From Minisyncoccota bacterium (lineage in GTDB: Bacteria > Patescibacteriota > Minisyncoccia > Phycocordibacterales > UBA9973): a stretch of DNA of 64,000 nucleotides. Made by a program: the position numbers and the translations under genes. This document shows, one piece after another, positions 1-64,000 of this stretch. Every line of letters begins with the position of its first letter. Positions within the stretch are counted from its first letter, which is position 1. The notes beneath the pieces were generated by a model. That model was not told the DNA's origin and did no database searches. It worked only from the letters and a program-made list of their open reading frames with translations. The DNA is taken from contig JBAYHW010000005.1 of NCBI GenBank assembly GCA_041665925.1, positions 13,819 to 77,818 on the forward strand, given 5' to 3'.

Positions 1-1
1 A

Positions 2-118
2 GATACCTTAGTCGGCTTGATTGAGCCAGTAATGATAGTGGTTTTAGGGTTGGGCGTTGGGATATTGCTCGTTTCTGTATTAATGCCGATATATAATATG
101 GCTGGAAGTATCAGTTAA
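2..118 (+). CDS. pilC: Type IV pilus assembly platform protein PilC/GspF, C-terminal fragment (5' truncated by the window edge)
   Basis: Frame 2 translates to ...DTLVGLIEPVMIVVLGLGVGILLVSVLMPIYNMAGSIS*, which matches the conserved GspF/PilC C-terminal helix (EPxxIxxLGxxVG...LPIY). It sits directly upstream of pilin genes. Confidence 0.7.
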   Translation, partial: DTLVGLIEPVMIVVLGLGVGILLVSVLMPIYNMAGSIS

Positions 119-233
119 TGCCTGTGGATAACTTAGTTGTGTATATGTTATATAATATAGACATTAAAAATAAGTCGAGATTATTTATTAATTATTAATA
201 ACTTACCCTGTTACGGGGTGAAAAGAATTTCTT

Positions 234-695
234 ATGAAGAAAATGAATAAAGGTTTTACGTTGATTGAACTTTTGGTGGTCGTTGCTATAATCGGTATTT
301 TGGCGTCAGTTGTTTTGGCTTCCCTAAATACAGCACGAAGTAAGGGCAAGGACGCTTCTGTTCAAGCAAGTATGTCTTCTATGAGGGCACAAGCAGAACT
401 TGGAGTTAGCTCATCTGGTACGTATCTTGCAGATCTTTGTACTGCATCAGGTGTTGGCTCCTTGACTACTTTAATTACTGCAGTGAATGCAAGTACAGCT
501 AATGATGTTGTTTGCGGACAAAATACAGCAGCTGGGGTTGGGCCTACTGCATGGGGCGCATCTGTACAATTGCCAAGCTCTGAGGGAGGTACGGCTTCTT
601 TCTTCTGTACAGACAGTACTGGATTTGCTGGAGTTGTTGGAGCAACCGCAACAGTTACAGCTGGAGCTTCCAGTGGAGACGTAGCTTGTAACTAA
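234..695 (+). CDS. Type IV pilin, probable major pilin (153 aa)
   Basis: N-terminus MKKMNKG|FTLIELLVVVAIIGILASVV has a class III prepilin signal: G at -1, F at +1, E at +5. Cys residues near the C-terminus suggest a disulfide loop. A Shine-Dalgarno GGGGTGA lies upstream, and a strong hairpin lies immediately downstream. Confidence 0.85.
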   Translation: MKKMNKGFTLIELLVVVAIIGILASVVLASLNTARSKGKDASVQASMSSMRAQAELGVSSSGTYLADLCTASGVGSLTTLITAVNASTANDVVCGQNTAAGVGPTAWGASVQLPSSEGGTASFFCTDSTGFAGVVGATATVTAGASSGDVACN

Positions 696-721
696 ACATT
701 TCTAGGAACTCATTGTTTTAC

Positions 722-759
722 ACAGACAAAAACCACCCGTAAAGGTGGTTTTTGTCTGT
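722..759 (+). terminator. Perfect 16-bp stem-loop (ACAGACAAAAACCACC-CGTAAA-GGTGGTTTTTGTCTGT) followed by a T-rich run
   Basis: Seen directly in the sequence. The position right after the first pilin gene is typical for major-pilin stoichiometry control (terminator or attenuator). Confidence 0.7.
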
Positions 760-813
760 GTATTTGGTACAATTAATTAATTAAAAGGCATTATAAAATT
801 AATAGTAAAAGTT

Positions 814-1347
814 ATGAATAAATTAAATATTAAAAAAGGTTTTACCTTGATTGAGCTTTTGGTTGTGGTGGCCATTATTGGTATTTTAGCCACCTTAATT
901 ATGGCTTATTTAGGTGGTGCTAAAAATAAGAGTAGTGATGCAAAGATAATGGCACAAGTCGGACAGATGACTGCTCAGGGATTTTTATATAATGGTGAGA
1001 CAAGTACTGGTACTGTTGTTGGTCCAGTAAACACTGGCATAGCTGGAGCAGCAGCCAATGGTACAGCACCTGCGCAATTATTTAACGCAACAACAACTTC
1101 TTTAAGTAGCTTATATCTTTTAGCTAATGAATTACCAGGAGGTACATATATTTATTATGGTTGGGATGGGGTTGATGTAAATAGTGGGGGGAAGTGGTTT
1201 TTTGCAGCTTCGCTTTCGACTGGAGCATTTTGCAATGACAATAAGGGTACGAAAAAAGTTTTTGTTGGGGCTTCGCCGACGATTCTATCTGATTTTACAA
1301 CTGCATTTCCTAATGCTACGGCTAGCGATGGATATCGTTGTGATTAG
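814..1347 (+). CDS. Type IV pilin-like protein (177 aa), second pilin paralog
   Basis: N-terminus KKG|FTLIELLVVVAIIGILATLI has the prepilin cleavage/methylation motif with E+5. Confidence 0.85.
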   Translation: MNKLNIKKGFTLIELLVVVAIIGILATLIMAYLGGAKNKSSDAKIMAQVGQMTAQGFLYNGETSTGTVVGPVNTGIAGAAANGTAPAQLFNATTTSLSSLYLLANELPGGTYIYYGWDGVDVNSGGKWFFAASLSTGAFCNDNKGTKKVFVGASPTILSDFTTAFPNATASDGYRCD

Positions 1348-1360
1348 TTAAAAGTTAAAT

Positions 1361-2152
1361 ATGATTTCAATCCTTACAATTATCTTTTTCCTTTTTGGGC
1401 TCATTATTGGGAGCTTTCTAAATGTGGTTATATTTAGACTAAATACAGAGAAATCTTTCGGAGGGAGGAGTGGTTGTATGGTTTGTAGGCATCAACTTTC
1501 TTGGTATGAGCTTATTCCTATTTTGAGTTTTGTATTTCTTAGAGGTAGATGTAAAAACTGTAAAACTAAAATATCAATTCAGTATCCACTAGTAGAGCTT
1601 ACGACTGGAATTATCTTTGGAGCTCTTTTTTTAAAGTTTCAGGATGTTTTCTTTTTCAGCAATACAGTTATCTTTAGTTTTACCTATGCGTATTATGCAG
1701 TGATGTTTGCTTTGCTTATAGTTATTTCAGTCTATGACTTGAAACATAAAATAATTCCAGATACCCTGTCTCTCATTTTCGGTATTCTAGCTTTTGTCGG
1801 ACTATTTTTATTTTCTAATTATATTTTCTTCCTCCACACACCTTCACTTCTAGAATTCCTTTCGGGGCTATACATAGCCGTACCGTTTGCTTTGTTTTGG
1901 TTGGTATCTGGGGGGAGGTGGATGGGGCTTGGAGATGCCAAGCTTGCCATAGGGCTCGGGTGGTTGCTAGGGCTCTCTGCTGCTCTGTCGGGGATAGTGG
2001 TTGCTTTTTGGGTCGGAGCTGTCGTCGGGATTATGTTAATTATTTTTTCCAGAAAACACGGAATGAAAAGCGAAATTCCATTTGCCCCATATTTAGTTCT
2101 CGGAGCATTATTAGCCTTTCTTTTTGAGCTAAGTATTTTCCCAATTTTTTAG
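1361..2152 (+). CDS. pilD: Prepilin peptidase (A24 family, PilD/GspO)
   Basis: Polytopic membrane protein carrying the N-terminal tetracysteine zinc motif CMVCRHQLSWYELIPILSFVFLRGRCKNCKTKI, plus conserved A24 core motifs. Confidence 0.85.
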   Translation: MISILTIIFFLFGLIIGSFLNVVIFRLNTEKSFGGRSGCMVCRHQLSWYELIPILSFVFLRGRCKNCKTKISIQYPLVELTTGIIFGALFLKFQDVFFFSNTVIFSFTYAYYAVMFALLIVISVYDLKHKIIPDTLSLIFGILAFVGLFLFSNYIFFLHTPSLLEFLSGLYIAVPFALFWLVSGGRWMGLGDAKLAIGLGWLLGLSAALSGIVVAFWVGAVVGIMLIIFSRKHGMKSEIPFAPYLVLGALLAFLFELSIFPIF

Positions 2153-2159
2153 AGAATAG

Positions 2160-2801
2160 ATGAAGAAATTAAATAAAAAAATAAAGACAAATAGGGGAAT
2201 GACTTATGTAGAGCTAATAGTTGTTCTGTCTATTTTTTCGGTGTTGTCTTCGGTGGCGATATTTAATTACGGAGATTTCCAAGCTAGAGTTGATATTAAA
2301 AATTTAGCGAGTGACATAGCTATAAAAATTGTAGAGGCACAAAAAGCTTCCTTAGGCGGAGCACTACCTTTATCTTTTGCCCAACAATCTACCGATCCCA
2401 ACTGGAAACCATCTTATGGAATTCACATAACATCTAATGCCACTTTAGATATTGCTGGAGCTAACGATAAAAACTTTATATATTTTACTGATATTGATAG
2501 CGATAAACTATTTACGGGCGATGGGCCAAATTGTAATGGAGAATGTTTAGATTATATTTCAATAACCAAAGGAGAATACATAGAAAAAATAGAAAAGGTA
2601 TTAGGAAATGCCTATACTCCAATTGCAAATACAGACGCACTTACCATTACCTTCACAAGACCAGATGCGAGTGCAGTTTTTAGTGATTCATTGGGTATAT
2701 TGTCTGGTTTTGATTATGTGAAAATAACCCTTTCCTCGGCCAACCAGCGAGTCAAAGCATCCATAAGAATATATCCATCAGGGAGAATACAGATAGATTA
2801 A
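2160..2801 (+). CDS. Prepilin-type minor pilin / pseudopilin (213 aa)
   Basis: N-terminus NRG|MTYVELIVVLSIFSVLSSVAIF has E+5 and a hydrophobic alpha1 helix. Confidence 0.75.
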   Translation: MKKLNKKIKTNRGMTYVELIVVLSIFSVLSSVAIFNYGDFQARVDIKNLASDIAIKIVEAQKASLGGALPLSFAQQSTDPNWKPSYGIHITSNATLDIAGANDKNFIYFTDIDSDKLFTGDGPNCNGECLDYISITKGEYIEKIEKVLGNAYTPIANTDALTITFTRPDASAVFSDSLGILSGFDYVKITLSSANQRVKASIRIYPSGRIQID

Positions 2802-2803
2802 TT

Positions 2804-3394
2804 ATGAAGAAAATTTTTCCAAAACTGAACAAAAAACAAAGCGAGGGCTATACAATAATTGAAACCATGATAGCGGTTTCTCTTTTTGTGATCATAGTTA
2901 CAGTAGGAATGAATGCACTTTTGAATGCTAATGTACTCCACAATAAATCTCAAGACATGAGATCTATTATCGACAGTTTAAGTTTTGCAATGGAAGATAT
3001 ATCGAAAAATTTAAGAACTGGGTATGATTATCACTGTATCGACGACGGGGACCTTGCACTTATAGATTCCCATAGTTGTATTACGGGAACTGGCATTTCT
3101 TTTAAATCTTCGTCGGGGTTGCAGTTTATATACTATTTAGAGAGTGGAGCTTTTGGGGATAATATTTTTAAATCAGTTGCTGGAGACCCAGCAGTTCAGC
3201 TACTTCCAGATGAGGTTGTCATAGATTCAGTCGATATTTTTACGGTATCTGGGGCGCAGTCTACAACAGCACCAACTCCTGATTTTAATCAACCTTTCGT
3301 CACTATCAGACTCGAGGGTCACATAGACTATAAAGACACCTCTACGCCGTTTTCTTTACAAACTTCAGTTTCTCAAAGAGGAATAGATATTTAA
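2804..3394 (+). CDS. Prepilin-type minor pilin (196 aa)
   Basis: N-terminus SEG|YTIIETMIAVSLFVIIVTVGMNALL has E+5. Confidence 0.75.
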   Translation: MKKIFPKLNKKQSEGYTIIETMIAVSLFVIIVTVGMNALLNANVLHNKSQDMRSIIDSLSFAMEDISKNLRTGYDYHCIDDGDLALIDSHSCITGTGISFKSSSGLQFIYYLESGAFGDNIFKSVAGDPAVQLLPDEVVIDSVDIFTVSGAQSTTAPTPDFNQPFVTIRLEGHIDYKDTSTPFSLQTSVSQRGIDI

Positions 3395-3395
3395 A

Positions 3396-3842
3396 ATGTT
3401 AAAAATTTTTTCAAAAAAAAATAAAGGCGGATTTACTCTAGTGGAAACACTTGTGGCTATTTCAATTTTTACAGTCTCTATTCTCGGGCTTATGTCTATT
3501 TTATCTTCTGGAATTTCTAGTACTACTTATGCTAAAAATAAAATGATTGCCGGGTATTTAGCACAAGAAGGAATAGAGTATGTGAGAAATATGCGCGATA
3601 CTGCCGCACTCACGGCAGCAGATGCTGACACTGGGTGGGCTAACTTTAAAACTAGCGTTGCTCCACCTGCGTTACCTCCTGTATTAAATAGCCCAGATAC
3701 TTATTTTACTCGCATCTTATCAGTGGAAACCACTACTAACCCGGACGAACTCAAGGTTACCTGTGTTGTTTCTTGGACTCAACCTTCCGGTCCTCAAAGC
3801 GTAACCTTGTCAGAGAATTTATTTAATTGGATACAGATATGA
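3396..3842 (+). CDS. Prepilin-type minor pilin, PilV-like (148 aa)
   Basis: N-terminus NKGG|FTLVETLVAISIFTVSILGLMSIL. The stop TGA at 3840-3842 overlaps the next gene's ATG. Confidence 0.75.
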   Translation: MLKIFSKKNKGGFTLVETLVAISIFTVSILGLMSILSSGISSTTYAKNKMIAGYLAQEGIEYVRNMRDTAALTAADADTGWANFKTSVAPPALPPVLNSPDTYFTRILSVETTTNPDELKVTCVVSWTQPSGPQSVTLSENLFNWIQI

Positions 3843-5689
3843 TAATAAAAAATACACAACAAAATAGAGGGTTCGTGATTCTCTTTGCGGTAACCATTGC
3901 GGCGATTCTTTTAACCATAGCTTTAGGTGTGGCCAACATTGCGCAAAAAGAAATAAAATTTAGTACTTCAGCTAAAGATACCAATGAAGCTCTTCTTTCG
4001 GCAGATACCGGTATTGAGTGTGCACTTTTATACGATAAAAATAATGCTTTCCCCATCGGCGGACCAGCAAAACCCCTTACTTGTGCTTCATCTAATATTA
4101 TTCCTGTATTTTCAAGATCGGCTACTGTTGGTTCCTACGATTTTTATATTTCTGGGGTAGGTAATAATATAAAAAATTGTGTCAAAGTAAATGTTACTAA
4201 AGATAGTGCTGCTGTTTCCGCTACGGTAAGAACAACAATAACTTCTAAGGGTTATAACAACAGTGATCCAGGTTCTATAAATTGTGAGTTAGTTAATCCT
4301 GAAAATGTTAACGAGCGTGTTCTCGAAGTGACATACAATACCGGAGATTCTCCAAGCGCTCCTCCATCCACTGTTCCAGTTTGTGATACTACCTTCCCTA
4401 ATGATAAATTTAATGTTTGTTATTTTGCTTTTACTCCTACTGCCGGCGATCCTCCAATTGCTGAACCAATTACAGACGGGACAACTCCAATATTATATAG
4501 TCAGTATCCTGACCCACTAGCAACTAGTGTTGGGTCGTCATCAAGTCCAGTAGGAACTTGGGCAGGTTTTGACCATGATTGGGGAGCTTCACCTCTAGAT
4601 AATGCTATTTCTCCAACCAGTCAAAATAATGAAGTTACTGCTATATGGCGAGGGCGGATAAATTTTAAGGCGGGGACCTATACCTTTAGAACTACTTCTG
4701 ATGATGGAGTTCGTTTAAACGTAGAAGGCGTTGACGTTATTAACAATTGGACTCTTCATGGTATAACCGGGGACAGTGCTTCGGTGACTTTTCCTACTGC
4801 TGGTTATAGAAATGTCCAATTGAGTTGGTTTGAGCATACCGGAGGAGCACGAATTAGATTTAGGTGGGACTATTCAGCTACAGGAATAGGTAGTGGTGGG
4901 GATATAACAAATTCGGGAGGATATACTATCCACACATTTAAGAATAGCGGAACATTTACTGCTCCAAGTACTGTATCTTCTGTTGAAGTTCTTGTGGTGG
5001 GGGGCGGTGGCGGTGGCGGGAAAAGACATGGAGGAGGAGGGGGAGCAGGAGGAGTAATTTACAACGGTTCTTATAGCGTTACTCCAGGTCTAAGTATTCC
5101 CGTGACTGTCGGTGGAGGCGGAGCAGGTGGCATTGAACAGGTTATTGAATCGGATAAAGGAGGACAGCCCGGAGGGGATTCTATTTTTGGAACACTTACA
5201 GCTAAAGGAGGTGGAGGGGGAAGAACGTACGGTCCAGGAGGAACCTCTGGAGCTGGAGGATCTGGCGGAGGAGGCTCAGGGATTTCTCCCGATGCTCGGT
5301 TGGGTGGAACAGGGACATCTGGGCAAGGTAAGAATGGGGGGTCTGGTAGTTCTTCAACGTCAAGTGGAGGTGGTGGTGGGGGTGCGAGTGCATTAGGGGG
5401 AACTGGCGGTACTAATGGCGGAAACGGTGGGGCCGGGTTGCCATATTCTATTTCTGGTTTATCGTTGTATTATGGCGGCGGCGGCGGCGGCGGGAGTGAG
5501 AATGTTGGTGGAAGTGGTGGATTGGGTGGAGGTGGACATGGGGGTGACCAAGGAGGAACAGTAAACCAAACCGCTGGTAGCCCTAATACAGGAGGGGGGG
5601 GTGGAGGGTCTCGAAGTATTATTCCAGAGACAGACAATGGCTCTGACGGTGGGTCTGGTGTTGTAATTATTCGTTACCCTACTCCTTAA
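3839..5689 (+). CDS. PilX-N-like giant minor pilin/tip protein with a PA14-like domain and a long glycine-rich C-terminal tail (about 616 aa)
   Basis: The ATG at 3839 overlaps the previous stop. N-terminus QQNRG|FVILFAVTIAAILLTIALGVANIA resembles the PilX N-terminal pseudopilin helix, which lacks E+5. The central block AIWRGRINFKAGTYTFRTTSDDGVRLNVEGVDVINNWTLHG...VQLSWFEHTGGARIRFRW matches the PA14/GLEYA beta-sandwich signature. The C-terminal 250 aa are runs of GGGGxGG. The ORF track starts at the in-frame TTG at 3827, but the ATG at 3839 is preferred. Confidence 0.7.
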   Translation: MIIKNTQQNRGFVILFAVTIAAILLTIALGVANIAQKEIKFSTSAKDTNEALLSADTGIECALLYDKNNAFPIGGPAKPLTCASSNIIPVFSRSATVGSYDFYISGVGNNIKNCVKVNVTKDSAAVSATVRTTITSKGYNNSDPGSINCELVNPENVNERVLEVTYNTGDSPSAPPSTVPVCDTTFPNDKFNVCYFAFTPTAGDPPIAEPITDGTTPILYSQYPDPLATSVGSSSSPVGTWAGFDHDWGASPLDNAISPTSQNNEVTAIWRGRINFKAGTYTFRTTSDDGVRLNVEGVDVINNWTLHGITGDSASVTFPTAGYRNVQLSWFEHTGGARIRFRWDYSATGIGSGGDITNSGGYTIHTFKNSGTFTAPSTVSSVEVLVVGGGGGGGKRHGGGGGAGGVIYNGSYSVTPGLSIPVTVGGGGAGGIEQVIESDKGGQPGGDSIFGTLTAKGGGGGRTYGPGGTSGAGGSGGGGSGISPDARLGGTGTSGQGKNGGSGSSSTSSGGGGGGASALGGTGGTNGGNGGAGLPYSISGLSLYYGGGGGGGSENVGGSGGLGGGGHGGDQGGTVNQTAGSPNTGGGGGGSRSIIPETDNGSDGGSGVVIIRYPTP

Positions 5690-5707
5690 TTAGAATTTAT
5701 TTCTGCT

Positions 5708-7804
5708 ATGGAAAAAGAGAGAGTTAAAAACCGAATAAAAAAATTGCGGGCGGAGATTGCGCGGTTACGGGGAGAGTATCATATCAAGAATGCCCCAAAC
5801 GTGACGGATGACGTCTATGATTCTTTGACCCGGGAGCTCAAGAGTCTACTGAAAGAATTTCCAGAATTTGAAGATGCTAATTCTAAAGAAAACAGAGTGG
5901 CCGGAAAGCCATTGGATAAATTTGTAAAAGTAAAGCATAAAAACAGGATGCTTTCTTTGAACGATGCTTTCAGTGAAGAAGAACTTAAGGATTGGGAAAA
6001 AAGAATTAAAAAATTACTGGTCGGAGACACAAAGTTCAATTATTTTTGTGAGGTAAAATTTGATGGTTTGGCCGTGTCGCTTATTTATGAAAATGGAAAA
6101 TTTATAAAAGGTGCTACGAGGGGGGATGGATTTGTCGGAGAAGACATAACTCAAAATTTAAAAACAATTCATTCTATACCGCTTGAACTTAAAAGTCCTT
6201 ACCCGAAATATGTTGAAGTTCGTGGGGAAGCAGTAATGTCTAAAAAGACTTTAGAAAAATTAAATAAAATAAACGAAAAAGAAGGTAAAGTCTTATTTGC
6301 TAACACCAGAAATGCAGCTGCTGGGAGCTTGCGTCAGCTCGACCCCAAGCTCGCAGCCGAAAGAAGCTTAGACTTCTTTTCCTATGATATAGCTGAAATT
6401 TCTGAAGACGAAAAATTAATTACGCATTCTGACAAGCATAAGTATCTAAAAAGCTTAGGTTTCCCCGTAGATAGTCATGACGCAGTATGTAAAAATTTAG
6501 GAGAAGTCACTTCTTTTATTAAAAAATTTGAAAAAATTAGGGCGGGATTTGCGTATGGCACAGATGGAGTCGTTATCTCAGTAGATGATTTAAGATTACA
6601 AGAAGTGCTAGGGGTAGTAGGTAAGGCCCCTAGGTATATGTCTGCCTTTAAGTATCCAGCCGAGAGGGCTACTACAGTGGTGAAAGATGTGAAAATAAAT
6701 GTTGGGCGCACTGGCGTGCTTACTCCGCTCGCCATATTTGAGCCCACGCTTGTAGCGGGCTCTATGGTGGGCAAGGCGACCTTGCATAACATGGATCAGA
6801 TAGAACGCTTAGATTTACGTATTGGAGACACTGTGGTTATAGAAAAAGCAGGGGATGTGATTCCGAAAGTGGTGGAAGTTTTAACTCGGATGCGTACCGG
6901 AAAAGAGAAGAAAGTAAAAATGCCGACAATTTGCCCTGTTTGCACTTCACCGGTTCAGAAAATTTCTTCGCGCTTAACCCTAAAGGGCTCCGACACGACT
7001 CAGAAATTTTCCAAACCCGCTACGCAATCAGTGGCTTACTACTGCAGTAATCCTAAGTGTCCGGCAAAAAATGAACGATATTTAGAACATTTTGTTTCTG
7101 TTTTTGAAATATATGAGTTGGGGCCGAAAATTTTAAGACGTTTTAAAGACGAGGGACTTATCACTGATGCTGCAGACTTATTCTCACTGACTAAAGATGA
7201 TTTTACTACTTTGAAAGGCCTGCCCCGTAGGAAGTCGCAGACTTTCCTGTCGGGGTTCGGCGACAAGTCAGCACAAAATATAATCAACGAGATAAACCAC
7301 AAGAAGAAAATTCCATTATCTAAATTTTTATGGGCTCTCGGGATATTGCATGTGGGGGAGGAAACAGCACGAGATCTAGCTGTCCATTTTGGCACATTAG
7401 AAAAATTAACAATTTCAGCACAAAATCACGGAGAAGAAATTGATAGTATAGAAAATATTGGTCCGGCAGTTTTGAAAAGTGTCACCAACTTTTTCAATGA
7501 TAAAAGTAATTTGAACTTTATTAAAAAATTAGAAAAAAATGGAGTAGTAGTAGAAAAAGCAGAAAAAAAGAAAGCGGGGAAATTTTCAGGCATGCTTTTT
7601 GTTCTCACGGGCACACTTTCTACTATGTCTCGCGAAGTAGCGAAAGAAAAAATCTTGGCACTAGGTGGTAAAGTTTCCGGATCCGTTTCTAGAAATACCA
7701 ATTATGTAGTAGCAGGGGAAGAACCTGGTTCAAAACTTGTTACAGCTCAAAAATTAGGAGTAAAAATACTGAGTGAGAAAGAATTTTTAAATTTCCTAGT
7801 ATAG
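5708..7804 (+). CDS. ligA: NAD-dependent DNA ligase
   Basis: Adenylation motif CEVKFDG (KxDG), OB/zinc-finger/HhH regions and a C-terminal BRCT (GxxFVLTG...KLG). 698 aa. Confidence 0.93.
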   Translation: MEKERVKNRIKKLRAEIARLRGEYHIKNAPNVTDDVYDSLTRELKSLLKEFPEFEDANSKENRVAGKPLDKFVKVKHKNRMLSLNDAFSEEELKDWEKRIKKLLVGDTKFNYFCEVKFDGLAVSLIYENGKFIKGATRGDGFVGEDITQNLKTIHSIPLELKSPYPKYVEVRGEAVMSKKTLEKLNKINEKEGKVLFANTRNAAAGSLRQLDPKLAAERSLDFFSYDIAEISEDEKLITHSDKHKYLKSLGFPVDSHDAVCKNLGEVTSFIKKFEKIRAGFAYGTDGVVISVDDLRLQEVLGVVGKAPRYMSAFKYPAERATTVVKDVKINVGRTGVLTPLAIFEPTLVAGSMVGKATLHNMDQIERLDLRIGDTVVIEKAGDVIPKVVEVLTRMRTGKEKKVKMPTICPVCTSPVQKISSRLTLKGSDTTQKFSKPATQSVAYYCSNPKCPAKNERYLEHFVSVFEIYELGPKILRRFKDEGLITDAADLFSLTKDDFTTLKGLPRRKSQTFLSGFGDKSAQNIINEINHKKKIPLSKFLWALGILHVGEETARDLAVHFGTLEKLTISAQNHGEEIDSIENIGPAVLKSVTNFFNDKSNLNFIKKLEKNGVVVEKAEKKKAGKFSGMLFVLTGTLSTMSREVAKEKILALGGKVSGSVSRNTNYVVAGEEPGSKLVTAQKLGVKILSEKEFLNFLV

Positions 7805-7807
7805 GGG

Positions 7808-7892
7808 CGGAGGGTAGGAGATTCGAACTCCTGGTGGATTGCTCCACACACGCTTTCCAAGCGTGCGCACTAGACCGCTATGCGAACCCTCC
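7808..7892 (-). tRNA. tRNA-Ser (anticodon GGA), class II with a long variable arm
   Basis: The reverse complement folds as acceptor GGAGGGT/ACCCTCC, a 3-bp D-stem, anticodon stem CACGC/GCGTG with loop UUGGAAA, a long variable arm, and T-arm AGGAG-UUCGAAU-CUCCU with discriminator G. Confidence 0.85.
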
Positions 7893-8015
7893 AATATTCT
7901 TAATTTACACTATTTTCCCTAAAAAGCTAGAAATAAGCTTATGTCTTGTAATATTTTGACGGATGGAACGACTTAAACAGTAAGGGCTTATCAGTAATTT
8001 CGTTTTTAAAAATAT

Positions 8016-9119
8016 ATGAATTATATACACAAATTTTTACCTTCAATAATAGTAATAGTCTTTTCATTTTTAGTTGTTTCGTCTGTCGGGGCAGTCACTA
8101 ACTCACCCAGCCTGGGGATGGCAAAGACATACGCTGTATTAAGCAGTACATACACCAACACTAGTGCTGGAACCGTAATCAATGGGGACGTTGGATTTAC
8201 TACACCACCAGCCGTTGCCCCTTTAGGGACGCATCTAAATTATGGCTGGCTAGCTCCGTATGCAGTGGCTGGGACAGATCAGGCTACAGCTCTTTCTTCT
8301 TTAACTTCGGAAGGTTGCACTTTTAATTTTCCTGGAGGAGCTATAAATTTATCTACAGATACTACACATGGACCGATAGGTGTATATACTCCGGGTGTGT
8401 ATTGTAGTACTGGAGCAATGGATATAGGAGGACCTTTAAGTTTAAATGGGAACGGAACTTATGTTTTTAGAACAGGTGGTGCACTTACTTCTACTGTGGG
8501 AGCTATCGTTGCATTAAATGACGGAGCATCTGCTTGTAACATATTTTGGATTCCCACTGGGGCGACTACGCTTGCCGCAAACACTACATTTTTTGGAAAT
8601 ATTATAGACGATGCGGGAATTACAGTAGGAGCAAATTCTACTATATTTGGAAGGTTGTTAGCTTTTGCTGGCACTGTAACAACAGATACTAATACTATTA
8701 CAGTTCCAACATGTTCTTCTGGCGTTAATGGGACAATAGGCGGTGGAATACCTTCTCCAGTAAATGGAACAATAGGTGGAAATGTCGGTGGAGGTGGAGT
8801 AAATGGAACAATAGGTGGAAATGTCGGTGGAGGTGGAGTAAATGGAACAATAGATGGAACAGTTGGAGGGTTTGTGAGTGGAACTATTGGCGGAATAATT
8901 GATGGAACATCAGGAGGGGGTGGGGGCGGAAGTAGTAGCGGTAGCAGAAGTAGCGGTGGCGGGAGCGTCTTGGGAGCTAGTACTGGTGGCAATTCGCCTG
9001 GACAAGTCTTAGGAGCCTCTACAGAAAATGTTCCCGGTTTTCCTAACACCGGATATGCTCCTGAAATAAGATATGATTTTATTCAAATTTTCACTCAAAT
9101 GGTCTTGGCTCATATTTAG
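8016..9119 (+). CDS. Secreted ice-binding-like (DUF3494) fold protein with tandem Gly-rich repeats and a C-terminal FPNTG sorting-like motif (367 aa)
   Basis: Signal peptide, then YAVLSSTYTNTSAGTVINGDVGFTTPP...IFGRLLAFAGTVT, matching the DUF3494/IBP beta-helix family pattern. This is followed by 39-bp tandem repeats encoding VNGTIGGNVGGGG. The C-terminus ...VPGFPNTGYAPEIRYDFIQIFTQMVLAHI overlaps the downstream sortase gene. Confidence 0.7.
   Translation: MNYIHKFLPSIIVIVFSFLVVSSVGAVTNSPSLGMAKTYAVLSSTYTNTSAGTVINGDVGFTTPPAVAPLGTHLNYGWLAPYAVAGTDQATALSSLTSEGCTFNFPGGAINLSTDTTHGPIGVYTPGVYCSTGAMDIGGPLSLNGNGTYVFRTGGALTSTVGAIVALNDGASACNIFWIPTGATTLAANTTFFGNIIDDAGITVGANSTIFGRLLAFAGTVTTDTNTITVPTCSSGVNGTIGGGIPSPVNGTIGGNVGGGGVNGTIGGNVGGGGVNGTIDGTVGGFVSGTIGGIIDGTSGGGGGGSSSGSRSSGGGSVLGASTGGNSPGQVLGASTENVPGFPNTGYAPEIRYDFIQIFTQMVLAHI
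8761..8856 (+). repeat. Tandem 39-bp repeat (2.5 copies) encoding the VNGTIGGNVGGGG unit inside the IBP-like gene
   Basis: Exact copies at 8761-8799 and 8800-8838, then a partial third copy. Confidence 0.85.
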
Positions 9120-9654
9120 TATTGTTGGAATAATATTTTTCTTAACATTTTTTTTACTTCAAAATTATGATAGAGGAGTAGGGCTTTGGAATGACGAAGG
9201 GCTATCTCAACTTCCAATGCGACTTAAAATTCCATTAATTAATGTTGATGCAGGGGTAGAAAAAGTGGGACTTACCAAAGAAGGAGTAATGGGGGTACCG
9301 AAAGGTCCAGCTGAAGTAGCGTGGTATATGCTCGGCTCAAAACCAGGTGAATTTGGGAGCGCAGTTATTGCTGGTCATTCTGGATATAAAAACAATCAAC
9401 CCGCGGTGTTTGATAATTTATACAAATTAAAAAAAGGAGATAAAATATATGTAGAAGATGATGTTGGAAAAGTTATTACTTTTATTGTTCGAGAAAGTCG
9501 CAGTTATGACTCGAACGCAGATGCCTCGTCTGTCTTTAATTCTTCTGATGGCCTAGCTCACCTAAATTTAATTACTTGCTCTGGATACTGGAATGAAATA
9601 GAAAAAACCCATTCAAGTAGACTTGTAATATTTACCGATAAAGAAGTAGAATAG
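9073..9654 (+). CDS. Sortase family transpeptidase (membrane-anchored)
   Basis: N-terminal TM segment, catalytic His in VIAGHSG, and the TLxTC-type active site NLITCSGYW. Confidence 0.8.
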   Translation: MILFKFSLKWSWLIFSIVGIIFFLTFFLLQNYDRGVGLWNDEGLSQLPMRLKIPLINVDAGVEKVGLTKEGVMGVPKGPAEVAWYMLGSKPGEFGSAVIAGHSGYKNNQPAVFDNLYKLKKGDKIYVEDDVGKVITFIVRESRSYDSNADASSVFNSSDGLAHLNLITCSGYWNEIEKTHSSRLVIFTDKEVE

Positions 9655-9657
9655 GGT

Positions 9658-10413
9658 GTGAAGAAAATTCTTATTTTAAATAAAAAAGAAGGAGAAACGC
9701 CCTTAGAATGTTTGGGGCGTTTTCGTGCTCATAATAAAAAATATAAAGACATAAAAATGACTTATGCAGGACGCCTGGATCCTATGGCTAGCGGGCTCCT
9801 TTTAGTCCTGGTAGGAGATGAAGTAAAAAACAAAGAAAAATATTTAAAATTAGACAAAGAGTATGAATTTGAGGTTCTTTTTGGTTTCTCTACAGATACT
9901 TATGATATTTTAGGCAAAGTACAACATTCTCACATTCTCAAGAATATTGGAATGTTGGAATTAGAGAAAATTATAAAAAATAATTTGAAACATTTTACAG
10001 GAAAATTTGTTCAAAAGTATCCCTTGTATTCTTCAAAGACAGTCGCTGGGAAACAGCTCTGGGAATATGGCCGTGAAGAAAAAGAAGTAGAAATTCCAAC
10101 CAGAGAGGTGAATGTTAGGAAATTGAAATTTATTAAATTACGAAAAATAAATAACAAAAATCTTTTTGTAAATATTGAAAAAAATATTGAAAAAGTCAAA
10201 GGGGATTTTAGGCAAAGTGAAATTTTGAAAATATGGAAGAAAAATTTAAAGATCAGTTACTCTGTAGTATTTATTGGGAATTTTAAAATCAAATGTAGTA
10301 GTGGCACTTATGTGCGGGGGATAGCCAATTCCCTAGGAGAAAAAATGAATGTTCCAGCTTTAGCATATTCAATAAAAAGGACAAAAATTGGAAAATTTGG
10401 TAAGATGTCGTAA
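9658..10413 (+). CDS. truB: tRNA pseudouridine(55) synthase
   Basis: TruB catalytic motif AGRLDPMASGLLLVLVGD. GTG start; the stop overlaps the next ATG. Confidence 0.85.
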   Translation: MKKILILNKKEGETPLECLGRFRAHNKKYKDIKMTYAGRLDPMASGLLLVLVGDEVKNKEKYLKLDKEYEFEVLFGFSTDTYDILGKVQHSHILKNIGMLELEKIIKNNLKHFTGKFVQKYPLYSSKTVAGKQLWEYGREEKEVEIPTREVNVRKLKFIKLRKINNKNLFVNIEKNIEKVKGDFRQSEILKIWKKNLKISYSVVFIGNFKIKCSSGTYVRGIANSLGEKMNVPALAYSIKRTKIGKFGKMS

Positions 10414-11333
10414 TGGGAGCACAAACAATTTTAACAATTTTATTCGGAGTTGTGGTGGTAGGATTTCTGGTAGCGGACCTTGGGTTTTTCAACAGAAAGA
10501 GCCACAAGATTGAATTTAAGCCCGCACTTTATCAATCTATATTTTGGATTGGTATTTCGCTTGTTTTCGGAGCTTTAATTTTTTTCTTTATAGATAAACA
10601 GACGGCTGTTGAGTTTTTTAGCGCATACGTTACGGAAAAGATGCTTTCTGTGGATAATCTTTTCGTTATTATGCTCATATTTAGCTATTTTAAGTTGGAA
10701 GAAAAATATCACCACAAGGCATTATTCTGGGGGATACTTGGAGCCATAGTTTTCCGCGGTATATTCATCGGCGCTGGAGCATACATTATTCACCAATTTT
10801 ACTGGGTGCTGTATGTCTTTGGAGCCATTCTTTTATACACTGGTATAAAATTATTGGCAGATAAAAAAGAAGAGCACATTGATTTTAAAAATAATAAAGT
10901 TATAAAATTTGCCCATAAAATCTTTCCTTTTACTGATACTCACCACGGAGGTAAATTCTTTTTTAGAGAAAATGGAAAATTTTTCTTCACTTCGCTTTTC
11001 ATGGTAGTTATTATGGTAGAAGCGACGGATATTATTTTTGCTGTGGATTCTATCCCAGCAGTCTTTGCTATCTCTCAGAACCTTTTCGTAGTTTTTACTT
11101 CCAACATCTTTGCCATAATGGGCCTGCGAGCACTTTTCTTTTTACTTGAGAATATTTTGCACCGCTTCCACCACCTCCAGAAAGGGCTAGCTGTTATTTT
11201 GATATTTATCGGAGCTAAAATGCTTTCGGGGATATTTGGCCTTCACATATCTTCCTTTGTGTCCTTCGGAGTAATAATGTTTGCACTCGTGGCTTCTATC
11301 GCATTGTCGTTTATCTTTCCTAAAAAGATTTAA
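10413..11333 (+). CDS. TerC family integral membrane protein
   Basis: Multi-TM protein with TerC-family motifs (paired DNLFVI-type regions and conserved acidic residues in TM helices). Confidence 0.8.
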   Translation: MGAQTILTILFGVVVVGFLVADLGFFNRKSHKIEFKPALYQSIFWIGISLVFGALIFFFIDKQTAVEFFSAYVTEKMLSVDNLFVIMLIFSYFKLEEKYHHKALFWGILGAIVFRGIFIGAGAYIIHQFYWVLYVFGAILLYTGIKLLADKKEEHIDFKNNKVIKFAHKIFPFTDTHHGGKFFFRENGKFFFTSLFMVVIMVEATDIIFAVDSIPAVFAISQNLFVVFTSNIFAIMGLRALFFLLENILHRFHHLQKGLAVILIFIGAKMLSGIFGLHISSFVSFGVIMFALVASIALSFIFPKKI

Positions 11334-11348
11334 AATTTCAGGTGTATA

Positions 11349-14207
11349 ATGTACCCAATGTCTACCAGTATAAAGTTTGAAGACAAATATGAGCATGAGT
11401 ATAAAAAGCTAAACAAAGCCCAAAGGGAGGCTGTGGACATTATAGATGGCCCAGTCATGGTTGTAGCAGGCCCTGGGACAGGCAAGACTCAAGTACTCGC
11501 TCTCCGCATCGCGCAGATTTTAAAGCAAACTGATACCAAAGGGGACAGCATTCTTTGTTTGACCTTTACGAATTCTGCAGTAGGAGCCATGCGTGAGCGC
11601 TTGGTGCGTTATATAGGTGAGGAGGGGAACAAGGTTAATATTTTTACTTTTCATAGCTTCGGTTTAGAAATTATAAAGAAGTTTTTTAAAGTTTTAGGTT
11701 TGCCGAACCCGCCGACACTTCTAGATGAATCCGAAAATGCTGTATTTTTTGACGAGATTTTAGCGAGTGAAGATTGGAAATTTCTTTCACCACGAGGAGA
11801 TAGAGCTCGATACTTTGAAGATTTAAAATCAATAGCCTCTCTTTTAAAACGAGAAAGAATTACGGTGGAAGATTTTACTCTGGCCGTAGAAGTGGAAATA
11901 AAAACCTTAAATGAGAGTGAAGATAGCATGTCTACCAGAGGAGCTCGCAAGGGGGAGCTCAGGCAGGAAGTGATAAAAGAAATTGAAGGCTTAGAGAAAA
12001 GTATAGAAGTCGCGCGATTTTTGAAAGTCTATGAGTCTCGAAAGACAGAAAAGAATATGATTGACTACGATGATATTCTAGAGAGCTTGGTTCGCATTGT
12101 GGAGACTTCCGATGACGCCAAGGCCCACATTCAGGAACAATATCTTTATGTTTTAGTAGATGAACACCAAGATTCCTCTCGGGTGCAAAATGAATTTCTC
12201 GCGCGCACTTGGGGGGAAGTGGAAGCACCAAATATATTTGTGGTGGGGGATGATCGCCAGCTTATTTACGGATTTGCCGGGGCTTCAATTGATCATTTCG
12301 TAGGGTTCCAGAAAACCTTTCCCGAAGCTAGGCTCGTACCTCTCTTAGAAAATTATCGCTCCACGCAAGTTATCCTTGATGCCGCTCACGCTCTTCTGCC
12401 TAGTGTTTTATCTAAAGAAAAGCTTATTAGTCAAAGTATAGAAACGCACCCTATTAAACTCATAGAAGCTCAGACTCCGCGTGAAGAAATATTTATGGCG
12501 GGGGAGGTGATAAAAAATAAAATTGCAGAAGGGCTTGATCCCAATGATTGTGCCTTACTTGTGCCCAAAAATGCACAAGCTCGTACGGCCCTCGAAATCC
12601 TGCACGAAATTGGGTTGCCTCTAACTCTTCAAGAATCACTTAATCTTTTTGACCAAAAAGAAGCACATGCATTGCTGAGAATACTTAAAATCATTTCTCG
12701 CGAGGATGCCCCGTCGCTTGCACTTTCTTTTCTAGACGAATTATCTGGCATACCACCCCTCGAAGCTCATAAATTCTTAGTACAGTTAAATATGCGTGAG
12801 CTTTCTTTAGATAGTTTATTAAAAGCTCCGAAAACTCTCTGGGGTGGTGGGGCCACAGAGATATGGCTTGGGAAACTTGCTAAATGGCGCAAAGATGCAC
12901 AAGGAAATGAGTTATCCGCACTTCTTAAAATTATTGGTCAGGAAATCTTGGATGAAAAAATTAAAAAGAAAAAGCTTGTACCCATTGAAGATATTGTCAC
13001 TACGTTTTTATCTCTTTTAGAAAAACGACCCGAGGCCTCCTTTGATGAGTTCGTGGCTTACTTGGAGAAGGTGGAAGAATATGGAGACCCTATTTCCCTT
13101 ATTACTGGAGAGAAGGATGGCGTGCGAGTACTCACGATGCATAGAGCTAAAGGGCTGGAATTTGATTTTGTGTGGATTGCCCACATGGACGAGCGCTCGC
13201 TTACTGGAGGACGGAGGTTCAATTTTTCTCTACCGGAGAATATTTTAGAAAAAATAGAAGAGCGAGACATTGATGCCGTCAAGCGCAAGCTTTTCGTGGC
13301 TATCACTCGGGCCAAGCGTTTCTGTACTCTTTCTTATGCATTCTCCTCGCATAAAGGACGAGAGCAAGAACTTACAAAAATTATTGCCGATCTTCCAACT
13401 GAAGTTTTTAAAAAAGAAAATGCAAAAATTATGAGGGGAGAAGAAAAAGAAGAGAAGGATTTTTCTGAGCTTAATAAAATGGTTAAAGATAAATATGCTG
13501 AGCGTTACATATCTGCTTCTTCTCTTAATAACTTCTTCGAATGTTCCCGGAAATGGTATTTCAGAAATTTACTCCAGATTCCAGAGCCCGAGAATGAGAA
13601 TTTGGTTTTTGGTAGTTTAGTGCATGCCGGGATTGACCAAATTATAAAATCTAACAAAATAATCCTTCCAGAGGATAAAAATGTATCCAAGGTTGTAAAG
13701 GCCTGGGCAGAAATACGCTTGTCGGAGCTAGCTCCTGATCGTTTGAGCGAACAGAGTGTATCTCTACGCGACGATAGATTCCCGCATCTTTCCATTTATG
13801 GCAGAATAGATTTGATTGAAAAATTAGAGAACAATGAAGTGCGGGTGACTGATTTTAAAACAGGTGGTGTTCGTAAAAAAAGTGAAATAGAAAAATTAGA
13901 CGACGAAGGGAGGATGAGTAATCACCTGCGTCAGCTTTCAATGTATTCTTATCTTTTAAACAAAAGTCCAAAATGGCAAGCGGAAGTGAAAGAGTCGCGA
14001 CTGGAATTCGTAGAGGCTAAAAATCCTAAAGATATCTTCTACAGTACAGAAATAACAAAAGAACAAATGGAGCTTCTAGTGAAAGACATTGAAGATTATG
14101 ATAAATTTATAAAAGAGGGTGAATGGATAAACAGACCATGCAATTATAATTCGTACGGCAAGAATACCGAGTGCGAATATTGCAAAATGGCAGAGATTTA
14201 CAAATAA
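11349..14207 (+). CDS. UvrD/PcrA-like SF1 helicase fused to a C-terminal PD-(D/E)xK RecB/Cas4-like nuclease domain with a Cys cluster (952 aa)
   Basis: Walker A AGPGTGKTQVL plus UvrD motifs (TFTNSAV, VLVDEHQDS, TMHRAKGLEFD). The C-terminal roughly 250 aa carry the nuclease motifs GRIDLIEK...TDFKTG and QLSMYSYLL, and four Cys residues (FECSRKW ... PCNYNSYGKNTECEYC), as in the AddB/Cas4 iron-sulfur nuclease fold. Confidence 0.8.
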   Translation: MYPMSTSIKFEDKYEHEYKKLNKAQREAVDIIDGPVMVVAGPGTGKTQVLALRIAQILKQTDTKGDSILCLTFTNSAVGAMRERLVRYIGEEGNKVNIFTFHSFGLEIIKKFFKVLGLPNPPTLLDESENAVFFDEILASEDWKFLSPRGDRARYFEDLKSIASLLKRERITVEDFTLAVEVEIKTLNESEDSMSTRGARKGELRQEVIKEIEGLEKSIEVARFLKVYESRKTEKNMIDYDDILESLVRIVETSDDAKAHIQEQYLYVLVDEHQDSSRVQNEFLARTWGEVEAPNIFVVGDDRQLIYGFAGASIDHFVGFQKTFPEARLVPLLENYRSTQVILDAAHALLPSVLSKEKLISQSIETHPIKLIEAQTPREEIFMAGEVIKNKIAEGLDPNDCALLVPKNAQARTALEILHEIGLPLTLQESLNLFDQKEAHALLRILKIISREDAPSLALSFLDELSGIPPLEAHKFLVQLNMRELSLDSLLKAPKTLWGGGATEIWLGKLAKWRKDAQGNELSALLKIIGQEILDEKIKKKKLVPIEDIVTTFLSLLEKRPEASFDEFVAYLEKVEEYGDPISLITGEKDGVRVLTMHRAKGLEFDFVWIAHMDERSLTGGRRFNFSLPENILEKIEERDIDAVKRKLFVAITRAKRFCTLSYAFSSHKGREQELTKIIADLPTEVFKKENAKIMRGEEKEEKDFSELNKMVKDKYAERYISASSLNNFFECSRKWYFRNLLQIPEPENENLVFGSLVHAGIDQIIKSNKIILPEDKNVSKVVKAWAEIRLSELAPDRLSEQSVSLRDDRFPHLSIYGRIDLIEKLENNEVRVTDFKTGGVRKKSEIEKLDDEGRMSNHLRQLSMYSYLLNKSPKWQAEVKESRLEFVEAKNPKDIFYSTEITKEQMELLVKDIEDYDKFIKEGEWINRPCNYNSYGKNTECEYCKMAEIYK

Positions 14208-14332
14208 TTTTTAAAATGATAATATCTAAATATGGTTATTAAGCGACAAGTAAACAGTTCTCCGGTACCTCCATCCACAAATTGGGTGGTTGGTTTTTGC
14301 GCTTAAATTCTCTTAAAAAATAAACGCAGACA

Positions 14333-14360
14333 CGGGCCACTCAAAAGGTGGTTCTTTTTT
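14333..14360 (+). terminator. Intrinsic terminator (GGGCCAC-loop-GTGGTTC followed by TTTTTT)
   Basis: Seen in the sequence downstream of the helicase gene and upstream of proB. Confidence 0.55.
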
Positions 14361-14385
14361 ATTAATAATTTAATCAATAAAACAT

Positions 14386-15144
14386 ATGCGTCTAGTAATT
14401 AAAATAGGGACACAAGTTATTTCAAGTAGGACTGGGCTTGATACGAGGCAAGTAGGAAATATTATCAATGACATTTCGAAGCTTTTTAAACTGGGTCACG
14501 AAATTATAATCGTGAGTTCTGGGGCGATAGCTGCTGGTTTACCAGAGCTGAAATTCAAGAGCAAGTTAGAGAAAAAAGTTGCTGCTGCTGTGGGTCAGCC
14601 ATTACTTATACAGAGCTACATAAAAGAAGCGAAAAAACATAAAATTACAGTTGGGCAAATCTTGATACTCAGCGACGACTTTACCAATCATCTTCACTTT
14701 AAAAATTTCCTTTTAAATATTGAAGAAATGTTAAAGCATAAAATTTTGCCTATAATCAACGAGAACGACGTTATGAAAAGAGTTGATTTAAGAGTAAATG
14801 ATAATGATGCATTGGGAGCTATGGTTGCAGTCGGGGTGCGTGCTGATAAGTTAATTATTTTAACTAACCAACAGGGGCTTTTTACTAAAAATCCTGATCA
14901 TGACAAAAAGGCTAAATTAATAAAACAGGTTGATATTATTAACTCTAAAATAAAAGCTCTGTGTCTTAATAAGTCTCAGCTGGGAGTCGGCGGAATGCTG
15001 GCTAAGGTTAATGCAGCTGAGTATGCTACAAAAAGGGGGATAGAAACCTTAATCGGGAATGGGAGAAAAAAAGGTATAATTAACGAGGCCACCAGTGAAA
15101 ATTTTTCTGGGACAAGGTTTATTGCTAGACATAAAAATAAATAA
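14386..15144 (+). CDS. proB: Glutamate 5-kinase (short form, no PUA domain)
   Basis: Amino-acid kinase family N-terminus MRLVIKIGTQVISS...IIIVSSGAIAAG. It is followed by proC and proA. Confidence 0.85.
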   Translation: MRLVIKIGTQVISSRTGLDTRQVGNIINDISKLFKLGHEIIIVSSGAIAAGLPELKFKSKLEKKVAAAVGQPLLIQSYIKEAKKHKITVGQILILSDDFTNHLHFKNFLLNIEEMLKHKILPIINENDVMKRVDLRVNDNDALGAMVAVGVRADKLIILTNQQGLFTKNPDHDKKAKLIKQVDIINSKIKALCLNKSQLGVGGMLAKVNAAEYATKRGIETLIGNGRKKGIINEATSENFSGTRFIARHKNK

Positions 15145-15145
15145 T

Positions 15146-15904
15146 ATGAAAACACAAATAACAATTATAGGTTTTGGTACAATGGGGAAAGCTATAGGTA
15201 AGGCATTAGCAAAACATCGAACATTTAGGGTTATCGGCATAGATAAAATAAATTCTAATTCCAAGCTGACAGAGAAAAATATTAAGCAGTCTGATTTTAT
15301 TATTCTCGCAATCAAACCGCAAGATGCCAAAGTAGCTATTGAGAAATATAAGATATTTTTTAACAAAAAAAGTATATTAATTTCTATTATGGCAGGGGTA
15401 TCAATAAAAAATCTTGCTACGTTGTCTGGACACAAGAAAATAATAAGGATGATGCCTAATTTAGGGCTTTCTGTTAATGAAGGGATAGCAGTTTGGCGGG
15501 CATCTGGATTATCTAAGGAAGAAGTAAAAAATGCTAAAAAGTTAATTGATAAAATTTCGGTAAACTTTGAAGTTAAAAACGAAGATACTATAAATAAAAT
15601 AACAGCAATCTCTGGAAGCGGGCCAGCATATTTTTTCCTATTGGCAAATTGTATGCAAGAAGCTTGTACTAAACTTGGTCTTAATAAAAATCAAAGTAAA
15701 CTATTGGTTCAAAAGACATTTTCGGCTTCAGCCTTACTAGGGAAAGAAGGAGCTTACTCTGAACTTATAAATAAAATTGCATCTAAAAAGGGGACGACAG
15801 AAGCTGCACTGGAGATTTTCAAAAAGAATAGAATAGAAGAAATTGTATTTCAGGCGGTTGCTGCGGCATATCATAGAGCAAAAGAATTAAACAATGAACA
15901 ATAA
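15146..15904 (+). CDS. proC: Pyrroline-5-carboxylate reductase
   Basis: Rossmann N-terminus MKTQITIIGFGTMGKAIGKAL and a P5CR C-terminal domain. The ATG at 15146 is preferred over the upstream in-frame start at 15095, which overlaps proB. Confidence 0.85.
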   Translation: MKTQITIIGFGTMGKAIGKALAKHRTFRVIGIDKINSNSKLTEKNIKQSDFIILAIKPQDAKVAIEKYKIFFNKKSILISIMAGVSIKNLATLSGHKKIIRMMPNLGLSVNEGIAVWRASGLSKEEVKNAKKLIDKISVNFEVKNEDTINKITAISGSGPAYFFLLANCMQEACTKLGLNKNQSKLLVQKTFSASALLGKEGAYSELINKIASKKGTTEAALEIFKKNRIEEIVFQAVAAAYHRAKELNNEQ

Positions 15905-17150
15905 AATATTAAAACAATTGAAAAGTGCAAAGAAGGCTTCAAATAATTTCGGACTTCTGCCCCATGCTAAAAGGATTTCAATTTTAAAAAAAATAGTGAT
16001 AGGGTTGCGTAAAAGTAAAAAATTAATAATTCAAGCAAATACTAAAGATTTAAAAAATCTAAGCTTAAATGATCCAATGCGAGACAGATTGCTTTTAAAT
16101 CAGGAAAGGATAGAAGCGATGATGGGGGATATAGAAAATATCGTAAAACTAGAAGATCCTCTAGGGGATGTTTTTGATTGCAGGAAACGCAACGGGCTTA
16201 AAATTTGCCGCAAGAGAGTACCCATTGGAGTGATAGGCGTTATTTATGAATCACGACCAAATGTCACCACTGACGTGGCTGCTATTTGTATTAAATCTGG
16301 GAACGCTGTAGTTCTAAAAGGAGGGAAGGAGGCCAGAGAGAGCTGCCTAGTTCTCTATAAAATTATTAAAAAGGCGCTAGTATCCGCTGGTGTTAATCCT
16401 GAGGCGGTGCAATTTATTGATCCTAAAATCCCAAACGCAGTATTAGATGTTATTTCAGCGAATAATTTAGTTGACGTTATTATTCCTCGTGGGAGTTCAA
16501 ATCTAATAAATTTTATTCGAGAAAATGCAACTATTCCTGTTATTGAAACAGGTGCTGGGGTTTGTCATACCTTTGTGGATGAATCCGCGAAACTTGATTT
16601 ATCTGCTAAAGTTATTTTTAACGCTAAAACTCAACGGCCAAGTGTATGCAATTCTTTAGATACACTGTTAGTTCACACAAAGGTTGCTGGAGTCTTTTTG
16701 CCAATGGTTGCTCGACTTTTAATTCAAAAGAAAGTAGAGATTTTTGCCGATGTCGAGAGTTTCTCATTGTTAAAAAATATTTACCCAGCTAGCCTTTTAA
16801 AAAAAGCTCACACTGGTGATTTTGGACGAGAATTTTTAAGTCAAAAAATGTCTATAAAAATTGTGTCCAGCTTTAATGAAGCGAAAGAACATATAGAAAA
16901 ATATTCCTCTAAGCATTCCGAAGCAATTCTTTCAGAAAATCAAAAAAATTGCCAAAGGTTTTTAGATGAGATTGATGCAAGTGTTGTTTATGTTAATGCC
17001 TCTACTCGTTTTTCAGATGGCGCGGTGTTTGGATTAGGTGGGGAAATAGGAATATCTACATCTAAGCTTCATGCCAGAGGTCCTATGGGCCCAAAAGAAG
17101 TAACTACATATAAATGGGTAGTACAAGGAAAATACACGACGAGAAAATAA
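15894..17150 (+). CDS. proA: Gamma-glutamyl phosphate reductase (glutamate-5-semialdehyde dehydrogenase)
   Basis: Aldehyde dehydrogenase fold with the catalytic Cys region; 418 aa. Completes the proB-proC-proA cluster. Confidence 0.85.
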   Translation: MNNKILKQLKSAKKASNNFGLLPHAKRISILKKIVIGLRKSKKLIIQANTKDLKNLSLNDPMRDRLLLNQERIEAMMGDIENIVKLEDPLGDVFDCRKRNGLKICRKRVPIGVIGVIYESRPNVTTDVAAICIKSGNAVVLKGGKEARESCLVLYKIIKKALVSAGVNPEAVQFIDPKIPNAVLDVISANNLVDVIIPRGSSNLINFIRENATIPVIETGAGVCHTFVDESAKLDLSAKVIFNAKTQRPSVCNSLDTLLVHTKVAGVFLPMVARLLIQKKVEIFADVESFSLLKNIYPASLLKKAHTGDFGREFLSQKMSIKIVSSFNEAKEHIEKYSSKHSEAILSENQKNCQRFLDEIDASVVYVNASTRFSDGAVFGLGGEIGISTSKLHARGPMGPKEVTTYKWVVQGKYTTRK

Positions 17151-17321
17151 TTTAATTTAGAAAAATTTGGGGCCGTTGTCGAGCCAGCCCAAATAAAAGC
17201 CCACAAGGGTTAAAATGACAGTTACGATAAGTAAAATTATGTAGATTTTTCTAGGTTGGGCATTCATAAGTAAAGTATACTAAAATCTTGTAATTTTGTC
17301 TTTTTCCTATAAGATAACACT

Positions 17322-18248
17322 ATGGCAAATGAGGAATATGAAATAATTCTTTTCTATAAATATGTGCACATTATAGACCCAGAAGCTGTAAAGACGTGGC
17401 AGATGGGTGTATGTCAAAAACTGGAATTAAAAGGTAGGTGCATTGTGGCCACAGAGGGCATCAATGCGACCTTCGAAGGCACGAAAGAAAATATTCAGAA
17501 ATATATTAAAGAACTAGAAAAAGACAATAGGTTTTTAAATATTCATTTTAAACTAAGTGCTGGCACGGGGGATGCTTTCCCGAAACTTTCCATCAAAGTC
17601 CGGAAAGAAATCGTGTCTCTGCATCTAGGCGTGTGTGATATAAACCCAAATGAAGTTACAGGAATACATTTAAAACCGGAAGAACTGCATGAGTGGATAA
17701 AAAATAAAAAAGAATTTTATATCGTAGATATGCGAAATGCCTACGAGCACAAAGTCGGGCATTTTGAAAATTCAATTTTACCACCTATTGAAAACTTTCG
17801 TGATTTGCCGAAAGTGGTAGAGCAAATTTCACATTTGAAAAATAAAACAGTGCTTGCTGTCTGTACTGGGGGAGTGCGTTGCGAAAAAGCTTCAGGGTTT
17901 TTGATTACTCAAGGTTTTGCTGACGTGTACCAGCTCGATGGAGGGATTGTGAGCTATATGGAAAAATATCCGAATGAAGACTTCAAGGGCAAATTGTATG
18001 TCTTTGACGGGCGAGTGACTATGGGATTTTATACAGATGATACTAAGCATACGATAATAGGGAAATGCGATGCTTGCGGGGACACCAGTGAGAATTATGT
18101 GAATTGCGACAATCCTGTGTGCCATAGGCACTTCATAAATTGCAAAAATTGCTTAAATAAGAATAATGGAAAAGCATTTTGCGTTGGCGGATGTGTTCTG
18201 TCTCGCCACGGGCGTAAAATTAGCCCCGTAGAAGCTGATTTGGTATAA
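17322..18248 (+). CDS. trhO: Rhodanese-domain tRNA U34 hydroxylase (TrhO/YceA, UPF0176)
   Basis: N-terminus YEIILFYKYVHIIDP and the rhodanese active site CTGGVRCEKASGFL with a C-terminal Cys-rich tail. Confidence 0.8.
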   Translation: MANEEYEIILFYKYVHIIDPEAVKTWQMGVCQKLELKGRCIVATEGINATFEGTKENIQKYIKELEKDNRFLNIHFKLSAGTGDAFPKLSIKVRKEIVSLHLGVCDINPNEVTGIHLKPEELHEWIKNKKEFYIVDMRNAYEHKVGHFENSILPPIENFRDLPKVVEQISHLKNKTVLAVCTGGVRCEKASGFLITQGFADVYQLDGGIVSYMEKYPNEDFKGKLYVFDGRVTMGFYTDDTKHTIIGKCDACGDTSENYVNCDNPVCHRHFINCKNCLNKNNGKAFCVGGCVLSRHGRKISPVEADLV

Positions 18249-18280
18249 TTATTTATTATAAGTTTAATTAATATAAATAT

Positions 18281-18511
18281 ATGTCAAATGACGAAGAGGT
18301 AAGTTTAAAAATGGGGGAGCATCATGTTAAAGATAATGGGCATACCCATGCATATGAGGCTCTAAAAAACATGAATGAAACGCAACGAGAACAGGTTTTT
18401 CATGCTGCGCGTCATTCTCCGGAAGGAGGGTTTTTTACTGCTCGCAAGGATGGAGTAGATCATCAATTCAGAATATCAAGTAATGGAACAATACATAAAG
18501 TATCACACTAA
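18281..18511 (+). CDS. Small His-rich hypothetical protein (76 aa) translationally coupled to pheS
   Basis: ORF whose TAA stop overlaps the pheS ATG (TAAATG). No family recognised. Confidence 0.4.
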   Translation: MSNDEEVSLKMGEHHVKDNGHTHAYEALKNMNETQREQVFHAARHSPEGGFFTARKDGVDHQFRISSNGTIHKVSH

Positions 18512-19216
18512 ATGTCCGACAACAAAACAGGAACAATTCATCCACTGACACTTCTAGCTGATGAGGCATATCAGACTTTTTCGGAGCTGGGTTTTGAAAT
18601 TGTTACTGGACCAGAGCTAGAAAGTGAGTGGTATAACTTTGACGTGTTGAATGTTCCGAAAGACCACCCCGCTAGAGATATGCAAGATACATTTGTAATA
18701 AAGAATGAAAAGGAAAAAGTTTTACGTACTCACACTACGGCGGTCATTGCTAGAGCAATGGAACAAGCTGGCAAAGACGGCAGGATGCCTGCTGCATTTA
18801 TTTCCGTGGGGAAAGTTTTTCGTAACGAAGCTACCGACTTTTCTCACGAGATGCAATTTTATCAGATTGACGGCGGCATGATTGGAGAAAACATATCCTT
18901 GGCGAATTTAAAAGGCGTGCTCACGCATTTCTATAAAAAAATGTTAGGGGATGAGGTAGAGGTAGAATTTCGACCGAGCTTCTTCCCATTTACCGAGCCG
19001 TCAATAGAAGTCTTTGCTAAATTTAACGGTAAATGGCTTGAAATGATGGGCGCTGGTATGGCGCATCCAAATGTATTAAAAAACATCGGCTTGGATCCTA
19101 AGAAATATCAATGCCTGCTCTTCGGTGGGGGGCTCGACCGCATAGCGATGATAAAGTGGGGGGTGCCAGATGTCCGGCTTTTTTATCAAGGAGATTTACG
19201 CTTGAACCAAATTTAA
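18512..19216 (+). CDS. pheS: Phenylalanyl-tRNA synthetase alpha subunit (minimal catalytic core, 234 aa)
   Basis: Class II motifs FRPSFFPFTEPSIEV and GAGMAHPNVL. Confidence 0.85.
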   Translation: MSDNKTGTIHPLTLLADEAYQTFSELGFEIVTGPELESEWYNFDVLNVPKDHPARDMQDTFVIKNEKEKVLRTHTTAVIARAMEQAGKDGRMPAAFISVGKVFRNEATDFSHEMQFYQIDGGMIGENISLANLKGVLTHFYKKMLGDEVEVEFRPSFFPFTEPSIEVFAKFNGKWLEMMGAGMAHPNVLKNIGLDPKKYQCLLFGGGLDRIAMIKWGVPDVRLFYQGDLRLNQI

Positions 19217-19219
19217 TTT

Positions 19220-21028
19220 ATGAAATATTCTTACAACTGGCTGAAATGGTATATTCCAGATGCTCCAGAACCAGAAAAATTGGCGGATATTTTTACCTAC
19301 CACTTAGCCGAAGTTGAGAATTTAGAAAAATTACCGGATGGGGATACTGTTTTTGATATTAAAATTCTTCCAAATCGTGCACATGACCTACTTTCACATC
19401 AAGGCCTGGCACGAGAACTTTCTTCGCTTTTAAATATTGCATTTGTTGATCCGACGCCGAAATACAAAATCCCTGAATCTAAACCAAGTGATTTAAAAAT
19501 TGAAATAGAGAGCGAGAAATGCCGAAGATATTCTGGAAGAATAATTCGTAATGTAAAAGTGGGCCCAAGTCCAGAGTGGGTAGTAAAACATCTAGAATCT
19601 ATCGGGCAGAGAAGTATAAATAATATGGTGGATGCGGCGAATCTAGTGATGTTTGATTGCGGACAGCCGACGCACATTTTTGATTTAGATAAAGTACAAG
19701 AAAAGCTAGTGATTAGACAAGCCAAGGAGGGAGAAGAATTAACTACCTTAGATAATAAGGAATGTAAATTCAAATCGGCAGATATGGTCATCGCTGATGC
19801 AGAGAGGGCTCTCGCAGTTGCGGGGATTAAGGGAGGGAAGATAGCAGAGGTAGATAATAATACTAAAAACATTATTCTTGAGGTAGCGAATTTTGATCCG
19901 ACAGCTGTGCGCAAAACTGCACAATCATTAAATATATTTACAGATGCTAGAAAGCGTTTTGAAAATGACTTGTCACCAGAGCTTGTGTCGTACGCCATGC
20001 GAGAACTTTCGGCGCTTATTTTAGAAATGTGCCCTGAGGCTATTTTTGAAGATGTGGTGGATGTGTATCCAAAAAAGCAAGAACAACAAAAATTGAAATT
20101 CAGAACAGAGAAAATTTCAAAAGTTTTAGGGCTAGAAGTTTCCGTGGAAGAGATTAAGGATATTTTAAAAAGATACAATTTTTCATATACAGAAAAAGGG
20201 GGAGAATTTGAAATAGAGGTGCCCCACATGCGCTTGGATTTAAATATCGAAGAAGATATGGCTGAAGAAATAGGGCGAGTAATAGGCTACGATAAACTAA
20301 AAGGAGTGGTATCACATGTGGATTTCAAACCTAAGCAAAATGAGCTGTATACGAAAATAGTTTGGGCTAGGAATAAACTTAAAGAAGAGGGTTATAGCGA
20401 AAGCATGACCACAAGCTTTGCCAATAAGGGAGAAGTGGAGGTTATGGCTTCAGCTTCTGATAAAAATTTCTTACGCACGAATTTAACAGATGGACTAAAA
20501 GAAAGTATTAAATTAAATCAGACCAATGCTCCGCTTTTGGGGTTAGAAAAGATAAAAGTTTTTGAAATTGGGACAATATTTAAAAAGAGTGGGGAAGAAA
20601 TGCATATTGCTTACGGAGATAAAAAAGAGATAAAAGAAATAACATTAGATGAATATACTTCACAGATGGAGAAAAATTCTGTCGCTTTACCCGCAAGCGG
20701 GCTCCGACACGAGCAAAATTTTTCTCCATCTGCTTCACCAGTTTTTAAAATGTGGTCATTGTTTCCATTTATTGCGCGCGATGTTGCAGTGTGGGTGTCG
20801 GATACAGTCGAAAGTAATCAAGTTCTTAAAGTAATAAAGGAGAATGCTGGTGACATGGTAGTTCGAGGGCCGGAGCTTTTTGATGAATTTAAAAAAGATG
20901 GTAAAGTTTCCTATGCGTTTAGAATTGTTTTTCAGTCTTATGACAGAACTCTCACGGACACAGAAATAAATGAAGTGATGAACAAAATCTCTGAAAAAAT
21001 CAAAGCTAATGGTTGGGAAGTGAGGTAA
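19220..21028 (+). CDS. pheT: Phenylalanyl-tRNA synthetase beta subunit (reduced, 602 aa)
   Basis: B3/B4 and B5 domain signatures and a C-terminal FDX-ACB-like region. It immediately follows pheS. Confidence 0.85.
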   Translation: MKYSYNWLKWYIPDAPEPEKLADIFTYHLAEVENLEKLPDGDTVFDIKILPNRAHDLLSHQGLARELSSLLNIAFVDPTPKYKIPESKPSDLKIEIESEKCRRYSGRIIRNVKVGPSPEWVVKHLESIGQRSINNMVDAANLVMFDCGQPTHIFDLDKVQEKLVIRQAKEGEELTTLDNKECKFKSADMVIADAERALAVAGIKGGKIAEVDNNTKNIILEVANFDPTAVRKTAQSLNIFTDARKRFENDLSPELVSYAMRELSALILEMCPEAIFEDVVDVYPKKQEQQKLKFRTEKISKVLGLEVSVEEIKDILKRYNFSYTEKGGEFEIEVPHMRLDLNIEEDMAEEIGRVIGYDKLKGVVSHVDFKPKQNELYTKIVWARNKLKEEGYSESMTTSFANKGEVEVMASASDKNFLRTNLTDGLKESIKLNQTNAPLLGLEKIKVFEIGTIFKKSGEEMHIAYGDKKEIKEITLDEYTSQMEKNSVALPASGLRHEQNFSPSASPVFKMWSLFPFIARDVAVWVSDTVESNQVLKVIKENAGDMVVRGPELFDEFKKDGKVSYAFRIVFQSYDRTLTDTEINEVMNKISEKIKANGWEVR

Positions 21029-21065
21029 TTTCTATCCTATTTATATTTGTTTTGTATAATGGTAC

Positions 21066-21321
21066 ACTTTTATTTGGATGAAAGGGGGTGATACAATGCT
21101 GAGTGACCGGAGACACTGGCGAGAGGCTCAGAGTCGAGACGACCAAAATAAATGGTCTCGACTCCCTGGGGCCACGGTGTCCGTCGCTTCTCTCCTTCCC
21201 GACGGGGAGGGAGCGAAGACCGAGAATTGTCTCCCCGACGATTCTCCCTCCGATGAACAGTCGGAGGAAAGCTAGGGGACCAGGAGGCTGTCGCATCTGC
21301 GGCCGCCTCCTCTTCTTTTTT
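21066..21321 (+). ncRNA. GC-rich, highly structured transcription unit of about 255 nt with its own -10 box and intrinsic terminator. Candidate novel structured ncRNA. It alternatively encodes an acidic 59-aa ORF (21096-21275) preceded by the SD AAAGGGGGTGAT.
   Basis: TATAAT at 21055-21060 with an upstream TG. Perfect 10-bp hairpin GAGTCGAGAC/GTCTCGACTC. A 13-bp helix CTCCTTCCC-GACG-GGGAGGGAG. A CCTCCGA/TCGGAGG helix. Terminator AGGAGGC...GCCTCCT plus T-run at 21282-21321. About 60% GC against about 40% in the flanks. Confidence 0.45.
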
Positions 21322-21385
21322 ACCCAATTTTACAACACAAAATTCGCTAAAAATCACTAGCAAAATATATAGGTTTTTGGTATAA

Positions 21386-23476
<2,091 letters not shown>

Positions 23477-23482
23477 TTAAAC

Positions 23483-23509
23483 AAAAAATCCCCAAACGGG
23501 GATTTTTTG
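23483..23509. terminator. Bidirectional intrinsic terminator (AAAAAATCCCC-AAAC-GGGGATTTTTT) between the convergent genes gyrB and thrS
   Basis: Symmetric hairpin with A and T tracts on both sides. Confidence 0.8.
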
Positions 23510-23510
23510 T

Positions 23511-25238
23511 TTATTTTTTATTCTTAATTTCTTCTAAAAGTTTTGAGATAAGTTCTTCTTTTGAAATTTGGCCTAGCTGGCCGGCGTCTCGGCATTCCAA
23601 AGTAATTTTGTTTGCTTCAATTTCTTTATCGCCGATAACTATCCAGTAAGGGAGCTTGTTATTTTTAGCATCGCGGACTTTGCCCCCCAAGTTTCCATCA
23701 TTATCATCTAGTTCAGCGCGAATATTATTTTCTTTCAATAACTCAAAAACCTTTCTAGCTTCAGCGTTATGATTTTCGCGAACAGGGATGACTTTCACCT
23801 GCACTGGTGCGAGCCAGAGAGGGAAGGCGCCGGCGGTGTGTTCTACGAGAATTCCGATGAATCTCTCCAGAGATCCATAAATTACCCTGTGTATTGCTAC
23901 AGGTCTTTTTCTTGTGCCATCTTTATCCATATATTCTAGTTCAAAACGCTGTGGTTGCTGAAAATCTAATTGAATAGTACCCATTTGCCAATCACGACCA
24001 ATTGCATCTTTCATTATGATGTCTATTTTAGGTCCATAAAATGCGCCATCTCCTTCAGCGACAGAATATTCCTTATCTGATTTTTCTAAAACATTTCGGA
24101 GGGCTTGTTCGGCCTTATTCCAAGTTTCTATTTCACCCAAAAAGCTTTCTGGGCGGGTTCCTAACCTGAAACGATATTCCAAATTAAATATTCCATAGAA
24201 TTCTTTACAAATTTCCATAATAGATCGGTATTCATCTTCTATCATGTCTTCGCTGACATAATTGTGAGAATCGTCTTGCTGGAAAGAGCGACAGCGGAGG
24301 AGGCCATTCAATGTTCCTGATCTTTCATATCTATGAAGTCTATCAGTATCTGACAAGCGGAGGGGCAGGTCTTTATAACTCACTTGCATGGATTTGAACA
24401 CTACCATGGCGTTCGGACAATTCATTGGCTTGATACCATAAACTTCATTTTCTCCCATGTCTGCAATGAACATGTCATCTTTATAGTGGTCCCAGTGTCC
24501 AGATGTTTTCCAGAGATCAGATTTATTTACTAATGGGCTTGCAATTTCTAAATAACCAAGTTCATTGTGCCTTTTGCGCCAATAGTTTTCTAACTCTTTA
24601 TATAAGATTAAACCTTTAGGTAACCAATACGGCATTCCTGGAGAAGTTTCATGGAACATAAAAAGCCCTAGCTCGCGGCCAAGTTTCTTATGGTCCCTTT
24701 TTTCTGCTTCCTCTCTTTGTGCTAGATAAGCATCTAGTTCTTCTTTATTTTTGAAAGCTAATCCGTAAATACGGGTGAGCATTTTATTTTTTTCATCTCC
24801 ACGCCAGTATGCTCCGGCTATGCGGTCGAGCTTGAAAGAGTCAGGTAGTACTTCATCCATATTCTCCACATGTCCGCCCTTACATAAATCCCAGTAACTC
24901 CCAGATTTATAAAAAGTTACCTTTTGTCCTTCTTTAGTAAATTCATCTATTAGTTCTGCCTTGTAGGGGTTGCCTGGGTATTCTTTTTTTGCTTCGTTAC
25001 CAGAGAGTTCATGTTTTTCGAATTTCTTCCAAGTAGGTAAAATTTTATGCATTACCTTCTCTATCTTTGGTAAGTCCGCATCCGAAAGGGGGCTAGAGAA
25101 TTCAAAGTCGAAATAAAAACCATTATCTATCGCTGGGCCAATGGTGCGCTTGGTATCTGGGTAGAGTTCCATAACTGCTGCGGCGAGTAGGTGAGCCAAT
25201 GAATGCCTTAAATTGTGCAATTTATCAGGGTTTTCCAT
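23511..25238 (-). CDS. thrS: Threonyl-tRNA synthetase (short form, 575 aa)
   Basis: Class II catalytic core and anticodon-binding domain. The HxxxH/CxxxH-type zinc site region matches ThrRS. Confidence 0.88.
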   Translation of the reverse strand: MENPDKLHNLRHSLAHLLAAAVMELYPDTKRTIGPAIDNGFYFDFEFSSPLSDADLPKIEKVMHKILPTWKKFEKHELSGNEAKKEYPGNPYKAELIDEFTKEGQKVTFYKSGSYWDLCKGGHVENMDEVLPDSFKLDRIAGAYWRGDEKNKMLTRIYGLAFKNKEELDAYLAQREEAEKRDHKKLGRELGLFMFHETSPGMPYWLPKGLILYKELENYWRKRHNELGYLEIASPLVNKSDLWKTSGHWDHYKDDMFIADMGENEVYGIKPMNCPNAMVVFKSMQVSYKDLPLRLSDTDRLHRYERSGTLNGLLRCRSFQQDDSHNYVSEDMIEDEYRSIMEICKEFYGIFNLEYRFRLGTRPESFLGEIETWNKAEQALRNVLEKSDKEYSVAEGDGAFYGPKIDIIMKDAIGRDWQMGTIQLDFQQPQRFELEYMDKDGTRKRPVAIHRVIYGSLERFIGILVEHTAGAFPLWLAPVQVKVIPVRENHNAEARKVFELLKENNIRAELDDNDGNLGGKVRDAKNNKLPYWIVIGDKEIEANKITLECRDAGQLGQISKEELISKLLEEIKNKK

Positions 25239-25286
25239 AATATTATGACTATATCACAATTGTGGGTTTTTTTAAACCCATTTTGC

Positions 25287-25315
25287 TTGACAAAAAATTT
25301 TTTAGGTGTAGCGTG
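25287..25315 (+). promoter_or_regulatory. Candidate sigma70 promoter (TTGACA-16 nt-TAGCGT) for the small GC-rich gene
   Basis: Consensus -35 seen at 25287-25292. The -10 is weak. Confidence 0.4.
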
Positions 25316-25344
25316 AAAACGAGTCTGTAGAAAGGAGACCGATC

Positions 25345-25488
25345 ATGACTCAGACGTACGGTGTCTTCAATCCGCCTCCGGAGTCCAAAAAAGCTCCGCG
25401 GTGGAAGATCATCGTCCTCATTCTGTCTGGGCTCGTTCTCGGTGGCGTTGGTTGGTACCAATTTGTCCACCTTGCGGCACAGCAGTAA
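25345..25488 (+). CDS. Small GC-rich single-TM peptide (47 aa), MTQTYGVFNPPPESKKAPRWKIIVLILSGLVLGGVGWYQFVHLAAQQ
   Basis: Strong SD GAAAGGAG 8 nt upstream of the ATG. A clean hydrophobic helix. A canonical terminator follows immediately. Not in the ORF track because it is under 60 aa. About 58% GC. Confidence 0.55.
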   Translation: MTQTYGVFNPPPESKKAPRWKIIVLILSGLVLGGVGWYQFVHLAAQQ

Positions 25489-25500
25489 AACGGACCAAGC

Positions 25501-25540
25501 GGGGTTGTCGCAGAACATCGCGACAACCCCACTTCTTTTC
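25501..25540 (+). terminator. Intrinsic terminator GGGGTTGTCGC-loop-GCGACAACCCC followed by CTTCTTTTC
   Basis: Perfect 11-bp stem plus a T-run, directly after the 47-aa ORF. Confidence 0.8.
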
Positions 25541-25618
25541 ACGTGACCCCCATTTTAAATGAAATACGATATATTTAGGATTTGCAATTCACCCATAATA
25601 TGCTAGTATAAAAACACT

Positions 25619-25846
25619 ATGGTAGTACGAATGAGACATACAAAATCGCATACGAAAAACAGGCGCTCGCATCATGCACTAAAGAGCACTAGTTTTACGA
25701 AGTGCGAAAACTGCAAAGCTTTAAAGCGACGACACACCGTCTGCTCTGCTTGTGGCTTTTATCGAGGGAAAAAGGTTTTAGATTTGATTAAGAAGACAGA
25801 AAAGAAGCAAAAGAAAGCCAAAGCCAAGAAAGCTGAATCCAAATAA
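25619..25846 (+). CDS. rpmF: 50S ribosomal protein L32 (bL32)
   Basis: N-terminus MVVRMRHTKSHTKNRRSHHAL and the zinc ribbon CENC...CSAC. Confidence 0.85.
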   Translation: MVVRMRHTKSHTKNRRSHHALKSTSFTKCENCKALKRRHTVCSACGFYRGKKVLDLIKKTEKKQKKAKAKKAESK

Positions 25847-25868
25847 GTAATTTTTGTTTTTTAACACA

Positions 25869-26801
25869 ATGGCAAATAGGCACCTTTCCAGATCAATAGT
25901 GCTCCAGACGCTTTTTGAGTGGGACTTCTCATCTCAAGATAAGAAAACTAAAAACCTAAATAGCGAAGAAGTACAAGAAACTTTAAAAAGAAATTTAAAA
26001 GAATTCGCTCCTGGTTTTGAGGATGATGTTTTCGTATTTTCTCTCATAGATAAGGTGTTAAAAAAACAAACAGTCATAGATGAGATTATTGGAAAAGCAG
26101 CCCCGGACTGGCCAATAGATAAAATTTCTGTCATTGATAGAAATATTTTAAGAATTGGGCTTACCGAGCTTCTTTTTGGTGATAGAAAAGAAGTGCCTCC
26201 GAAAGTGGCTATAAATGAAGCGATAGAGTTGGCGAAAACTTTTGGCGGAGAGAACTCTGGCAAATTTGTAAACGGCGTCCTCGGTGCTGTGTATAAAGAG
26301 ATAGGGGAGCCGGGTAAAGAGCAAATCAGTAAAAAGAAAAAAACAGACGAACCTGTCGATATAACAAAGTTGCCTATAGATAAAAAGGGAGGGGCTCTGG
26401 TATACGCTGACCATGATGGGAAAATAATGTTTGCCCTAGTGCACGACGTGTTTGGATACTGGACAATTTCCAAAGGAACAATTGAAGACGGAGAAAACGA
26501 AAAAGAGGCTACTATTAGGGAAATAAAAGAAGAGATAGGGCTTGATATTGAGATACAAGAAAAGTTGGGAGAGAATGAGTACGTTGCTTCTCACCCCGAA
26601 AAAGGAAAAAGTTTAAAAAAGGTGGTATATTTTTTAGCTAAAAGTGAATGTAAGGAATTAGAATTAGAAAAGTCTGGAGGCCTAGACGGAGCTCGTTGGT
26701 TTGAGCTTTCAGCTATACCCGAACTTCGAATTTATAATGATATTATCCCATTGATTAGTAAAGCAATTGAAATATTAACCACCGCCAAAGCGGGACAATA
26801 A
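25869..26801 (+). CDS. nusB: NusB antitermination factor fused to a C-terminal Nudix hydrolase domain (about 310 aa)
   Basis: The NusB fold (RHLSRSIVLQTLFEWDF ... ILRIGLTELLF) is followed by the Nudix box GTIEDGENEKEATIREIKEEIGL (Gx5Ex7REUxEExGU). Confidence 0.8.
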   Translation: MANRHLSRSIVLQTLFEWDFSSQDKKTKNLNSEEVQETLKRNLKEFAPGFEDDVFVFSLIDKVLKKQTVIDEIIGKAAPDWPIDKISVIDRNILRIGLTELLFGDRKEVPPKVAINEAIELAKTFGGENSGKFVNGVLGAVYKEIGEPGKEQISKKKKTDEPVDITKLPIDKKGGALVYADHDGKIMFALVHDVFGYWTISKGTIEDGENEKEATIREIKEEIGLDIEIQEKLGENEYVASHPEKGKSLKKVVYFLAKSECKELELEKSGGLDGARWFELSAIPELRIYNDIIPLISKAIEILTTAKAGQ

Positions 26802-27496
26802 TGATAAAATTTTCAGATTTTGAGAAAAAAATAAAAGTGGTTTTTAAAGATAAAGCATTGCTTCAGCAGTCTTTTACCCATCGTTCATATATAAATGAAA
26901 ATCCAGGAGTGTCTCTGTCTCACAATGAACGCTTAGAATTTCTGGGGGACGCTGTGCTTGAGCTTATCGTTACAGATTTTCTATATAAAAAATATCCACA
27001 ATACACCGAAGGGGAATTGACGGCAGTGCGTTCCGCGCTGGTGAATGCAATTATTATTTCTGAAATTGCTAGCGACATTGGTATGAATGACTACCTGCTT
27101 TTATCTAAAGGTGAAGCTAAAGACAATGGTAAAGCAAGACAATATATCCTAGCCAATACTTATGAAGCTGTTGTTGGTGCCATGTATTTAGACCAAGGGT
27201 ATGATGTCGTGGATAAATTTGTGACACAGACTTTACTCCCAAAGACTTCGGACATAGTCAGTAAAAAACTCTGGCGTGATGCGAAGTCCTTAGTGCAAGA
27301 GAAAGCGCAAGAATTCGTATCTATGACGCCTGCTTATAAAGTTCTCACGCAGTCTGGCCCAGACCACGACAAACATTTTACTGTTGGTATTTATTTCGGT
27401 ACAGATTTAATCGCCGAAGGTAAAGGTAAAAGTAAGCAAGAAGCCGAACAGAAAGCAGCCGAAGCCGCTTTAAAAGTAAAAAATTGGCAAGATTAA
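26801..27496 (+). CDS. rnc: Ribonuclease III
   Basis: RNase III signature ERLEFLGDAVL and a C-terminal dsRBD. Confidence 0.92.
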   Translation: MIKFSDFEKKIKVVFKDKALLQQSFTHRSYINENPGVSLSHNERLEFLGDAVLELIVTDFLYKKYPQYTEGELTAVRSALVNAIIISEIASDIGMNDYLLLSKGEAKDNGKARQYILANTYEAVVGAMYLDQGYDVVDKFVTQTLLPKTSDIVSKKLWRDAKSLVQEKAQEFVSMTPAYKVLTQSGPDHDKHFTVGIYFGTDLIAEGKGKSKQEAEQKAAEAALKVKNWQD

Positions 27497-27514
27497 AATA
27501 AGAAAGAAATAAGG

Positions 27515-29671
27515 ATGCGCTTAAAAACACTTCAACTAAATGGTTTTAAATCTTTTGCACAAAAAACTGTTTTAGAGTTTGAGAGTCCTATCGTGTCTAT
27601 CGTGGGGCCGAATGGCTCCGGGAAGTCCAACGTTGTAGAAGCTATCCGTTTCGTCTTGGGGGAGCAATCAATGAAGTCTATGCGCGGTAAGGGGGGCTCT
27701 GACCTTGTTTTTAAGGGTTCGAAGAATCTATCTAGAGGTTCTAAGGCAGCTGTGACTATTTATTTTAATAATACTGATAAAATTTTTAAATTATCAAACG
27801 ATAACGGAGATGATATAAATTTAAATTATGATGTAATTTCGATTTCTCGTGAAGTTTATTCCGATGGGGTCAATAAATATATTTTAAACGGATCCGAAGT
27901 CAGGCTGAAAGACATACACAACTTACTCGCTTCAGTAAACATCGGCTCTTCGGGGCACCACATCATATCTCAAGGAGAAGCAGACAGAATTTTAAACGCT
28001 TCGGCTCGCGATAAAAAAGAAATGGTAGAAGACGCACTCGGGCTTAAGATTTATCAATACAAAATAAAAGAATCCGAAAGAAAACTAGAAAAGACCACAG
28101 AAAATATGAAAGAGGTGACTATGCTCCGAAGGGAGAATGCACCCCACTTGAAATTCCTAGAAAAACAAGTAGAGAAATTTGAAAAGGCTAAGGAAATGCA
28201 AACAAGTCTGGCTAATCTATACCGAGAATACTTAAGCAAAGAAAGCATTTATATAGAAAATGAAAAGGAAAACCTATCACGAGAGAGGAACAAATTGTCG
28301 GAAGAACTGCGAGGTATAAATATAAAAATTTCTGCCACCGAAGATACTAATAAGCAAGAAAATAAAAAGATTGAGGAATTGCGAATAGTGGAGCAGAGGG
28401 TCAACGGAATCCGTGGAGCGAAGGGAGAGCTCGAGCGCAAGCTAGGGAGAATTGAAGGAATATTAGAATCAAGAGAGAATAAAGTAAAAGTCGCCGGAAA
28501 ATGCCCACTCTGTGGTAGTGAGATAAAAGAAGGAGCAGAACAAATAGAGAAAAAGCATAACGAAGAGAAAGAGCTGGAAGAATTGAAAATTTCACAGGCT
28601 AATACTGTGGCCGAGATTAGAAAAATTGAAGGAGAAGAAAAAGAGGGGATTCAAATTATTGAAAATCTCAAACAAGCAATAAATACAGAGATGGAAGCCT
28701 TGCGTGACTTAGAGCGTGAGAAATTCGCCTTTAAAGTAAGACACCAAGAGCTTTCTTCGGCGCTTGAGCTCGTAGTTATCAAAGAGGCGAACCTAAAGAA
28801 CAGAAAAGAAGCCTTCGAAAACGAGATAAAAGAGGGTGGGGCATTAATTGGCTCGGACATTTTTTCATATAAGAATTATACAGTTGAAGAAAAAGTAGAA
28901 CACGAGACTCAAGAAGAATTAAAAAAGAAAATAGAACGTATAAAGATAAAGCTTGAAGATGCAGGCATGGGCAATGGGGCGGAATTGATGAAAGAATTTG
29001 AACAAGTTTCTGAGCGAGATCAATTCTTAGCCAAGGAGCTTGAAGACTTAGAGAAGAGCATAGAATCTTTAGAAAAACTTATTGTAGATCTGAAAGAAAA
29101 GATAGATTTAGAATTTAAAGAAGGGGTCAAGAAAATAAATGTGGAATTTCAAGAATTTTTCTCACTGATGTTCGGCGGGGGGCACGGAGCGCTTTCAATT
29201 GTCGTAGAAAATAAAAAGTCCCGACGCCCTGCGGGGTCGGGATCCCGACCTGATGCGTCGGGAAAATTTGAAGACGAGGAGTTTGAATTTGAAGACGACG
29301 AAGAAATAGTTTTCGAACAGGGGATAGAGATAAATGTGTCCTTGCCTCACAAAAAAGTCAAAGATTTACATGCGTTTTCGGGAGGAGAAAGATCCCTTAC
29401 ATCCATCGCGCTTCTCTTCGCTATGTCTCAAGTCAATCCGCCGCCATTTCTAGTTCTTGATGAGACAGATGCCGCACTCGATGAAGCCAATTCTCGAAAA
29501 TATGGAGATATGCTAGAAAAACTCTCTAAGCAATCTCAACTCATCGTGGTTACTCACAACAGAGAGACGATGTCTCGAGCTGGAGTGCTCTACGGCGTCA
29601 CCATAGGTGGCGACGGTGCTTCCAAACTTCTCTCTGTGAAGTTCGAAGAAGCCACCCAGATTGCTAAATAG
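27515..29671 (+). CDS. smc: Miniaturised SMC-family ATPase (718 aa) with a CxxC zinc-hook-like apex instead of a hinge
   Basis: N-terminal Walker A MRLKTLQLNGFKSFAQKTVLEFESPIVSIVGPNGSGKSNVVEAIRFVLGEQS. C-terminal signature and D-loop FSGGERSLTSIALLFA...FLVLDETDAALDE. Mid-coiled-coil AGKCPLCGSEI. It sits in the conserved rnc-smc position. Confidence 0.8.
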   Translation: MRLKTLQLNGFKSFAQKTVLEFESPIVSIVGPNGSGKSNVVEAIRFVLGEQSMKSMRGKGGSDLVFKGSKNLSRGSKAAVTIYFNNTDKIFKLSNDNGDDINLNYDVISISREVYSDGVNKYILNGSEVRLKDIHNLLASVNIGSSGHHIISQGEADRILNASARDKKEMVEDALGLKIYQYKIKESERKLEKTTENMKEVTMLRRENAPHLKFLEKQVEKFEKAKEMQTSLANLYREYLSKESIYIENEKENLSRERNKLSEELRGINIKISATEDTNKQENKKIEELRIVEQRVNGIRGAKGELERKLGRIEGILESRENKVKVAGKCPLCGSEIKEGAEQIEKKHNEEKELEELKISQANTVAEIRKIEGEEKEGIQIIENLKQAINTEMEALRDLEREKFAFKVRHQELSSALELVVIKEANLKNRKEAFENEIKEGGALIGSDIFSYKNYTVEEKVEHETQEELKKKIERIKIKLEDAGMGNGAELMKEFEQVSERDQFLAKELEDLEKSIESLEKLIVDLKEKIDLEFKEGVKKINVEFQEFFSLMFGGGHGALSIVVENKKSRRPAGSGSRPDASGKFEDEEFEFEDDEEIVFEQGIEINVSLPHKKVKDLHAFSGGERSLTSIALLFAMSQVNPPPFLVLDETDAALDEANSRKYGDMLEKLSKQSQLIVVTHNRETMSRAGVLYGVTIGGDGASKLLSVKFEEATQIAK

Positions 29672-29716
29672 AAATAGAGTGTTAATCTTTACCTTGGGTA
29701 GCAGGAAGGAGAAACG

Positions 29717-29974
29717 ATGCGAAGTCGCCCCTTTGAGGAGACGATCCTCGAGACGATAAGCGAGATGTGCATTCCCCAGGTCGAACTGGTGGCCAATCTG
29801 ATACTTAGGACCACCATCAACAACAACCACGATGAGATTGCCGTCGCCTGGCGGGAGCGATGCCTGGAACTGGGACTCCGCGACCACATGGATGTGGTCG
29901 CGGCGCTCGAGTTTAAAAGGCGAAGTATCCAGCCCGCCTACAACGCTGTTTTCTCTGGCATTTTCGATCAGTAG
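29717..29974 (+). CDS. GC-rich hypothetical protein (85 aa), MRSRPFEETILETISEMCIPQVELVANLILRTT...
   Basis: Strong SD GGAAGGAGA 4 nt upstream of the ATG. Followed by the hairpin AGCCCG...CGGGCT plus a T-rich tract. About 55% GC. No family recognised. Confidence 0.45.
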   Translation: MRSRPFEETILETISEMCIPQVELVANLILRTTINNNHDEIAVAWRERCLELGLRDHMDVVAALEFKRRSIQPAYNAVFSGIFDQ

Positions 29975-30034
29975 TAGCAGTGAGCCCGTGTGAGGAGTCC
30001 GCGTACTATACGCTACCCCGCGGGCTTTCTCATT

Positions 30035-30202
30035 TTATTTCTTCCAATCTTTAACCTGCACGCCACCTTGGATTTTAGTGACCACGAGCTTCTGCCGTTC
30101 TTTCCAGCCGAGTGCTCGCACGACTTCGATCGGCAGAGTCAAATAATATGACCCGCCCGACTGCTGTAGATTTCTAATTTTTGCATCTTTTATTTTTCTC
30201 AT
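30035..30202 (-). CDS. AbrB/MazE/SpoVT-fold (swapped-hairpin) small DNA-binding protein, 55 aa
   Basis: The minus-strand translation MRKIKDAKIRNLQQSGGSYYLTLPIEVVRALGWKERQKLVVTKIQGGVQVKDWKK shows the characteristic pattern: a G-rich turn followed by a LTIPKEIREKLGL-like strand-helix. Not in the ORF track because it is under 60 aa. Confidence 0.6.
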   Translation of the reverse strand: MRKIKDAKIRNLQQSGGSYYLTLPIEVVRALGWKERQKLVVTKIQGGVQVKDWKK

Positions 30203-30276
30203 CCCGTTAGAAATTAAGCTAATAAATAAATCCTGTTAGCTTGACGGAAATCTAAAGATTTCCTATTTCTAACGGG
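30203..30276 (-). repeat. Inverted-repeat cassette, copy 1: CCCGTTAGAAAT...ATTTCTAACGGG, flanked by ATGAG on both sides and containing a 22-aa mini-ORF (30214-30282)
   Basis: 12-bp terminal inverted repeats seen in the sequence. A second copy is at 33062-33126. Confidence 0.7.
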
Positions 30277-30290
30277 ACTCATACATGTAA

Positions 30291-30338
30291 GTATATACCA
30301 ATCCCTGGGGATATCCCTAGGGAAGTCCCTAGGGATTC
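30291..30338. promoter_or_regulatory. Operator-like repeat block: GTATATACCAATCCCTGGGGATATCCCTAGGGAAGTCCCTAGGGATTC, carrying tandem TCCCTAGGGA palindromes. Direct repeat of 31060-31096.
   Basis: It lies in the divergent region between the AbrB-like gene on the minus strand and the two small GC-rich ORFs on the plus strand. Confidence 0.6.
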
Positions 30339-30404
30339 GCAAGAATCCTATATCTGGACAATAGTAATATTTAATGTTAGAAAATACTTGAAGGAGGACT
30401 CGAT

Positions 30405-30611
30405 ATGAATTATCGAGCAAAGATCAAGCGGGCCAGAGCCCGCCGGTACCACGAACGTTGGAAGGCAGCGCGACGCGCTGGCCTTCCCAAGGGCCCCAGC
30501 GGGACCACCAAGTCGAATCTGCTTCGGCCGAGCAAGCCGGTACGTCGGGCACACCAGAAGGAGGGGGACGGGTGGTGCCCCGAATGCTGGTCTTTCATGT
30601 GCCGGGCGTGA
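30405..30611 (+). CDS. GC-rich small basic protein (68 aa), Arg/Lys-rich, with C-terminal CPECWSFMC
   Basis: Strong SD GAAGGAGGAC 5 nt upstream of the ATG. A candidate -35/-10 pair (TGGACA ... TAGAAA) upstream. Confidence 0.45.
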   Translation: MNYRAKIKRARARRYHERWKAARRAGLPKGPSGTTKSNLLRPSKPVRRAHQKEGDGWCPECWSFMCRA

Positions 30612-30635
30612 GCGGCCTGGGGCTGTCAATCAAAA

Positions 30636-30908
30636 ATGCACAAGGAGGAGGTTACCGTGTTCGTAATTGAGCATCTCGAGCAGTTTTGCCAAGACCACCC
30701 CGAGTTCTTCGGCGATAACACGCGTGAGTGTGTTATCGCCGAAGCCAAGAACCGGGCGAACGAGGAAGGAGTTCTCATGTCCGCTGAAGCCGAGAGCCTT
30801 CTCGGCCCGACTCTCGCGTTCCAGTTCTTCTCGGAGATGACTAGCACGAGCAAGCATCTCCAGATCAGCATGGAAGTTGCGGAGCGTCTGCGGAAGAGCG
30901 TTCGGTAA
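30636..30908 (+). CDS. GC-rich small acidic protein (84-90 aa). The probable start is the GTG at 30657, which is preceded by AAGGAGGAGG.
   Basis: An SD sits 5 nt before the in-frame GTG. The ORF is followed by the CCCCG...CGGGG hairpin and, further downstream, the terminator at 31019-31056. Confidence 0.4.
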   Translation: MHKEEVTVFVIEHLEQFCQDHPEFFGDNTRECVIAEAKNRANEEGVLMSAEAESLLGPTLAFQFFSEMTSTSKHLQISMEVAERLRKSVR

Positions 30909-31018
30909 TCCTGGTTAGCACAACCCCGTCGACGACAGCGAAGTCGGCGGGGTGGGGCTGGTGGGTTCTTTAAAATCGTGTTAGTAAAACACGAACCTTA
31001 AAAGGGTTCGTTGTATCG

Positions 31019-31056
31019 AGCCCTGCAAGGAAAAGAACTCTTGCGGGGCTTTTCTA
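31019..31056 (+). terminator. Intrinsic terminator AGCCCTGCAAG-loop-CTTGCGGGGCT followed by TTTTCT
   Basis: Stem plus T-run at the right edge of the GC-rich island. Confidence 0.7.
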
Positions 31057-31059
31057 ATT

Positions 31060-31116
31060 GGTATATACCAATCACTAGGGAAGTCCCTAGGGACTGATCT
31101 ACGCCATGGCGTAGAT
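31060..31116. repeat. Second copy of the operator-like repeat (TGGTATATACCAATCACTAGGGAAGTCCCTAGGGACT) followed by a perfect 20-bp palindrome ATCTACGCCATGGCGTAGAT
   Basis: TGGTATATACCA (12 bp) and AGTCCCTAGGGACT (14 bp) are perfect palindromes. The 20-bp palindrome is at 31097-31116. Confidence 0.7.
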
Positions 31117-31141
31117 TTCTTAGTATATTATATATGATAGA

Positions 31142-33061
31142 TTAAGGAAGTTTTAATTTTTCCTCTTTGGCAGGGATTATTTTATTTAGTTGGAAAACAG
31201 AGTTAAGTTGGGTTTGATTTTTCTTTACTGATATAGAGCCGTCGCGGTTTAACTTTATTTCTAGAAGCATACCTTGCATCGTAGCTTTACTCCATGATTG
31301 GTCAAACACAAAGTTCCCGAGAGAGTAGGCAATGAAACTCGCGCACGAACTTTGAGTGCAATCTTTCCTGCTGTATACTTCTGTATCTTCAACTACGTGC
31401 GGATGATGTCCGATAACTATTTTTGCCCCCGCATCCACGGCTTTATGGGCGAGATATTCCTGACGAGCATTGTGCCTTGGTTTATATTCATCGCCGAAAT
31501 GGAAAGAAACGACGAGATAATCTACTTGCTTTGCAGCATTTTGAACTATCTCATTAAAACGAGGGTTGCTAGCGAGGAGTACACCTGCTTTTTCTTCTCC
31601 GGCTTCCATCCACGAAGGGCCGACGTCAGAAAACCCAAGGTAACCTATTTTCATCCCATATTTTTCTATGATGACTGGAGTCTCAGCCTCAGCGCGGTTA
31701 TAGCCTCCGCCAGTATAATGTATTTCATTTTCTTTCAAGCGCCCTAGAGTGTCAACGTATGCAGTGCGCCCCCAGTCTCCCACGTGATTATTCGCAAGAG
31801 ATAAAACACCCACTCCGGCCCCTTTGAGCGCGGGGATTACGCCGGGGTCCATTCTAAATGAATATAAATTTTTCTGGTCAACTCCTTGATCTGACGCGGT
31901 GCCCTCTAAATTGGCGAAAGCGATGTCTGACTTTTTAAATATATCTACTTTTTCAAAGATAGCTGAGTAATCATTGTTGAAATTTTTTACCACCGAAGAC
32001 CTCACGCCACGGTCGAGCATTATGTCTCCACCGAAAGCTAGCATTACGAAAGATGGATCTTTTATTTCTGGTAGACCAACTTTTTCTTTAACCCAGTCGG
32101 TGTTAGCGTCAGCTTTCCCTCCATAATAAATATATTTTTTTAAATATTTTACAATTGATTCCACATCTTTCTTCCTATCAGTACTCTGAAGTAGGGTGAT
32201 GGCTATAGGGCGAGTGCCAGTTTCACTAAGAGGAAGATTGAAAAGAGATACTACTGTTTGCTTGGCAGGGTCGGTGTAGCCACTTTTACCTCCTGTGTAT
32301 CCGTCTTGGCCTAAAAATTGGCTGATGTTGGACCAGCTGTGCTTTTTGTTTGTGTAGCTTCTTTTTGTGGTAATGCCCACTAGGTCTGGTTTTTCTTTCG
32401 TTAAGTATCCGGTTAATTTAAAAATATCAGAGACAGTAGATTTATTGTTTATAGAAAGTCCGCTCGGATCGGCAAATGAAGTGTTTGGCATTTTTAGAAT
32501 CTCTGCCACCTCATTCATTTTTGAAATAAAGGAATCTCTACCGAAATGTTCGGCGATGGCTTCAGCCGCGTCGTTGCTAGATTCTAAAAGGAGCGGGTAG
32601 AGCAGGTCGGTAGTTTTTATTTTTTCCCCAAGTTTTAATTCTCCATTGGAGCCAGAGGTAGCTAGAGCTTTTTTGCTGACTTGTACTGTGTCATCTGCGT
32701 TGGTTATTTCTGTGGCTACTAGAGCTGTCATCAGCTTGGAGACCGAAGCGATAGGGAAGGCCACTTCTTGATTTTTTGAGAGAATGACTTCACCAGTATT
32801 CAAATCTCCGACAAGATATGCTTTCGCGGAGACCTTCGGTCCGCCGTTCGTGTCTTTATTGACATAAAAATATTGAGATTTTATCTCTTCGCGGTCTTTA
32901 GGAATAAGCTGAACTACTGAAGCGAGATTGTTTGATGATTGCCGGAAGTCGTTAATATTAAGGGCAGAAAATACTGACGATGTAAAAAATACTCCAATTA
33001 ATATTGAAAATGTGGTCCACAGTATTACATTTATTTTTTTTCTTTTTTGAATAGGACTCAT
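31142..33061 (-). CDS. Fusion protein: N-terminal D-alanyl-D-alanine carboxypeptidase (S11/PBP5-like) plus C-terminal CapA/PGA-type metallophosphoesterase (639 aa)
   Basis: Signal-anchor. The SxxK motif ASVSKLMTALV, the SxN motif ESSNDAAEA and the KTG motif GGKSGYT. Then the CapA motifs FANLEG, GYNRAE, VSFHFGDEY, GHHPHV and GNFVFDQ. Confidence 0.8.
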   Translation of the reverse strand: MSPIQKRKKINVILWTTFSILIGVFFTSSVFSALNINDFRQSSNNLASVVQLIPKDREEIKSQYFYVNKDTNGGPKVSAKAYLVGDLNTGEVILSKNQEVAFPIASVSKLMTALVATEITNADDTVQVSKKALATSGSNGELKLGEKIKTTDLLYPLLLESSNDAAEAIAEHFGRDSFISKMNEVAEILKMPNTSFADPSGLSINNKSTVSDIFKLTGYLTKEKPDLVGITTKRSYTNKKHSWSNISQFLGQDGYTGGKSGYTDPAKQTVVSLFNLPLSETGTRPIAITLLQSTDRKKDVESIVKYLKKYIYYGGKADANTDWVKEKVGLPEIKDPSFVMLAFGGDIMLDRGVRSSVVKNFNNDYSAIFEKVDIFKKSDIAFANLEGTASDQGVDQKNLYSFRMDPGVIPALKGAGVGVLSLANNHVGDWGRTAYVDTLGRLKENEIHYTGGGYNRAEAETPVIIEKYGMKIGYLGFSDVGPSWMEAGEEKAGVLLASNPRFNEIVQNAAKQVDYLVVSFHFGDEYKPRHNARQEYLAHKAVDAGAKIVIGHHPHVVEDTEVYSRKDCTQSSCASFIAYSLGNFVFDQSWSKATMQGMLLEIKLNRDGSISVKKNQTQLNSVFQLNKIIPAKEEKLKLP

Positions 33062-33132
33062 CCCGTTAGAAGTTTTAATAATTTATAATTTATTTTATTA
33101 GTCTCGATAGTTGAACTTCTAACGGGACTCAT
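33058..33132 (-). CDS. 24-aa mini-ORF (MSPVRSSTIETNKINYKLLKLLTG) inside cassette copy 2, translationally coupled on both sides
   Basis: Its ATG overlaps the rnr stop (ATATGA), and its TGA overlaps the ATG of the downstream 639-aa gene (GGATGAGT). Confidence 0.4.
   Translation of the reverse strand: MSPVRSSTIETNKINYKLLKLLTG
33062..33126 (-). repeat. Inverted-repeat cassette, copy 2: CCCGTTAGAAGT...ACTTCTAACGGG, flanked by ATGAGT direct repeats
   Basis: The same termini as copy 1, with a compensatory A/T to G/C change at IR position 11 and unrelated AT-rich interiors. Confidence 0.7.
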
Positions 33133-35087
33133 ATTAAAACGTAATCAATAGTTTTTCTCTCTAAGTCTACACCTTTTACTTTTATTTTTACTTTATCACC
33201 TAGTCTGTATCTTTTTTTTTTCTTTTGCCCGACTAGTTCTAGTTTCTTTTCATTGAAGACATAGAAATCATCATTCATATCTCGCATTCTTACTAGGCCT
33301 TCACACTTCGTCTCTACTTCTTCTACATACATACCCCATTCTGTCATTCCACTAATTACTCCACTAAATTTTTCACCCATACGCTTAGACATATATTCTA
33401 CTTGTTTGTATTTGATAGATGCACGCTCGGCGTCGGATGCGCGTTTCTCTTGCTCTGAGGCGACTTCAGACATTTTTTCATATTCAAATAACTTTGCTTG
33501 AGCTACTTTTTTCCCCACGAGGTGATTTGCGAGGAGCCTGTGGATGATTATGTCGGGGTAGCGCCTGATAGGGGAAGTGAAGTGAGTGTAATGTTCGAAA
33601 GCGAGTCCATAATGCCCGATATTTTTTGTAGAATAGATGGCTTTAGCCATAGACCTTATCACCGCGCGGTTGACTGTATCTTCTTCCGCTTTTCCCGCTA
33701 AATTCTCTAGAAGTTTATTTATTTCAAATGTAGGAATGACTCCATCCCGAAGAGTTACCTTGTGCCCCAAACTACGCAAGAAGAATGCTAAGTCAGTCAT
33801 CTTTTCTTTACTGGGCAGGTCATGAACACGATAAATTGAAACACTCTCTTCTTTCCCTTTTTCCTGCCCGACCGAGTGGCCTCGGCCGTTCGGGCGGGTC
33901 GGAGATAAAATCTCAGCTACTTTTTTATTGGCTAACAACATAAATTCTTCAATAAGTTTGTTGGAGTCGCCACGTTCTTTTTTGATAACTTTTATTGGGG
34001 TGCCGTTTTTGTCTAAGACGAACTTTACTTCTTCTTGATCTAGAGATATTGCGCCTTTGGCAAATCTTTCTTTAGTTAATTTTTTAGCTAAATTGTTTAA
34101 GATAGCAAGCTCATGGTGTAGGGGAGTGCCTGGTTTTTTTATAGAAAGCTCCGCTTCTTCATAAGTAAACCTTTTTTGAGAATGAATCACTGTCCGACCG
34201 AACCAAGCGCTTTTAACTTTGGCATTTTTATCTATTACGAACACAGCGCTCATGGTCAGCCGGTCTTTGTTGGGCACTAGACTGCATAAGTCATTCGAAA
34301 GAATTTCTGGAAGCATGGGGATGGTTCTGTCTACTAGATATACTGAAGTGCCTCGTTCGCGAGCTTCCACGTCTAAGGCACTGCTGACTTTCACATAATG
34401 CGAAACGTCAGCTATGTGGATGCCTACCTCGTATTCTTCTTTTCCTATTTCTTTAAAAGATATTGCATCATCGAAATCCTTTGCATCTGAAGGGTCAATA
34501 GTAAAGGTTAAAACTTTACGGAAATCTTTACGCCCAGCATAATCGCTCTCTCTTATGCCTTCGTGTTTAATTTTTCTCGCTTCTTCTTCTACTTTATTTG
34601 GAAGTTCGGAATCAAAACCTTTTTCCATAGCTATGGCGTGCATTTCGGTGTCATTGTCTCCAGGGTAGCCTAAAACTTTAACCACTTTTCCTAAAGGAGC
34701 TTTCTCTCTTTCTTTCCAAGATGTGATTTCTGCGAAAACCTTCTGCCCAACCTTTGCTCCATTTAGAAATTCTTTTGGAATTAAAATATCCGTATACATT
34801 TTCGTATCATCTGGCTTCAAAAAGAAAATAGATTTCTCTAATTCTAGAATCCCAGCGAAACGCATCTTGGCGCGAGAAATTATTTTCGTCACTTCAGCTG
34901 TCTGCCTACCTTTTCCCTTCGGATGGAGGAGTATCTCCACCGTGTCGCCATGCATAGCGGTGTTCAAGTGCTTGAAGTCAATTTCTGGGTCTTGCCCCTT
35001 ATTTTTACTGTCTCCAAGAGCCACATATCCTGTGCCTTTGGCCGAGATGGAGATAGTGCCCCTTAGCTTATTAGTGTGTTGTTTCAT
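33129..35087 (-). CDS. rnr: Ribonuclease R / RNase II family 3'-5' exoribonuclease
   Basis: The RNB catalytic domain (HYGLAFEHYTHFTSPIRRYPDIIIHRLL), cold-shock-like N-terminal domains and a C-terminal S1 domain. Confidence 0.88.
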   Translation of the reverse strand: MKQHTNKLRGTISISAKGTGYVALGDSKNKGQDPEIDFKHLNTAMHGDTVEILLHPKGKGRQTAEVTKIISRAKMRFAGILELEKSIFFLKPDDTKMYTDILIPKEFLNGAKVGQKVFAEITSWKEREKAPLGKVVKVLGYPGDNDTEMHAIAMEKGFDSELPNKVEEEARKIKHEGIRESDYAGRKDFRKVLTFTIDPSDAKDFDDAISFKEIGKEEYEVGIHIADVSHYVKVSSALDVEARERGTSVYLVDRTIPMLPEILSNDLCSLVPNKDRLTMSAVFVIDKNAKVKSAWFGRTVIHSQKRFTYEEAELSIKKPGTPLHHELAILNNLAKKLTKERFAKGAISLDQEEVKFVLDKNGTPIKVIKKERGDSNKLIEEFMLLANKKVAEILSPTRPNGRGHSVGQEKGKEESVSIYRVHDLPSKEKMTDLAFFLRSLGHKVTLRDGVIPTFEINKLLENLAGKAEEDTVNRAVIRSMAKAIYSTKNIGHYGLAFEHYTHFTSPIRRYPDIIIHRLLANHLVGKKVAQAKLFEYEKMSEVASEQEKRASDAERASIKYKQVEYMSKRMGEKFSGVISGMTEWGMYVEEVETKCEGLVRMRDMNDDFYVFNEKKLELVGQKKKKRYRLGDKVKIKVKGVDLERKTIDYVLI

Positions 35088-35123
35088 TGTATTTAATATA
35101 GCAAATATGGGGCAAAATAGTGG

Positions 35124-35152
35124 TTGACAAGCACCCCAAAATGTGCTATACT
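35124..35152 (+). promoter_or_regulatory. Near-consensus sigma70 promoter TTGACA-17 nt-TATACT
   Basis: -35 at 35124-35129 and -10 at 35147-35152, upstream of the GC-rich lipoprotein gene. Confidence 0.65.
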
Positions 35153-35209
35153 ATACCACAGAAGAGCGAGGTGGCCATTTAAGCACCTGCTCAAAAGGAG
35201 AATTGACAA

Positions 35210-35590
35210 ATGAAGAAGCTCATCGTCATCCTGGTGGCCGTGTTGGCCACCGCCTGCGCCACCACCGGCGTGAAGCTCGCGGAGCAGGCCGCTCCGCAGA
35301 CGGTTCTCTTCGCTGACGTGACCACCTGCCTCAAGGCGGCCATTGACGCAACACTGACTCCGACGGCGGCAGCGGAATTCTGTCTCGAGGCAAGACGTCT
35401 CGAAGCCGACCGCGCAAAAGCCACCGCCGAAGCAGCGGCCAAGGCGGAGGCGAACAAGCCGGCATGTGGGCTCTGCCTCATGCCGGGGACAGGATACGGA
35501 TACTACAACACGTATCCACCGCCTCCGCCGCGACCGATCGGCGGCTACACCAACACCGTCGTAGCATACACGGAACACAAGGTGAAGTAG
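35210..35590 (+). CDS. GC-rich small lipoprotein (126 aa) with lipobox LATAC, an Ala-rich helix and a C-terminal PPPPPRP/Tyr-rich tail
   Basis: SD AAAAGGAGA 8 nt upstream. Signal peptide MKKLIVILVAVLATAC. About 62% GC with high GC3. Its own promoter and terminator. Confidence 0.6.
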   Translation: MKKLIVILVAVLATACATTGVKLAEQAAPQTVLFADVTTCLKAAIDATLTPTAAAEFCLEARRLEADRAKATAEAAAKAEANKPACGLCLMPGTGYGYYNTYPPPPPRPIGGYTNTVVAYTEHKVK

Positions 35591-35622
35591 GCATCACATC
35601 GAAGGGGATGTTTTCGTCCCAA

Positions 35623-35660
35623 GGCGTCGTCGCAATCGCACGACGCCTTTTCATTTTCAT
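35623..35660 (+). terminator. Intrinsic terminator GGCGTCGT-loop-ACGACGCC followed by TTTTCATTTTCATTTTTC
   Basis: 8-bp GC stem plus a T-rich tail directly after the lipoprotein ORF. Confidence 0.7.
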
Positions 35661-35709
35661 TTTTCTATACCAACATTGACAAAATGCTAAAGTATGGTAG
35701 TTTGGAGCA

Positions 35710-36222
35710 ATGTCAAAGAAAGCCTTAGGGTTTATTTTAATAAGTATATTTTTCCTTTTATTTGGATACGCCAAGTCTGCAGCAGCTTGCTACACTTGCT
35801 ACCCGTATTATTACGGATACTCTTTCGGATACGGCACCAACGATCCTTACTATGTAGGGGACTCTATGGGTACTAATAATTATTTCCCAGCGAATCAACC
35901 TATCTTGGTAAATACCGGCAGGCTAAATGTCACTGGAGTGGAATTTAATACCAATGGTGGTTATTACGGAGGGAATACATATTATAGTGGATATAATACC
36001 ATCGGAGTGAATGAATATTTTCTAACAAACCAGAATGTGTCCGTGGGCACCACACAATACAATATCGGAGGAGATATGTATGGAGTAAACAATTACTATA
36101 ACGCCGACGATAGATACTATGCAGACGACAGATATTTCGCTCGCGAAAGACATGATACAAGTGAAAGATATTCTGTAAGGAGAGGAGGGACCGGCGAGAG
36201 TGAGAGGTATAGAGTAAATTAA
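35710..36222 (+). CDS. Secreted Tyr/Gly/Asn-rich low-complexity protein (170 aa) with the N-terminal CYTCYPYYYGY motif
   Basis: Signal peptide MSKKALGFILISIFFLLFGYAKS, then YY/GY/NY-rich repeats and a DDRYYADDRYFARERHD tail. Confidence 0.5.
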   Translation: MSKKALGFILISIFFLLFGYAKSAAACYTCYPYYYGYSFGYGTNDPYYVGDSMGTNNYFPANQPILVNTGRLNVTGVEFNTNGGYYGGNTYYSGYNTIGVNEYFLTNQNVSVGTTQYNIGGDMYGVNNYYNADDRYYADDRYFARERHDTSERYSVRRGGTGESERYRVN

Positions 36223-36280
36223 AAAAGATAACTAGAGATTTCTCGTTTGCCTTTTAAATAATTTGTGTTAAGCTAAGACC

Positions 36281-36589
36281 ATGTTAAAAATAAGATTACA
36301 GAGAATAGGCAGGAAGAACGACCCATCTTTTCGGGCAGTTTTGACTGATTCTAAAAACAGCACCAAGAGCGGAAAGTTTTTAGAAATTTTGGGTACTTAT
36401 AACCCAAAGGCAGGAGAGAAAAATTTAAATGTGGACAGGATAAAGTACTGGATGAGTAAAGGCGCGAAGCCTTCTGATACGATGCACAATTTCTTAGTGC
36501 ACGACAAGGTCATAGCAGGTAAGAAAATAAATGTCTTGCCGAAGAAGAAGCCTACAGTAAAGAGAAAAGAGTTGAAAGCTAAAAAGTAA
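36281..36589 (+). CDS. rpsP: 30S ribosomal protein S16 (bS16)
   Basis: MLKIRLQRIGRKNDPSFRAVLTDS...LGTYNP matches S16. Confidence 0.9.
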   Translation: MLKIRLQRIGRKNDPSFRAVLTDSKNSTKSGKFLEILGTYNPKAGEKNLNVDRIKYWMSKGAKPSDTMHNFLVHDKVIAGKKINVLPKKKPTVKRKELKAKK

Positions 36590-36661
36590 TTCGGTATAAT
36601 TGATGCATAGCAGTAGCTGTCGTAACACTGCAAATTTACAAGAAGATAATTTTAAATTAAT

Positions 36662-37030
36662 ATGGAAGAAGCAGATAAGATATTTCTAGAGTATGTAGTG
36701 AAGGCTCTCGTAGATAATCCGAATGATGTAAAAATAGAAAGGACTGTGGACGAAATGGGCGTACTTATTACCCTTACTGTAAATCCTGCCGACATGGGCA
36801 AGATCATCGGTAGAATGGGGAACACCGCGAAAGCTATCCGCACTTTGCTCCGCATTATCGGTATGAAGAATAACGCTCGCGTTAACTTGAAGATCAACGA
36901 ACCAGCAGGAAGCATGCGACCAGAGCGAGAATCCATCCCACACATGAATGCTACAGGTAGTGGCCTCGGCGCTGCACCTTCTACACTAAAGACTGTAGAT
37001 GAAGCAATGGATGAATTGAAAGGAATCTAG
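36662..37030 (+). CDS. KH-domain RNA-binding protein (KhpA/YlqC-like), conserved neighbour of rpsP
   Basis: KH motif VIGRMGNTAKAIRTLL. rpsP-KH-trmD synteny. Confidence 0.75.
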   Translation: MEEADKIFLEYVVKALVDNPNDVKIERTVDEMGVLITLTVNPADMGKIIGRMGNTAKAIRTLLRIIGMKNNARVNLKINEPAGSMRPERESIPHMNATGSGLGAAPSTLKTVDEAMDELKGI

Positions 37031-37039
37031 TTTCTTTAA

Positions 37040-37117
37040 AGAGCGAATACAAAAGTTTTCTGATGGGCAATACAGTAGCCTCCCATTGCGAAAACCTTTG
37101 TATTCGCTCTTTTTGTT
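37040..37117 (+). terminator. Long extended hairpin (15/16-bp outer stem AGAGCGAATACAAAAG/CCTTTGTATTCGCTCT with nested inner stems) followed by TTTTGTT. Terminator or attenuator between the KH gene and trmD.
   Basis: Seen in the sequence. It overlaps the trmD -10 region. Confidence 0.55.
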
Positions 37118-37131
37118 ATATAATGCCAAAT

Positions 37132-37779
37132 ATGCGTTTTCATATAATTACAATTTTCCCCGAGGTGTTCGATTCTTATCTGAAAGAGTCTATTATTGGG
37201 CGCGGAATTAAGAATCAATTAATTGATGTAAAATTCTACAATCCAAGAGATTTTATCAAAGCACCGAAGAATAATTACAAACCAGTAGACGACAAGCCTT
37301 ATGGCGGGGGACCAGGTATGGTGATGCGTGCTGAACCGATACTGAAAGCAGTAGAAGCTGTATTGAAAAAAATTAAAAGTAAAAAACTTCTTATTATCAA
37401 TTTTATTCCGACGGCACCAAAATTTACTACTTCTTCTGCTAAAATACTTTCTAAAAAATACACTGACCTAATTTTAATTTGTGGCAGGTATGAAGGCATA
37501 GACGCCCGAATAGATAAGATTTTGAAAACTAAAAAGTTTTCTGTGGGGGATTATGTGCTCACGGGTGGGGAGCTTCCTGCGATGATTTTAATTGACTCCA
37601 TTTCTCGTCAGGTTAAAGGGGTCCTCGGTAAATACGAATCCCTAGAAGAAGAACGAGTCTCCAGTAGTGAAGTCTATACTCGTCCAGAAATTTTAAAATA
37701 CAAGAATAAAAATTACAAAGTGCCTAAAGTTTTACTCTCCGGCAACCATAAAAAGATAGACGAGTGGAAAAGGAGATAA
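37132..37779 (+). CDS. trmD: tRNA (guanine37-N1)-methyltransferase
   Basis: MRFHIITIFPEVF... and the SPOUT knot motifs (LICGRYEGIDAR, GGELPAM). An alternative start is the ATG at 37123. The track's 37063 start is an upstream extension with no support. Confidence 0.88.
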   Translation: MRFHIITIFPEVFDSYLKESIIGRGIKNQLIDVKFYNPRDFIKAPKNNYKPVDDKPYGGGPGMVMRAEPILKAVEAVLKKIKSKKLLIINFIPTAPKFTTSSAKILSKKYTDLILICGRYEGIDARIDKILKTKKFSVGDYVLTGGELPAMILIDSISRQVKGVLGKYESLEEERVSSSEVYTRPEILKYKNKNYKVPKVLLSGNHKKIDEWKRR

Positions 37780-38000
37780 TATCCACAGAAAATATTTGAC
37801 AAAAGGAGGGAAATAGAGTAGGCTATTTGAGATTCATTGATTGAGTATCGGATGCAATCCTCGTTTTATTAATAGGTGTTTATTAATAAGTATATCCGAC
37901 GTTAGTTAATAAGAAGTAAAAAGAAGCTAAAGAAAAGCATTTTTCGTCTGTTTTTCTTTTGTTTTTGTTTCTTCTGGTTGCTATCTAGGGCTCAATCAAT

Positions 38001-41000
38001 ATGCAAAAAGCACACGCTCGTCCTAAGAAGTATTTTGGCAGATACAAGAAGCCTCTTGTAGAGTTTCCTAATTTAATAGAAGCCCAAGTCAAAAGTTTCA
38101 AATGGCTCATCGAGACGGGCATTGGGGAAGTCTTTAAAGAATTCTCTCCGATCATAGACTACTCTGGTAAAAAGTTTCAATTGGAATTCACCTCTTTTTC
38201 TTTAGGTGAATCCAAGACTGACGAAAATAATTCTAAAATAAATAAACTCTCTTACCAAGGGCTACTAAAGGCGCGAGTAAAATTGACGAATAAAATTCTT
38301 GGCACCGTGAAAGAACAGGAGATATTCATGTCTGAGCTTCCTCTCATGACTCCACACGGGACATTTATCATAAACGGCGTAGAGCGCGTCATTGTGCCTC
38401 AGCTTGCACGAAGCTTCGGAGTTTTCTTTACCGAATCTGAAACTAAAGGTACACGATATTTCGGAGCGAAGGTTATCCCAGCTCGCGGAGTATGGATTGA
38501 GATAGAGTCTGAAGCAGACGGGGGTATATACATAAGAATAGACAAGAAAAGAAAGTTCCCAGCGACGGCGCTTCTTCGAGCTATGGGTTATGAGACGAAC
38601 GAGATGATCATAGAAGCATTTAAGGGTAATCCAGCAATCCAAGAAACTATTAAAAACTCTTTAGCTAAGGACGGGGTTAAGAGTTTGAACGACGCCTACA
38701 TAGAAATATATAAACGTCTCCGAGACGGGGACATGGCGACAGCAGACAATGCTAAAGAATTTATTAATTCTTTATTTACCCCCGAGAGATACGATCTCTC
38801 TCCTGTCGGACGCTTCCGATTTAATCAAAGATTTAATAAAGACATGGGAGAAACAGAAATGGCTCGCCGAGTTATTTCTAAAGAAGACTTGGTGACGGTT
38901 ATTTCACACATTGTATCTTTAAACAACACCCCCCTAGCGAAAGCAGACGACATAGATCACCTAGGTCAAAGACGAGTACGTTTCGTTGGAGAAATTTTAC
39001 AGCAAAAGATTCGTACAGGTATGATGCAAATCAAAAGAAACATTCAAGACCGAATGTCTATTATTGATGTAGATACAGCTATGCCGATAGCTATCATAAA
39101 CCAGCGTCCACTCCAGGCTAGAATTAAAGAATTTTTCACTACGAACCAACTTTCACAATTTATGGCGCAGGAAAATGTTCTCTACGAGATAGAACACCTA
39201 CGCACACTCTCGGCGCTTGGGCCCGGAGGACTAACTCGTGAACGAGCAGGGCTCGAAGTTCGTGACGTGCACCCTTCGCACTACGGACGCGTGTGTCCTA
39301 TTCATACTCCTGAAGGTCCAAACATCGGACTTATTTTACACCTTTCCACTTACGCAAAAATAAATGATTTCGGAATTATTGAAACTCCTTATGCAAAAGT
39401 AAAAAATGGCAAAATCACTTCCGAAATAGTTTACTTAAATGCACTAGAAGAAGAAAAGTACAACATTGCGCATGCGGGTATTCCTTATGACGAAGAAGGA
39501 AAAATCACTAAAGATAAAGTAGAAGCTAGAATTAAAACAGAACCCGGAATGGTCGCTCGCGACCAAGTGGACTTCATTGACGTTGCTCCGAACCAAGCTT
39601 TCTCTATCGCTACATCCATGATTCCGTTTTTGGAACACAACAATGCGAACCGTGCACTCATGGGTAGTAACATGCAGAAGCAAGCTGTGCCTTGCGTGCT
39701 TCCAGAGATGCCACTAGTTGCGACAGGCATAGAAGAATTAGCGTCTCGAGATTCAGGCAGACTCATAATTGCGCTCGAGGACGGAGTTGTATCTTACCTA
39801 GATGCCAAGAAAATAGTGGTCAAAGGGAAAGACGAAAAACATGAAAAAACTTATCCGTTAATTAACTTCTTACGAAACAACAACTTTGCAGTTTTTCATC
39901 AGCGTCCGCTTGTGAACGTCGGAGATAAGATAAAGAAGGGAGATGTGCTTGCAGATACTTCTAGTACCGTTAATGGGCAGATTTCTCTAGGTCAGAATAT
40001 TTTCTTGGCCTTTTTGTCATGGTCTGGGTCTACATACGAAGACGCGATTATTATTTCTGAAAGATTAGTCAAACAAAGTAAATTTACCAGTGTTTATGTG
40101 GAAGAATTTACAGCTGTAGTTCGTGATACTAAGCTTGGGCCTGAAATTACAACTCGAGATATTCCTAATGTCGGAGAATTAAAATTAAAAGATTTGGATG
40201 AAGATGGAATCGTGCGCATCGGAGCTGAAGTTCGCGAAAACGATATTTTGGTTGGTAAAATTACACCAAAAGGTGAGACAGAGCTTACCCCAGAAGAAAG
40301 ATTGCTTCGTTCAATATTCGCTGAAAAAGCACGTGATGTGAAAGATACATCACTTCGTATGGAACACGGTAAACGTGGACGCATCATCGGAGTAAAGATT
40401 TTCTCTCGTGACTTAGGCCACACCCTTGAAGCAGGAATCATAAAAAAGATTGTTATAGAAGTTGCTCAGATTAGAAATATTTCTGTCGGAGATAAGCTCT
40501 CAGGACGACACGGAAACAAAGGCGTTATCTCTATGATTCTTCCAGAAGAAGATATGCCTTATACCGCAGATGGAACACCAGTAGACATTATATTGTCACC
40601 ACTCGGCGTGCCTTCTCGTATGAACTTGGGACAAATTTTAGAAATGCATCTCGGTATGGCGGCAAATAGTCTGGGTTATCAGGCTATCGTCCCTCCATTC
40701 TTAGGAGCAAAACATGAAGAAATCAGAGAAGAATTAGTGAAAGCGGGGTTACCAGAAAACGGCAAACTTAAACTTTTCGACGGTCGCACCGGAGAAGCTT
40801 TCCAGCAAGATATAGCCGTAGGTTATATGTATATGCTCAAATTGCACCACATGGTGGAAGACAAGATTCATATGCGTTCTATTGGTCCTTACTCACTTAT
40901 CACTCAGCAACCGCTCGGAGGTAAAGCTCAGGGTGGAGGCCAGAGATTCGGAGAAATGGAAGTCTGGGCACTTGAAGGTTACGGGGCAGCTTATACTCTC

Positions 41001-41180
41001 CGTGAAATGCTTACTATTAAATCTGACGATATTCTCGGAAGATCAGCTACTTTTGATTCCATTATTAAAAATGAAACCATCAGACCACCAAATTCACCAG
41101 CATCGTTTAATGTTCTTCTAAATTATTTGCGAGGTCTAGCGCTTGATGTCGATTTAAAAAAAGGAGCAAATAACGAATAA
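38001..41180 (+). CDS. rpoB: DNA-directed RNA polymerase beta subunit (compact, 1059 aa)
   Basis: Conserved beta-subunit blocks, for example GDKLSGRHGNKGVIS and the GGQRFGEMEVWALE region. Confidence 0.95.
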   Translation: MQKAHARPKKYFGRYKKPLVEFPNLIEAQVKSFKWLIETGIGEVFKEFSPIIDYSGKKFQLEFTSFSLGESKTDENNSKINKLSYQGLLKARVKLTNKILGTVKEQEIFMSELPLMTPHGTFIINGVERVIVPQLARSFGVFFTESETKGTRYFGAKVIPARGVWIEIESEADGGIYIRIDKKRKFPATALLRAMGYETNEMIIEAFKGNPAIQETIKNSLAKDGVKSLNDAYIEIYKRLRDGDMATADNAKEFINSLFTPERYDLSPVGRFRFNQRFNKDMGETEMARRVISKEDLVTVISHIVSLNNTPLAKADDIDHLGQRRVRFVGEILQQKIRTGMMQIKRNIQDRMSIIDVDTAMPIAIINQRPLQARIKEFFTTNQLSQFMAQENVLYEIEHLRTLSALGPGGLTRERAGLEVRDVHPSHYGRVCPIHTPEGPNIGLILHLSTYAKINDFGIIETPYAKVKNGKITSEIVYLNALEEEKYNIAHAGIPYDEEGKITKDKVEARIKTEPGMVARDQVDFIDVAPNQAFSIATSMIPFLEHNNANRALMGSNMQKQAVPCVLPEMPLVATGIEELASRDSGRLIIALEDGVVSYLDAKKIVVKGKDEKHEKTYPLINFLRNNNFAVFHQRPLVNVGDKIKKGDVLADTSSTVNGQISLGQNIFLAFLSWSGSTYEDAIIISERLVKQSKFTSVYVEEFTAVVRDTKLGPEITTRDIPNVGELKLKDLDEDGIVRIGAEVRENDILVGKITPKGETELTPEERLLRSIFAEKARDVKDTSLRMEHGKRGRIIGVKIFSRDLGHTLEAGIIKKIVIEVAQIRNISVGDKLSGRHGNKGVISMILPEEDMPYTADGTPVDIILSPLGVPSRMNLGQILEMHLGMAANSLGYQAIVPPFLGAKHEEIREELVKAGLPENGKLKLFDGRTGEAFQQDIAVGYMYMLKLHHMVEDKIHMRSIGPYSLITQQPLGGKAQGGGQRFGEMEVWALEGYGAAYTLREMLTIKSDDILGRSATFDSIIKNETIRPPNSPASFNVLLNYLRGLALDVDLKKGANNE

Positions 41181-41185
41181 AACAT

Positions 41186-44100
41186 ATGAAAACATTAAAT
41201 ACAACAGAATTTGACAGTATTGCATTAAGACTGGCATCTCCAGATCAAATCAAGGAGTGGTCCTTTGGTGAAGTCACTAAACCAGAAACGATAAATTATC
41301 GTACTGGCCGAAGTGAACGCGGAGGTCTTTTTGATGAAAAAATATTTGGACCTGAAAAAGACTACGAATGTTACTGCGGGAAATATCGCCGAATTCGTTA
41401 TAAAGATATTATTTGTGAAAAATGCGGAGTTGAAGTTACCCGTTCTATAGTTCGCAGGGAGAGAATGGGACACATAGAACTCTCTACACCTGTGTCTCAT
41501 ATTTGGTTTTTACGTGGAGTTCCTTCTAGAATGAGTATCTTATTAAATATTTCTGTGTCCGATCTCGAGAAGGTTATATACTTCGCTGGATACATAATCA
41601 CTAAAGTTCACGAAGAAGAAAAAGAATCCATTCTTTCTGGGCTAGACAAGGAATATAAAACGAAATTAAAGAATTCTGCTGATGATGATACTCGAGAGAA
41701 ATTGAAAAATTTGCTTTCAGTTACTAAGAAAGAAATTGGAGAAATTTATGAAGGAAAAGTGTTAAACGAAATTTCATTCCATCATTATTCTCTTAAATAC
41801 GGTACATGCTTTGAAGCAAACATAGGGGCAGAAGCTATCTATTCTATTTTCAAAAATCTTGATTTAAACAAACTCAAAAATCTTACCGAAAAGATGCTTG
41901 AAAAAGCGAGCGCAGCTGAAAAGGAAAAGTTGCAGAAAAGGCTTTCATTAATTCGTGCCATGACTTATGCAGGTATTCGCCCAGAATGGATGTTCCTCAC
42001 TGTTATCCCAGTTATTCCTCCAGTTCTTCGCCCGATGGTGGCGCTTGACGGGGGAAGGCACGCGACTTCTGACTTGAATGATTTGTATCGTCGAGTTATA
42101 AATAGAAACAATCGTTTAAAGAAATTAAAAGAGATAAATGCTCCTGACGTTATTCTTAGAAACGAAAAAAGAATTATTCAAGAAGCCGTGGATGCGCTTA
42201 TAGACAACTCTATCGCGAAACAAAATGATTCTGCAGCAATGAGCCAGTCTCAGAAACGCCCGCTCAAGTCTCTTTCTGATAACTTGAAGTCCAAACAAGG
42301 TCTTTTCCGTCAAAATTTGCTCGGTAAACGCGTGGATTACTCTGGGCGTTCAGTTATTGTTGTCGGTCCACAGTTGAAACTTAATCAATGTGGACTTCCG
42401 AAGCATATGGCTCTGGAGCTTTTCCGTCCATTCGTTATCTCTAAGATTCTGCAGGCTGAGCTTGCCTTCAACATTCGTGGAGCAAATAAATTAATTGAAG
42501 AACGTACTAGTGAAGTCTGGGCAATGCTCGAAGAAGTTATCCAAGGTAAATATGTGCTCTTAAACCGCGCACCGACTTTGCACCGCCTGGGTATTCAGGC
42601 TTTCAATCCGATATTGATCGAAGGCAACGCTATTCAAGTGCATCCTCTTGTGTGTCAGGCCTTTAACGCTGACTTCGACGGAGACCAGATGGCGGTGTAT
42701 GTGCCACTTCTAGAAGAAGCTCAAGCAGAAGCTAGAGACTTGATGGCATCTAATAAAAATTTGCTTAAACCACAGAACGGAGATCCTATTGTTAATCCTA
42801 AAATGGATATGGTGCTTGGAAGTTATTGGATGACTAAATCTGTCGACGGAGAGGTAGGTGAAGGGAAATATTTCTCTAGTCCTAATACAGCTATCACGGC
42901 TTACGATTACGGCGTTGTCTCTTTGCGCGCTAAAATAAAAGTGTTAGCTACTGACTCCCATAAATATAGAAAGTTTGACGGAGGAATTTTCGAAACTTCT
43001 GTCGGAAAACTTTTATTCAATAGTATACTGCCAAATGACTTTGCTTATGTAAATGATGAAATGAACCAAGACAGGTTGTCTTCACTTCTTGATGAAATTA
43101 TTGTTCACTCGGGAGTAGATAACACGCCACCGATACTAGACAAGATAAAAGAATTCGGTTTTAAATACTCTACTGTTTCTGGCACTACTTGGGGATTAGA
43201 TAATGTTTCTCTTTCTCCAGAGAAACCGAAGATTATTGCACAAGGGAAAAAACTAGAAGAAGAAATTATCGCTCAATGGAGCGATGGGTTGCTCTCTGAA
43301 GAGGAAAAATACCAAAAGATTATTGAAATTTGGACTCAAACTAAAAAGAATTTGGAAAAAGTTTTACCAAATACACTTGATAAAAAAGGTTCAACTTATG
43401 ACTTGTTTACTTCTAAGGCGAGAGGAAACATGACTTCCTTGACTCAGATGACAGGGATGATCGGTCTTATCCAAAATAACCAGGGTAAAATTTTGGAATT
43501 TCCAATTATTCCTTGTTATTTAGAAGGATTATCTCCAATTGAATACTTCGTTATTACTCACGGAGCTCGTAAAGGTGCATCTGACACAGCGCTTAACACT
43601 GCTAAAGCTGGATATTTGACTCGAAGACTTGTAGATGTGGCTCAAGACGTGGTGATCACCGAAGAAGACTGCGGTACCAAAGAGGGCAAGATTGTTTCTC
43701 GAGAAAATATCTCAGGAATTGAAATTCCACTTTCTAAAAACATTCGCGGACGTGTCTTAGCTTCCGACTTGAAAGATTCAAGCGGGAAAGTGTTGTACAA
43801 GAGAGGATTTTTAGTTACTAAAGAAGAAGCGTACAACATTGAAGGAGCAGGATTCGCGGAAGTATTCGTTCGCTCACCACTTACTTGTAAAACAGTACAC
43901 GGACTTTGTGTCATGTGTTATGGTCTTGATCTAGGAAGAAATAGACTTGTAGAACCAGGTGAAGCAGTAGGTATTATCGCAGCGCAAGCTATCGGTGAGC
44001 CTGGAACTCAGCTTACTCTTCGTACTTTCCACGCTGGAGGTGTCGCCGGAACAGACATCACCACAGGTCTTCCTCGTGTTGAGGAAATCTTCGAACGAAG

Positions 44101-44794
44101 AATTCCAAAGAACCCAGCTATAATTTCTGAAACAGATGGAGAAGTCCTATCTATTACTGCTAAGGACGGAAAAGAAAAAGTAATTAAGGTCTTGTCCGAT
44201 TCAAAAGAAGACGGCAAGAAAAACGAAATGGAATACATTGTCGCTTTCCGCAGAACACCTATCGTCAAAGCAGGGGATTCTGTAAAGAAAGGACAACTAT
44301 TGACTGACGGTTCTGCTGATATTGCCGAAATGTTTAAACTAGGAAGTAAGGAATTAGTTGAAGAATATATTATCGGTGAAATAAATAAAGTTTACGAATT
44401 ACAGAGTGCGTCCATCTCTAGAAAGCATACAGAGATAATTATTCGTCAGATGTTCTCTCGCCGAAAGATTAAAGATGCCGGAGAGACGAATTTTTCAGCT
44501 GGAGATATCGTTGAAAATACGGCTTTCATTGAAGAAAACGTAAGAGTGGAAGACATAAATGGGAAAAAAGCTACAGCAGAAATAGTGGTACTTGGTATTA
44601 CTGAAGTTTCTCTCCGCACCAAGAGCTGGCTCTCTGCGGCTTCATTCCAAAATACTAACCGTGTCTTAATCGAGAATGCTATCAAGGGTGGAGTAGACTC
44701 ACTCCGAGGCTTGAAAGAAAACGTCATCATCGGACGATTAATTCCAGCAGGAACTGGATTTAAGGGTAAAGTTGTTTCTGTTAAAGAGGAATAA
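41186..44794 (+). CDS. rpoC: DNA-directed RNA polymerase beta' subunit
   Basis: The zinc-binding N-terminus [23 protein letters not shown], the catalytic [11 protein letters not shown] motif and the trigger loop. Confidence 0.95.
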
Positions 44795-44802
44795 AATTAT
44801 TT

Positions 44803-46536
44803 ATGAACTCTCCCGTTACTAAAATTAAGGAGAGGCTATCAATTGAAGAAGTAGTCTCTTCTTATATAAAGTTAGAAAGAGCGGGCGCGAACCTGAAGGC
44901 TCGGTGTCCTTTTCACAACGAGAAGACACCATCTTTCTTTATTTCTACAGACAGGGGAACATATTATTGTTTTGGTTGCGGGGCTTCCGGGGACATCTTT
45001 ACTTTCGTGGAAGAATTTGAAGGCCTGGACTTCAAGGGTGCATTGAAGCTTCTCGCTGATAGAGCAGGAGTACCTCTTGAAACTTATACACCTGCGATGA
45101 AAGAGGCCGAAAGCGAGAAAGAGAAGATTTACAGGGTGATGGAAGAATCGACGCAATATTTTGAAAATAATTTAACAACTAATGCTGAAGCATTGAATTA
45201 TTTGAAATCTCGTGGATTAAATGAAAAAAGTATCAAAGATTTCAGAATTGGCTTTGCAATACTGGATTGGCGTAAACTTTACGACTACTTAAAATCTAAA
45301 AACTTTTCTGAAAAAGAAATCGAACGTGCGGGCTTAGGAAAAAAGCCAGAAGATGCCGGCAAGGCTATGTACGATAGATTCCGTGGGCGAATAATGTTTC
45401 CTATTGCTGACTCTAGCGGAAGGGTAGTAGCTTTTTCTGGAAGATTATTTGTTGAAGATAATAAATCCGCAAAATACTTAAACAGCCCAGAAACACCTAT
45501 TTTTAGCAAAAATGCAGTACTTTATGGAATAGACAAAGCCAAAGATTCTATTCGTAAAAATAATTTCTCTATTTTAGTGGAAGGGCAGATGGATCTTATT
45601 CTTTCACACCAAGCTGGATACAAGAATACCGTAGCTACTTCTGGGACAGCTCTATCTGATTCTACAGTTTCTAAAGAGCGGGTTGTCAGCAACCTTGGGC
45701 TCATACGGCGTCTGTCTAGTAACCTCGTGCTTGCTTTTGATGCTGATAAAGCTGGGGCAAATGCGACTATTCGAGCGGGGAAGATAGCTCTTTCTCTCGG
45801 GATGGACGTAAAGGTTGTAGAAATGGGGGATGGGGTTGACCCAGCCGATTTGATTGTTAAGACGGGAGTAGATGCCTGGAGAGAAGCCATAAAGAATTCA
45901 AAGCATATAATAGAATTTCTATTAAATAAAGTTTTAAAAAGTGTAAATGGGGATATGCGTAAAGCGGGGAGAGAGATAAAAAGCGTTATCCTGCCTTTCG
46001 TTAATGCCCTTGAAAGCTCAATAGAAAAAATGTTTTTTCTCAAAAAGATTAGTGACCAATCTGGTATTTCTATTGATGCCTTACAGGATGATTTAAAGAA
46101 GATTGAAGAAGAATTAAAATATGAAAAAGAAGAAATTAAAGAAGCAGGAGAAGCTTTGAAAAAATTATACAGGAAGGATTACATAGAGCGTAAACTCTTA
46201 GGTATAGCTCTCTGGCAGAAGACACTAGAGACACCGACGGTAGATTTCGAAACTATTTTTAATAAATTAGGAGAAGTTGTAAAAAAGTATGAAGACATAA
46301 AACAAGACCTTATTTTTGAAGCCGAAGTATTTTATACAAATAACGAGAATTTAGACAAGAGTGTCCAAGAGATGTTCCTGAATCTTGAAGAAGAACATAT
46401 TAATGAAGAATTGAGTAAAAAATTACTAGAATTAAATAAAGAACCTGACGAAGAAAAAGGGAAACGAGTTTTACAAGAAATTAACGAATTAAATAAGAAA
46501 AAAGAGCATATTAAAAATAGTCGAATGAAAAAATAA
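44803..46536 (+). CDS. dnaG: DNA primase
   Basis: The zinc ribbon CPFHNEKTPSF...CFGCGASGD, the Toprim motif EGQMDLI, and dnaG-rpoD synteny. Confidence 0.9.
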   Translation: MNSPVTKIKERLSIEEVVSSYIKLERAGANLKARCPFHNEKTPSFFISTDRGTYYCFGCGASGDIFTFVEEFEGLDFKGALKLLADRAGVPLETYTPAMKEAESEKEKIYRVMEESTQYFENNLTTNAEALNYLKSRGLNEKSIKDFRIGFAILDWRKLYDYLKSKNFSEKEIERAGLGKKPEDAGKAMYDRFRGRIMFPIADSSGRVVAFSGRLFVEDNKSAKYLNSPETPIFSKNAVLYGIDKAKDSIRKNNFSILVEGQMDLILSHQAGYKNTVATSGTALSDSTVSKERVVSNLGLIRRLSSNLVLAFDADKAGANATIRAGKIALSLGMDVKVVEMGDGVDPADLIVKTGVDAWREAIKNSKHIIEFLLNKVLKSVNGDMRKAGREIKSVILPFVNALESSIEKMFFLKKISDQSGISIDALQDDLKKIEEELKYEKEEIKEAGEALKKLYRKDYIERKLLGIALWQKTLETPTVDFETIFNKLGEVVKKYEDIKQDLIFEAEVFYTNNENLDKSVQEMFLNLEEEHINEELSKKLLELNKEPDEEKGKRVLQEINELNKKKEHIKNSRMKK

Positions 46537-46539
46537 TAT

Positions 46540-47769
46540 ATGAAAAAGAAAAACAAAAAATTAAAGAAAAAAGCTAAGGTTGTAAAAAAGACGAAGACTA
46601 AAAAAGTTAAGGTAAAAAAAGCGAAAAAGTTAAAAAAGCAAAAGAAGGTTGCAAAAAAAGTTGCCAAGAAGGAGAAAGTAAAAAAACTATCTTCTGGTGA
46701 GAAAAAGGCAGAGAACCTTAATCGTATTTCTAATGAATTAATAGAAAAGGGGAGAAAAAGAGGTTTCATTACTTATGACGAAATACTAAAAACTTTTCCA
46801 GATATAGAAAATAATATTTTGTTTTTAGACGAACTATACGAAAAGTTCTCTATTGCGGGTATTGATGTGCTCGAAGGTGGGAATTTGTTGAACTTAGATC
46901 TTGATTTAAATGATAAAGATTTGAATAAAGGGTCTATGCATGACTCCATTCAGATGTATTTGAAAGAAATAGGGCAGTATCCACTTATTCACGCCGGAGA
47001 CGAAAAGGATTTAGCTAAAAGAATTGAACACGGAGATCTTGAAGCCAAAAATTTACTTGCTAGAGCAAACTTACGTCTGGTGGTTTCTATTGCTAAGAAA
47101 TATGTGGGGAGAAGTGCGAATCTCACCCTTCTCGACCTTATTCAGGAAGGGAATTTAGGGCTTTTTAAGGCAGTGGAGAAATTTGACTGGACTAAGGGTT
47201 ATAAATTTTCAACTTACGCTACATGGTGGATTCGTCAGTCTATTACTCGAGCACTTGCAGATCAGTCTCGAACTATCCGCATTCCAGTACACATGGTGGA
47301 GACAATTTCTAAATATAAACAAGTACACAGGAGACTTTCTCAAGATTTAGGGCGAGAGCCATTAGCAGAAGAGATAGCTACAGAGATGGGTATTCCTGTA
47401 GAAAAAATTCATGTGATTGAAAATATCTCTCAGGAAACAGTATCACTAGAGCAGCCAGTTGGAGATGATGACGATAAGTCAACACTAGAGAATTTTATTC
47501 CAGATGATAAGATTTTACGACCAGACCAAGAATCTTCTCGCAGAATTCTATCTGACCAAATTCGCGAAGTTCTAGACGAATTAAATCCGAAAGAAAGAAA
47601 GATACTAGAAATGCGTTATGGGTTATTAGATGGAATTCAACACACTCTTGAGCGGGTGGGGGAAGAGTTTGGAGTTACCCGTGAACGTATTCGTCAAATT
47701 GAAGCTAAGGTTCATGAAAAACTTCGCCAACACGAAAAGATTTCACGGCTTAAAAATTACTTTGATTAA
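46540..47769 (+). CDS. rpoD: RNA polymerase primary sigma factor (sigma70 family) with a Lys-rich N-terminal extension
   Basis: Region 2 ([13 protein letters not shown]), region 3 and region 4.2 ([20 protein letters not shown]). Confidence 0.92.
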
Positions 47770-47773
47770 ATTT

Positions 47774-47800
47774 AAAAATCCCCCGTATGGGGGATTTTTA
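47774..47800. terminator. Bidirectional intrinsic terminator AAAAATCCCCC-GTAT-GGGGGATTTTT
   Basis: Perfect symmetric hairpin between the convergent genes rpoD and the DsbA-like gene. Confidence 0.85.
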
Positions 47801-47809
47801 AATTAGGTG

Positions 47810-48607
47810 TTACTTCAGTAAGATTCCCAGTATTTTATTTACCATATCAGTAGGTAAGGCACCATTCATGCTCATTACCTTTTTATTATTAGAACTAAAT
47901 GACACAGCTCCAGGGCTACCAATCGCACTTTCTATATCACTTCGCATCTTCGTAGTTATGTCCTTTTTAGTCATGATTACGTTAAATGGAGTTCCAATTT
48001 GACCACTTTTATTTTTTTCATCTATACTAGCCTGTATTTTATCTTTATATTTTCCACTATCAAGGCAGGAATTAAATTTAGCAACATCTAGTCCAATAGC
48101 TTGTGCTATTTTAGGAAGCTCTGAAACTTCAAGTTTATTGTTAGATTCTGTTCTTTTGAAAACTTCATCTATGTATTGCCAAAAAGCATTATTACCTCCT
48201 TGTTCCCAGGCACATTCTGTGGCCTCTGCTTCATAGAAAGCTTTAGGGTGGAGGCTAGGTATAGGGTAATGTCTGAATACCCACGATACTTTGTTGTCAT
48301 TTTGGGATATAACCTCGTGCATAGTGTTGTGGAAAGATTTGCAGAATGGGCATTCAGTATCTGAGTATTCGACTATTACAACCGGGGCGTCTATATTGCC
48401 CAAAACGTGTTCATCAGCCGAAACCTTTTTAACATTCATTGTAGCTGATCTGTCGTTTGGGTCATTTGTGGGGTTTATTGGTTGTGGAGCAGTACCTCTT
48501 AATAAGATAGCTCCAGCTATTAATGCGCCAGCTATAATTATTGCTCCAACTATAGGTTTCTGGCTATTGGTATTATGTTGTTTGTTTTCAAGGTTATTTT
48601 CTTCCAT
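47810..48607 (-). CDS. DsbA-family thiol:disulfide oxidoreductase, membrane-anchored (265 aa)
   Basis: N-terminal TM, a thioredoxin fold with CPFCKSF, and a cis-Pro region. Confidence 0.8.
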   Translation of the reverse strand: MEENNLENKQHNTNSQKPIVGAIIIAGALIAGAILLRGTAPQPINPTNDPNDRSATMNVKKVSADEHVLGNIDAPVVIVEYSDTECPFCKSFHNTMHEVISQNDNKVSWVFRHYPIPSLHPKAFYEAEATECAWEQGGNNAFWQYIDEVFKRTESNNKLEVSELPKIAQAIGLDVAKFNSCLDSGKYKDKIQASIDEKNKSGQIGTPFNVIMTKKDITTKMRSDIESAIGSPGAVSFSSNNKKVMSMNGALPTDMVNKILGILLK

Positions 48608-48801
48608 AATTTTTTATTATTATTTAGTAATGTCCTATTGTAGCATAAATTTTTAATATGATATAATACAAACATTAACATAAATCTGCCCGACTGAATA
48701 GTCGTTCAGGCGGGGGCCTTTTAATAAATTAACTGTTCTACGTAAGTAGGACTACAAAAAATATGTGTAATGTAAATGGTAAGTGTGGCTGGGGAGGGTG
48801 T

Positions 48802-49059
48802 ATGTGTTCAAAGATAGGTAGAGTTCTACTTATTGTTGGAGGTTTAAATTGGGGTGTGTTTGGTGTCGGTTTGTTGATGGGGAGTGAAATAAACGTAGTA
48901 AATATGCTTTTAGGTAAGTGGCCAATGGTAGAGGGGCTTGTATATGTGCTCGTAGGACTTTCTGCACTTATAAAAATGTTTGGCTGTAAGTGTAAAAAAT
49001 GTAAAGAAGCATGTATGGCTTGCTGTGCTGAAGAAGGAAAAATGGAAGAAAAGATGTAA
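48802..49059 (+). CDS. DUF378-family small membrane protein with a Cys-rich C-terminal tail (about 85 aa)
   Basis: LLIVGGLNWGVFGVGLL is DUF378-like. The tail is CKCKKCKEACMACC. The ATG at 48802 is preferred because GGGGAGGG lies 4 nt upstream. The track ORF from 48763 adds a second Cys-rich N-terminal extension. Confidence 0.65.
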   Translation: MCSKIGRVLLIVGGLNWGVFGVGLLMGSEINVVNMLLGKWPMVEGLVYVLVGLSALIKMFGCKCKKCKEACMACCAEEGKMEEKM

Positions 49060-49074
49060 TTTTCTGTAAATTAT

Positions 49075-49109
49075 CCAAAAAACCCCTTACTTACGTACGG
49101 GTTTTTTGG
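49075..49109 (+). terminator. Intrinsic terminator CCAAAAAACCC-loop-GGGTTTTTTGG
   Basis: Seen in the sequence after the DUF378 gene. Confidence 0.7.
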
Positions 49110-49183
49110 ATTATCAATACACTTAAGCATAAGTGTATTGAGTTTACATTTAACATAGAAAGTGTTATATTAGCTATGATATT

Positions 49184-50428
49184 ATGACTTCAATAGGGGA
49201 TATTATATTTTATGTGTCAGTTTTTTTGTCTGTTTATGTGCAGGTCTTTTTTTTCGTTACTTTTCTAGAGAATAGAAAGAAAATAATTACCAGAAATAGT
49301 AATATTAGCCTTGATTTTTATCCAGAAGTAACTATTGCTATACCTTGCTGGAACGAAGAAAAGACAGTAGCCAAAACTGTGCAATCTCTTTTGAACCTAA
49401 ATTATCCAAAAGATAAAATTAAAATACTCATCATTGACGATGGATCTACTGACAATACACGAAAAGTTATAAATAAATTTTCAAAATATTCAAACATAAA
49501 GATTTTCTACAAAAAGAATGGAGGGAAACATACAGCCCTCAACCTTGCGCTAGAAAAGGCTAAAACAGATTTTTTCGGATGCTTGGATGCGGATTCTTTT
49601 GTAGATCCAGAATCGCTTGTGCGAATTATGAGTTATTTCGAGAAAGATCCTACTACCATGGCTGTAGCTCCTTCGGTAATTGTAAATAATCCCAATAATG
49701 TTATTCAAAATGCCCAGAAAGCCGAATATCACATGGGTATTTATTTTAAAAAAATGTTGGGGTTTTTCGGAGCGATAAATGTTACCCCAGGACCTCTTAC
49801 CATTTTTCGTAAAAAAGTCTTTAACGATCTTGGTCCATATAGGCATGGCCACAATACAGAAGACATGGAGATAGCATATAGAATGCAAAAGAATAATTAT
49901 AAAATAGAGCACTGTAATGATGCGTATGTTTATACCAATACTCCGGGGACAGTTGCTAAACTTTATAAACAAAGATCACGATGGATTTATGGATTTATCA
50001 ACAACACCATTGATTACAGGCATATTTTTTTAAAGAAAAGATATGGGAATTTTGCTATTTTTGCTTTACCAATGGGGGTAATATCTATTCTATCCGTTAG
50101 CTTTCTTTTCGGTAGAATTGTTTATAGTATTGGATATTTTTTATATTTAAAAATTATTCAGATCCAAACAATTGGCTTGAACTTCAGTGTCCACAACTTT
50201 AGGCTTGATCCATTTTTTATAAACACAAAATCTTTTATATTCCTAGTTTTTGTTATTTATTTCTTAATAATATTTGCGATTATTTTTGGCAGAAAAATGA
50301 CCAAAGAAAAAACAGCTTTCTCTTGGAATGTTTTATATTTTTTCCCAGTGTTTAGCATAATTGCTCCATTTTGGGTGATTAAAGCCGTTTTCAACACTCT
50401 CTTACAAAGAAAACCAAGGTGGCGTTAG
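49184..50428 (+). CDS. Processive family-2 glycosyltransferase (PgaC/IcaA/NodC/cellulose-synthase-like), membrane-embedded
   Basis: DDGSTDNT, DAD, TED and the QRSRW (QxxRW) motif, with an N-terminal TM and C-terminal TM helices. Confidence 0.8.
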   Translation: MTSIGDIIFYVSVFLSVYVQVFFFVTFLENRKKIITRNSNISLDFYPEVTIAIPCWNEEKTVAKTVQSLLNLNYPKDKIKILIIDDGSTDNTRKVINKFSKYSNIKIFYKKNGGKHTALNLALEKAKTDFFGCLDADSFVDPESLVRIMSYFEKDPTTMAVAPSVIVNNPNNVIQNAQKAEYHMGIYFKKMLGFFGAINVTPGPLTIFRKKVFNDLGPYRHGHNTEDMEIAYRMQKNNYKIEHCNDAYVYTNTPGTVAKLYKQRSRWIYGFINNTIDYRHIFLKKRYGNFAIFALPMGVISILSVSFLFGRIVYSIGYFLYLKIIQIQTIGLNFSVHNFRLDPFFINTKSFIFLVFVIYFLIIFAIIFGRKMTKEKTAFSWNVLYFFPVFSIIAPFWVIKAVFNTLLQRKPRWR

Positions 50429-50445
50429 AATAATATATTAAAAAC

Positions 50446-51159
50446 ATGAATTCAAATCAAATTGATTGGAAAAAATATTTAATTGTCTTCCTGTTGACCA
50501 TGGGTCTATTCATTACTGCGATCTATTTGAGTAATTATTTCAGTGACAGGAAATTGGGCGAACTTAAGTCAATTCAAGACAAGATATCCATAGATATTCT
50601 GTCTTCGGAGACACAATTTTCCCTACTTTCTGAACTTTCCTGTAAGAACATTTCTGACTCAGTATTTTCAGATGAACTAGGCGAATTGGGGAGCAAGCTG
50701 GAGTGGAGTCAAAACAATTTAGGGGCCACCGAAGAAGTTTCTTATTTAAAGAAATATTATTCATTGCTACAAATTAAAGATTATCTTTTGACAAAAAAGA
50801 TTTCTGCACGTTGTGGGGTAAAGTCAGCTTTCATTCTTTATTTTTATACCACTGCTGAAAACTGTAGTTTATGCCAAAAACAAAGCTTGGTGTTATCAAC
50901 CCTACGTACAACATACCCCGAGCTACGAGTGTATTCTTTTGACTACAGCACTGATCTCTCCGCCGTTAAGTCTATGTTACAAATATATAAAATAAAAGAC
51001 ACAGCCTTACCAGCTCTAGTAATAGAAGATGACGTCTTAACTGGTTTTCAAACCTTGGAAGACCTAGAAACTAGAGTTAAAGAATCTTTCAAGCTACAAG
51101 GAGTTGTTCTTCCCGTAGATAAGAACAAAGTTCAACCTGCAGAAAAAGTTAAAAATTAA
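50446..51159 (+). CDS. Membrane-anchored thioredoxin-like protein (CSLC active site, cis-Pro ALPALV), 237 aa
   Basis: N-terminal TM. The beta-strand AFILYFYT is followed by ENCSLCQ, with cis-proline later: the thioredoxin fold pattern. Confidence 0.55.
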   Translation: MNSNQIDWKKYLIVFLLTMGLFITAIYLSNYFSDRKLGELKSIQDKISIDILSSETQFSLLSELSCKNISDSVFSDELGELGSKLEWSQNNLGATEEVSYLKKYYSLLQIKDYLLTKKISARCGVKSAFILYFYTTAENCSLCQKQSLVLSTLRTTYPELRVYSFDYSTDLSAVKSMLQIYKIKDTALPALVIEDDVLTGFQTLEDLETRVKESFKLQGVVLPVDKNKVQPAEKVKN

Positions 51160-52286
51160 ACCACAGCTTTTCTTTTCTTGAAATATTGCATGAAAGGTTT
51201 TTCTATGTATTTATAAGACAGAGTTGCAAAGAGCAAAGTACTACCTATAAATATGAAATACATCAACAAAATATTGAAAATTGAAGGTTGAAGTCTTGGA
51301 TAAATTCCGGCTATGGTTCGCTCTATTGGTCCATGAATCATGTATAGCGAATAAGAAATGTTTCCTAGATATATCAAGGTGGGGTGAATTAAAACATGAT
51401 TTAGTGCGCTTTTTTTGTCTAGGGAGGTAATGAGAATAAAAGGAATTAGAAGCAGCCAGTAAGCAACAATAATATAGGAAGGTATTGTGAAAAACCACAA
51501 GCTAATTCCACCAAAGATAGCTAAATAAATAAAATAAAGATGATCTTTCTTTAAATTAAACTGTTTTATCAGAAAAGCTTTATATAAAAACAACCCTGCT
51601 ATAAATTCAAAGCCAGAACGAATGATTGAGTTGTAAAAATTTGGGCTATCAATAAAAGAAGAGGATTGGTTAAACATAAGTATGCTAGCCAGACTAAGCA
51701 TAATCCCAAATGAGACTAACAGGAATAGTTTTCTTTTTTGCGTATCATCTAAATGCGTATTAACTGATTTGGTATATTTATTTATTACAGAGATAAAGCC
51801 AACAATAACAATGAACCACCAGACCTCAAGGACAAGTGTCCAAGCTGGGTAGTTCCAGGCGAAAAAGTAAGATTTGTCAAAAATAGGAATAATTTGTATC
51901 AGAAAAATTTCCGCTAACCACGATTTAACATTATAAACTCCTGGCAGTGTTATCCCTTTCAATAAAAAAATATAAGATAAAATACTTAATATAATTAATA
52001 TAAATATATGAATAGGGAAAATGCGGGTAATTCGAGCGCGACAGAATGTTAGATAATCACCTAGCTTTTCTGTTGTGTGTATTTTATATGCATGGGCCAA
52101 GACGAAACCGCTTAGAATAAAGAAAAAATCAACAGCTAAATATCCATGTCGGATCATTGGGAAAAATAACACTAAACTAGTAGCTGGGAGTGTCCAAGAT
52201 ATATGCCCCACGGCTACCCAAAGTGACGCTATACCCCTTAGACTGGTGAGATTATAGAAATATTCTTTATTTGAAGTAGGGAGCAT
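51156..52286 (-). CDS. Acyltransferase family 3 (OatA/IcaC-like) polytopic membrane O-acyltransferase
   Basis: Ten or more TM helices and AT3 N-terminal motifs (LRGIASLWVAVGH). The true start is the ATG at 52286. The track's N-terminal extension to 52382 reads through a tRNA gene. Confidence 0.8.
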   Translation of the reverse strand: MLPTSNKEYFYNLTSLRGIASLWVAVGHISWTLPATSLVLFFPMIRHGYLAVDFFFILSGFVLAHAYKIHTTEKLGDYLTFCRARITRIFPIHIFILIILSILSYIFLLKGITLPGVYNVKSWLAEIFLIQIIPIFDKSYFFAWNYPAWTLVLEVWWFIVIVGFISVINKYTKSVNTHLDDTQKRKLFLLVSFGIMLSLASILMFNQSSSFIDSPNFYNSIIRSGFEFIAGLFLYKAFLIKQFNLKKDHLYFIYLAIFGGISLWFFTIPSYIIVAYWLLLIPFILITSLDKKSALNHVLIHPTLIYLGNISYSLYMIHGPIERTIAGIYPRLQPSIFNILLMYFIFIGSTLLFATLSYKYIEKPFMQYFKKRKAVV

Positions 52287-52294
52287 TGTTTTTA

Positions 52295-52370
52295 TGGAGC
52301 CGCCTCTCGGATTCGAACCGAGGACCTTCGCTTTACAAAAGCGTTGCTCTACCAACTGAGCTAAGGCGGC
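52295..52370 (-). tRNA. tRNA-Thr (anticodon UGU) with genomically encoded CCA
   Basis: The reverse complement GCCGCCTTAGCTCAGTTGGTAGAGCAACGCTTTTGTAAAGCGAAGGTCCTCGGTTCGAATCCGAGAGGCGGCTCCA gives a canonical cloverleaf. The anticodon loop is UUUGUAA. Confidence 0.9.
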
Positions 52371-52383
52371 AATACTTAACACA

Positions 52384-52779
52384 TTACAAACTTTCTTCTT
52401 CTTTTACTTTTTGTTTAATTCTTCTAATCTTGTGCTTGTATTCAGAAATAACTTTTAAAAATTTTGAAATTTCTCGTTTCTCGTTTTCCACAGTTTCTTT
52501 TCTTCCCAGATCCTTTATTTTTGTTTTAATTCCTTGATAACTATTTTTTATCAAGCTAGAAGCTCTAAAATAAAATCTTATAGTTGCAACCAAAGCATTA
52601 TAACTATGTTTCCTTGCGCCCCTGATTGTAGAATGTTTCCATTCTTCTAAAACTGGGGCTTTTAATACAAATTCTGATCTTTCTAGAATTTGTCCATTTT
52701 GCAACAGCAACAACTTCCTTCCAATCATAAAGGTTATAGACAGAAGTGATGCAAAGAATAGTATGAGAATAAAAGTCAT
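52384..52779 (-). CDS. Hypothetical membrane-anchored protein (131 aa)
   Basis: ORF with an N-terminal TM. No family recognised. Confidence 0.4.
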   Translation of the reverse strand: MTFILILFFASLLSITFMIGRKLLLLQNGQILERSEFVLKAPVLEEWKHSTIRGARKHSYNALVATIRFYFRASSLIKNSYQGIKTKIKDLGRKETVENEKREISKFLKVISEYKHKIRRIKQKVKEEESL

Positions 52780-52783
52780 GTTT

Positions 52784-53563
52784 TTAAATTGAATAACGTT
52801 TCACTTCCTTTATTTTAGCATTATTTTTCTCTAAAAGTTTGCCTACAGTCAGCTCGCCATCTTTGATGAATACTTGATCCAATAGAGTTTTTTCTTTGAA
52901 ATATGTAGCTATTTTACCATCTAGCATTTTTTTCTTTATATCTTCAGGCTTGTCTATAGAAGCTACTTCTTTGGTGAAAATTTCCTCCATGGTTTTCTTA
53001 ACCTCTTCTGTGATTTCTTCTCTAGACATGTATTCTGGTTTCATCGCAGTAATGTGCATAGCGACATCTTTCGCTAGATCTGCATTGCCACCTTCCAGAG
53101 AAACAATAACTCCTGTTTTGTTATTGTGAACGTAATTTCCCAAAACCGATCCTGAAACTTCAAATGCCTCACCTAAGATAATATTTTCACCAGTTTTTTG
53201 TATTACGGGATCAATCATATCTTTAGCAGAGGTCTTCATTTTTTCTACTCCGTTTTGAAAGGCTTCATTTGTAAGTTTGGTGAGCAGGGTAGAGAAGTCT
53301 TCATTTCTAGCAACGAAATCAGTTTCACAATGTAGTGAGACAAGTACAGCTTTGCCTCCATCCATCTTTATAGAGACTCGGCCATCCTTAACTTCTCGGC
53401 TACCTTTCTTCTCCGCAATGTCAGAGCTAGTCTTTTTCAATATAGCCAGTGCTTTATTCATGTCACCTTCAGCTTCTTCCAAGGCGCGTTTACACTGCAT
53501 TACTGAAATACCAGTAGCATCACGAAGTTCCTTAACTTGTTCTGTGGTTATTTGTATAGACAT
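52784..53563 (-). CDS. tsf: Elongation factor Ts
   Basis: N-terminal UBA-like LRDATGISVMQCKRALEEAEGDMNKALAIL and the EF-Ts core. rpsB-tsf synteny. Confidence 0.9.
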   Translation of the reverse strand: MSIQITTEQVKELRDATGISVMQCKRALEEAEGDMNKALAILKKTSSDIAEKKGSREVKDGRVSIKMDGGKAVLVSLHCETDFVARNEDFSTLLTKLTNEAFQNGVEKMKTSAKDMIDPVIQKTGENIILGEAFEVSGSVLGNYVHNNKTGVIVSLEGGNADLAKDVAMHITAMKPEYMSREEITEEVKKTMEEIFTKEVASIDKPEDIKKKMLDGKIATYFKEKTLLDQVFIKDGELTVGKLLEKNNAKIKEVKRYSI

Positions 53564-53568
53564 ATATT

Positions 53569-54294
53569 TTAAGCTTTTTTTAGAGGTGCACTTGTTTGAC
53601 CTTCTTTATAAGCATCTCGTATTGCTTCGGCAAAAAATTTAATAGAAGGTATTCCTGAATCATTAGCTACAATAGGGTAATCTATACCCTTGATATTAGA
53701 GTCTGAATTAACTAAAGCAATCACTGGGATACCTGATTTTCTGGCTTCTGTTGCCGCAATGTGTTCACTTTTAGCATCTACGACAAACAATGCATCAGGG
53801 GCCTTTTTTAAACCAAGTAAGCCCGTGTAATATCTGGCCAGTTTTTCCATTTTCTTCGCCATAACCACTCTTTCTTTTTTCGTATATTTATCTAGTCCGC
53901 CTGTCGCAGTATCCTTCTGGTAGTTTTCAAGTTCTAAAATTCTCTTTTTGATTTCTGTGAAGTTAGAGAGGGTGCCTCCTATCCAGCGTTCAGTAACATA
54001 CGGCATGTTTAAAGATTCAGCAATATTTTTTGTTGCGACTTTGGCCTCTGGCTTTGTGCCCACGAAAAGAACGGTTTTGTTTTGAGCACCGAGATTCTTT
54101 ATAAACAAAGCGGCTTCATCCAAGAGAGCACTCGTTTTTTCTAGGTTTATAATGTCACCTTTGTTCTTAGTGGTGTATATATACGAAGAAACTGAAGGGT
54201 GTCGGCGTGTTTTACTGTAGCCATAATGAGCCCCAGCTGCGAACATTTGTTCCACTACAGAATCGTTTTCTTTGGCGTTTTTGACTTTTTGCAT
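53569..54294 (-). CDS. rpsB: 30S ribosomal protein S2 (bS2)
   Basis: MQKVKNAKENDSVVEQMFAAGAHYGYSKTRRHP aligns to the S2 N-terminus. The start ATG at 54294 lies 6 nt after a consensus promoter (TTGCAA-17 nt-TATATT). The track ORF extends a further 69 codons upstream without support. Confidence 0.85.
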   Translation of the reverse strand: MQKVKNAKENDSVVEQMFAAGAHYGYSKTRRHPSVSSYIYTTKNKGDIINLEKTSALLDEAALFIKNLGAQNKTVLFVGTKPEAKVATKNIAESLNMPYVTERWIGGTLSNFTEIKKRILELENYQKDTATGGLDKYTKKERVVMAKKMEKLARYYTGLLGLKKAPDALFVVDAKSEHIAATEARKSGIPVIALVNSDSNIKGIDYPIVANDSGIPSIKFFAEAIRDAYKEGQTSAPLKKA

Positions 54295-54333
54295 AGGGAT
54301 AATATAGCAGAAAGCGGGACCTTTTGCAAATTT
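54295..54333 (-). promoter_or_regulatory. Consensus sigma70 promoter TTGCAA-17 nt-TATATT placed 6 nt upstream of the rpsB ATG (leaderless configuration)
   Basis: Minus strand reads tttgcaaaaggtcccgctttctgctatattatccctATG. Confidence 0.6.
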
Positions 54334-54391
54334 TATAGAAAAGTTGGAAATGAATTTTTGTCCTTTGACCAAAAGACTTTTTTCGGGTAAG

Positions 54392-55645
54392 ATGAGCGAT
54401 ATGAGACAATCTAAACTTTTTACAAAAACAAGGAAAGAAGCACCTGCAGACGAAGTGTCCAAGAATGCTGAGCTTCTTATTCGGGCTGGTTTTGTCCACA
54501 AGGAAATGGCTGGTGTGTACAGTTATTTGCCCCTTGGATTAAGAGTTTTAAAGAAAATTGAAAATATCATTAGGGAAGAAATGGATAAGGTTGGGGGGCA
54601 AGAAGTTCTCATGTCTACTTTTCAGCCGAAAGAAAATTGGGAGAAAACTGGTCGTTGGAATGACTTAGATGTTTTATATAAAGTTTCTGATGCGTCAGGG
54701 CACGAGCTTGCTCTTGGTCCTACTCACGAAGAAATTGTGGTTCCAATTTTAAAAAATTACATTTCTTCTTATAAAGATTTTCCTGTGGCTGTGTATCAAA
54801 TTCAAAACAAATTTCGCATGGAGTTACGTTCTAAATCTGGAATTTTAAGAGGCAGGGAATTTATGATGAAAGACATGTATTCCTTTCATACTTCACAGGA
54901 AGACTTTGAAAATTTCTATGAAAAAATGAAAGAAGTTTATAAGACTATTTTCAAGAGATCCGGCGTTGGACACATCACCTATATGACTTTTGCTTCAGGG
55001 GGAACATTTTCAAAATATTCTCATGAATTTCAGACGATCACTTCTGCCGGTGAGGATACTATATATGTAGATGAAGAGCAGGCAATAGCCGTAAATAAAG
55101 AAGTTCTAGATGGCGAAGTTTTGGCTCAGCTTGGTTTAAACAAAGAAAAGTTAGTGGAACATAAAGCCATAGAAGTTGGTAATATTTTTGATTTAAAAAC
55201 CAAATATTCAGCACCTTTTGACCTATCTTTTACCGACGACAAGGGCGAAAAGCATACTGTTTTAATGGGTTGTTATGGTATTGGGCTGGGCCGGCTAATG
55301 GGGACAGTGGTAGAAGCTTTGGCCGACGATAAAGGAATAATCTGGCCAGAATCTATTGCTCCCTATGCTGTGCATCTTTTAGCTTTAGGTGAAGATGAGG
55401 CTGTTTTAAGTGAAGCAAATAAAATCTATGAAAGTTTAGTGAAAGCTGGCATTGAAGTTTTGTTTGATGATCGCACTGGGTTGTCAGCCGGAGAAAAATT
55501 TTCAGATGCTGACTTACTTGGGATACCATTTAGAGCAGTAGTGTCAGCACGAAGTATCAAAGAAAATGGGATTGAGTTGAAAAAAAGAACGGAAGAAAAA
55601 GGAAAAGTGATAACCCTTGATGAATTAATAAAGCATGTTCGATAA
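54392..55645 (+). CDS. proS: Prolyl-tRNA synthetase (compact form)
   Basis: N-terminus MRQSKLFTKTRKEAPADEVSKNAELLIRAGFV, class II motifs and an anticodon-binding domain. The start is the ATG at 54392 or 54401. Confidence 0.85.
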   Translation: MSDMRQSKLFTKTRKEAPADEVSKNAELLIRAGFVHKEMAGVYSYLPLGLRVLKKIENIIREEMDKVGGQEVLMSTFQPKENWEKTGRWNDLDVLYKVSDASGHELALGPTHEEIVVPILKNYISSYKDFPVAVYQIQNKFRMELRSKSGILRGREFMMKDMYSFHTSQEDFENFYEKMKEVYKTIFKRSGVGHITYMTFASGGTFSKYSHEFQTITSAGEDTIYVDEEQAIAVNKEVLDGEVLAQLGLNKEKLVEHKAIEVGNIFDLKTKYSAPFDLSFTDDKGEKHTVLMGCYGIGLGRLMGTVVEALADDKGIIWPESIAPYAVHLLALGEDEAVLSEANKIYESLVKAGIEVLFDDRTGLSAGEKFSDADLLGIPFRAVVSARSIKENGIELKKRTEEKGKVITLDELIKHVR

Positions 55646-56681
55646 ATTTTACAAATTAATTTCTAACGACATCGGCATAGACTTAGGTACTTCGAATACC
55701 TTGGTGTATTTAAAAGGGCACGGCATAGTTATCAACGAGCCTTCAGTTGTGGCGGTGAATATTAAAACGAATCAAATTTTAGCAGTTGGGACTAAAGCTA
55801 AGGAGATGCTTGGGAGAACTCCTGGACACATTAAAGCTATTCGTCCCCTTGTAGACGGAGTTATTTCAGACTTTGAGGTGACGGAAGAAATGTTGGCTTA
55901 CCTTATCAATAAGGCGGACAAAGTTTCTAAAAAATTAGCTAGACCTCGGGTTTTAGTAGGAGTACCTTCTGGGACGACAAACGTGGAGACACGTGCTGTT
56001 TATGATGCGGCAAGAAGTGCTGGAGCGAGAGAAGTTTTTCTCGTAGAAGAACCTATGGCGGCAGCTATCGGGGTTCGTCTTCCTATTAAAGATCCCGTCG
56101 GATCTATGATTATAGATATTGGTGGAGGTACTACAGATATAGCAGTTATTTCTTTAGGAGGAATTGTGAAATCAAAAAATTTAAAGATTGCAGGAGACCG
56201 CTTGAACAACGACATTATTGCTTATATGCGGGATGAATTTAAAATCTTGGTCGGGGAGAGGACAGCGGAAATGGTAAAAATTGCTATTGGTTCTGTGATT
56301 CAAGGAGAATATATGGAGACTGAAGTTCACGGGCGAGATTTACTTACTGGTCTTCCTCGCGAAGTTGTCGTGACAGATTCCGATATTCGAGAAGCTTTGT
56401 CAGTTTCTATTAAAGGTTTAGTTGAAGGTGTAAAAGATATGCTAGAAACTATTCCTCCAGAAATTTTGTCCGATATAATGCACAGAGGGATCACTTTATC
56501 TGGTGGCGGAGCACTTTTGCCAGGACTTGATCAATTACTCGGCCGAGTTCTAAAAATTCCAGTTTATGTCGTGGAAGATCCTCTGTCAGCTGTGGCTCGA
56601 GGCACTGGAGTTATTTTAGACGATATACCTCTTTATAAAGATGTTTTGATAGGTAATCAAGATGAGTTACCTCCTAGATAA
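55635..56681 (+). CDS. mreB: Rod shape-determining protein MreB
   Basis: Actin-fold motifs IGIDLGTSNT, VGVPSGTT and DIGGGTTD. Confidence 0.92.
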   Translation: MFDKFYKLISNDIGIDLGTSNTLVYLKGHGIVINEPSVVAVNIKTNQILAVGTKAKEMLGRTPGHIKAIRPLVDGVISDFEVTEEMLAYLINKADKVSKKLARPRVLVGVPSGTTNVETRAVYDAARSAGAREVFLVEEPMAAAIGVRLPIKDPVGSMIIDIGGGTTDIAVISLGGIVKSKNLKIAGDRLNNDIIAYMRDEFKILVGERTAEMVKIAIGSVIQGEYMETEVHGRDLLTGLPREVVVTDSDIREALSVSIKGLVEGVKDMLETIPPEILSDIMHRGITLSGGGALLPGLDQLLGRVLKIPVYVVEDPLSAVARGTGVILDDIPLYKDVLIGNQDELPPR

Positions 56682-57453
56682 AAAAATAAAACAAAAGAAA
56701 ATTTTTAGAATCACCCTTGGTGTCGGGGCTTTGTTGATTTTATTTTTTTTCCGTTCTGGAATTTTTAGCGGGCTATCATACATAAGTCAGGGGGTTTTCC
56801 ACCCTGTTTTCCTAGTGGGGAATGATCTCGGTGGAAAATTAAAAAATCTTAGTTCATATTTTTATTCAAAAAATTCTCTCACCCTAGAAAACCAAGACTT
56901 AAAAACAAAATTACTCACCGAAGAAATGCGAATTGCCAATTACAATACTCTTTTAGCCGAGAATGAAAACTTGAAAGAAATTTTAGGGAGGAAAAATTCA
57001 AAATCTCCTATGGTCTTGGCTGCTATTTTAGCAAAACCAAACCAAAGTCCTTACGATATCCTAACTATTGATATTGGCACAGCGGAAGGAGCAACAGTAG
57101 GGCAAATAGTATTTGCTTTAGGGAACATACCCATTGGTCGTATTGCGGAAGTTTACCCCAATTCTTCAAAAGTAATTTTATTCTCTAGTGCCGGCGAAAA
57201 AACGCAAGTTTCAGTAGCTGGGCAAAATCTTTTTTTAGAATTAGTTGGGCGTGGAGGAGGGAATTTCGAAATGATTATGCCGAAAGATTTAACTTTAGAG
57301 AAAGGAGTACAAGTTGTATTACCTGGGATTAATTCTTATGTCGTAGCCATAAATGAGACAATAATTTCCGATCCTCGTAATCCTTTTACCAAAGCGCTAC
57401 TTGTTAGCCCTGTTAACATACAAAACCTTAAATTTGTGGAAGTAGAAATTTAA
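56662..57453 (+). CDS. mreC: Rod shape-determining protein MreC
   Basis: N-terminal TM, a coiled coil and beta-barrel domains. It follows mreB. Confidence 0.8.
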   Translation: MSYLLDKKIKQKKIFRITLGVGALLILFFFRSGIFSGLSYISQGVFHPVFLVGNDLGGKLKNLSSYFYSKNSLTLENQDLKTKLLTEEMRIANYNTLLAENENLKEILGRKNSKSPMVLAAILAKPNQSPYDILTIDIGTAEGATVGQIVFALGNIPIGRIAEVYPNSSKVILFSSAGEKTQVSVAGQNLFLELVGRGGGNFEMIMPKDLTLEKGVQVVLPGINSYVVAINETIISDPRNPFTKALLVSPVNIQNLKFVEVEI

Positions 57454-57525
57454 CCTGTCCCGTACTAAATTTTTGATTAAAACAAATGACCATTAAAAAT
57501 AAAAGTTTAAAATTTTAGTACTGGG

Positions 57526-58815
57526 ATGTTTTTCAAAATAGAAAAAAAATTAAAGCGGGGTTTAGGACGAGTTGGAGTTTTAAAAACTCCGCATGGAGAA
57601 ATACATACCCCTGCTTTTGTGGCTGTGGGCACTAAGGCTACCGTGAAGTCGCTTAACCCTGAGCAGGTACGAGAGACTGGTACAGAAGTAGTTCTTGGTA
57701 ATACTTACCATTTATATCTTCAGCCGGGAGATGAAATAGTTCGGGATGCGGGAGGTATAGGAAAATTTATGAACTGGCCAGGGCCGACGATGACTGACTC
57801 GGGAGGTTTTCAGGTTTTTTCACTGGGAGTTGCCTATGGAAAAGATATCTCAAAGGTAACAAAAATTACAGATCCATCGCTTTTAATTCCAGAACGTTTT
57901 GATGATTCGGACGCCCCAAGGCTCGCGAAAATAGGACAAGATGGAGTTTCGTTTAAGTCACATCTTGATGGCTCAATTCACTACATTACTCCAGAAAAAT
58001 CAATTCAGATTCAGCACAACCTCGGCGCAGATATTATTTTTGCTTTTGATGAATGCACTAGCCCGGCGGAAGATTTGCGTTATCAGGAAGAAGCCTTAGA
58101 GCGTACGCATCGTTGGGCAGAGCGAAGTTTGAAAGAACACAAGAAGCTGGGGGAGGAAAAATCTTTCTCTGCGGGGTCGCTGTCTGTGCTTGATAGCACA
58201 GCGCTGCCTCTCGGCTCGTCAGCCTGCGAGACACCCCACAAAGAAAATTTTTCCTCCCCAGCTTTGTTTGGAATTGTGCAAGGTGGACGAGATGAAAATT
58301 TGAGAAAAAAATCAGCGGAGTTTATTGGGAGTTTAGATTTTGATGGTTTTGGTATTGGTGGATCTTTCGCTAAAGAAGATATGTCTACGGCCGTGAAATG
58401 GGTAAATGAAATTCTTCCGGAAGAAAAGCCACGTCATCTGCTCGGCATAGGGGAGCCGGAAGATTTATTTATGGGGATAGAAAATGGTGTAGATCTTTTT
58501 GATTGTGTTTTACCCACTCGCTTGGGTAGAAATGGGACTCTGTATACCAAAAGGGGCAAAATAATAATAATGAATACGAAATTCCGAAATGATTTTTCTC
58601 CGGTTGAAGAAGACTGTGCGTGCTATTCGTGTAAGAATTATACAAAGAGCTATATAGCTCACCTTTTTCACGGCAAAGAAATGCTAGCGGGAACTTTAGC
58701 TTCTATTCATAATCTATATTTTATCGTGAATTTAGTGAATAAAATAAGACAATCAATTTTAGATGATAAATTCTTTGAATTTAAAGAGAAATTCTTGAAA
58801 GAGTATACTAGATAA
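57526..58815 (+). CDS. tgt: Queuine tRNA-ribosyltransferase (tRNA-guanine transglycosylase) with an internal insertion
   Basis: TIM-barrel motifs (GNTYHL, FAFDEC, LLGIGEPEDL) and the zinc site CxCxxC...H (CACYSCKNY). Confidence 0.88.
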   Translation: MFFKIEKKLKRGLGRVGVLKTPHGEIHTPAFVAVGTKATVKSLNPEQVRETGTEVVLGNTYHLYLQPGDEIVRDAGGIGKFMNWPGPTMTDSGGFQVFSLGVAYGKDISKVTKITDPSLLIPERFDDSDAPRLAKIGQDGVSFKSHLDGSIHYITPEKSIQIQHNLGADIIFAFDECTSPAEDLRYQEEALERTHRWAERSLKEHKKLGEEKSFSAGSLSVLDSTALPLGSSACETPHKENFSSPALFGIVQGGRDENLRKKSAEFIGSLDFDGFGIGGSFAKEDMSTAVKWVNEILPEEKPRHLLGIGEPEDLFMGIENGVDLFDCVLPTRLGRNGTLYTKRGKIIIMNTKFRNDFSPVEEDCACYSCKNYTKSYIAHLFHGKEMLAGTLASIHNLYFIVNLVNKIRQSILDDKFFEFKEKFLKEYTR

Positions 58816-58841
58816 GCTATAATATATAGGTTCTGAACAAA

Positions 58842-60896
58842 ATGAAACAAAAAAGGGAACTCAGAGAATTAATGAGGAGATTTATTTTCTTAGGTGTTTT
58901 TGTGTTTTTGTTATTTTTATCTTTGAACACTAAAGCTTTTGCTTCAGAAACACTGGGAAGCATTGATACAGCATATAAATATGCTTGGGGAGAAAATATT
59001 GGTTGGATAAATTTCGGCTGCGATGATTGTAATGTGGAAATCACAGATACCGCTATCACTGGGTATGCGTGGAGTTCTCAATTTGGCTGGATAAACTTAA
59101 ATTCAAGTACTGCTGGGGTGTTGAATACTGCCACGGGAGTTCTTTCAGGCCGTGCCTGGAGTTCAAATTTGGGTTGGATTGATTTTGATGGAGTAACAAT
59201 AAATACGAGCGGAGAATTGCTCGGCTATGCCACTCTAGATTCTGACAGTAGTCAGATAAGTTTCAATTGTGTGAATGGAAGTTCGTGCGCATCTGCTGAT
59301 TTTAAAGTAAAGACAGACTGGCGACCAGCAAGTGTTAGGACAAGTGATTCTGGTGATGGGGGTTCAAGTGGAAGCAGGCCGAATACTCCCGCAAACCCTC
59401 CTGCTAATCCACCCATTCCACCTCAAGCTAATCCACCACCTTTTTCTGGGATAACTAATAATGTTTCTGACATCATAAATAAAGCTTCTGATTTTATTTC
59501 TTATCTGTTTAATGGAAAAGAAAAACCATTACCTTCGGCGATAGTTGAAGTTCCGAAGATTGCTCCATTTGCGTTCCATGCCGAGTGGAATCTTTTGCCA
59601 ATGAGAGCTATAAATTCTTTCGTCTTCGCTCCTCTACCATATGAGATCCGTATCCTTGCAAGTAAATTCCCTGAACTTGATAAAACTCTAAAAGAAGTCG
59701 GCGTAGAAAGATTTTCTGATGTGAATAAATTAACAGGAGTGAGCTTAAACGTTCCGGGGTTGGCAGATATTTTAAACACAACAATTAAAAATGTTGGACA
59801 GAAAGAATTAGCCGAGCTAGAAAAAATACAAGGCGTGACGCTCGGCGTACCGGGAGTTTCTGGCGCTCCAGGAAAACTTCCAGGGAATATCGGCGTGCCA
59901 GGTATCTCTGGGATAGGCGGAGCATTACCAAGCAGTGTCGGCACAGGGAAGATTGCACTTATCGAAGGGTTACCAATAGCGAAGTTTACTCTAACTGCGA
60001 AGAAAAATTTACCATCTGAATTCGTTTTTGCTCGGGGAGCAGGGGAGCTAGTAGATTTGAACGTTGCGCTTTCTGTTGGAGATAGAGGGGAAGTGACTCA
60101 ACGTATTTCTTCTTTGCCAGGTAAAATTTTAAAACTCGTTGTTAAGCCCATAAGCAGTGCTAGAAGTGTGACAGGGTATATCGTGTTTAAAGCACCGACT
60201 CCAAGGGTAGCACAAAATTCAATTCTTCGTTCTTCGCTCACTGCGTCAGCACTTTTCTCTATGAATGATTTGGTTCAGACTATTTCCGACCCTATTCCAG
60301 TTGAGAAAAAATTAGTTTTGTCTTCTTTTGAATATACAGACCCCGACAAAGATGGTATCTATACTGCAGATGTAGTGTCACCCGTGGTTCCAGGAGAATA
60401 TGAAATCATTACCGTTATTGATTATATAGATCCAGTCTTAGGTTCTCGCAAGATGAGTATGGTGACAGTCATAGACCCTGAGGGATATGTATTTGAGAAA
60501 AATAATGGGAAGGAGACACGCATTCCTTCGGCTATTGTGTCTCTTTATGCTCTTAATTTATCTACTAAACAATACGAACCCTGGAAAGCAAAAGACTACA
60601 GCCAAGAAAATCCGCAAATTACAGACATCAGGGGGACATATTCATTCCTAGTACCCGAAGGTTCATATTATTTCCACGTAGAAGCACCAGGATATGAGCC
60701 CTATGAGGGTAAAGCTTTTGTCGTCGTAGAGGGTAGTGGTGTCCACCAAAACATAGAGCTTAAATCAGGGTCGAATTGGCTTGCACTGCTTGACTTCCAA
60801 ACGGTTCTTCTGATTGTTGTGTGCTTATTATTAGTGTATAATTTATATCGTAATAACTTGCGAGATAAATTAAATAAATTATTAAATAAAAAATGA
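58842..60896 (+). CDS. Large secreted, C-terminally membrane-anchored protein (684 aa) with N-terminal tandem GW-aromatic repeats, a Pro-rich linker and a CarboxypepD_reg-like domain
   Basis: Signal peptide. Repeats AWGENIGWINF, AWSSQFGWINL and AWSSNLGWIDF. The PANPPANPPIPPQANPPP linker. A C-terminal TM segment. Confidence 0.55.
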   Translation: MKQKRELRELMRRFIFLGVFVFLLFLSLNTKAFASETLGSIDTAYKYAWGENIGWINFGCDDCNVEITDTAITGYAWSSQFGWINLNSSTAGVLNTATGVLSGRAWSSNLGWIDFDGVTINTSGELLGYATLDSDSSQISFNCVNGSSCASADFKVKTDWRPASVRTSDSGDGGSSGSRPNTPANPPANPPIPPQANPPPFSGITNNVSDIINKASDFISYLFNGKEKPLPSAIVEVPKIAPFAFHAEWNLLPMRAINSFVFAPLPYEIRILASKFPELDKTLKEVGVERFSDVNKLTGVSLNVPGLADILNTTIKNVGQKELAELEKIQGVTLGVPGVSGAPGKLPGNIGVPGISGIGGALPSSVGTGKIALIEGLPIAKFTLTAKKNLPSEFVFARGAGELVDLNVALSVGDRGEVTQRISSLPGKILKLVVKPISSARSVTGYIVFKAPTPRVAQNSILRSSLTASALFSMNDLVQTISDPIPVEKKLVLSSFEYTDPDKDGIYTADVVSPVVPGEYEIITVIDYIDPVLGSRKMSMVTVIDPEGYVFEKNNGKETRIPSAIVSLYALNLSTKQYEPWKAKDYSQENPQITDIRGTYSFLVPEGSYYFHVEAPGYEPYEGKAFVVVEGSGVHQNIELKSGSNWLALLDFQTVLLIVVCLLLVYNLYRNNLRDKLNKLLNKK

Positions 60897-61261
60897 TTGA
60901 AAACAATAAACGTGCTTTATATCTTATAATTTTTGGTGTTCTTCTTGTTGGTAATGTTTTCTTTGCGCTTAATTATTTTACAACCAAGGCAGAGCTGCAA
61001 GAAATACAATCTACTACTACAAAAGCTGTATTAAATGAAAAAGTTGTCAATTTCGCTTCAATGTTTATTAAACAAGTCTTACAAGCGGATAAAGAAGTGG
61101 ACTTTGAGACGCGCTTGTCGCTAGAGAATGCTGTGCGTGATTTAAAAGATGAGCAAATTATGGCAGAATGGCAGAAATTTGTCGGCTCGAAGACAGAAGC
61201 TGAGGCTCAAAATAGTGTGAAGAGGCTTCTCGGTATCTTGATAGGCAAAATTCAGAAATAA
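60893..61261 (+). CDS. Hypothetical membrane-anchored protein (122 aa)
   Basis: ORF with an N-terminal TM. No family recognised. Confidence 0.4.
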   Translation: MIENNKRALYLIIFGVLLVGNVFFALNYFTTKAELQEIQSTTTKAVLNEKVVNFASMFIKQVLQADKEVDFETRLSLENAVRDLKDEQIMAEWQKFVGSKTEAEAQNSVKRLLGILIGKIQK

Positions 61262-61304
61262 GGTTTTTGGAGTGGTTATTGCTTAAATAAAAAACTTTTT
61301 CAAT

Positions 61305-62105
61305 ATGGATAGCATAACAAAAATAGTATTATTTAAAAATAAACAGATACGCAAGACACTTTATAATCATGAGTGGTGGTTTTCTGTAGCAGATGTATGT
61401 GAAGCTCTCACTGATAGTATTGATTCTGGAGCTTATTGGAGAAAACTAAAACAAAGGCTAACAGAAGAAGGTAGTGAAGTCGTGACATTTTGTCACGGGT
61501 TGAAATTATTGGCTCCAGACGGAAAAATGAGAGAAACGGATTGTGCTGATACAGAAGGAATATTTAGGATAGTTCAGTCTATTCCATCACCCAAAGCCGA
61601 ACCTTTCAAGCGTTGGTTAGCTAAAGTAGGCTATGAAAGAATACAAGAAATTGAAAATCCGGAGCTTGCCACAAAAAGGACCAGAATGCTTTACAAGTTA
61701 AAAGGGTATAGTGATGATTGGATAGAAAAAAGAATGCGAGGCATCGTTATTCGCGAGGAATTAACTGATGAATGGAAAAATAGAGGAGCAAAAGAAGATA
61801 GAGATTATGAAATTTTAACAGCAGAGATTTCAGAAGCTACATTTGGAGTTACTCCGAGTGAATATAAAAAATTAAAGGGTTTAAAGCGCCAAAATTTGCG
61901 TGATCATATGGATGATTTTGAATTGATTTTTAATATGCTCGGAGAAAGAGCTACTACAGAAATACATCGTACTGAAAATTCTAAAGGAGTTTTTAAATTA
62001 AAAGCTGATGCTAAAGCAGGGGGCAACATTGCTGGTGGCGCTCGCAAAAAACTTGAAAAAAGATTAAGGCGTTCAATTGTAACCAAGAAGAATTTTTTAA
62101 AATGA
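61305..62105 (+). CDS. BRO-N domain protein (phage antirepressor / DinD-like)
   Basis: N-terminal KTLYNHEWWFSVADVCEALT matches the Bro-N signature (WFVAKDVAKALG). Confidence 0.65.
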   Translation: MDSITKIVLFKNKQIRKTLYNHEWWFSVADVCEALTDSIDSGAYWRKLKQRLTEEGSEVVTFCHGLKLLAPDGKMRETDCADTEGIFRIVQSIPSPKAEPFKRWLAKVGYERIQEIENPELATKRTRMLYKLKGYSDDWIEKRMRGIVIREELTDEWKNRGAKEDRDYEILTAEISEATFGVTPSEYKKLKGLKRQNLRDHMDDFELIFNMLGERATTEIHRTENSKGVFKLKADAKAGGNIAGGARKKLEKRLRRSIVTKKNFLK

Positions 62106-64000
62106 AGTTTATATTTAACAAAAAAATAACTTATATATTCGCAGCGATAGTGCTGTCAGCCTTTTTCGGCAAGATAGTTTTCGCAACTCCGCCTACTTCT
62201 TATTACACCCCAGGCGAAACTTTAAATCCTACTTGTTTACCAACTGACACAAACTGCGATGTGGCAGCGCCCCTTACCTCAAGCAATATTAGTGACACTG
62301 CATATGGAGCGGGATGGGATACTGACACGACTCATGCTCCTTCTAAAAATGCCGTCTATGACAAAATTGAAACTGTTGTCGGCAGTGCACACGACGCACT
62401 CACCTTAGGCACAGCAAACGGACTTTCACTTTCAACACAAGCACTTAGTCTCGCGCTCGCTTCTACTTCTACGACGGGCGCGCTTTCAGATACTGACTGG
62501 GACACTTTTAATAATAAACAAAATGCATTTGATTTTACTCTTTCAGGAACAACAGGCCAAACTTATACTCTCCCTTCAACAACAGCAACCCTCGCCCGCA
62601 CTGACGCCGCGCAGACTTTTACGGGATTACAAACTTTTTCTACAAGTCCGACGAGCCCGGGTAGCGGAGCAAACACAGAAAGGTGGGGTGCTGGGGCAAG
62701 CACTAACAGCACAACATATTCATTGGCCTTAGGAAATAGTGCAGCTGTATCTGGTAATTATGGTGTTGCAGTTGGATATAGTGCCTCGGCAACAGGTGAT
62801 TCAGGAGTTGCAGTTGGTAGGCAGACTACTGCTTCGACGTATGGTGTCTCATTAGGCAATCAATCAAATGCAGGGGCAGATGCAGTTGCAATAGGTAGAT
62901 TAGCGACCGCAACAGGTCCACATGCAATAGCTATAGGTCGCGAATCCGCAAGCGCATATCGAGAATCAATTGCATTTCGATCTTCATCATCGGCCGATTA
63001 CCAATTTCGAGCGGATATGACAAGTGATTGGTACGCCGGTAGTGGGCTGGGTTATTGGCAGTTGCAGCCAGTACCAGCTACAGGTACGGATACTGCAGGC
63101 AAGAACATGATGCTTTCTGGCGGTAAGGGTACAGGTAACGCTATCGGAGGTTCCTTAATTTTTTCAACTTCTGATGCCGGAGCTTCGGGTTCTACTCTAC
63201 AATCTTTGACTCCGAAGATGACGATACTGCCGAGTGGATATGTGGGAATCGGAACCACAACACCTGTTGAAAAACTACACCTTTCCACAGACGGCGCAGA
63301 TGTATCTCAGCTGATTTCTGCTTATGGTACAGGATATGTGCCCAGTTTGAATGTTTATAACGCTAGAGGAACAGAGGCTTCGCCCAGCGCTTCGCAACAA
63401 AATGATGTTTTGGGTCAAGTAGCTTTTCAGGGATTCGATACAGCTCGAAGTACGGGTGCATTAATTAAAGGAGAGTCGGATGGTATCTGGGCATCAGGAG
63501 GAAATAGTTCAGATAATCCTTCGAGGTTGACTTTTTGGACAACCTTAGATGGAGATGGTACTCCAGCCGAGAGAATGAGAATAGATAGTAATGGACGTGT
63601 CGGTATAGGTACCACCTCTTTATTAAGTGGCAATGCTTTAACAATAGCAAGTGGTGACATCGGGACAAGTGGCGGAAGAAGAATATACAATGCAGATGGT
63701 GATTCTGGTGGTGTTACGATCTCTGCAGCCCTTCAACTTCATAGTTATTATGGAATGCATTTTTATTCCAGCGAACACGTATATGCTTCTCAGTTGGAAA
63801 GGATGACTTTAACCAATACAGGGAACTTCGGTATCGGAGACACTACTCCCGACTATCTTCTCGACGTCGCAGGAACTGCGGGGTTTGATGGACTGGTAAC
63901 CGCAACGGGTTTTTCCGGACCGCTTACGGGTAATGTTACTGGTAATCTTACCGGAAATGCAGATACCGTCACCGGACTTTCTGTGGTTTCTGGAAAAACA
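62102..64000 (+). CDS. Large secreted tail-fibre-like protein with repeated xGIGTTxP motifs (partial, runs off the 3' window edge, over 633 aa). It is absent from the ORF track.
   Basis: The ATG at 62102 overlaps the BRO stop (ATGA). The reading frame stays open to position 64000. Signal peptide MKFIFNKKITYIFAAIVLSAFFGKIVFA. Repeats VGIGTTTPVEKLHLS, VGIGTTSLLSG and FGIGDTTPDYLLDV are typical of phage tail-fibre or tailspike beta-helical proteins. Confidence 0.6.
   Translation, partial: MKFIFNKKITYIFAAIVLSAFFGKIVFATPPTSYYTPGETLNPTCLPTDTNCDVAAPLTSSNISDTAYGAGWDTDTTHAPSKNAVYDKIETVVGSAHDALTLGTANGLSLSTQALSLALASTSTTGALSDTDWDTFNNKQNAFDFTLSGTTGQTYTLPSTTATLARTDAAQTFTGLQTFSTSPTSPGSGANTERWGAGASTNSTTYSLALGNSAAVSGNYGVAVGYSASATGDSGVAVGRQTTASTYGVSLGNQSNAGADAVAIGRLATATGPHAIAIGRESASAYRESIAFRSSSSADYQFRADMTSDWYAGSGLGYWQLQPVPATGTDTAGKNMMLSGGKGTGNAIGGSLIFSTSDAGASGSTLQSLTPKMTILPSGYVGIGTTTPVEKLHLSTDGADVSQLISAYGTGYVPSLNVYNARGTEASPSASQQNDVLGQVAFQGFDTARSTGALIKGESDGIWASGGNSSDNPSRLTFWTTLDGDGTPAERMRIDSNGRVGIGTTSLLSGNALTIASGDIGTSGGRRIYNADGDSGGVTISAALQLHSYYGMHFYSSEHVYASQLERMTLTNTGNFGIGDTTPDYLLDVAGTAGFDGLVTATGFSGPLTGNVTGNLTGNADTVTGLSVVSGKT

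What the first reader, a model, noticed from the sequence alone, without database searches (positions are those of the whole stretch)
8016..9654. Ice-binding-like (DUF3494) secreted protein with exact tandem Gly repeats, genetically coupled to a sortase
The substrate-like gene encodes a DUF3494/IBP beta-helix signature, then exact 39-bp tandem repeats (VNGTIGGNVGGGG), a slippage-prone tract. It ends with ...FPNTG followed by a short hydrophobic tail. Its last 47 nt overlap the start of a TM-anchored sortase (catalytic LITCSG). FPNTG is not canonical LPXTG, so either this sortase has a non-canonical sorting signal or the 3' end of the substrate gene is frameshifted. Repeat-number variation could give phase or antigenic variation of a surface protein.
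Basis: partly seen in the sequence, partly recalled or inferred. Interest (0 to 1): 0.6.

Follow-up and report, generated by a model that had tools for sequence, protein, structure and literature searches.

The report
Ice-binding-like surface protein with sortase
An uncultured ultra-small bacterium (Paceibacterota, Patescibacteria/CPR) carries a two-gene cassette that is common in its group: a secreted ice-binding-fold protein on a glycine-rich stalk ending in a sortase cleavage motif, followed by its own sortase. This copy is unusual only because it has lost the membrane-spanning tail that normally completes such a sorting signal.

Summary
ORF 8016-9119 encodes a signal peptide, a DUF3494/Ice_binding beta-solenoid, a disordered Gly-rich stalk with two exact 39-bp units, then FPNTG and a 21-residue tail. 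ORF 9073-9654 overlaps it by 47 nt. It is a membrane-anchored sortase with invariant His102, Cys169 and Arg183, closest to class F.

Both genes are already in GenBank as 'ice-binding family protein' and 'class F sortase' of a Ca. Paceibacterota MAG.

The pairing is a conserved Patescibacteria cassette. In 62 of 72 evaluable species-level loci a sortase lies downstream on the same strand or is fused. FPxTG is a normal minority variant of the family's [LFM]Px[TA]G motif.

What is atypical is the tail. In 62 of 64 species-level homologs a transmembrane (TM) segment follows the motif. Here only 19 nt separate FPNTG from the sortase start, so no frame can encode a TM segment. That rules out a frameshift artefact. 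One other lineage (L002) and two Peribacter species also lack the TM segment.

A second assembly is identical over 13 kb except for one missing 39-bp unit. The repeat is in frame, so it changes stalk length, not ON/OFF expression.

Most likely this is sortase-dependent surface display with a derived, TM-less sorting signal. A decayed, merely secreted protein is the main rival.

The parts
8016..9119 (+). Gene for the secreted DUF3494/Ice_binding surface protein (367 aa). It equals GenBank MFA6520570.1, 'ice-binding family protein', Ca. Paceibacterota MAG.
   Evidence: ORF list; Pfam PF11999 at E 2e-26; 100% identical to P0266.
8016..8093 (+). Sec-type signal peptide (residues 1-26, ...VSSVGA|VT).
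   Evidence: An N-terminal hydrophobic helix at residues 2-21 in the AF2 model. Homologs share an A-x-A|ATTPSLG junction just before the domain. The cleavage site is inferred.
8106..8705 (+). DUF3494 / ice-binding-like beta-solenoid with a flanking alpha-helix (residues 31-230).
   Evidence: pLDDT >90, helix at 82-97 plus a stack of strands. The 31 best PDB matches are all DUF3494 IBPs, with target-normalised TM-score up to 0.90.
8706..9038 (+). Gly/Ser-rich disordered stalk (residues 231-341).
   Evidence: pLDDT <50 for residues 237-336. The same position in homologs holds hypervariable Ser-, Thr- or Pro-rich linkers or stalk domains PF24346, PF19403 and PF01345.
8759..8859 (+). In-frame 39-bp tandem repeat: two identical units plus a 23-nt partial unit with one mismatch. 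It encodes VNGTIGGNVGGGG twice.
   Evidence: TRF: period 39, 2.6 copies, 98% matches; units identical. Assembly L001 lacks exactly one unit.
9039..9053 (+). FPNTG sortase recognition pentapeptide (residues 342-346).
   Evidence: It aligns with the family's [LFM]Px[TA]G column; P343 and G346 are invariant in A1.
9054..9116 (+). 21-residue C-terminal tail, YAPEIRYDFIQIFTQMVLAHI. It has no TM segment and no basic end, and is predicted to form a short amphipathic helix at residues 354-366.
   Evidence: Hydrophobicity and hydrophobic moment. AF2 helix at 354-366, pLDDT 63-73. No match to TIGR01167, whereas TM-bearing homolog tails score 12-15.5 bits.
9073..9654 (+). Class F-like sortase gene (193 aa). 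It equals GenBank MFA6520571.1 and overlaps the upstream gene by 47 nt in the +1 frame.
   Evidence: Pfam PF04203 at E 2.6e-21. NCBIfam class F scores 109.3 bits, the best of all classes but below the 166 cut-off. Sortase fold: 121 PDB matches with E<=0.001. Name given by NCBI.
9094..9165 (+). N-terminal membrane anchor of the sortase (residues 8-31).
   Evidence: AF2 helix at 8-31. The N-terminal pattern M..K[IF]SLKWS.LI.S..G is conserved in sortase homologs, so this TM segment belongs to the sortase and not to the substrate.
9376..9378 (+). Catalytic His102 (AGHSG).
   Evidence: Invariant in A2. It aligns with the GH of class C sortase 8t28.
9577..9579 (+). Catalytic Cys169 (LITCSG).
   Evidence: Invariant in A2. 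It aligns with the TC motif of solved sortases.
9619..9621 (+). Catalytic Arg183 (SSRLVIF).
   Evidence: Invariant in A2.

Best explanation
This is a two-gene surface-display cassette of a Paceibacterota (CPR) bacterium.

Shown:
- Gene 1 encodes a protein with an N-terminal export signal, a DUF3494 beta-solenoid head, a disordered Gly-rich stalk and a C-terminal FPNTG motif.
- Gene 2 overlaps gene 1 by 47 nt and is followed 3 nt later by truB, so the genes are very likely co-transcribed.
- Gene 2 encodes a membrane-anchored cysteine transpeptidase of the class F-like sortase clade with an intact His-Cys-Arg triad.
- The same gene order is conserved across Patescibacteria.

Inferred:
- The protein is exported by Sec. 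The sortase cleaves FPNT|G and transfers the head and stalk to a cell-wall (lipid II / peptidoglycan) amine, so the solenoid is displayed on the cell surface as an adhesin-like module.
- In this lineage the usual TM-plus-basic retention tail has been deleted. The gene now runs into the sortase gene.
- The remaining 21-residue tail, a short amphipathic helix, together with tightly coupled synthesis of the sortase, is proposed to hold the substrate at the membrane long enough for capture.
- The 39-bp repeat is a recent in-frame duplication that changes stalk length by 13 residues per unit.
For: - Domain and fold assignments.
- Catalytic triad invariant in 21 homologs, and the sortase start and TM segment conserved.
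- Of 72 evaluable species-level loci, 47 have the sortase as the next gene, 14 have it further downstream on the same strand and 1 has it fused.
- Homolog C-termini carry [LFM]Px[TA]G, about 10 residues, a TM segment and a basic tail in 62 of 64 cases. FPxTG recurs.
- The 3' end is reproduced in a second assembly, L001.
- TM-less tails with an intact motif also occur in L002 (FPNTG, 22-nt overlap with its sortase) and in two Peribacter species that are 72% identical overall. In those two the tail is about as conserved as the solenoid domain, and the motif is kept as LPNTG or LPITG.
- The Peribacter protein P0031 is seen on 12 contigs from several sources.
- TM-less tails have a high hydrophobic moment (0.53-0.67, against 0.30-0.33 for TM tails).
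- The mature protein has a single, non-conserved Lys (K37). That argues against pilin-type polymerisation and for wall anchoring.
Against: - The classical sorting signal is tripartite: motif, hydrophobic stretch and positively charged tail (reviewed in PMC8225981).
- From my own knowledge of Schneewind et al. 1992-93, removing the hydrophobic or charged part of protein A causes secretion instead of anchoring.
- TM-less tails are rare: the window lineage, L002 and two Peribacter species among roughly 190 homologs inspected. That fits sporadic decay.
- Most of the window tail (14 of 21 residues) is simply the out-of-frame reading of the conserved sortase N-terminus, so its amphipathic character may be accidental.
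- There are no expression, proteomic or biochemical data.
- The acceptor nucleophile in CPR cell walls is unknown.
Confidence: 0.55

Rival explanations
1. Decayed sorting signal. A deletion removed the TM segment and charged tail, so the DUF3494 protein is simply secreted or shed and no longer anchored. FPNTG is then a relic, and the sortase is retained for other substrates elsewhere in the genome or is itself on the way out.
For: - The tail lacks both retention elements found in 62 of 64 homologs.
- TM-less forms are rare and scattered.
- The junctions differ between the window (sortase in the +1 frame, 47-nt overlap) and L002 (+2 frame, 22-nt overlap). That suggests independent deletions rather than a designed architecture.
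- Established knowledge holds that the hydrophobic and charged tail is required for anchoring (Schneewind 1992-93 from memory).
Against: - The motif and its flanks (PG-FPNTG-[YF][AS]P) are intact in all four TM-less lineages.
- In the two Peribacter species the TM-less tail predates their divergence (72% identity), yet the motif and tail are still conserved.
- The sortase here has an intact triad and a conserved N-terminus.
- No other sortase or CWSS-bearing ORF is present in the 64-kb window, though the rest of the genome is unseen.
Confidence: 0.3
2. Programmed +1 ribosomal frameshift (or readthrough at the TAG) moves some ribosomes from the substrate frame into the sortase frame. The substrate then acquires the sortase's TM helix as its missing membrane anchor (...FPNTGYAPEIR...-SIVGIIFFLTFFLLQ...).
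For: - The sortase frame is +1 relative to the substrate frame.
- Its TM segment (WSWLIFSIVGIIFFLTFFLL) resembles the W-x-I-I-x-x-x-G-I... TM segment of canonical homolog tails.
- Natural fusions of the type substrate-TM-basic-TM-sortase exist in L020 and L035.
Against: - No recognisable slippery site or stimulatory element was seen.
- The required shift differs between lineages: +1 in the window, L004 and L014, but +2/-1 in L002.
- A single shared TM segment would leave the fused sortase domain in the cytoplasm.
- Nothing in the sequence demands this reading.
Confidence: 0.03
3. Assembly or sequencing artefact: a frameshift error at the 3' end of the substrate gene, and a mis-assembled repeat count.
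For: The two available assemblies differ in repeat copy number. This could be assembler collapse or expansion of a short repeat.
Against: - The 3' end is identical in both assemblies.
- Only 19 nt lie between FPNTG and the sortase ATG, whose position matches homolog starts, so no indel correction can restore a TM tail.
- L002 and the Peribacter loci show the same kind of architecture, and P0031 sits on 12 contigs.
- The repeat array is only 101 nt, which single reads and the k=141 of one assembler can span.
Confidence: 0.03
4. The cassette builds a covalent fibre or pilus (class C-like polymerisation of DUF3494 subunits) rather than anchoring single molecules to the wall.
For: - The best structural matches of the sortase model are class C pilin sortases (phmmer best hit 8t28 class C).
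- The dedicated sortase-next-to-substrate layout resembles pilus islands.
Against: - Sequence HMMs put all 21 homologs about 75 bits closer to class F than to class C.
- No DP[WFY] lid motif appears between the TM segment and the catalytic domain (sequence).
- The mature substrate has one non-conserved Lys and no invariant Lys in 38 homologs, so there is no pilin-motif nucleophile.
Confidence: 0.05

Closest known systems
Sortase-anchored surface proteins of Gram-positive bacteria (protein A / SrtA paradigm; tripartite LPXTG cell-wall sorting signal, TIGR01167)
   Same: N-terminal export signal, functional head, low-complexity wall-spanning stalk, and a C-terminal xPxTG pentapeptide. A membrane-anchored His-Cys-Arg sortase is encoded alongside. 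Most homologs of this protein carry the full tripartite signal.
   Different: Position 1 of the motif is F rather than L. The hydrophobic domain and charged tail are absent, and TIGR01167 gives no match. The host is a CPR bacterium with an uncharacterised envelope.
Class F sortases (NCBIfam NF033748). The only characterised member is the housekeeping SrtF of Cutibacterium/Propionibacterium acnes, which recognises LPXTG (Girolamo et al. 2019, cited in PMC8225981).
   Same: Best HMM class for this enzyme and for all 21 aligned homologs. NCBI names the identical protein 'class F sortase'. It is paired with an LPXTG-type motif.
   Different: It scores 109 bits, below the curated 166-bit cut-off, so it is a divergent CPR clade. 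It looks like a dedicated enzyme encoded next to one substrate rather than a housekeeping sortase. No solved class F structure was available for comparison.
DUF3494 ice-binding proteins (e.g. FfIBP 4nu2, Flavobacteriaceae IBPv 5uyt, Shewanella frigidimarina SfIBP_1 6bg8)
   Same: The same discontinuous beta-solenoid with a flanking helix. The Pfam match runs over the full model length, with 22-29% identity to solved IBPs.
   Different: It scores 48.8 against a 400 cut-off on the IBP equivalog model NF045625. The relatives come largely from groundwater, aquifer and lake CPR MAGs (record titles). No evidence of ice binding exists, so a generic adhesin or surface role is equally likely.
Fibrillar-adhesin-like and 'Periscope' variable-length surface proteins (Monzon et al. 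2021, PMC8286594; Whelan et al. 2021, cited in PMC9210967)
   Same: Adhesive head, stalk and sortase anchor. Ice_binding PF11999 is on the authors' list of adhesive domains, and their stalk family PF19403 occurs in homologs of this protein. Near-identical in-frame DNA repeats in the stalk vary in number between assemblies.
   Different: The stalk here is a short disordered Gly-rich linker with 2.6 copies of a 13-residue unit. It is not an array of folded repeat domains.
Dedicated sortase / single-target cassettes, e.g. class GN 'marine' sortase TIGR03784 with its adjacent target, or SrtB-IsdC (own knowledge)
   Same: One sortase is encoded next to one cognate substrate, and the pair is conserved across many genomes.
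   Different: A different sortase class, motif and passenger domain. Here the pair occurs across the Patescibacteria.

Membership tests
DUF3494 / Ice_binding (PF11999) | Profile HMM match above the gathering score | tested here: met
   93.4 bits against 28.7, covering profile positions 5-208 of 208.
DUF3494 / Ice_binding (PF11999) | Beta-solenoid fold with a long flanking alpha-helix | tested here: met
   The AF2 domain has pLDDT >90. The top 31 Foldseek PDB hits are all DUF3494 IBPs, E down to 9e-13.
DUF3494 / Ice_binding (PF11999) | Ice binding, thermal hysteresis or recrystallisation inhibition | not testable with these tools
   This needs a protein assay. The NCBIfam IBP equivalog NF045625 is far below its cut-off (48.8 against 400).
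Sortase (PF04203, peptidase C60) | Profile HMM match and eight-stranded sortase fold | tested here: met
   76.1 bits against 26.6. 121 PDB matches with E<=0.001, all top hits sortases.
Sortase (PF04203, peptidase C60) | Catalytic His-Cys-Arg triad | tested here: met
   H102, C169 (LITC) and R183 are invariant in 21 homologs. His and Cys align to solved sortases.
Sortase (PF04203, peptidase C60) | N-terminal membrane anchor | tested here: met
   AF2 helix at residues 8-31, conserved in homologs.
Class F sortase (NF033748) | Score at or above the curated cut-off of 166 bits | tested here: not met
   109.3 bits. It is still the best class by about 75 bits for all 21 homologs, and NCBI names the identical protein class F. 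I therefore file it as class F-like.
Class C (pilin-polymerising) sortase | Lid with a DP[WFY] motif, and a partner pilin with a conserved Lys nucleophile | tested here: not met
   No such motif lies between the TM segment and the catalytic domain. The substrate has no conserved Lys. The class C HMM scores only 32.6 bits.
LPXTG cell-wall sorting signal (TIGR01167 / PF00746) | LPXTG-type pentapeptide near the C-terminus | tested here: met
   FPNTG at residues 342-346, in the family's [LFM]Px[TA]G column. FPxTG occurs in 9 of 120 and 5 of 64 homologs.
LPXTG cell-wall sorting signal (TIGR01167 / PF00746) | Hydrophobic membrane-spanning stretch after the motif | tested here: not met
   Best 15-residue Kyte-Doolittle mean is 1.0, and 18-residue Eisenberg <H> is 0.29 against about 0.8 for TM tails. 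No frame has room for a TM segment.
LPXTG cell-wall sorting signal (TIGR01167 / PF00746) | Positively charged C-terminal tail | tested here: not met
   The tail ends ...MVLAHI. Homologs end in RKKQ-like tails. TIGR01167 gives no hit, against 12-15.5 bits for three of four TM-bearing homolog tails.
Phase-variable (contingency) gene with slippage-prone repeat | Repeat unit not divisible by 3, so copy change switches the frame ON or OFF | tested here: not met
   The unit is 39 nt, or 13 codons. The one-unit variant P0001 is full length and in frame.
Variable-length ('Periscope'-like) stalk protein | Near-identical in-frame DNA repeats whose number differs between strains | tested here: inconclusive
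   Two assemblies are identical over 13 kb but differ by one unit. Whether this is population variation or an assembler effect needs reads. 18 of 72 homologs have in-frame linker repeats.

The most novel reading that the evidence does not exclude
The class F-like sortases of Patescibacteria may recognise and capture their dedicated DUF3494 partner without the substrate's own membrane anchor. Three observations would then be points on one continuum:
- the TM-less signals (this window, L002 and two Peribacter species);
- the overlapping, co-translated genes;
- natural fusions, including one (L068) in which LPKTG runs straight into the sortase catalytic domain with no TM segment.

This would be a cis- or co-translationally coupled mode of sortase substrate delivery not described for Gram-positive sortases.
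Probability: 0.15. Interest if true: 0.7.

Novelty: new variant of a known kind. Interest (0 to 1): 0.4.

Why it matters
Patescibacteria live attached to other microbes, and very little is known about their surface proteins beyond type IV pili. A cassette of DUF3494 head, stalk, sortase motif and dedicated sortase recurs across many CPR lineages. The head domain is 70-75% identical between distant groups. That makes it a concrete, testable candidate for a major covalently anchored surface adhesin of these cells.

It also shows that 'ice-binding family protein' annotations in groundwater CPR genomes probably mark a surface-display module rather than antifreeze function.

The TM-less sorting signals and substrate-sortase fusions give sortase biochemists natural variants. 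These can be used to test whether the hydrophobic and charged tail is dispensable when enzyme and substrate are tightly coupled.

For this particular locus, however, both genes are already annotated in GenBank, and the core biology (sortase plus sorted protein) is textbook.

Tried and rejected
- **Assembly frameshift.** Rejected. The 3' end is identical in L001, and the 19-nt gap gives no room for a TM segment.
- **The sortase TM segment as the substrate's displaced tail.** Rejected. The N-terminal TM segment and start are conserved in sortases whose neighbouring substrate has its own TM segment, e.g. L009 and L036.
- **Homology of the window and L002 tails (DF[IM]x[IL]F...).** Not relied on. 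The overlaps are in different relative frames and positions, so the resemblance may be chance.
- **More strain variants of the repeat.** An exact 41-mer scan of metagenome contigs gave 0 hits. The look-up of encoding contigs did not find the 367-aa product and returned only one contig for the sortase.
- **More TM-less relatives.** A third protein search seeded with P0031 found no additional TM-less tails.
- **Literature.** No paper holds both DUF3494 and sortase. Searches on CPR plus sortase gave only incidental mentions.
- **Promoter and terminator scan of 7700-10500.** Not different from shuffles: 12 against 7.9±2.8 promoter-like sites, and 1 against 1.9 terminators.
- **GC profile.** It shows only the Gly-codon enrichment and no island signature.
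- **Other sortases or xPxTG-tailed ORFs in the window.** None found.
Full report
**What is there**

The + strand holds ORF 8016-9119 (367 aa) and ORF 9073-9654 (193 aa). They overlap by 47 nt.

The first protein matches Pfam Ice_binding/DUF3494 over the whole profile (E 2e-26, residues 44-229). The second matches Pfam Sortase (E 2.6e-21).

Tandem Repeats Finder reports a 39-bp period at 8759-8859: 2.6 copies, 98% matches, score 195. The first two units are identical base for base and encode VNGTIGGNVGGGG twice.

FPNTG is residues 342-346 (nt 9039-9053). It is followed by YAPEIRYDFIQIFTQMVLAHI and a TAG stop.

**Identity of the two proteins**

- An AlphaFold2 model built on 38 homologs gives pLDDT >90 for residues 31-230. 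This part is a beta-solenoid with a flanking helix at residues 82-97.
- Residues 237-352 form a disordered linker, and a short C-terminal helix spans residues 354-366.
- The 31 best Foldseek matches in the PDB are all DUF3494 ice-binding proteins (5uyt at E 9e-13; target TM-score up to 0.90).
- The sortase model has an N-terminal helix at residues 8-31 and the sortase barrel. It gives 121 PDB matches at E<=0.001, all top ones sortases.
- In an alignment of 21 homologs, H102 (AGHSG), C169 (LITC) and R183 are invariant.
- Among NCBIfam class models, class F is best at 109.3 bits. The next class scores about 33 bits. The same holds for all 21 homologs, but the score is below the curated 166-bit cut-off.
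- The window proteins are identical to GenBank MFA6520570.1 ('ice-binding family protein') and MFA6520571.1 ('class F sortase'). Both belong to a Candidatus Paceibacterota MAG on an 85-kb contig.
- At the level of gene naming, nothing here is new.

**The pairing is a conserved Patescibacteria cassette**

A search of 5.8 billion proteins gave 718 relatives among the 8000 candidates scored. Every source-given name that specifies a lineage is a CPR group: Paceibacterota, Peribacteria, Gracilibacteria, Doudnabacteria and 'Patescibacteria group'.

A scan of one genome per GTDB species returned 79 loci. I called ORFs and searched them with HMMs built from my two alignments. Seventy-two loci were evaluable:

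| Position of the sortase | Loci |
|---|---|
| Next gene downstream | 47 |
| Further downstream, same strand (usually behind a second surface-protein gene) | 14 |
| Fused into the same ORF | 1 |
| Elsewhere in the flank | 1 |
| None found, but under 900 nt of downstream sequence available | 3 |
| None within about 4-5 kb | 6 |

The C-termini are equally uniform:

| Motif | Species-level proteins (of 64 with a recognisable motif) |
|---|---|
| LPxTG | 45 |
| LPxAG | 6 |
| FPxTG | 5 |
| MPxTG | 4 |
| FPxAG | 3 |
| LPxSG | 1 |

In 62 of these 64, the motif is followed by about 10 residues, a TM segment and a basic tail. A typical example is LPNTG-FAPxExNxxPW-NIIIPxGIFxxLxSFYLA-RKKQ.

Among the 120 best protein hits, 72 have LPxTG and 9 have FPxTG. 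FPNTG is therefore an ordinary minority form of the family motif. It does not by itself indicate a special specificity.

**What is unusual: the missing anchor**

- The window tail has a best 15-residue Kyte-Doolittle mean of 1.0. All full-length homolog tails but those of P0002 and P0031 score 1.8-3.7. The window tail has no basic end.
- It gives no match to TIGR01167. Three of four TM-bearing homolog tails reach 12-15.5 bits, just under the 15.9 cut-off.
- This is not a sequencing frameshift:
  - The sortase start codon at 9073 aligns with the starts of its homologs. Its N-terminal pattern (M..K[IF]SLKWS.LI.S..G) is conserved even where the neighbouring substrate has its own TM segment.
  - A TAA at 9067-9069 closes the sortase frame upstream.
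  - Only 19 nt separate the Gly codon of FPNTG from that ATG.
  - No reading frame can therefore hold the 25 or more codons of a TM segment and tail.
- A second assembly has the same 3' end (L001, ENA ERZ27249449, MEGAHIT contig).
- The hydrophobic and charged part has evidently been deleted in this lineage.
- Fourteen of the 21 tail residues are just the out-of-frame reading of the sortase N-terminus.

**Other lineages that lack the anchor**

- L002 (IBP domain 72% identical, completely different neighbourhood) ends FPNTGFSPVQKNNSWGDFMGLFQNLWKLNIR and overlaps its sortase by 22 nt.
- Two Peribacter species, L004 (which equals P0031) and L014, end LPNTG or LPITG plus a tail of about 43 residues with no TM segment. 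Each overlaps its sortase by 47 nt.
  - These two proteins are 72% identical overall.
  - Their tails (QESFGSSLELLLRNLSSLFLNVYRSSLK and QETFESSFETLLRNFSSLFLNVYRNSLK) are about as conserved as the solenoid domain and far more conserved than the Ser-rich linker.
  - Several differences are synonymous in the substrate frame upstream of the overlap.
  - P0031 is recorded on 12 contigs from several sources.
- TM-less tails have higher helical hydrophobic moments (0.53-0.67) than TM tails (0.30-0.33), and a low mean hydrophobicity. AF2 predicts a helix for the window tail.
- The relative frames and overlap lengths differ between the window and L002. The IBP-domain identities are star-like, with many relatives at 72-75%. 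The losses therefore look independent.
- A TM-less signal can persist with its motif intact. It is nevertheless rare: four lineages among roughly 190 homologs inspected.

**The repeat**

- The window and L001 are identical over 13 kb except that L001 lacks exactly one 39-bp unit. The single apparent SNP at 8815 is an alignment-edge effect inside the repeat.
- The two forms are both on record: 367 aa in NCBI/JGI and 354 aa in ENA.
- Thirty-nine nucleotides is 13 codons, so copy-number change alters stalk length only. ON/OFF phase variation is excluded.
- Whether the difference is population heterogeneity or an assembler effect cannot be decided without reads.
- In-frame linker repeats occur in 18 of 72 homolog genes, always with periods divisible by 3. 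Linker length and composition are hypervariable across the family. Stalk-length change is thus a family trait, and this array is a very recent duplication.

**Mechanism**

I consider sortase-dependent surface display most likely.

Shown: the export signal, the head, stalk and motif architecture, an intact membrane-anchored sortase, a conserved gene order and tight packing. truB starts 3 nt after the sortase stop. No terminator-like site above background was found.

Inferred: Sec export, cleavage at FPNT|G and transfer to a cell-wall amine.

Wall anchoring is preferred over pilus polymerisation for three reasons:
- The mature protein has one non-conserved Lys, and the 38-sequence alignment has no invariant Lys.
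- The sortase lacks a class C lid motif.
- The HMMs favour class F over class C by about 75 bits.

How a TM-less substrate is retained for capture is the weak step. I propose the amphipathic tail helix plus coupled synthesis. Classical work on the tripartite signal (reviewed in PMC8225981) predicts that such a protein would mostly be secreted. 'Decayed signal, secreted protein' is therefore a serious rival, at about 0.3. A +1 frameshift that borrows the sortase TM segment is formally possible, since the frames fit. It lacks any slippery site and is not consistent across lineages. Assembly error is essentially excluded for the junction.

**Comparison with known systems**

- The locus works like a Gram-positive LPXTG protein with its sortase. 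It fails two of the three defining features of the canonical sorting signal.
- The enzyme is class F-like but scores below the family cut-off.
- The head is a bona fide DUF3494 fold, but ice binding is untested. The sources of its relatives (aquifer, groundwater, lake and wastewater MAGs) give no reason to expect it.
- Ice_binding is listed as an adhesive head of 'fibrillar adhesin-like' proteins. The stalk family PF19403 from the same study occurs in homologs (PMC8286594).
- I found no paper that links DUF3494 with sortases or with CPR.

**Verdict**

The finding is real and correctly read in outline. Its core is ordinary and already annotated. The added value has three parts:
- The pair is a CPR-wide cassette.
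- This copy has a genuine, reproducible TM-less sorting signal.
- The only difference between two assemblies of this strain is one repeat unit.

I rate interest at 0.4. Novelty: a new variant of a known kind.

Noticed in passing
L068 4968-7544 (Ca. Gracilibacteria MAG, JBKBWQ010000001.1): One uninterrupted ORF holds a signal peptide, a DUF3494 domain, DUF11-like repeats and LPKTG. It then runs directly into a sortase catalytic domain (...KLPKTGVVPETRVLPVNIIIPSIAVNAAVQKVGL...) with no TM segment in between. This is a natural substrate-sortase fusion.
   Followed up: partly
L020 7534-10119; L035 1970-4336: Large single ORFs contain, in order: a surface-protein part, an xPxTG motif, a TM segment, a poly-Lys/Arg stretch, a second TM segment, a sortase domain, a peptidoglycan-binding-like region and a further LPxxG motif. 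These are hairpin-TM fusions of substrate and sortase.
   Followed up: no
L004 5947-6558; L014 6043-6657; L021 6018-6632 (Peribacteria): The Peribacter sortases start with a lipobox-like sequence (..ANIGCAS.. or ..ASAGCAS..) instead of the TM pattern of the Paceibacterota enzymes. This suggests lipoprotein-anchored sortases.
   Followed up: no
window 1352-5689 (and L001 1-3674): A type IV pilus-like cluster lies just upstream. It holds a prepilin peptidase (A24), small N_methyl pilin-like genes, and a 620-aa protein (3827-5689) with a pilin-like N-terminal TM segment, a PA14 domain and a Gly_rich_2 domain. The GGN-rich 3' half of that protein raises GC to 0.58.
   Followed up: partly
window 7805-7893 (-): tRNA-Ser(GGA) on the minus strand abuts the ligA stop codon (7804) with no spacer and sits 122 nt upstream of the DUF3494 gene. 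In L002 the same cassette lies in an unrelated neighbourhood, about 1.3 kb downstream of a large serine recombinase gene. Together with the 70-75% identity of the DUF3494 domain between distant CPR groups, this hints at horizontal spread of the cassette. This was not tested.
   Followed up: no
L028, L030, L043, L053, L054, L065: In these loci, one or two further large surface-protein genes sit between the DUF3494 gene and the sortase. They hit the DUF3494/CWSS profile weakly to strongly. One sortase may therefore serve several adjacent substrates.
   Followed up: no
window 8955-9038 (residues ~314-341); also P0002, P0004, P0021, P0106: A short motif, VLG[AT]ST, occurs just upstream of the sorting pentapeptide. 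It appears twice in the window protein (SVLGAST...QVLGAST...PGFPNTG). It recurs in some homologs, including 5 of 64 species-level loci. Its meaning is unknown.
   Followed up: no
L003, L015, L019, L033, L035, L048, L058: These GTDB genome records carry the cassette but are titled 'uncultured Gammaproteobacteria bacterium'. Every other named record with the cassette is a CPR lineage, so the titles look like mislabels.
   Followed up: no

What the first reader, a model, noticed from the sequence alone, without database searches (positions are those of the whole stretch)
11349..14207. Single-polypeptide UvrD helicase fused to a Cas4/AddB-type iron-sulfur PD-(D/E)xK nuclease
A complete SF1A helicase core is followed by a roughly 250-aa RecB-family nuclease domain (D...IDLIEK, QxxxY) with four Cys positioned like the Cas4/AddB 4Fe-4S cluster ligands. 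No partner addB/recC/recD is nearby. This may be a minimalist one-protein end-resection enzyme replacing AddAB/RecBCD in a reduced genome.
Basis: partly seen in the sequence, partly recalled or inferred. Interest (0 to 1): 0.55.

Follow-up and report, generated by a model that had tools for sequence, protein, structure and literature searches.

The report
UvrD helicase fused to Cas4-like nuclease
This gene from a tiny-genome Patescibacteria bacterium encodes an intact DNA-unwinding motor fused to an iron-sulfur-type DNA-cutting domain; the design was catalogued in 2017 but never tested, and it may be these bacteria's one-protein tool for processing broken DNA ends.

Summary
ORF 11349-14207 (+), 952 aa, has a complete SF1A UvrD/PcrA-like helicase and a C-terminal RecB-family PD-(D/E)xK nuclease with four conserved Cys. 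Two details need correcting. The (D/E)xK motif is D835-F-K837 ("VTDFKTG"), not "IDLIEK". The Cys spacing is C...C-x10-C-x2-C, not the Cas4/AddB C-x2-C-x5-C.

The source is a Candidatus Paceibacterota (CPR) chromosome. The gene is a vertically inherited core gene. It was found in 323 species-representative genomes with conserved housekeeping synteny (pheST, gyrB, ligA, truB). No second helicase or nuclease gene lies in the 64-kb window or within about 10 kb in 80 relatives. The nuclease family showed no degenerate-motor AddB/AdnA-like paralog.

The architecture is not new. Hudaiberdiev, Makarova and Koonin (2017) described "UvrD-Cas4-like" fusions as the largest branch of pfam12705, and their tree includes a Parcubacteria member. 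I found no biochemical study of any member.

I could not test whether addB/recC/recD or a separate pcrA/uvrD is absent from the rest of the genome.

Verdict: new member of a known, uncharacterised kind. Interest is moderate (0.35).

The parts
11349..14207 (+). Whole gene: 952-aa UvrD/PcrA-like helicase fused to a Cas4-like nuclease. The alternative start is ATG 11358 (949 aa, as annotated by NCBI). The stop codon TAA is at 14205-14207.
11400..13343 (+). SF1A helicase core (residues 18-665; domains 1A/1B/2A/2B), closest to PcrA/Rep/UvrD.
   Evidence: Pfam PF00580 and PF13361. PDB PcrA 1pjr E=7.8e-53. Foldseek PcrA 3e-32, UvrD, AddA, AdnB.
11466..11492 (+). Walker A / motif I, AGPGTGKTQ (residues 40-48).
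   Evidence: Invariant in 44 and 120 homologs; coordinates.
12153..12179 (+). Motif II, LVDEHQDSS (residues 269-277; Walker B DExQ).
12240..12287 (+). Motif III, VVGDDRQLIYGFAGAS (residues 298-313). F309 sits where PcrA, UvrD and AdnB have the base-stacking Trp ('ratchet pawl').
   Evidence: Phe is present in 65 of 65 family members where the motif was found. AdnB with Phe at position 325 keeps 90% of resection velocity (PMC8789073).
13296..13316 (+). Motif VI, VAITRAK (residues 650-656).
13344..13493 (+). Linker between the motor and the nuclease (residues 666-715). It is poorly conserved and has lower model confidence.
   Evidence: pLDDT 57-76 per 10-residue block in the full-length model; conservation profile.
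13494..14204 (+). Cas4-like RecB-family PD-(D/E)xK nuclease domain (residues 716-952).
   Evidence: PF12705 E=1.7e-21. AF2 domain model pLDDT 91. Foldseek hits to Cas4, ACE1, AdnA, Exo5, AddB. Profile hit to the AdnA nuclease at E=2e-3.
13524..13562 (+). N-terminal Fe-S ligand motif, LNNFFEC732SRKWYF.
   Evidence: C732 is invariant. It aligns with 'DCPLRW' of AdnA and 'YCPRLLW' of Cas4 Pcal_0546.
13800..13865 (+). Catalytic core: G-R-I-D821-L-I-E824 (motif II) and R-V-T-D835-F-K837-T-G (motif III, the true (D/E)xK).
   Evidence: Invariant columns. Aligned with GRLDRLE...VVVDLKTG of AdnA.
13929..13946 (+). QxxxY motif, R-Q862-L-S-M-Y866.
14133..14186 (+). C-terminal Cys triad, R-P-C931-x10-C942-E-Y-C945-K. 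These are the predicted remaining Fe-S ligands.
   Evidence: Invariant. Across the family the pattern is C-x4..20-C-x2-C.
14271..14354 (+). Two terminator-like hairpins with T-runs (14271-14289 and 14334-14354) in the 179-nt gap before proB. The gene therefore ends its transcription unit. It starts only 16 nt after the terC stop codon.

Best explanation
This is the Patescibacteria (Paceibacteria/Parcubacteria) core-genome version of the 'UvrD-Cas4-like' helicase-nuclease.

Shown by sequence and fold:
- An intact SF1A motor of the PcrA/UvrD/Rep type is joined by a linker of about 50 residues to a RecB-family nuclease of the Cas4/AdnA/AddB subtype.
- The nuclease has a complete active site (D821, D835, K837, Q862, Y866).
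- It has four conserved Cys in the positions that bind an Fe-S cluster in that subtype.

Inferred mechanism:
- The motor hydrolyses ATP and tracks 3'-to-5' along one strand of a DNA end or gap, unwinding the duplex.
- The tethered nuclease cuts the single strand that is produced. The likeliest target is the displaced 5'-ended strand, as the Fe-S nucleases of AdnA and AddB do. That would leave a 3' tail for RecA.
- It has no inactive-helicase (Chi-scanning) subunit, so cutting would not depend on Chi.

Inferred role: a housekeeping DNA end-processing enzyme for recombinational repair, working alone or as a homo-oligomer. It may also cover PcrA/UvrD-type duties.
For: Domains and motifs.

Helicase fold and closest relatives: PcrA E=7.8e-53, with AddA and AdnB also matching.

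Nuclease fold: closest to Cas4, ACE1, AdnA, Exo5 and AddB. The best sequence-profile hit is the AdnA nuclease, with aligned Cys, His and D...DxK motifs.

Motor competence: Phe at the motif III pawl position supports 90% of resection velocity in AdnB (PMC8789073).

Core-gene status:
- 323 species-representative Patescibacteria genomes carry the gene.
- Synteny is conserved in 80 loci: pheT within 10 kb in 72, pheS in 75, gyrB in 59, ligA in 38, truB in 39.
- A distant family member also sits beside rpoBC-dnaG-rpoD.
- The broader branch is Parcubacteria, Taylorbacteria and other Patescibacteria.

No partner:
- No paralog in the window.
- No paralog within about 10 kb in 80 relatives.
- Every full-length nuclease-domain relative with an intact N-terminus has an active motor, so there is no AddB/AdnA-like degenerate paralog.

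Not mobile or defence-linked here: plasmid relatives are at most 30% identical, PADLOC matches only the generic UvrD helicase region, and there is no CRISPR array.
Against: - There is no experimental data on any member of the family.
- Whether the genome lacks AddAB/RecBCD/AdnAB, RecJ or a separate PcrA/UvrD could not be tested.
- The helicase core scores higher against PcrA/Rep/UvrD models (259, 239 and 214 bits) than against AddA or RecB (137 and 122 bits). It could therefore be primarily the lineage's PcrA/UvrD.
- Which strand reaches the nuclease is inferred by analogy. In AddA, RecB and AdnB, the nuclease fused to the active motor receives the 3' strand, not the 5' strand.
- Fe-S binding is inferred from conserved Cys whose spacing is non-canonical.
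- Hudaiberdiev et al. note that most bacteria with this kind of fusion also have RecB.
Confidence: 0.5

Rival explanations
1. It is simply the lineage's PcrA/UvrD orthologue, serving nucleotide excision repair with UvrABC, acting as a replication accessory helicase, and removing RecA filaments. The added nuclease would be accessory, for example trimming the excised or displaced strand. Double-strand-break resection would not be its main job.
For: The best NCBIfam scores are to pcrA, rep and uvrD. The best PDB and fold hits are PcrA, UvrD and Rep. JGI and NCBI name it PcrA / ATP-dependent DNA helicase. It is a single-copy core gene in a housekeeping context.
Against: It scores far below the PcrA and UvrD equivalog cutoffs (259 against 911; 202-214 against 965-1144). 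The C-terminal region that PcrA and UvrD use for partner binding is replaced here by a fully conserved, catalytically intact nuclease. Motif III is a family-specific variant, F-A/Q-G-A-S in place of W-R-G-A. I could not test whether a separate PcrA exists in these genomes.
Confidence: 0.28
2. It is an anti-phage or anti-plasmid defence helicase-nuclease, as proposed for UvrD-Cas4 fusions next to Type III R-M or Dcm/Vsr genes. In that role it would degrade invading linear DNA.
For: Hudaiberdiev et al. 2017 link the fusion family to defence contexts. A relative of the nuclease domain, P0148, sits in an island of toxin-antitoxin, AbiEii, Schlafen-like helicase and transposase genes.
Against: Here and in 80 relatives the neighbours are pheST, gyrB, ligA, truB and terC, with no R-M, Dcm or Vsr genes. 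The gene is conserved across 323 species with stable synteny, which is unlike patchy defence genes. PADLOC matches only the generic UvrD motor. GC content is the same as the surroundings.
Confidence: 0.08
3. It is the AddA/AdnB-like active subunit of a two-subunit helicase-nuclease, and its partner (AddB/AdnA/RecC-like) is encoded elsewhere in the genome.
For: The order of motor followed by nuclease is that of AddA, RecB and AdnB. Every characterised bacterial resection machine of this class is heteromeric (established knowledge; AdnAB paper).
Against: addAB, adnAB and recBCD genes are typically in operons (AdnAB: PMC8789073). Here there is no partner within about 10 kb in 81 genomes. None of the closest 68 full-length nuclease-domain relatives has a degenerate motor. 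The nuclease is of the Fe-S type that normally belongs to the partner subunit, so this chain already combines both halves.
Confidence: 0.1
4. It processes or degrades imported DNA (competence or nucleotide scavenging), which matters in bacteria that cannot make nucleotides de novo.
For: This rests only on general knowledge that CPR bacteria depend on salvage and often encode DNA-uptake machinery. A pilin-like ORF is present in the window.
Against: No competence genes are linked to it, and nothing in the sequence is specific to this role. The conserved neighbours are translation and replication genes.
Confidence: 0.04

Closest known systems
UvrD-Cas4-like fusion family, the largest branch of pfam12705 (Hudaiberdiev, Shmakov, Wolf, Terns, Makarova, Koonin 2017, BMC Evol Biol 17:232; PMC5704561)
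   Same: It is one polypeptide with an N-terminal UvrD-like SF1 3'-5' helicase and a C-terminal Cas4-like PF12705 nuclease. It is not associated with CRISPR. Their Cas4 tree already contains a 'Cas4-UvrD Parcubacteria group' leaf.
   Different: The published conserved contexts are Type III R-M and Dcm/Vsr defence loci, and most host genomes also have RecB. This gene sits in a conserved housekeeping block in CPR genomes. I did not test monophyly with the published clade, and no member has been studied biochemically.
AdnAB (mycobacterial heterodimeric motor-nuclease; PDB 6ppu, 7sjr, 9np6)
   Same: It combines a UvrD-like motor with a C-terminal RecB-like nuclease. The motor aligns with AdnB (TM about 0.55). 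The nuclease is closest in sequence profile to the Fe-S nuclease of AdnA, with aligned Cys, His and D...DxK motifs.
   Different: AdnAB is an operon-encoded heterodimer. In it, the Fe-S nuclease sits on the subunit with the inactive, motor-like domain and cuts the 5' strand. Here an active motor and the Fe-S-type nuclease are in one chain, and no paralogous partner was found. Identity is low: 14-19% in the fold alignments and a marginal E=2e-3 profile hit for the nuclease.
AddAB (AddA and AddB; PDB 3u44, 4cej) and RecB of RecBCD
   Same: AddA and RecB have an active SF1A motor followed by a C-terminal PD-(D/E)xK nuclease. AddB has a nuclease with a 1+3 Cys Fe-S 'staple'. Both align structurally with this protein.
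   Different: Scores are far below the equivalog cutoffs (addA 137 against 708; recB 122 against 696). AddA and RecB nucleases have no Fe-S cluster, and AddB has a dead motor that reads Chi. The canonical Cys spacing is C-x2-C-x5-C, against C-x10-C-x2-C here (the canonical spacing is from my own knowledge of AddB, Cas4 and Dna2). This protein is about 250 residues shorter, and no partner gene is present.
PcrA / UvrD / Rep
   Same: These are the best sequence and fold matches for residues 18-665, and all the SF1A motifs are present.
   Different: The score is far below the equivalog cutoffs. Motif III has Phe-Ala in place of Trp-Arg. The C-terminal partner-binding region is replaced by a 237-residue nuclease.
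Cas4 (SSO0001, Pcal_0546, type I-C Cas4) and the Cas4-family enzyme ACE1
   Same: These are the top structural neighbours of the nuclease domain (E = 2.6e-7 to 2.4e-5). They share the N-terminal Cys helix, the DxK core, the QxxxY motif and a C-terminal Cys triad.
   Different: The scores miss the Cas4 model cutoffs (TIGR00372: 37 against 65; PF01930: E=0.17). There are no cas genes or CRISPR array. The domain is fused to a helicase, and the Cys spacing differs.
Dna2 and the bacterial Dna2-like Bad helicase-nuclease (PMC7430649)
   Same: These are single polypeptides that combine an Fe-S RecB-type nuclease with an SF1 helicase. Pfam Dna2 PF08696 matches residues 721-796 above its cutoff.
   Different: The domain order is reversed (nuclease N-terminal), and the motor is an SF1B 5'-3' type rather than an SF1A 3'-5' type. 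The domain order and motor class are from my own knowledge of Dna2, not read from the paper; only its abstract was seen.

Membership tests
SF1A UvrD/PcrA/Rep-like helicases | Pfam UvrD-helicase (PF00580) and UvrD_C (PF13361) score above their gathering cutoffs. | tested here: met
   201.5 bits against 23, and 106 bits against 25.6.
SF1A UvrD/PcrA/Rep-like helicases | All conserved motifs (Q, I, Ia, II, III, IV, V, VI) are intact. | tested here: met
   The motifs are invariant or at least 95% conserved in 120 homologs. Motif III has Phe in place of Trp, a change that is functional in AdnB.
PcrA / UvrD / Rep equivalogs (NCBIfam) | The score reaches the curated equivalog cutoff. | tested here: not met
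   pcrA 259 against 911; rep 239 against 951; uvrD 202-214 against 965-1144.
RecB-family PD-(D/E)xK nuclease (PF12705 PDDEXK_1) | The Pfam score is above the gathering cutoff and the model is covered end to end. | tested here: met
   77.8 bits against 22; residues 721-949 match model positions 2-244 of 247.
RecB-family PD-(D/E)xK nuclease (PF12705 PDDEXK_1) | The catalytic motifs are present: Asp (motif II), (D/E)xK (motif III) and QxxxY. | tested here: met
   D821, D835-F-K837 and Q862...Y866 are invariant.
RecB-family PD-(D/E)xK nuclease (PF12705 PDDEXK_1) | The protein has the RecB/Cas4 nuclease fold. | tested here: met
   The AF2 domain model has pLDDT 91. Foldseek matches Cas4, ACE1, AdnA, RecE, Exo5, AddB and RecB, with 36 hits at E<=1e-3.
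Fe-S 'Cas4-like' subgroup (Cas4, AddB, AdnA, Dna2, Exo5) | Four conserved Cys are present: one near the N-terminus of the domain and three at its C-terminus. | tested here: met
   C732, C931, C942 and C945 are invariant. C732 aligns with the Cys of AdnA and of Pcal_0546.
Fe-S 'Cas4-like' subgroup (Cas4, AddB, AdnA, Dna2, Exo5) | The C-terminal Cys spacing is the canonical C-x2-C-x5-C. | tested here: not met
   The spacing here is C-x10-C-x2-C. Family-wide it is C-x4-C-x2-C in 52 of 65 members. The canonical spacing is from my own knowledge of AddB, Cas4 and Dna2.
Fe-S 'Cas4-like' subgroup (Cas4, AddB, AdnA, Dna2, Exo5) | The protein actually binds a 4Fe-4S or 2Fe-2S cluster. | not testable with these tools
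   This needs purified protein (UV-vis or EPR spectroscopy).
Cas4 proper (TIGR00372 / PF01930) | The score reaches the family cutoff. | tested here: not met
   TIGR00372 scores 37.2 against 65. PF01930 gives E=0.17 (12.4 bits against 22.7).
Cas4 proper (TIGR00372 / PF01930) | The gene is encoded with cas1/cas2 or a CRISPR array. | tested here: not met
   No cas genes were found among the annotated window ORFs, and there is no CRISPR-like repeat array.
AddAB / RecBCD / AdnAB resection machines | An active SF1A motor is followed by a C-terminal RecB-type nuclease in one subunit. | tested here: met
AddAB / RecBCD / AdnAB resection machines | The score reaches the AddA or RecB equivalog cutoff. 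| tested here: not met
   addA_Gpos 137 against 708; recB 122 against 696; H. pylori-type RecB-like 102 against 650.
AddAB / RecBCD / AdnAB resection machines | A partner subunit gene (addB, adnA, or recC and recD) lies adjacent or in the same operon. | tested here: not met
   None in the window, none within about 10 kb in 80 relatives, and none beside P0162.
AddAB / RecBCD / AdnAB resection machines | A partner is encoded somewhere else in the genome. | not testable with these tools
UvrD-Cas4-like fusion family (Hudaiberdiev et al. 2017) | A UvrD-like SF1 helicase and a pfam12705 Cas4-like nuclease are fused in one protein. | tested here: met
   family description
UvrD-Cas4-like fusion family (Hudaiberdiev et al. 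2017) | The helicase and nuclease fall inside the published monophyletic clade. | not tested
The only evidence is indirect: their tree has a 'Cas4-UvrD Parcubacteria' leaf.
UvrD-Cas4-like fusion family (Hudaiberdiev et al. 2017) | The gene lies in a Type III R-M or Dcm/Vsr defence neighbourhood. | tested here: not met
   The neighbourhood here is housekeeping. The paper also lists stand-alone and non-conserved contexts.

The most novel reading that the evidence does not exclude
In Paceibacteria/Parcubacteria this protein is the only double-strand-break end-processing enzyme. It would be a self-sufficient, Chi-independent resection machine in which evolution has joined the two working halves of AddAB/AdnAB in one chain of about 950 residues: the active 3'-5' motor of AddA/AdnB and the Fe-S 5'-strand nuclease of AddB/AdnA. 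It would act as a monomer or a homodimer, and it might double as the lineage's PcrA/UvrD. That would make it the simplest bacterial resection enzyme known.
Probability: 0.25. Interest if true: 0.6.

Novelty: new member of a known kind. Interest (0 to 1): 0.35.

Why it matters
If the one-protein resection idea holds, this would be the smallest known bacterial helicase-nuclease able to prepare DNA ends for RecA. That would make it a tractable model for how a motor and a nuclease are coupled without a Chi-reading subunit. It would also explain how a very large, genome-reduced bacterial radiation repairs breaks.

There is a practical consequence as well. Thousands of these proteins are currently annotated only as 'PcrA' or 'ATP-dependent DNA helicase'. 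Metabolic and repair reconstructions of CPR genomes therefore probably miscount both UvrD/PcrA and end-resection functions.

As things stand, this is a well-supported annotation refinement of a family already described computationally, not a discovery.

Tried and rejected
- A single-sequence phmmer search of the nuclease domain against the PDB gave only chance hits to staphylococcal superantigen-like proteins (E about 0.015; the same spurious SSL3/SSL4 hits appear). I discarded these. A 23-sequence profile was needed to reach AdnA and Cas4.
- I could not inspect the AF2 models for Cys-Cys distances or for how the nuclease docks on the motor, because coordinates are not exposed.
- Literature searches for the DNA-repair or RecBCD/AddAB gene content of Patescibacteria found nothing relevant.
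- PADLOC gave only generic GajB/UvrD and DRT-helicase matches to the motor. I rejected these as evidence of defence membership.
- The plasmid search found only distant relatives (at most 30% identity; best was a Hymenobacter plasmid helicase-nuclease), so I rejected a mobile-element origin.
- I looked for an AddB/AdnA-like degenerate-motor paralog among the 150 best nuclease-domain relatives and found none.
- I could not test whether addB, recC, recD, pcrA or uvrD is absent elsewhere in the genome.

Full report
**1. The observation**

NCBI annotates the same protein from the second ATG at 11358, giving 949 aa, and calls it 'ATP-dependent DNA helicase [Candidatus Paceibacterota bacterium]'. Pfam hits are as follows:
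- UvrD-helicase at residues 21-325 (E=2.6e-59).
- UvrD_C (E=3.7e-30).
- PDDEXK_1 at residues 721-949 (E=1.7e-21; 77.8 bits against a cutoff of 22).
- The Dna2 nuclease/Fe-S N-terminal model PF08696 at residues 721-796, which also passes its cutoff.

The Cas4 models score below their cutoffs (TIGR00372: 37 against 65; PF01930: E=0.17).

In alignments of 120 and 44 homologs, every SF1A helicase motif is invariant or at least 95% conserved. The same holds for the nuclease residues H759, D821, E824, D835, K837, Q862 and Y866, and for Cys732, Cys931, Cys942 and Cys945.

- The (D/E)xK motif is D835-F-K837 in 'RVTDFKTG'. In 'IDLIEK' only D821 and E824 are conserved.
- The Cys layout has the Cas4/AddB topology (1 + 3), but the spacing is C-x198-C-x10-C-x2-C, not C-x2-C-x5-C.

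**2. What the two halves are**

The motor is closest to PcrA, Rep and UvrD in both sequence and fold. PDB 1pjr gives E=7.8e-53, and NCBIfam pcrA, rep and uvrD score 259, 239 and 214 bits. AddA scores 137 and RecB 122. All of these are far below their equivalog cutoffs.

The full-length AF2 model has mean pLDDT 82 and pTM 0.77. It matches PcrA and UvrD over the motor, and AddA, AdnB and RecB over the whole chain.

Motif III reads IYGF309AGAS, where PcrA and AdnB have a Trp 'ratchet pawl'. AdnB with Phe at that position keeps 90% of its resection velocity (PMC8789073). Phe is found in 65 of 65 family members, so the motor looks competent.

A nuclease-only AF2 model has pLDDT 91. Its structural neighbours, by Foldseek E-value, are:
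- Type I-C Cas4 (2.6e-7).
- The Cas4-family enzyme ACE1.
- An E. rectale exonuclease.
- The AdnA nuclease.
- RecE, Exo5, AddB and SSO0001 Cas4.
- More distantly, RecB, MGME1, Dna2 and lambda exonuclease.

A 23-sequence profile finds the AdnA nuclease as the best PDB sequence match. The hit is marginal (E=2e-3), but the C-P-x-x-W, G-S-x-V-H, G-x-x-D and D-x-K-T-G motifs are all aligned. Cas4 Pcal_0546 comes next. The nuclease therefore belongs to the Fe-S 'Cas4-like' wing of the RecB family. Actual cluster binding is an inference.

**3. Organism and context**

The window is a housekeeping stretch of chromosome: ligA, truB, terC, proBCA, pheST, gyrB, thrS, rnc, a short SMC, RNase R, trmD, rpoB (1059 aa), rpoC, dnaG, rpoD, tsf, rpsB, mreBC and tgt. 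The bacterium is a Paceibacterota/Nomurabacteria-type Patescibacterium.

The gene starts 16 nt after terC. It is followed by two terminator-like hairpins before proB. An HMM search of all 387 stop-to-stop ORFs finds no second UvrD-like or PD-(D/E)xK protein in the window. There is no CRISPR array.

**4. Relatives**

A scan of one genome per species with the nuclease-domain alignment found 323 genomes, all labelled Patescibacteria-type apart from a few default or dubious MAG labels. In the 80 loci I fetched:
- No second helicase or nuclease paralog lies within about 10 kb.
- The neighbourhood is conserved: pheS within 10 kb in 75 loci, pheT in 72, gyrB in 59, truB in 39, ligA in 38 and the rhodanese gene in 36.
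- terC (9 loci) and proBCA (4 loci) are local insertions.

An exhaustive profile search over 1.84 billion cluster representatives found 915 clusters at E<=1e-10 and 3,726 at E<=1e-3. Nearly every full-length hit is 970-1040 aa with the nuclease at the C-terminus. Among the 68 full-length hits:
- All 65 with an intact N-terminus have Walker A, and all 68 have motif II.
- None looks like a degenerate-motor AddB/AdnA-type partner.
- The Cys triad is C-x4-C-x2-C in 52 of 65. The x10 spacing marks the window's own subclade.

The distant member P0162 sits beside rpoB-rpoC-dnaG-rpoD. Its branch is named Parcubacteria, Taylorbacteria and Patescibacteria, and some members lie on contigs of about 1 Mb. 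Plasmids hold only relatives of at most 30% identity.

This is therefore a vertically inherited core gene of a large part of the Patescibacteria, and not a mobile or defence-island passenger.

**5. What is already known**

Hudaiberdiev, Shmakov, Wolf, Terns, Makarova and Koonin (2017; PMC5704561) described exactly this architecture. They made the following points:
- A Cas4-like domain fused to a UvrD-like SF1 helicase forms the largest branch of pfam12705.
- The helicase halves are monophyletic.
- The conserved contexts are Type III R-M and Dcm/Vsr loci; otherwise the gene stands alone.
- The nuclease should act like those of RecB and AddB.
- Most host bacteria also have RecB.

Their Cas4 tree contains a 'Cas4-UvrD Parcubacteria group' leaf. 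I found no experimental study of any member. PADLOC recognises only the generic UvrD motor.

**6. Mechanism**

Shown:
- An intact SF1A motor.
- An intact Cas4-like active site.
- Four conserved Cys.
- A single chain.
- No nearby partner gene.
- A housekeeping context.

Inferred:
- The motor translocates 3'-5' with ATP hydrolysis and unwinds the duplex.
- The tethered Fe-S nuclease cleaves the unwound strand.

In AdnAB and AddAB, the Fe-S nuclease belongs to the subunit with the inactive motor, sits at the fork and cuts the 5' strand (AdnAB: PMC8789073; AddAB: from my own knowledge). The nuclease fused to the active motor receives the 3' strand. This protein joins the active motor to the Fe-S type of nuclease, so either routing is conceivable. 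Cutting the 5' strand would directly yield the 3' tail that RecA needs.

With no inactive-helicase domain, Chi-type regulation is not expected.

SF1A helicases often need to dimerise or bind a partner before they unwind DNA (established knowledge), so a homodimer is plausible. One relative, P0148, carries two tandem nuclease domains after the helicase. This hints that two nuclease sites per enzyme can be advantageous.

**7. Verdict**

The architecture and the lack of a nearby partner are right. The role as a replacement for AddAB/RecBCD is plausible but untested, because whole genomes could not be searched for addB, recC, recD or a separate pcrA/uvrD.

The main rival (0.28) is that this is the lineage's PcrA/UvrD with an accessory nuclease. 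The other rivals are less likely:
- Defence role: 0.08.
- Hidden hetero-partner: 0.10.
- DNA scavenging: 0.04.

Novelty: a new member of a known but uncharacterised kind. Interest: 0.35.

Noticed in passing
L082:10001-13975 and L083:10001-13975 (protein P0148, 1324 aa): A relative has a UvrD helicase followed by two tandem Cas4-like nuclease domains. Each domain has its own N-terminal Cys, DYKTG, QxxxY and C-terminal Cys triad. The protein was seen on 45 contigs. It sits in a defence/mobile island with Fic, YafQ/RelB, HicB, AbiEii, a Schlafen-like helicase with GIY-YIG, PDDEXK_4 and an ISL3 transposase.
   Followed up: partly
proteins P0204, P0226, P0217, P0242, P0163 (relatives): A minority of family members have lost the N-terminal Cys (for example 'NNYLKSPWEF' and 'NNYKQSPWQY'), the C-terminal Cys triad, or both. 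The predicted Fe-S cluster is therefore dispensable in some lineages.
   Followed up: no
window 25854-26801 (+): A 315-aa ORF fuses a NusB domain (residues 12-148) to a NUDIX hydrolase domain (residues 200-293). This pairing is unusual for a transcription antitermination factor.
   Followed up: no
window 27515-29671 (+): The SMC protein is only 718 aa. It matches the roughly 1180-position SMC_prok_B model in two stretches and scores 495 bits, below the 567 cutoff. Most of the coiled coil and hinge appears to be missing.
   Followed up: no
window 8016-9654 (+): A 367-aa ice-binding-like, Gly-rich surface protein carries a 39-nt tandem repeat (8759-8859; 2.6 copies, 98% match). It is immediately followed by, and overlaps, a sortase gene (9073-9654), so it is probably a sortase substrate.
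   Followed up: no
window 10413-11333 and 14386-17150 (+): terC and a complete proB-proC-proA proline-biosynthesis cluster flank the helicase-nuclease gene here. They are present near it in only 9 and 4 of 80 related genomes. They look like local insertions into an otherwise conserved truB / helicase / rhodanese / pheST / gyrB block.
   Followed up: partly
window 29700-31140: This stretch of about 1.4 kb has no ORF of 120 aa or more (apart from the antisense ORF 29513-29887 at its edge). Its GC is higher than its surroundings (0.47 for 30001-32000, against 0.32-0.46 in the other 2-kb bins). It contains a palindromic 12-mer, ATCCCTAGGGAT, in 3 copies at 30301-30336. It also has a 55-aa ORF that looks AbrB/MazE-like to me (30035-30202, - strand; that call rests on my own knowledge of the motif). 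There is no Rfam match at E<=0.01.
   Followed up: partly
window 31142-33061 (-): A 639-aa protein fuses a D-Ala-D-Ala carboxypeptidase domain (Peptidase_S11) to a PGA_cap capsule-synthesis domain.
   Followed up: no
window 52295-52382 (-): The tRNA-Thr(TGT) gene at 52295-52370 lies inside the 5' end of the mechanically called 408-aa acyltransferase ORF (GTG start at 52382). The real start of that gene must be further downstream.
   Followed up: no

What the first reader, a model, noticed from the sequence alone, without database searches (positions are those of the whole stretch)
21040..21330. GC-rich, heavily base-paired ~255-nt unit between pheT and gyrB: candidate novel structured ncRNA or acquired micro-gene
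The spacer carries a TATAAT box (21055-21060) and then about 250 nt at around 60% GC. It folds into at least four strong helices (10-bp perfect GAGUCGAGAC/GUCUCGACUC; 13-bp CUCCUUCCC..GGGAGGGAG; CCUCCGA/UCGGAGG; closing CUGAG/CUCAG). It ends in a textbook terminator that contains a NotI-like GCGGCCGC core. A 59-aa acidic ORF with a strong SD also fits, so coding versus non-coding is unresolved. I could not match it to RNase P, SRP, tmRNA, 6S or common riboswitch consensus sequences.
Basis: partly seen in the sequence, partly recalled or inferred. Interest (0 to 1): 0.7.

Follow-up and report, generated by a model that had tools for sequence, protein, structure and literature searches.

The report
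Acquired hairpin-rich micro-gene beside gyrB
The GC-rich 290-base spacer between pheT and gyrB is most likely a small inserted gene for a 59-residue acidic peptide, with its own start and stop signals and an unusually hairpin-rich messenger RNA, and probably not a new non-coding RNA; it is a narrow orphan family of modest interest.

Summary
There is a 60% GC island in a 39% GC Nomurabacteria-like (candidate phyla radiation, CPR) genome, with a TATAAT box, a 13-nt Shine-Dalgarno (SD), a 59-codon ORF, four strong hairpins and an intrinsic terminator. The fold is far more stable than shuffles (z -5.5). No Rfam family matches.

In 33 of 60 relatives, pheT's stop codon is followed directly by the gyrB promoter, so this unit is an insertion into a variable hot spot.

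Only three homologues exist (L003, L032, L006). All four copies keep SD+ATG and the same open frame (52-62 codons). Protein similarity is best in that frame for two pairs, and the first ten codons differ mostly synonymously. Five other GC-rich islands in the window are also SD-led small ORFs; one has a transmembrane helix and one a lipoprotein signal. Native genes mostly lack an SD.

Hairpins H3 and H4 are nevertheless kept by compensatory changes that alter amino acids, and L006 retains them outside its ORF.

Verdict: an acquired micro-gene on a structured mRNA, about 0.6. Dual-function RNA or pure sRNA remain possible. It is a new member of a known kind, with modest interest.

The parts
21039..21060 (+). 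Promoter-like stretch directly after the pheT stop codon. The -10 box TATAAT lies at 21055-21060. The stretch is an imperfect direct repeat of the gyrB promoter stretch at 21365-21386.
   Evidence: Sequence. Direct repeat D2 is 77% identical with 326-nt spacing. No -35/-10 pair was found by the consensus scan.
21080..21092 (+). Extended Shine-Dalgarno GAAAGGGGGUGAU. All 13 nt pair with the canonical 16S 3' tail, allowing one G-U pair.
   Evidence: Duplex energy is -21.6 kcal/mol, the strongest of 54 ORF starts in the window. It is predicted mostly unpaired in the likely transcript: P(unpaired) 0.65 against 0.34 overall.
21096..21275 (+). 59-codon ORF (MLSDRRHWREAQSRDDQNKWSRLPG...SDEQSEES). It has a basic N-terminal segment and an acidic, probably disordered tail. 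An upstream in-frame ATG at 21078 would give 65 aa.
   Evidence: AlphaFold2 on the single sequence gives pLDDT 62.7, a helix at residues 3-21 and coil elsewhere.
21102..21188 (+). H1: a long irregular stem enclosing a perfect 10-bp hairpin (21131-21140/21155-21164).
   Evidence: Homologues have hairpins here, but of different sequence and size.
21189..21216 (+). H2: CUCCUUCCC-GACG-GGGAGGGAG plus 2 outer pairs. The 5' arm is pyrimidine-rich and the 3' arm purine-rich.
   Evidence: In the alignment 75% of cells are paired, mostly with one-sided changes.
21222..21246 (+). H3: GAGAAUUGUC-UCCCC-GACGAUUCUC, the best-conserved hairpin. Its pentaloop is C/U-rich and resembles the anti-SD sequence.
   Evidence: 5 of 10 pairs show changes on both sides and 92.5% of cells are paired, across 4 sequences.
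21247..21267 (+). H4: CCUCCGAU-GAACA-GUCGGAGG. In L003 and L032 the ORF's TAG stop lies in this loop; L006's noncoding remnant has a TAG at the same place.
   Evidence: 4 of 8 pairs show changes on both sides. Alignment.
21274..21321 (+). Intrinsic terminator: a bulged GC-rich stem-loop (core 21282-21311, containing GCGGCCGC) followed by CUUCUUUUUU.
   Evidence: It is conserved in homologues with 88.7% of cells paired.
21322..21364 (+). AT-rich junction segment (ACCCAATTTTACAACACAAAATTCGCTAAAAATCACTAGCAAAA). It is shared with relatives that carry cargo and absent from empty sites.
   Evidence: Alignment A1 and the empty-site sequences.
21365..21397 (+). gyrB promoter: extended -10 TGGTATAAT, with TATAAT at 21381-21386. 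The gyrB ATG follows at 21395, so the mRNA is apparently leaderless. This marks the downstream boundary of the insert.

Best explanation
The region is a compact accessory gene unit of about 340 bp, inserted between pheT and gyrB in a Nomurabacteria-like (CPR) genome. In most relatives these two genes are separated only by the gyrB promoter.

The unit reads as follows:
- a -10 box (21055-21060);
- an unusually long Shine-Dalgarno (21080-21092);
- a 59-codon ORF (21096-21275);
- an intrinsic terminator (21274-21321).

The product would be a small cytoplasmic peptide with a basic, possibly helical N-terminal segment (conserved motif M-x-S/T/N-D-R/L-R/K/E-H/N ... D ... P-G) and an acidic, disordered tail.

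The mRNA is packed with stable hairpins. At least H3 and H4 are maintained by selection. The most likely roles are protecting the short transcript from degradation or tuning its translation.

Shown here: the insertion state, the signals, the conserved frame and the conserved hairpins. Inferred: transcription, translation, the role of the hairpins and what the peptide does. My guess for the peptide is binding to a partner through the acidic tail; no target is identified.
For: Insertion:
- pheT-gyrB synteny holds in 60 relatives. 33 have a compact spacer and 27 an expanded one with diverse cargo.
- In empty sites the pheT TAA is followed at once by TTTGCTATAAT and a leaderless gyrB ATG.
- The insert is bracketed by a 22-nt imperfect repeat of the -10 region.
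- GC and GC3 are 0.59 and 0.62, against 0.37-0.43 and 0.32-0.43 for pheS, pheT and gyrB.

Coding:
- SD+ATG+ORF of 52-62 codons occurs in all four homologues, and this is the only one of six frames open in all four.
- In the first 10 codons, window versus L003 differ at 5 sites, 4 of them synonymous. The conserved Pro of the P-G motif uses CCT, CCG, CCC and CCA.
- BLASTP is best in the ORF frame for window-L003 (2e-8). For L032-L006 it is significant only there (3e-4; 0 of 200 shuffles reach it).
- Public gene callers already call the L003, L006 and L032 ORFs.
- SD and AUG are predicted accessible.

Genome context:
- Five other GC-rich islands in the window are SD-led small ORFs. One is a 47-aa single-pass membrane protein and one a 126-aa protein with a lipoprotein signal.
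- Native genes mostly lack an SD.

Structure:
- z is -5.5 to -9.6 in all four homologues.
- 83% of cells are paired, against 44-60% when partners are slid. 11 pairs have double-sided changes.
Against: - There are only four sequences, so both the coding test and the covariation test have little power.
- The C-terminal half is poorly conserved and the stop position moves. In L006 the ORF ends before H2, and H2-H3-H4 survive as noncoding sequence.
- Compensatory changes in H3 alter amino acids (LPDD to SPNG), so RNA pairing outweighs peptide sequence there.
- GC3 is not higher than GC1, unlike the other islands.
- For L003-L032 a minus-strand frame scores as well as the ORF frame.
- The peptide is low-complexity. 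It has no Pfam, PHROG or NCBIfam match and no relative among 1.84 billion representative proteins.
- The promoter rests on a -10 box only.
- There are no expression data.
- Dinucleotide-shuffle z-scores of -3.8 to -4.4 also occur in two other island ORFs, including the lipoprotein ORF that clearly codes, so stability alone does not discriminate.
Confidence: 0.6

Rival explanations
1. Dual-function RNA. The transcript is translated, but it also acts as a riboregulator. H3 presents a conserved C/U-rich pentaloop that resembles the anti-SD sequence (UCCCC, UCCCC, CACCU, UCCUC) on a covarying stem. This loop could pair with G-rich SD regions, which in this genome occur almost only on the GC-rich accessory genes. 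RNAIII and RsaE use C-rich loops in this way (from my own knowledge).
For: - The H3 stem covaries at 5 of 10 pairs while the loop stays C/U-rich.
- L006 keeps H2-H3-H4 outside its ORF.
- SD-bearing genes are restricted to the GC-rich islands.
- G-U pairs favour the + strand RNA: -116.6 against -95.9 kcal/mol.
Against: - No target was identified.
- Loop complementarity to the unit's own SD is not consistent across the four homologues (my inspection).
- A 5-nt loop is a weak seed.
- Four sequences are too few.
- No chaperone and no expression data are available.
Confidence: 0.15
2. Purely non-coding structured sRNA of about 255 nt. On this reading the ORF is a by-product of GC-rich sequence, which contains few stop codons. 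The long SD-like stretch would be an RNA-RNA or 30S-binding site.
For: - Stability is extreme, and H3 and H4 show compensatory changes.
- Several other frames are also open in the window and in L003.
- The 13-nt SD (-21.6 kcal/mol) is stronger than typical translation signals (the comparison with typical signals is from my own knowledge).
- No protein family was found.
Against: - The ORF frame is the only one open in all four homologues.
- An ATG at proper spacing from an SD occurs in all four.
- The N-terminal part shows a synonymous substitution pattern.
- L032-L006 similarity is seen only in the ORF frame.
- The other islands in the window are clearly small protein genes.
- No Rfam match.
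Confidence: 0.12
3. Functionless remnant or DNA-level palindromic insert. It would be a decaying piece of foreign DNA, or a cluster of hairpins like a MITE, a REP element or a mitochondrial GC cluster. The hairpins would be kept or regenerated by templated correction of near-palindromes, without selection on RNA or protein.
For: - The hot spot turns over quickly, with unrelated cargo in different relatives.
- L006 carries a partial 3' copy behind a complete ORF.
- The insert is flanked by imperfect direct repeats.
- The hairpin register shifts between homologues in H4 (my inspection).
Against: - The unit is single-copy. There are no related hairpins elsewhere in the 64-kb window or in 82 related loci beyond positional homologues.
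- ORF, SD and terminator are intact in four genomes whose pheT proteins are only 67-72% identical to the window's.
- The + strand is favoured over the - strand, which a DNA palindrome would not explain.
Confidence: 0.1

Closest known systems
Phage 'morons': autonomous promoter-ORF-terminator units inserted between neighbouring genes (concept from lambdoid phage genomics; from my own knowledge)
   Same: - It is a compact unit with its own -10 box, RBS and terminator.
- Its base composition is unlike its surroundings (59% against about 40% GC).
- It sits between two genes that are directly adjacent in relatives.
   Different: - It lies in a bacterial chromosome between housekeeping genes, not in a prophage.
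- There are no phage or plasmid DNA matches and no PHROG match.
- The mechanism of insertion is unknown.
Dual-function sRNAs such as S. aureus RNAIII/hld, B. subtilis SR1/SR1P and E. coli SgrS/SgrT (from my own knowledge)
   Same: - It would be a transcript of about 250 nt with its own promoter and terminator.
- It combines a small ORF with several stable hairpins.
- It has a C-rich hairpin loop on a covarying stem.
   Different: - The ORF fills about 70% of the transcript.
- No target, no seed conservation test and no expression data are available.
- It is not homologous to any Rfam family.
Unannotated sORFs found in GC-rich intergenic regions of AT-rich genomes (GC-IGR surveys; PMC6429828)
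   Same: - It is a long GC-rich intergenic region in an AT-rich genome that turns out to hold a short ORF with an RBS.
- That survey reports that about a quarter of the unknown intergenic regions carried uORFs or sORFs and about a third were unannotated protein genes.
   Different: Here the ORF coexists with hairpins supported by compensatory change. The survey's pipeline would keep such a case as a possible RNA motif.
Palindromic mobile GC-rich elements in AT-rich genomes: REP/BIME, Rickettsia palindromic elements, yeast mitochondrial GC clusters (from my own knowledge)
   Same: GC-rich hairpins embedded in AT-rich DNA, and an insertion polymorphism between relatives.
   Different: - It is single-copy and no repeat family was found.
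- It carries translation and termination signals and a conserved frame.
Integron gene cassettes with attC sites (from my own knowledge)
   Same: Variable small-ORF cargo at one site, with a 3' module that is conserved in structure but poorly conserved in sequence.
   Different: - The flanking genes are pheS, pheT, gyrB and thrS, so there is no integrase.
- The units carry their own promoters and terminators.
- The + strand RNA fold is favoured.

Membership tests
Any curated Rfam family (RNase P, SRP, tmRNA, 6S, riboswitches, sRNAs) | Covariance-model score at or above the family's gathering threshold | tested here: not met
   The whole window gave only two tRNAs. A permissive scan of 20950-21450 gave a best score of 19 bits against thresholds of 60-70. 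Thirteen related loci gave nothing.
Structured non-coding RNA (generic) | Secondary structure conserved through compensatory substitutions | tested here: met
   5 of 10 pairs in H3 and 4 of 8 in H4 have double-sided changes. 83% of cells are paired, against 44-60% in slid controls. Only 4 sequences were available, and the structure was derived from the window sequence.
Structured non-coding RNA (generic) | No conserved reading frame or translation signals | tested here: not met
   SD+ATG and the same frame are open in all four homologues, and no other frame is.
Small protein-coding gene (sORF) | Ribosome-binding site at functional spacing from a start codon, and accessible | tested here: met
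   GAAAGGGGGUGAU, with its core 7 nt from ATG, gives -21.6 kcal/mol. P(unpaired) is 0.65 for the SD and 0.69 for the AUG. The 16S tail sequence was assumed to be canonical.
Small protein-coding gene (sORF) | Frame conserved among homologues despite indels | tested here: met
   ORFs of 59, 52, 62 and 59 codons. The +0 frame has only its terminal stop in all four.
Small protein-coding gene (sORF) | Substitution pattern and similarity favour the protein frame | tested here: inconclusive
   In favour: 4 of 5 N-terminal differences are synonymous; window-L003 is best in +0; L032-L006 is significant only in +0. Against: L003-L032 scores as well on a minus-strand frame, and N-terminal differences by codon position are 58/71/90, only a mild excess at position 3.
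Small protein-coding gene (sORF) | Peptide or ribosome footprints detected | not testable with these tools
   No expression data are available.
Moron-like autonomous insert | Flanking genes directly adjacent in relatives | tested here: met
   33 of 60 relatives have a compact spacer: TAA, then TGnTATAAT, then the gyrB ATG.
Moron-like autonomous insert | Own promoter | tested here: inconclusive
   TATAAT lies at 21055-21060 and resembles the gyrB promoter stretch. No -35/-10 pair was found by the scan, and there is no transcript map.
Moron-like autonomous insert | Own terminator and deviant base composition | tested here: met
Moron-like autonomous insert | Phage or prophage context | tested here: not met
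   No match in viral contigs, phage genomes or PHROGs. The neighbours are housekeeping genes.
Dual-function sRNA | Base-pairing seed with identified target mRNAs | not testable with these tools
   The only observation is a C/U-rich H3 loop in all four homologues.
REP/MITE/GC-cluster palindromic repeats | Multiple related copies in the genome | tested here: not met
   No related hairpin family was found in the 64-kb window. The covariance-model search of the window and 82 loci found only the four homologues, weak positional hits and generic terminators. Only 64 kb of this genome could be seen.
Integron cassette / attC | Integron integrase and attI next to the array | tested here: not met
   The neighbours within about 4 kb are a UvrD-like helicase, a rhodanese-domain gene, pheS, pheT, gyrB and thrS in the relatives. 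The ORFs are the same in the window.

The most novel reading that the evidence does not exclude
The unit would be one of a set of GC-rich micro-genes carrying strong SDs that live in a genome whose own genes are largely SD-less or leaderless. Its transcript would do double duty. The 13-nt SD would capture 30S subunits. The covarying hairpin H3, with its loop resembling the anti-SD sequence, would regulate SD-dependent translation of the accessory gene set. In relatives the family sits behind a conserved attenuator-like leader (the 'UP element'), so the whole hot spot would be a regulated cassette system of a kind not yet described in CPR bacteria.
Probability: 0.1. Interest if true: 0.65.

Novelty: new member of a known kind. 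Interest (0 to 1): 0.35.

Why it matters
If the main reading is right, this is an unannotated orphan small-protein gene, one of several foreign-looking micro-genes in a reduced CPR genome. Its value is mainly for annotation and for understanding how tiny symbiont genomes take up and express accessory genes at hot spots.

Two things are somewhat unusual and could repay study:
- RNA hairpins are kept by compensatory change inside a coding region.
- Strong Shine-Dalgarno sequences are confined to the GC-rich inserts in an otherwise largely SD-less genome.

The conserved 'UP' leader/sRNA found in relatives at the same site is a separate candidate RNA motif that no Rfam family covers.

Tried and rejected
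- **Rfam.** Gathering and permissive thresholds on the window, the target and 13 related loci gave nothing.
- **Metagenome scan.** The pattern GTCTCCYCGACGA-N30-55-GGAGGCTG hit 85 stretches. Only one (L094) matched the element by nhmmer, and it scored identically to L003; the other loci checked gave no match, and most are much more GC-rich contigs. The same pattern gave 0 hits in viral contigs.
- **Phage and plasmid collections.** blastn found no match.
- **Protein searches.** The 65-aa ORF gave no candidate. The 59-aa ORF against 1.84 billion representatives gave one 517-aa hit matched in five separate stretches at E=2e-4, which I take to be spurious. A profile of the four ORFs returned only the three known members. 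Pfam, PHROGs and NCBIfam gave nothing.
- **Structure prediction.** AlphaFold2 on the single sequence had low confidence, so I ran no fold search.
- **Covariance model.** A model of H2 through the terminator found no paralogues. It gave only weak positional hits in L015, L008 and L009, plus generic terminators.
- **More relatives.** Extra look-ups (L166, L167, L172-L174) gave four empty sites and one with unrelated cargo.
- **Replication-origin idea**, prompted by a DnaA-box-like GTTTTCCACA in relatives. The window has 9 such boxes against 7 expected and no skew switch, so I dropped it.
- **MITE/REP idea.** No repeat family was found.
- **gyrB leader or attenuator idea.** Rejected, because a terminator and a separate conserved gyrB promoter follow the unit.
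- **Gyrase-inhibitor (YacG-like) idea.** It rests only on adjacency and an acidic tail, with no zinc-finger motif, so I did not pursue it.

Full report
**What is there.** The window is a 39.3% GC genome. Its pheT protein is identical to a public 'Candidatus Paceibacterota' protein (P0001), and its nearest relatives are Nomurabacteria and Paceibacterota MAGs at 75% pheT identity or less. Between pheT (19220-21028) and gyrB (21395-23476) lies a 366-nt spacer. Its core, 21100-21299, is 60% GC.

The spacer holds the following features:
- TATAAT at 21055-21060;
- GAAAGGGGGTGAT at 21080-21092;
- an ATG at 21096 opening a 59-codon ORF that ends at 21275;
- H1, a compound stem at 21102-21188 with a perfect 10-bp core;
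- three hairpins: H2 at 21189-21216, H3 at 21222-21246 and H4 at 21247-21267;
- a bulged GC-rich stem-loop followed by a U-run at 21274-21321.

The + strand folds at -126.5 kcal/mol (z -5.5, 0 of 200 shuffles as stable). The - strand gives z -2.5. G-U pairs favour the + strand in all four homologues.

H2 is 9+2 bp and not 13. The 'closing CUGAG/CUCAG' helix is not in the predicted fold. H3 was overlooked. No Rfam family matches at any threshold.

**The site is an insertion hot spot.** Eighty loci around pheT homologues were fetched. In 60 of them gyrB follows pheT on the same strand. Of these, 33 have a compact spacer and 27 an expanded one of 450-3700 nt.

In the compact state the pheT stop codon is followed at once by TTTGCTATAAT, and the gyrB ATG lies 10-11 nt further on, which implies a leaderless gyrB mRNA. 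The expanded spacers hold unrelated cargo:
- small GC-rich ORFs, some sharing a zinc-ribbon-like CxxC...EEYDP motif (L008, L018);
- ordinary genes of 360-860 aa;
- other small ORFs in a further relative, L173.

The window's unit is thus an insertion relative to the common state. It is bracketed by a 22-nt imperfect direct repeat that contains the -10 box (21039-21060 and 21365-21386, 77% identical). Its GC3 is 0.62, against 0.32-0.43 for pheS, pheT and gyrB.

**Homologues.** nhmmer found the element only in L003, L032 and L006. L015, L022 and L009 share only the terminator and gyrB-promoter end. Further searching added nothing:
- A metagenome scan with a pattern spanning H3 and the terminator returned 85 stretches, of which only one matched the element, and it scored identically to L003.
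- Viral, phage and plasmid collections gave nothing.
- A covariance model of H2 through the terminator found no paralogue in the window or in 82 loci. It gave only weak positional hits in L015, L008 and L009.

The family is therefore very narrow.

**Evidence that it codes.**
- All four homologues have an SD, a correctly spaced ATG and an ORF of 52-62 codons.
- Of the six frames, only this one is open in all four.
- In the first ten codons, window and L003 differ at five sites, four of them synonymous. Conserved D, S, P and G positions use different synonymous codons; Pro uses CCT, CCG, CCC and CCA.
- BLASTP similarity is best in the ORF frame for window-L003 (2e-8). For L032-L006 it is significant only there (3e-4 over the full length; 0 of 200 shuffles reach it). 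For L003-L032 a minus-strand frame does as well.
- Public pipelines already call the L003, L006 and L032 ORFs.
- In the likely transcript the SD and AUG are predicted accessible.

Context supports the same reading. Five other GC-rich islands in this window are each an SD-led small ORF followed by a hairpin:
- 25345-25488 encodes a 47-aa protein with one clear transmembrane helix;
- 35210-35590 encodes a 126-aa protein with a lipoprotein signal and a Cys;
- the others are 29717-29974, 30405-30611 and 30636-30908.

By contrast, 43 of 48 long native ORFs have almost no complementarity to the canonical anti-SD sequence. The island ORFs hold four of the five strongest SDs, and the target is first at -21.6 kcal/mol. 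Two caveats apply: ORF starts were taken mechanically, and the 16S tail was assumed.

The GC-IGR literature reports that roughly a quarter of such unknown intergenic regions hold uORFs or sORFs and about a third hold unannotated protein genes (PMC6429828).

**Evidence that RNA structure matters.**
- All four homologues fold into the same series of hairpins, with z-scores from -4.0 to -9.6.
- On an alignment of H2 through the terminator, 83% of cells pair, against 44-60% when partners are slid. 11 pairs carry changes on both sides, against 1-7 in the slid controls. H3 has 5 of 10 such pairs and H4 has 4 of 8.
- In H3 the changes from L003 to L032 (U-A to C-G and C-G to U-A) turn LPDD into SPNG, so pairing is kept at the expense of the peptide.
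- L006 has a complete 59-codon ORF that ends before H2. It is followed by a noncoding copy of H2-H3-H4 and the terminator, and H3 is still perfect there.
- The H3 loop is C/U-rich in all four: UCCCC, UCCCC, CACCU and UCCUC.

There are cautions. Only four sequences are available, and the tested structure was derived from the window sequence. The H4 register shifts in L032 and L006. Other island ORFs also reach z-scores of -3.8 to -4.4.

**The peptide.** It has no Pfam, PHROG or NCBIfam match and no credible relative among 1.84 billion representative proteins. Its net charge is about -6: the N-terminal 22 residues sum to +2 and the rest to -8. AlphaFold2 without an alignment gives pLDDT 62.7, with a helix at residues 3-21 and coil elsewhere. 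Its function cannot be assigned. My working guess is that the acidic tail binds a partner.

**Verdict.** The most likely reading (about 0.6) is an acquired, self-contained micro-gene whose short mRNA is stabilised or tuned by conserved hairpins. The rivals are a dual-function RNA (about 0.15), a purely non-coding sRNA (about 0.12), and a functionless or DNA-level palindromic remnant (about 0.1). It is a new member of a known kind: an orphan sORF, or moron-like insert, in a variable hot spot. Interest is modest.

**Side finding.** In 24 of the 82 related loci the spacer begins with a conserved element of about 200 nt, in 29 copies; I call it UP. It consists of:
- a DnaA-box-like GTTTTCCACA;
- a promoter with TTTACA, a 17-nt spacer and TGnTATAAT;
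- an RNA that can form either a long hairpin or a terminator, using the same CAGCC segment.

It precedes the variable cargo, and in L032 it directly precedes the target-family ORF. The window's pheT-gyrB spacer lacks it. A weak copy with compensatory changes lies at 14207-14360. No Rfam family matches it.

Noticed in passing
L006:5849-6100 and 28 further copies in 24 related loci (e.g. L003:5826-6029, L032:5868-6098); weak copy at window 14207-14360 (+): A conserved 'UP element' of about 200 nt sits right after pheT in relatives with an expanded spacer, sometimes in two copies flanking cargo. It has a DnaA-box-like GTTTTCCACA and a promoter (TTTACA, 17 nt, TGnTATAAT). Its RNA of about 150 nt can form either a long hairpin (GAAGGCUG...CAGCCCUC) or a terminator (ACCAGCC/GGCUGGU plus a U-run). 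RNAalifold predicts 21 pairs, 9 with double-sided changes. No Rfam family matches. It looks like an attenuator, a riboswitch-like leader or an sRNA.
   Followed up: partly
window 25345-25488, 29717-29974, 30405-30611, 30636-30908, 35210-35590 (all +): Five more GC-rich (54-64% GC, GC3 0.62-0.76) small ORFs have strong Shine-Dalgarno sequences. Some are followed by hairpins or terminators. One is a 47-aa single-pass membrane protein and one a 126-aa protein with a lipoprotein signal. None has a Pfam, PHROG or NCBIfam match. They look like the same class of acquired micro-genes as the target.
   Followed up: partly
window-wide; e.g. gyrB -10 box at 21381-21386 and ATG at 21395: Native genes in this window mostly lack a recognisable Shine-Dalgarno (43 of 48 long ORFs are weaker than -6.5 kcal/mol against the canonical anti-SD). 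Several appear leaderless, with TGnTATAAT about 10 nt before the ATG; this arrangement is conserved for gyrB across relatives. Start codons were assigned mechanically, and the 16S tail was assumed.
   Followed up: partly
pheT-gyrB spacer in L001-L080, L166, L167, L172-L174: The pheT-gyrB junction is a cargo hot spot in this lineage. 33 relatives are compact and 27 expanded (450-3700 nt), with unrelated contents. L008 and L018 carry small proteins sharing a CxxC...EEYDP...H.C zinc-ribbon-like motif. L022, L024 and L173 carry other orphan small ORFs.
   Followed up: partly
L003:6040-6240: L003 carries a second GC-rich unit upstream of the target homologue. It has the SD AAAAAGGGGGGAGAG and a 48-aa acidic ORF (MEEIIAPEREHRLEIELAAERARISQ...). 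It also folds unusually well (z -5.0) and is called as a gene in public data.
   Followed up: no
window 30035-30202 (-) and 30300-30337: A 55-aa MazE/AbrB-like antitoxin ORF (Pfam PF04014, E=5.6e-5, just below the gathering score) lies next to the 30.4-31.0 kb GC-rich island. A 22-nt palindrome (AATCCCTGGGGATATCCCTAGG...) lies between them. The region 29.7-31.0 kb looks like a second variable island.
   Followed up: no
window 18281-18511 (+): A 76-aa ORF with no Pfam match lies just upstream of pheS. A gene of 76-88 aa is called at the same position in several relatives (L172-L174), so it is probably a conserved small protein of this lineage.
   Followed up: no
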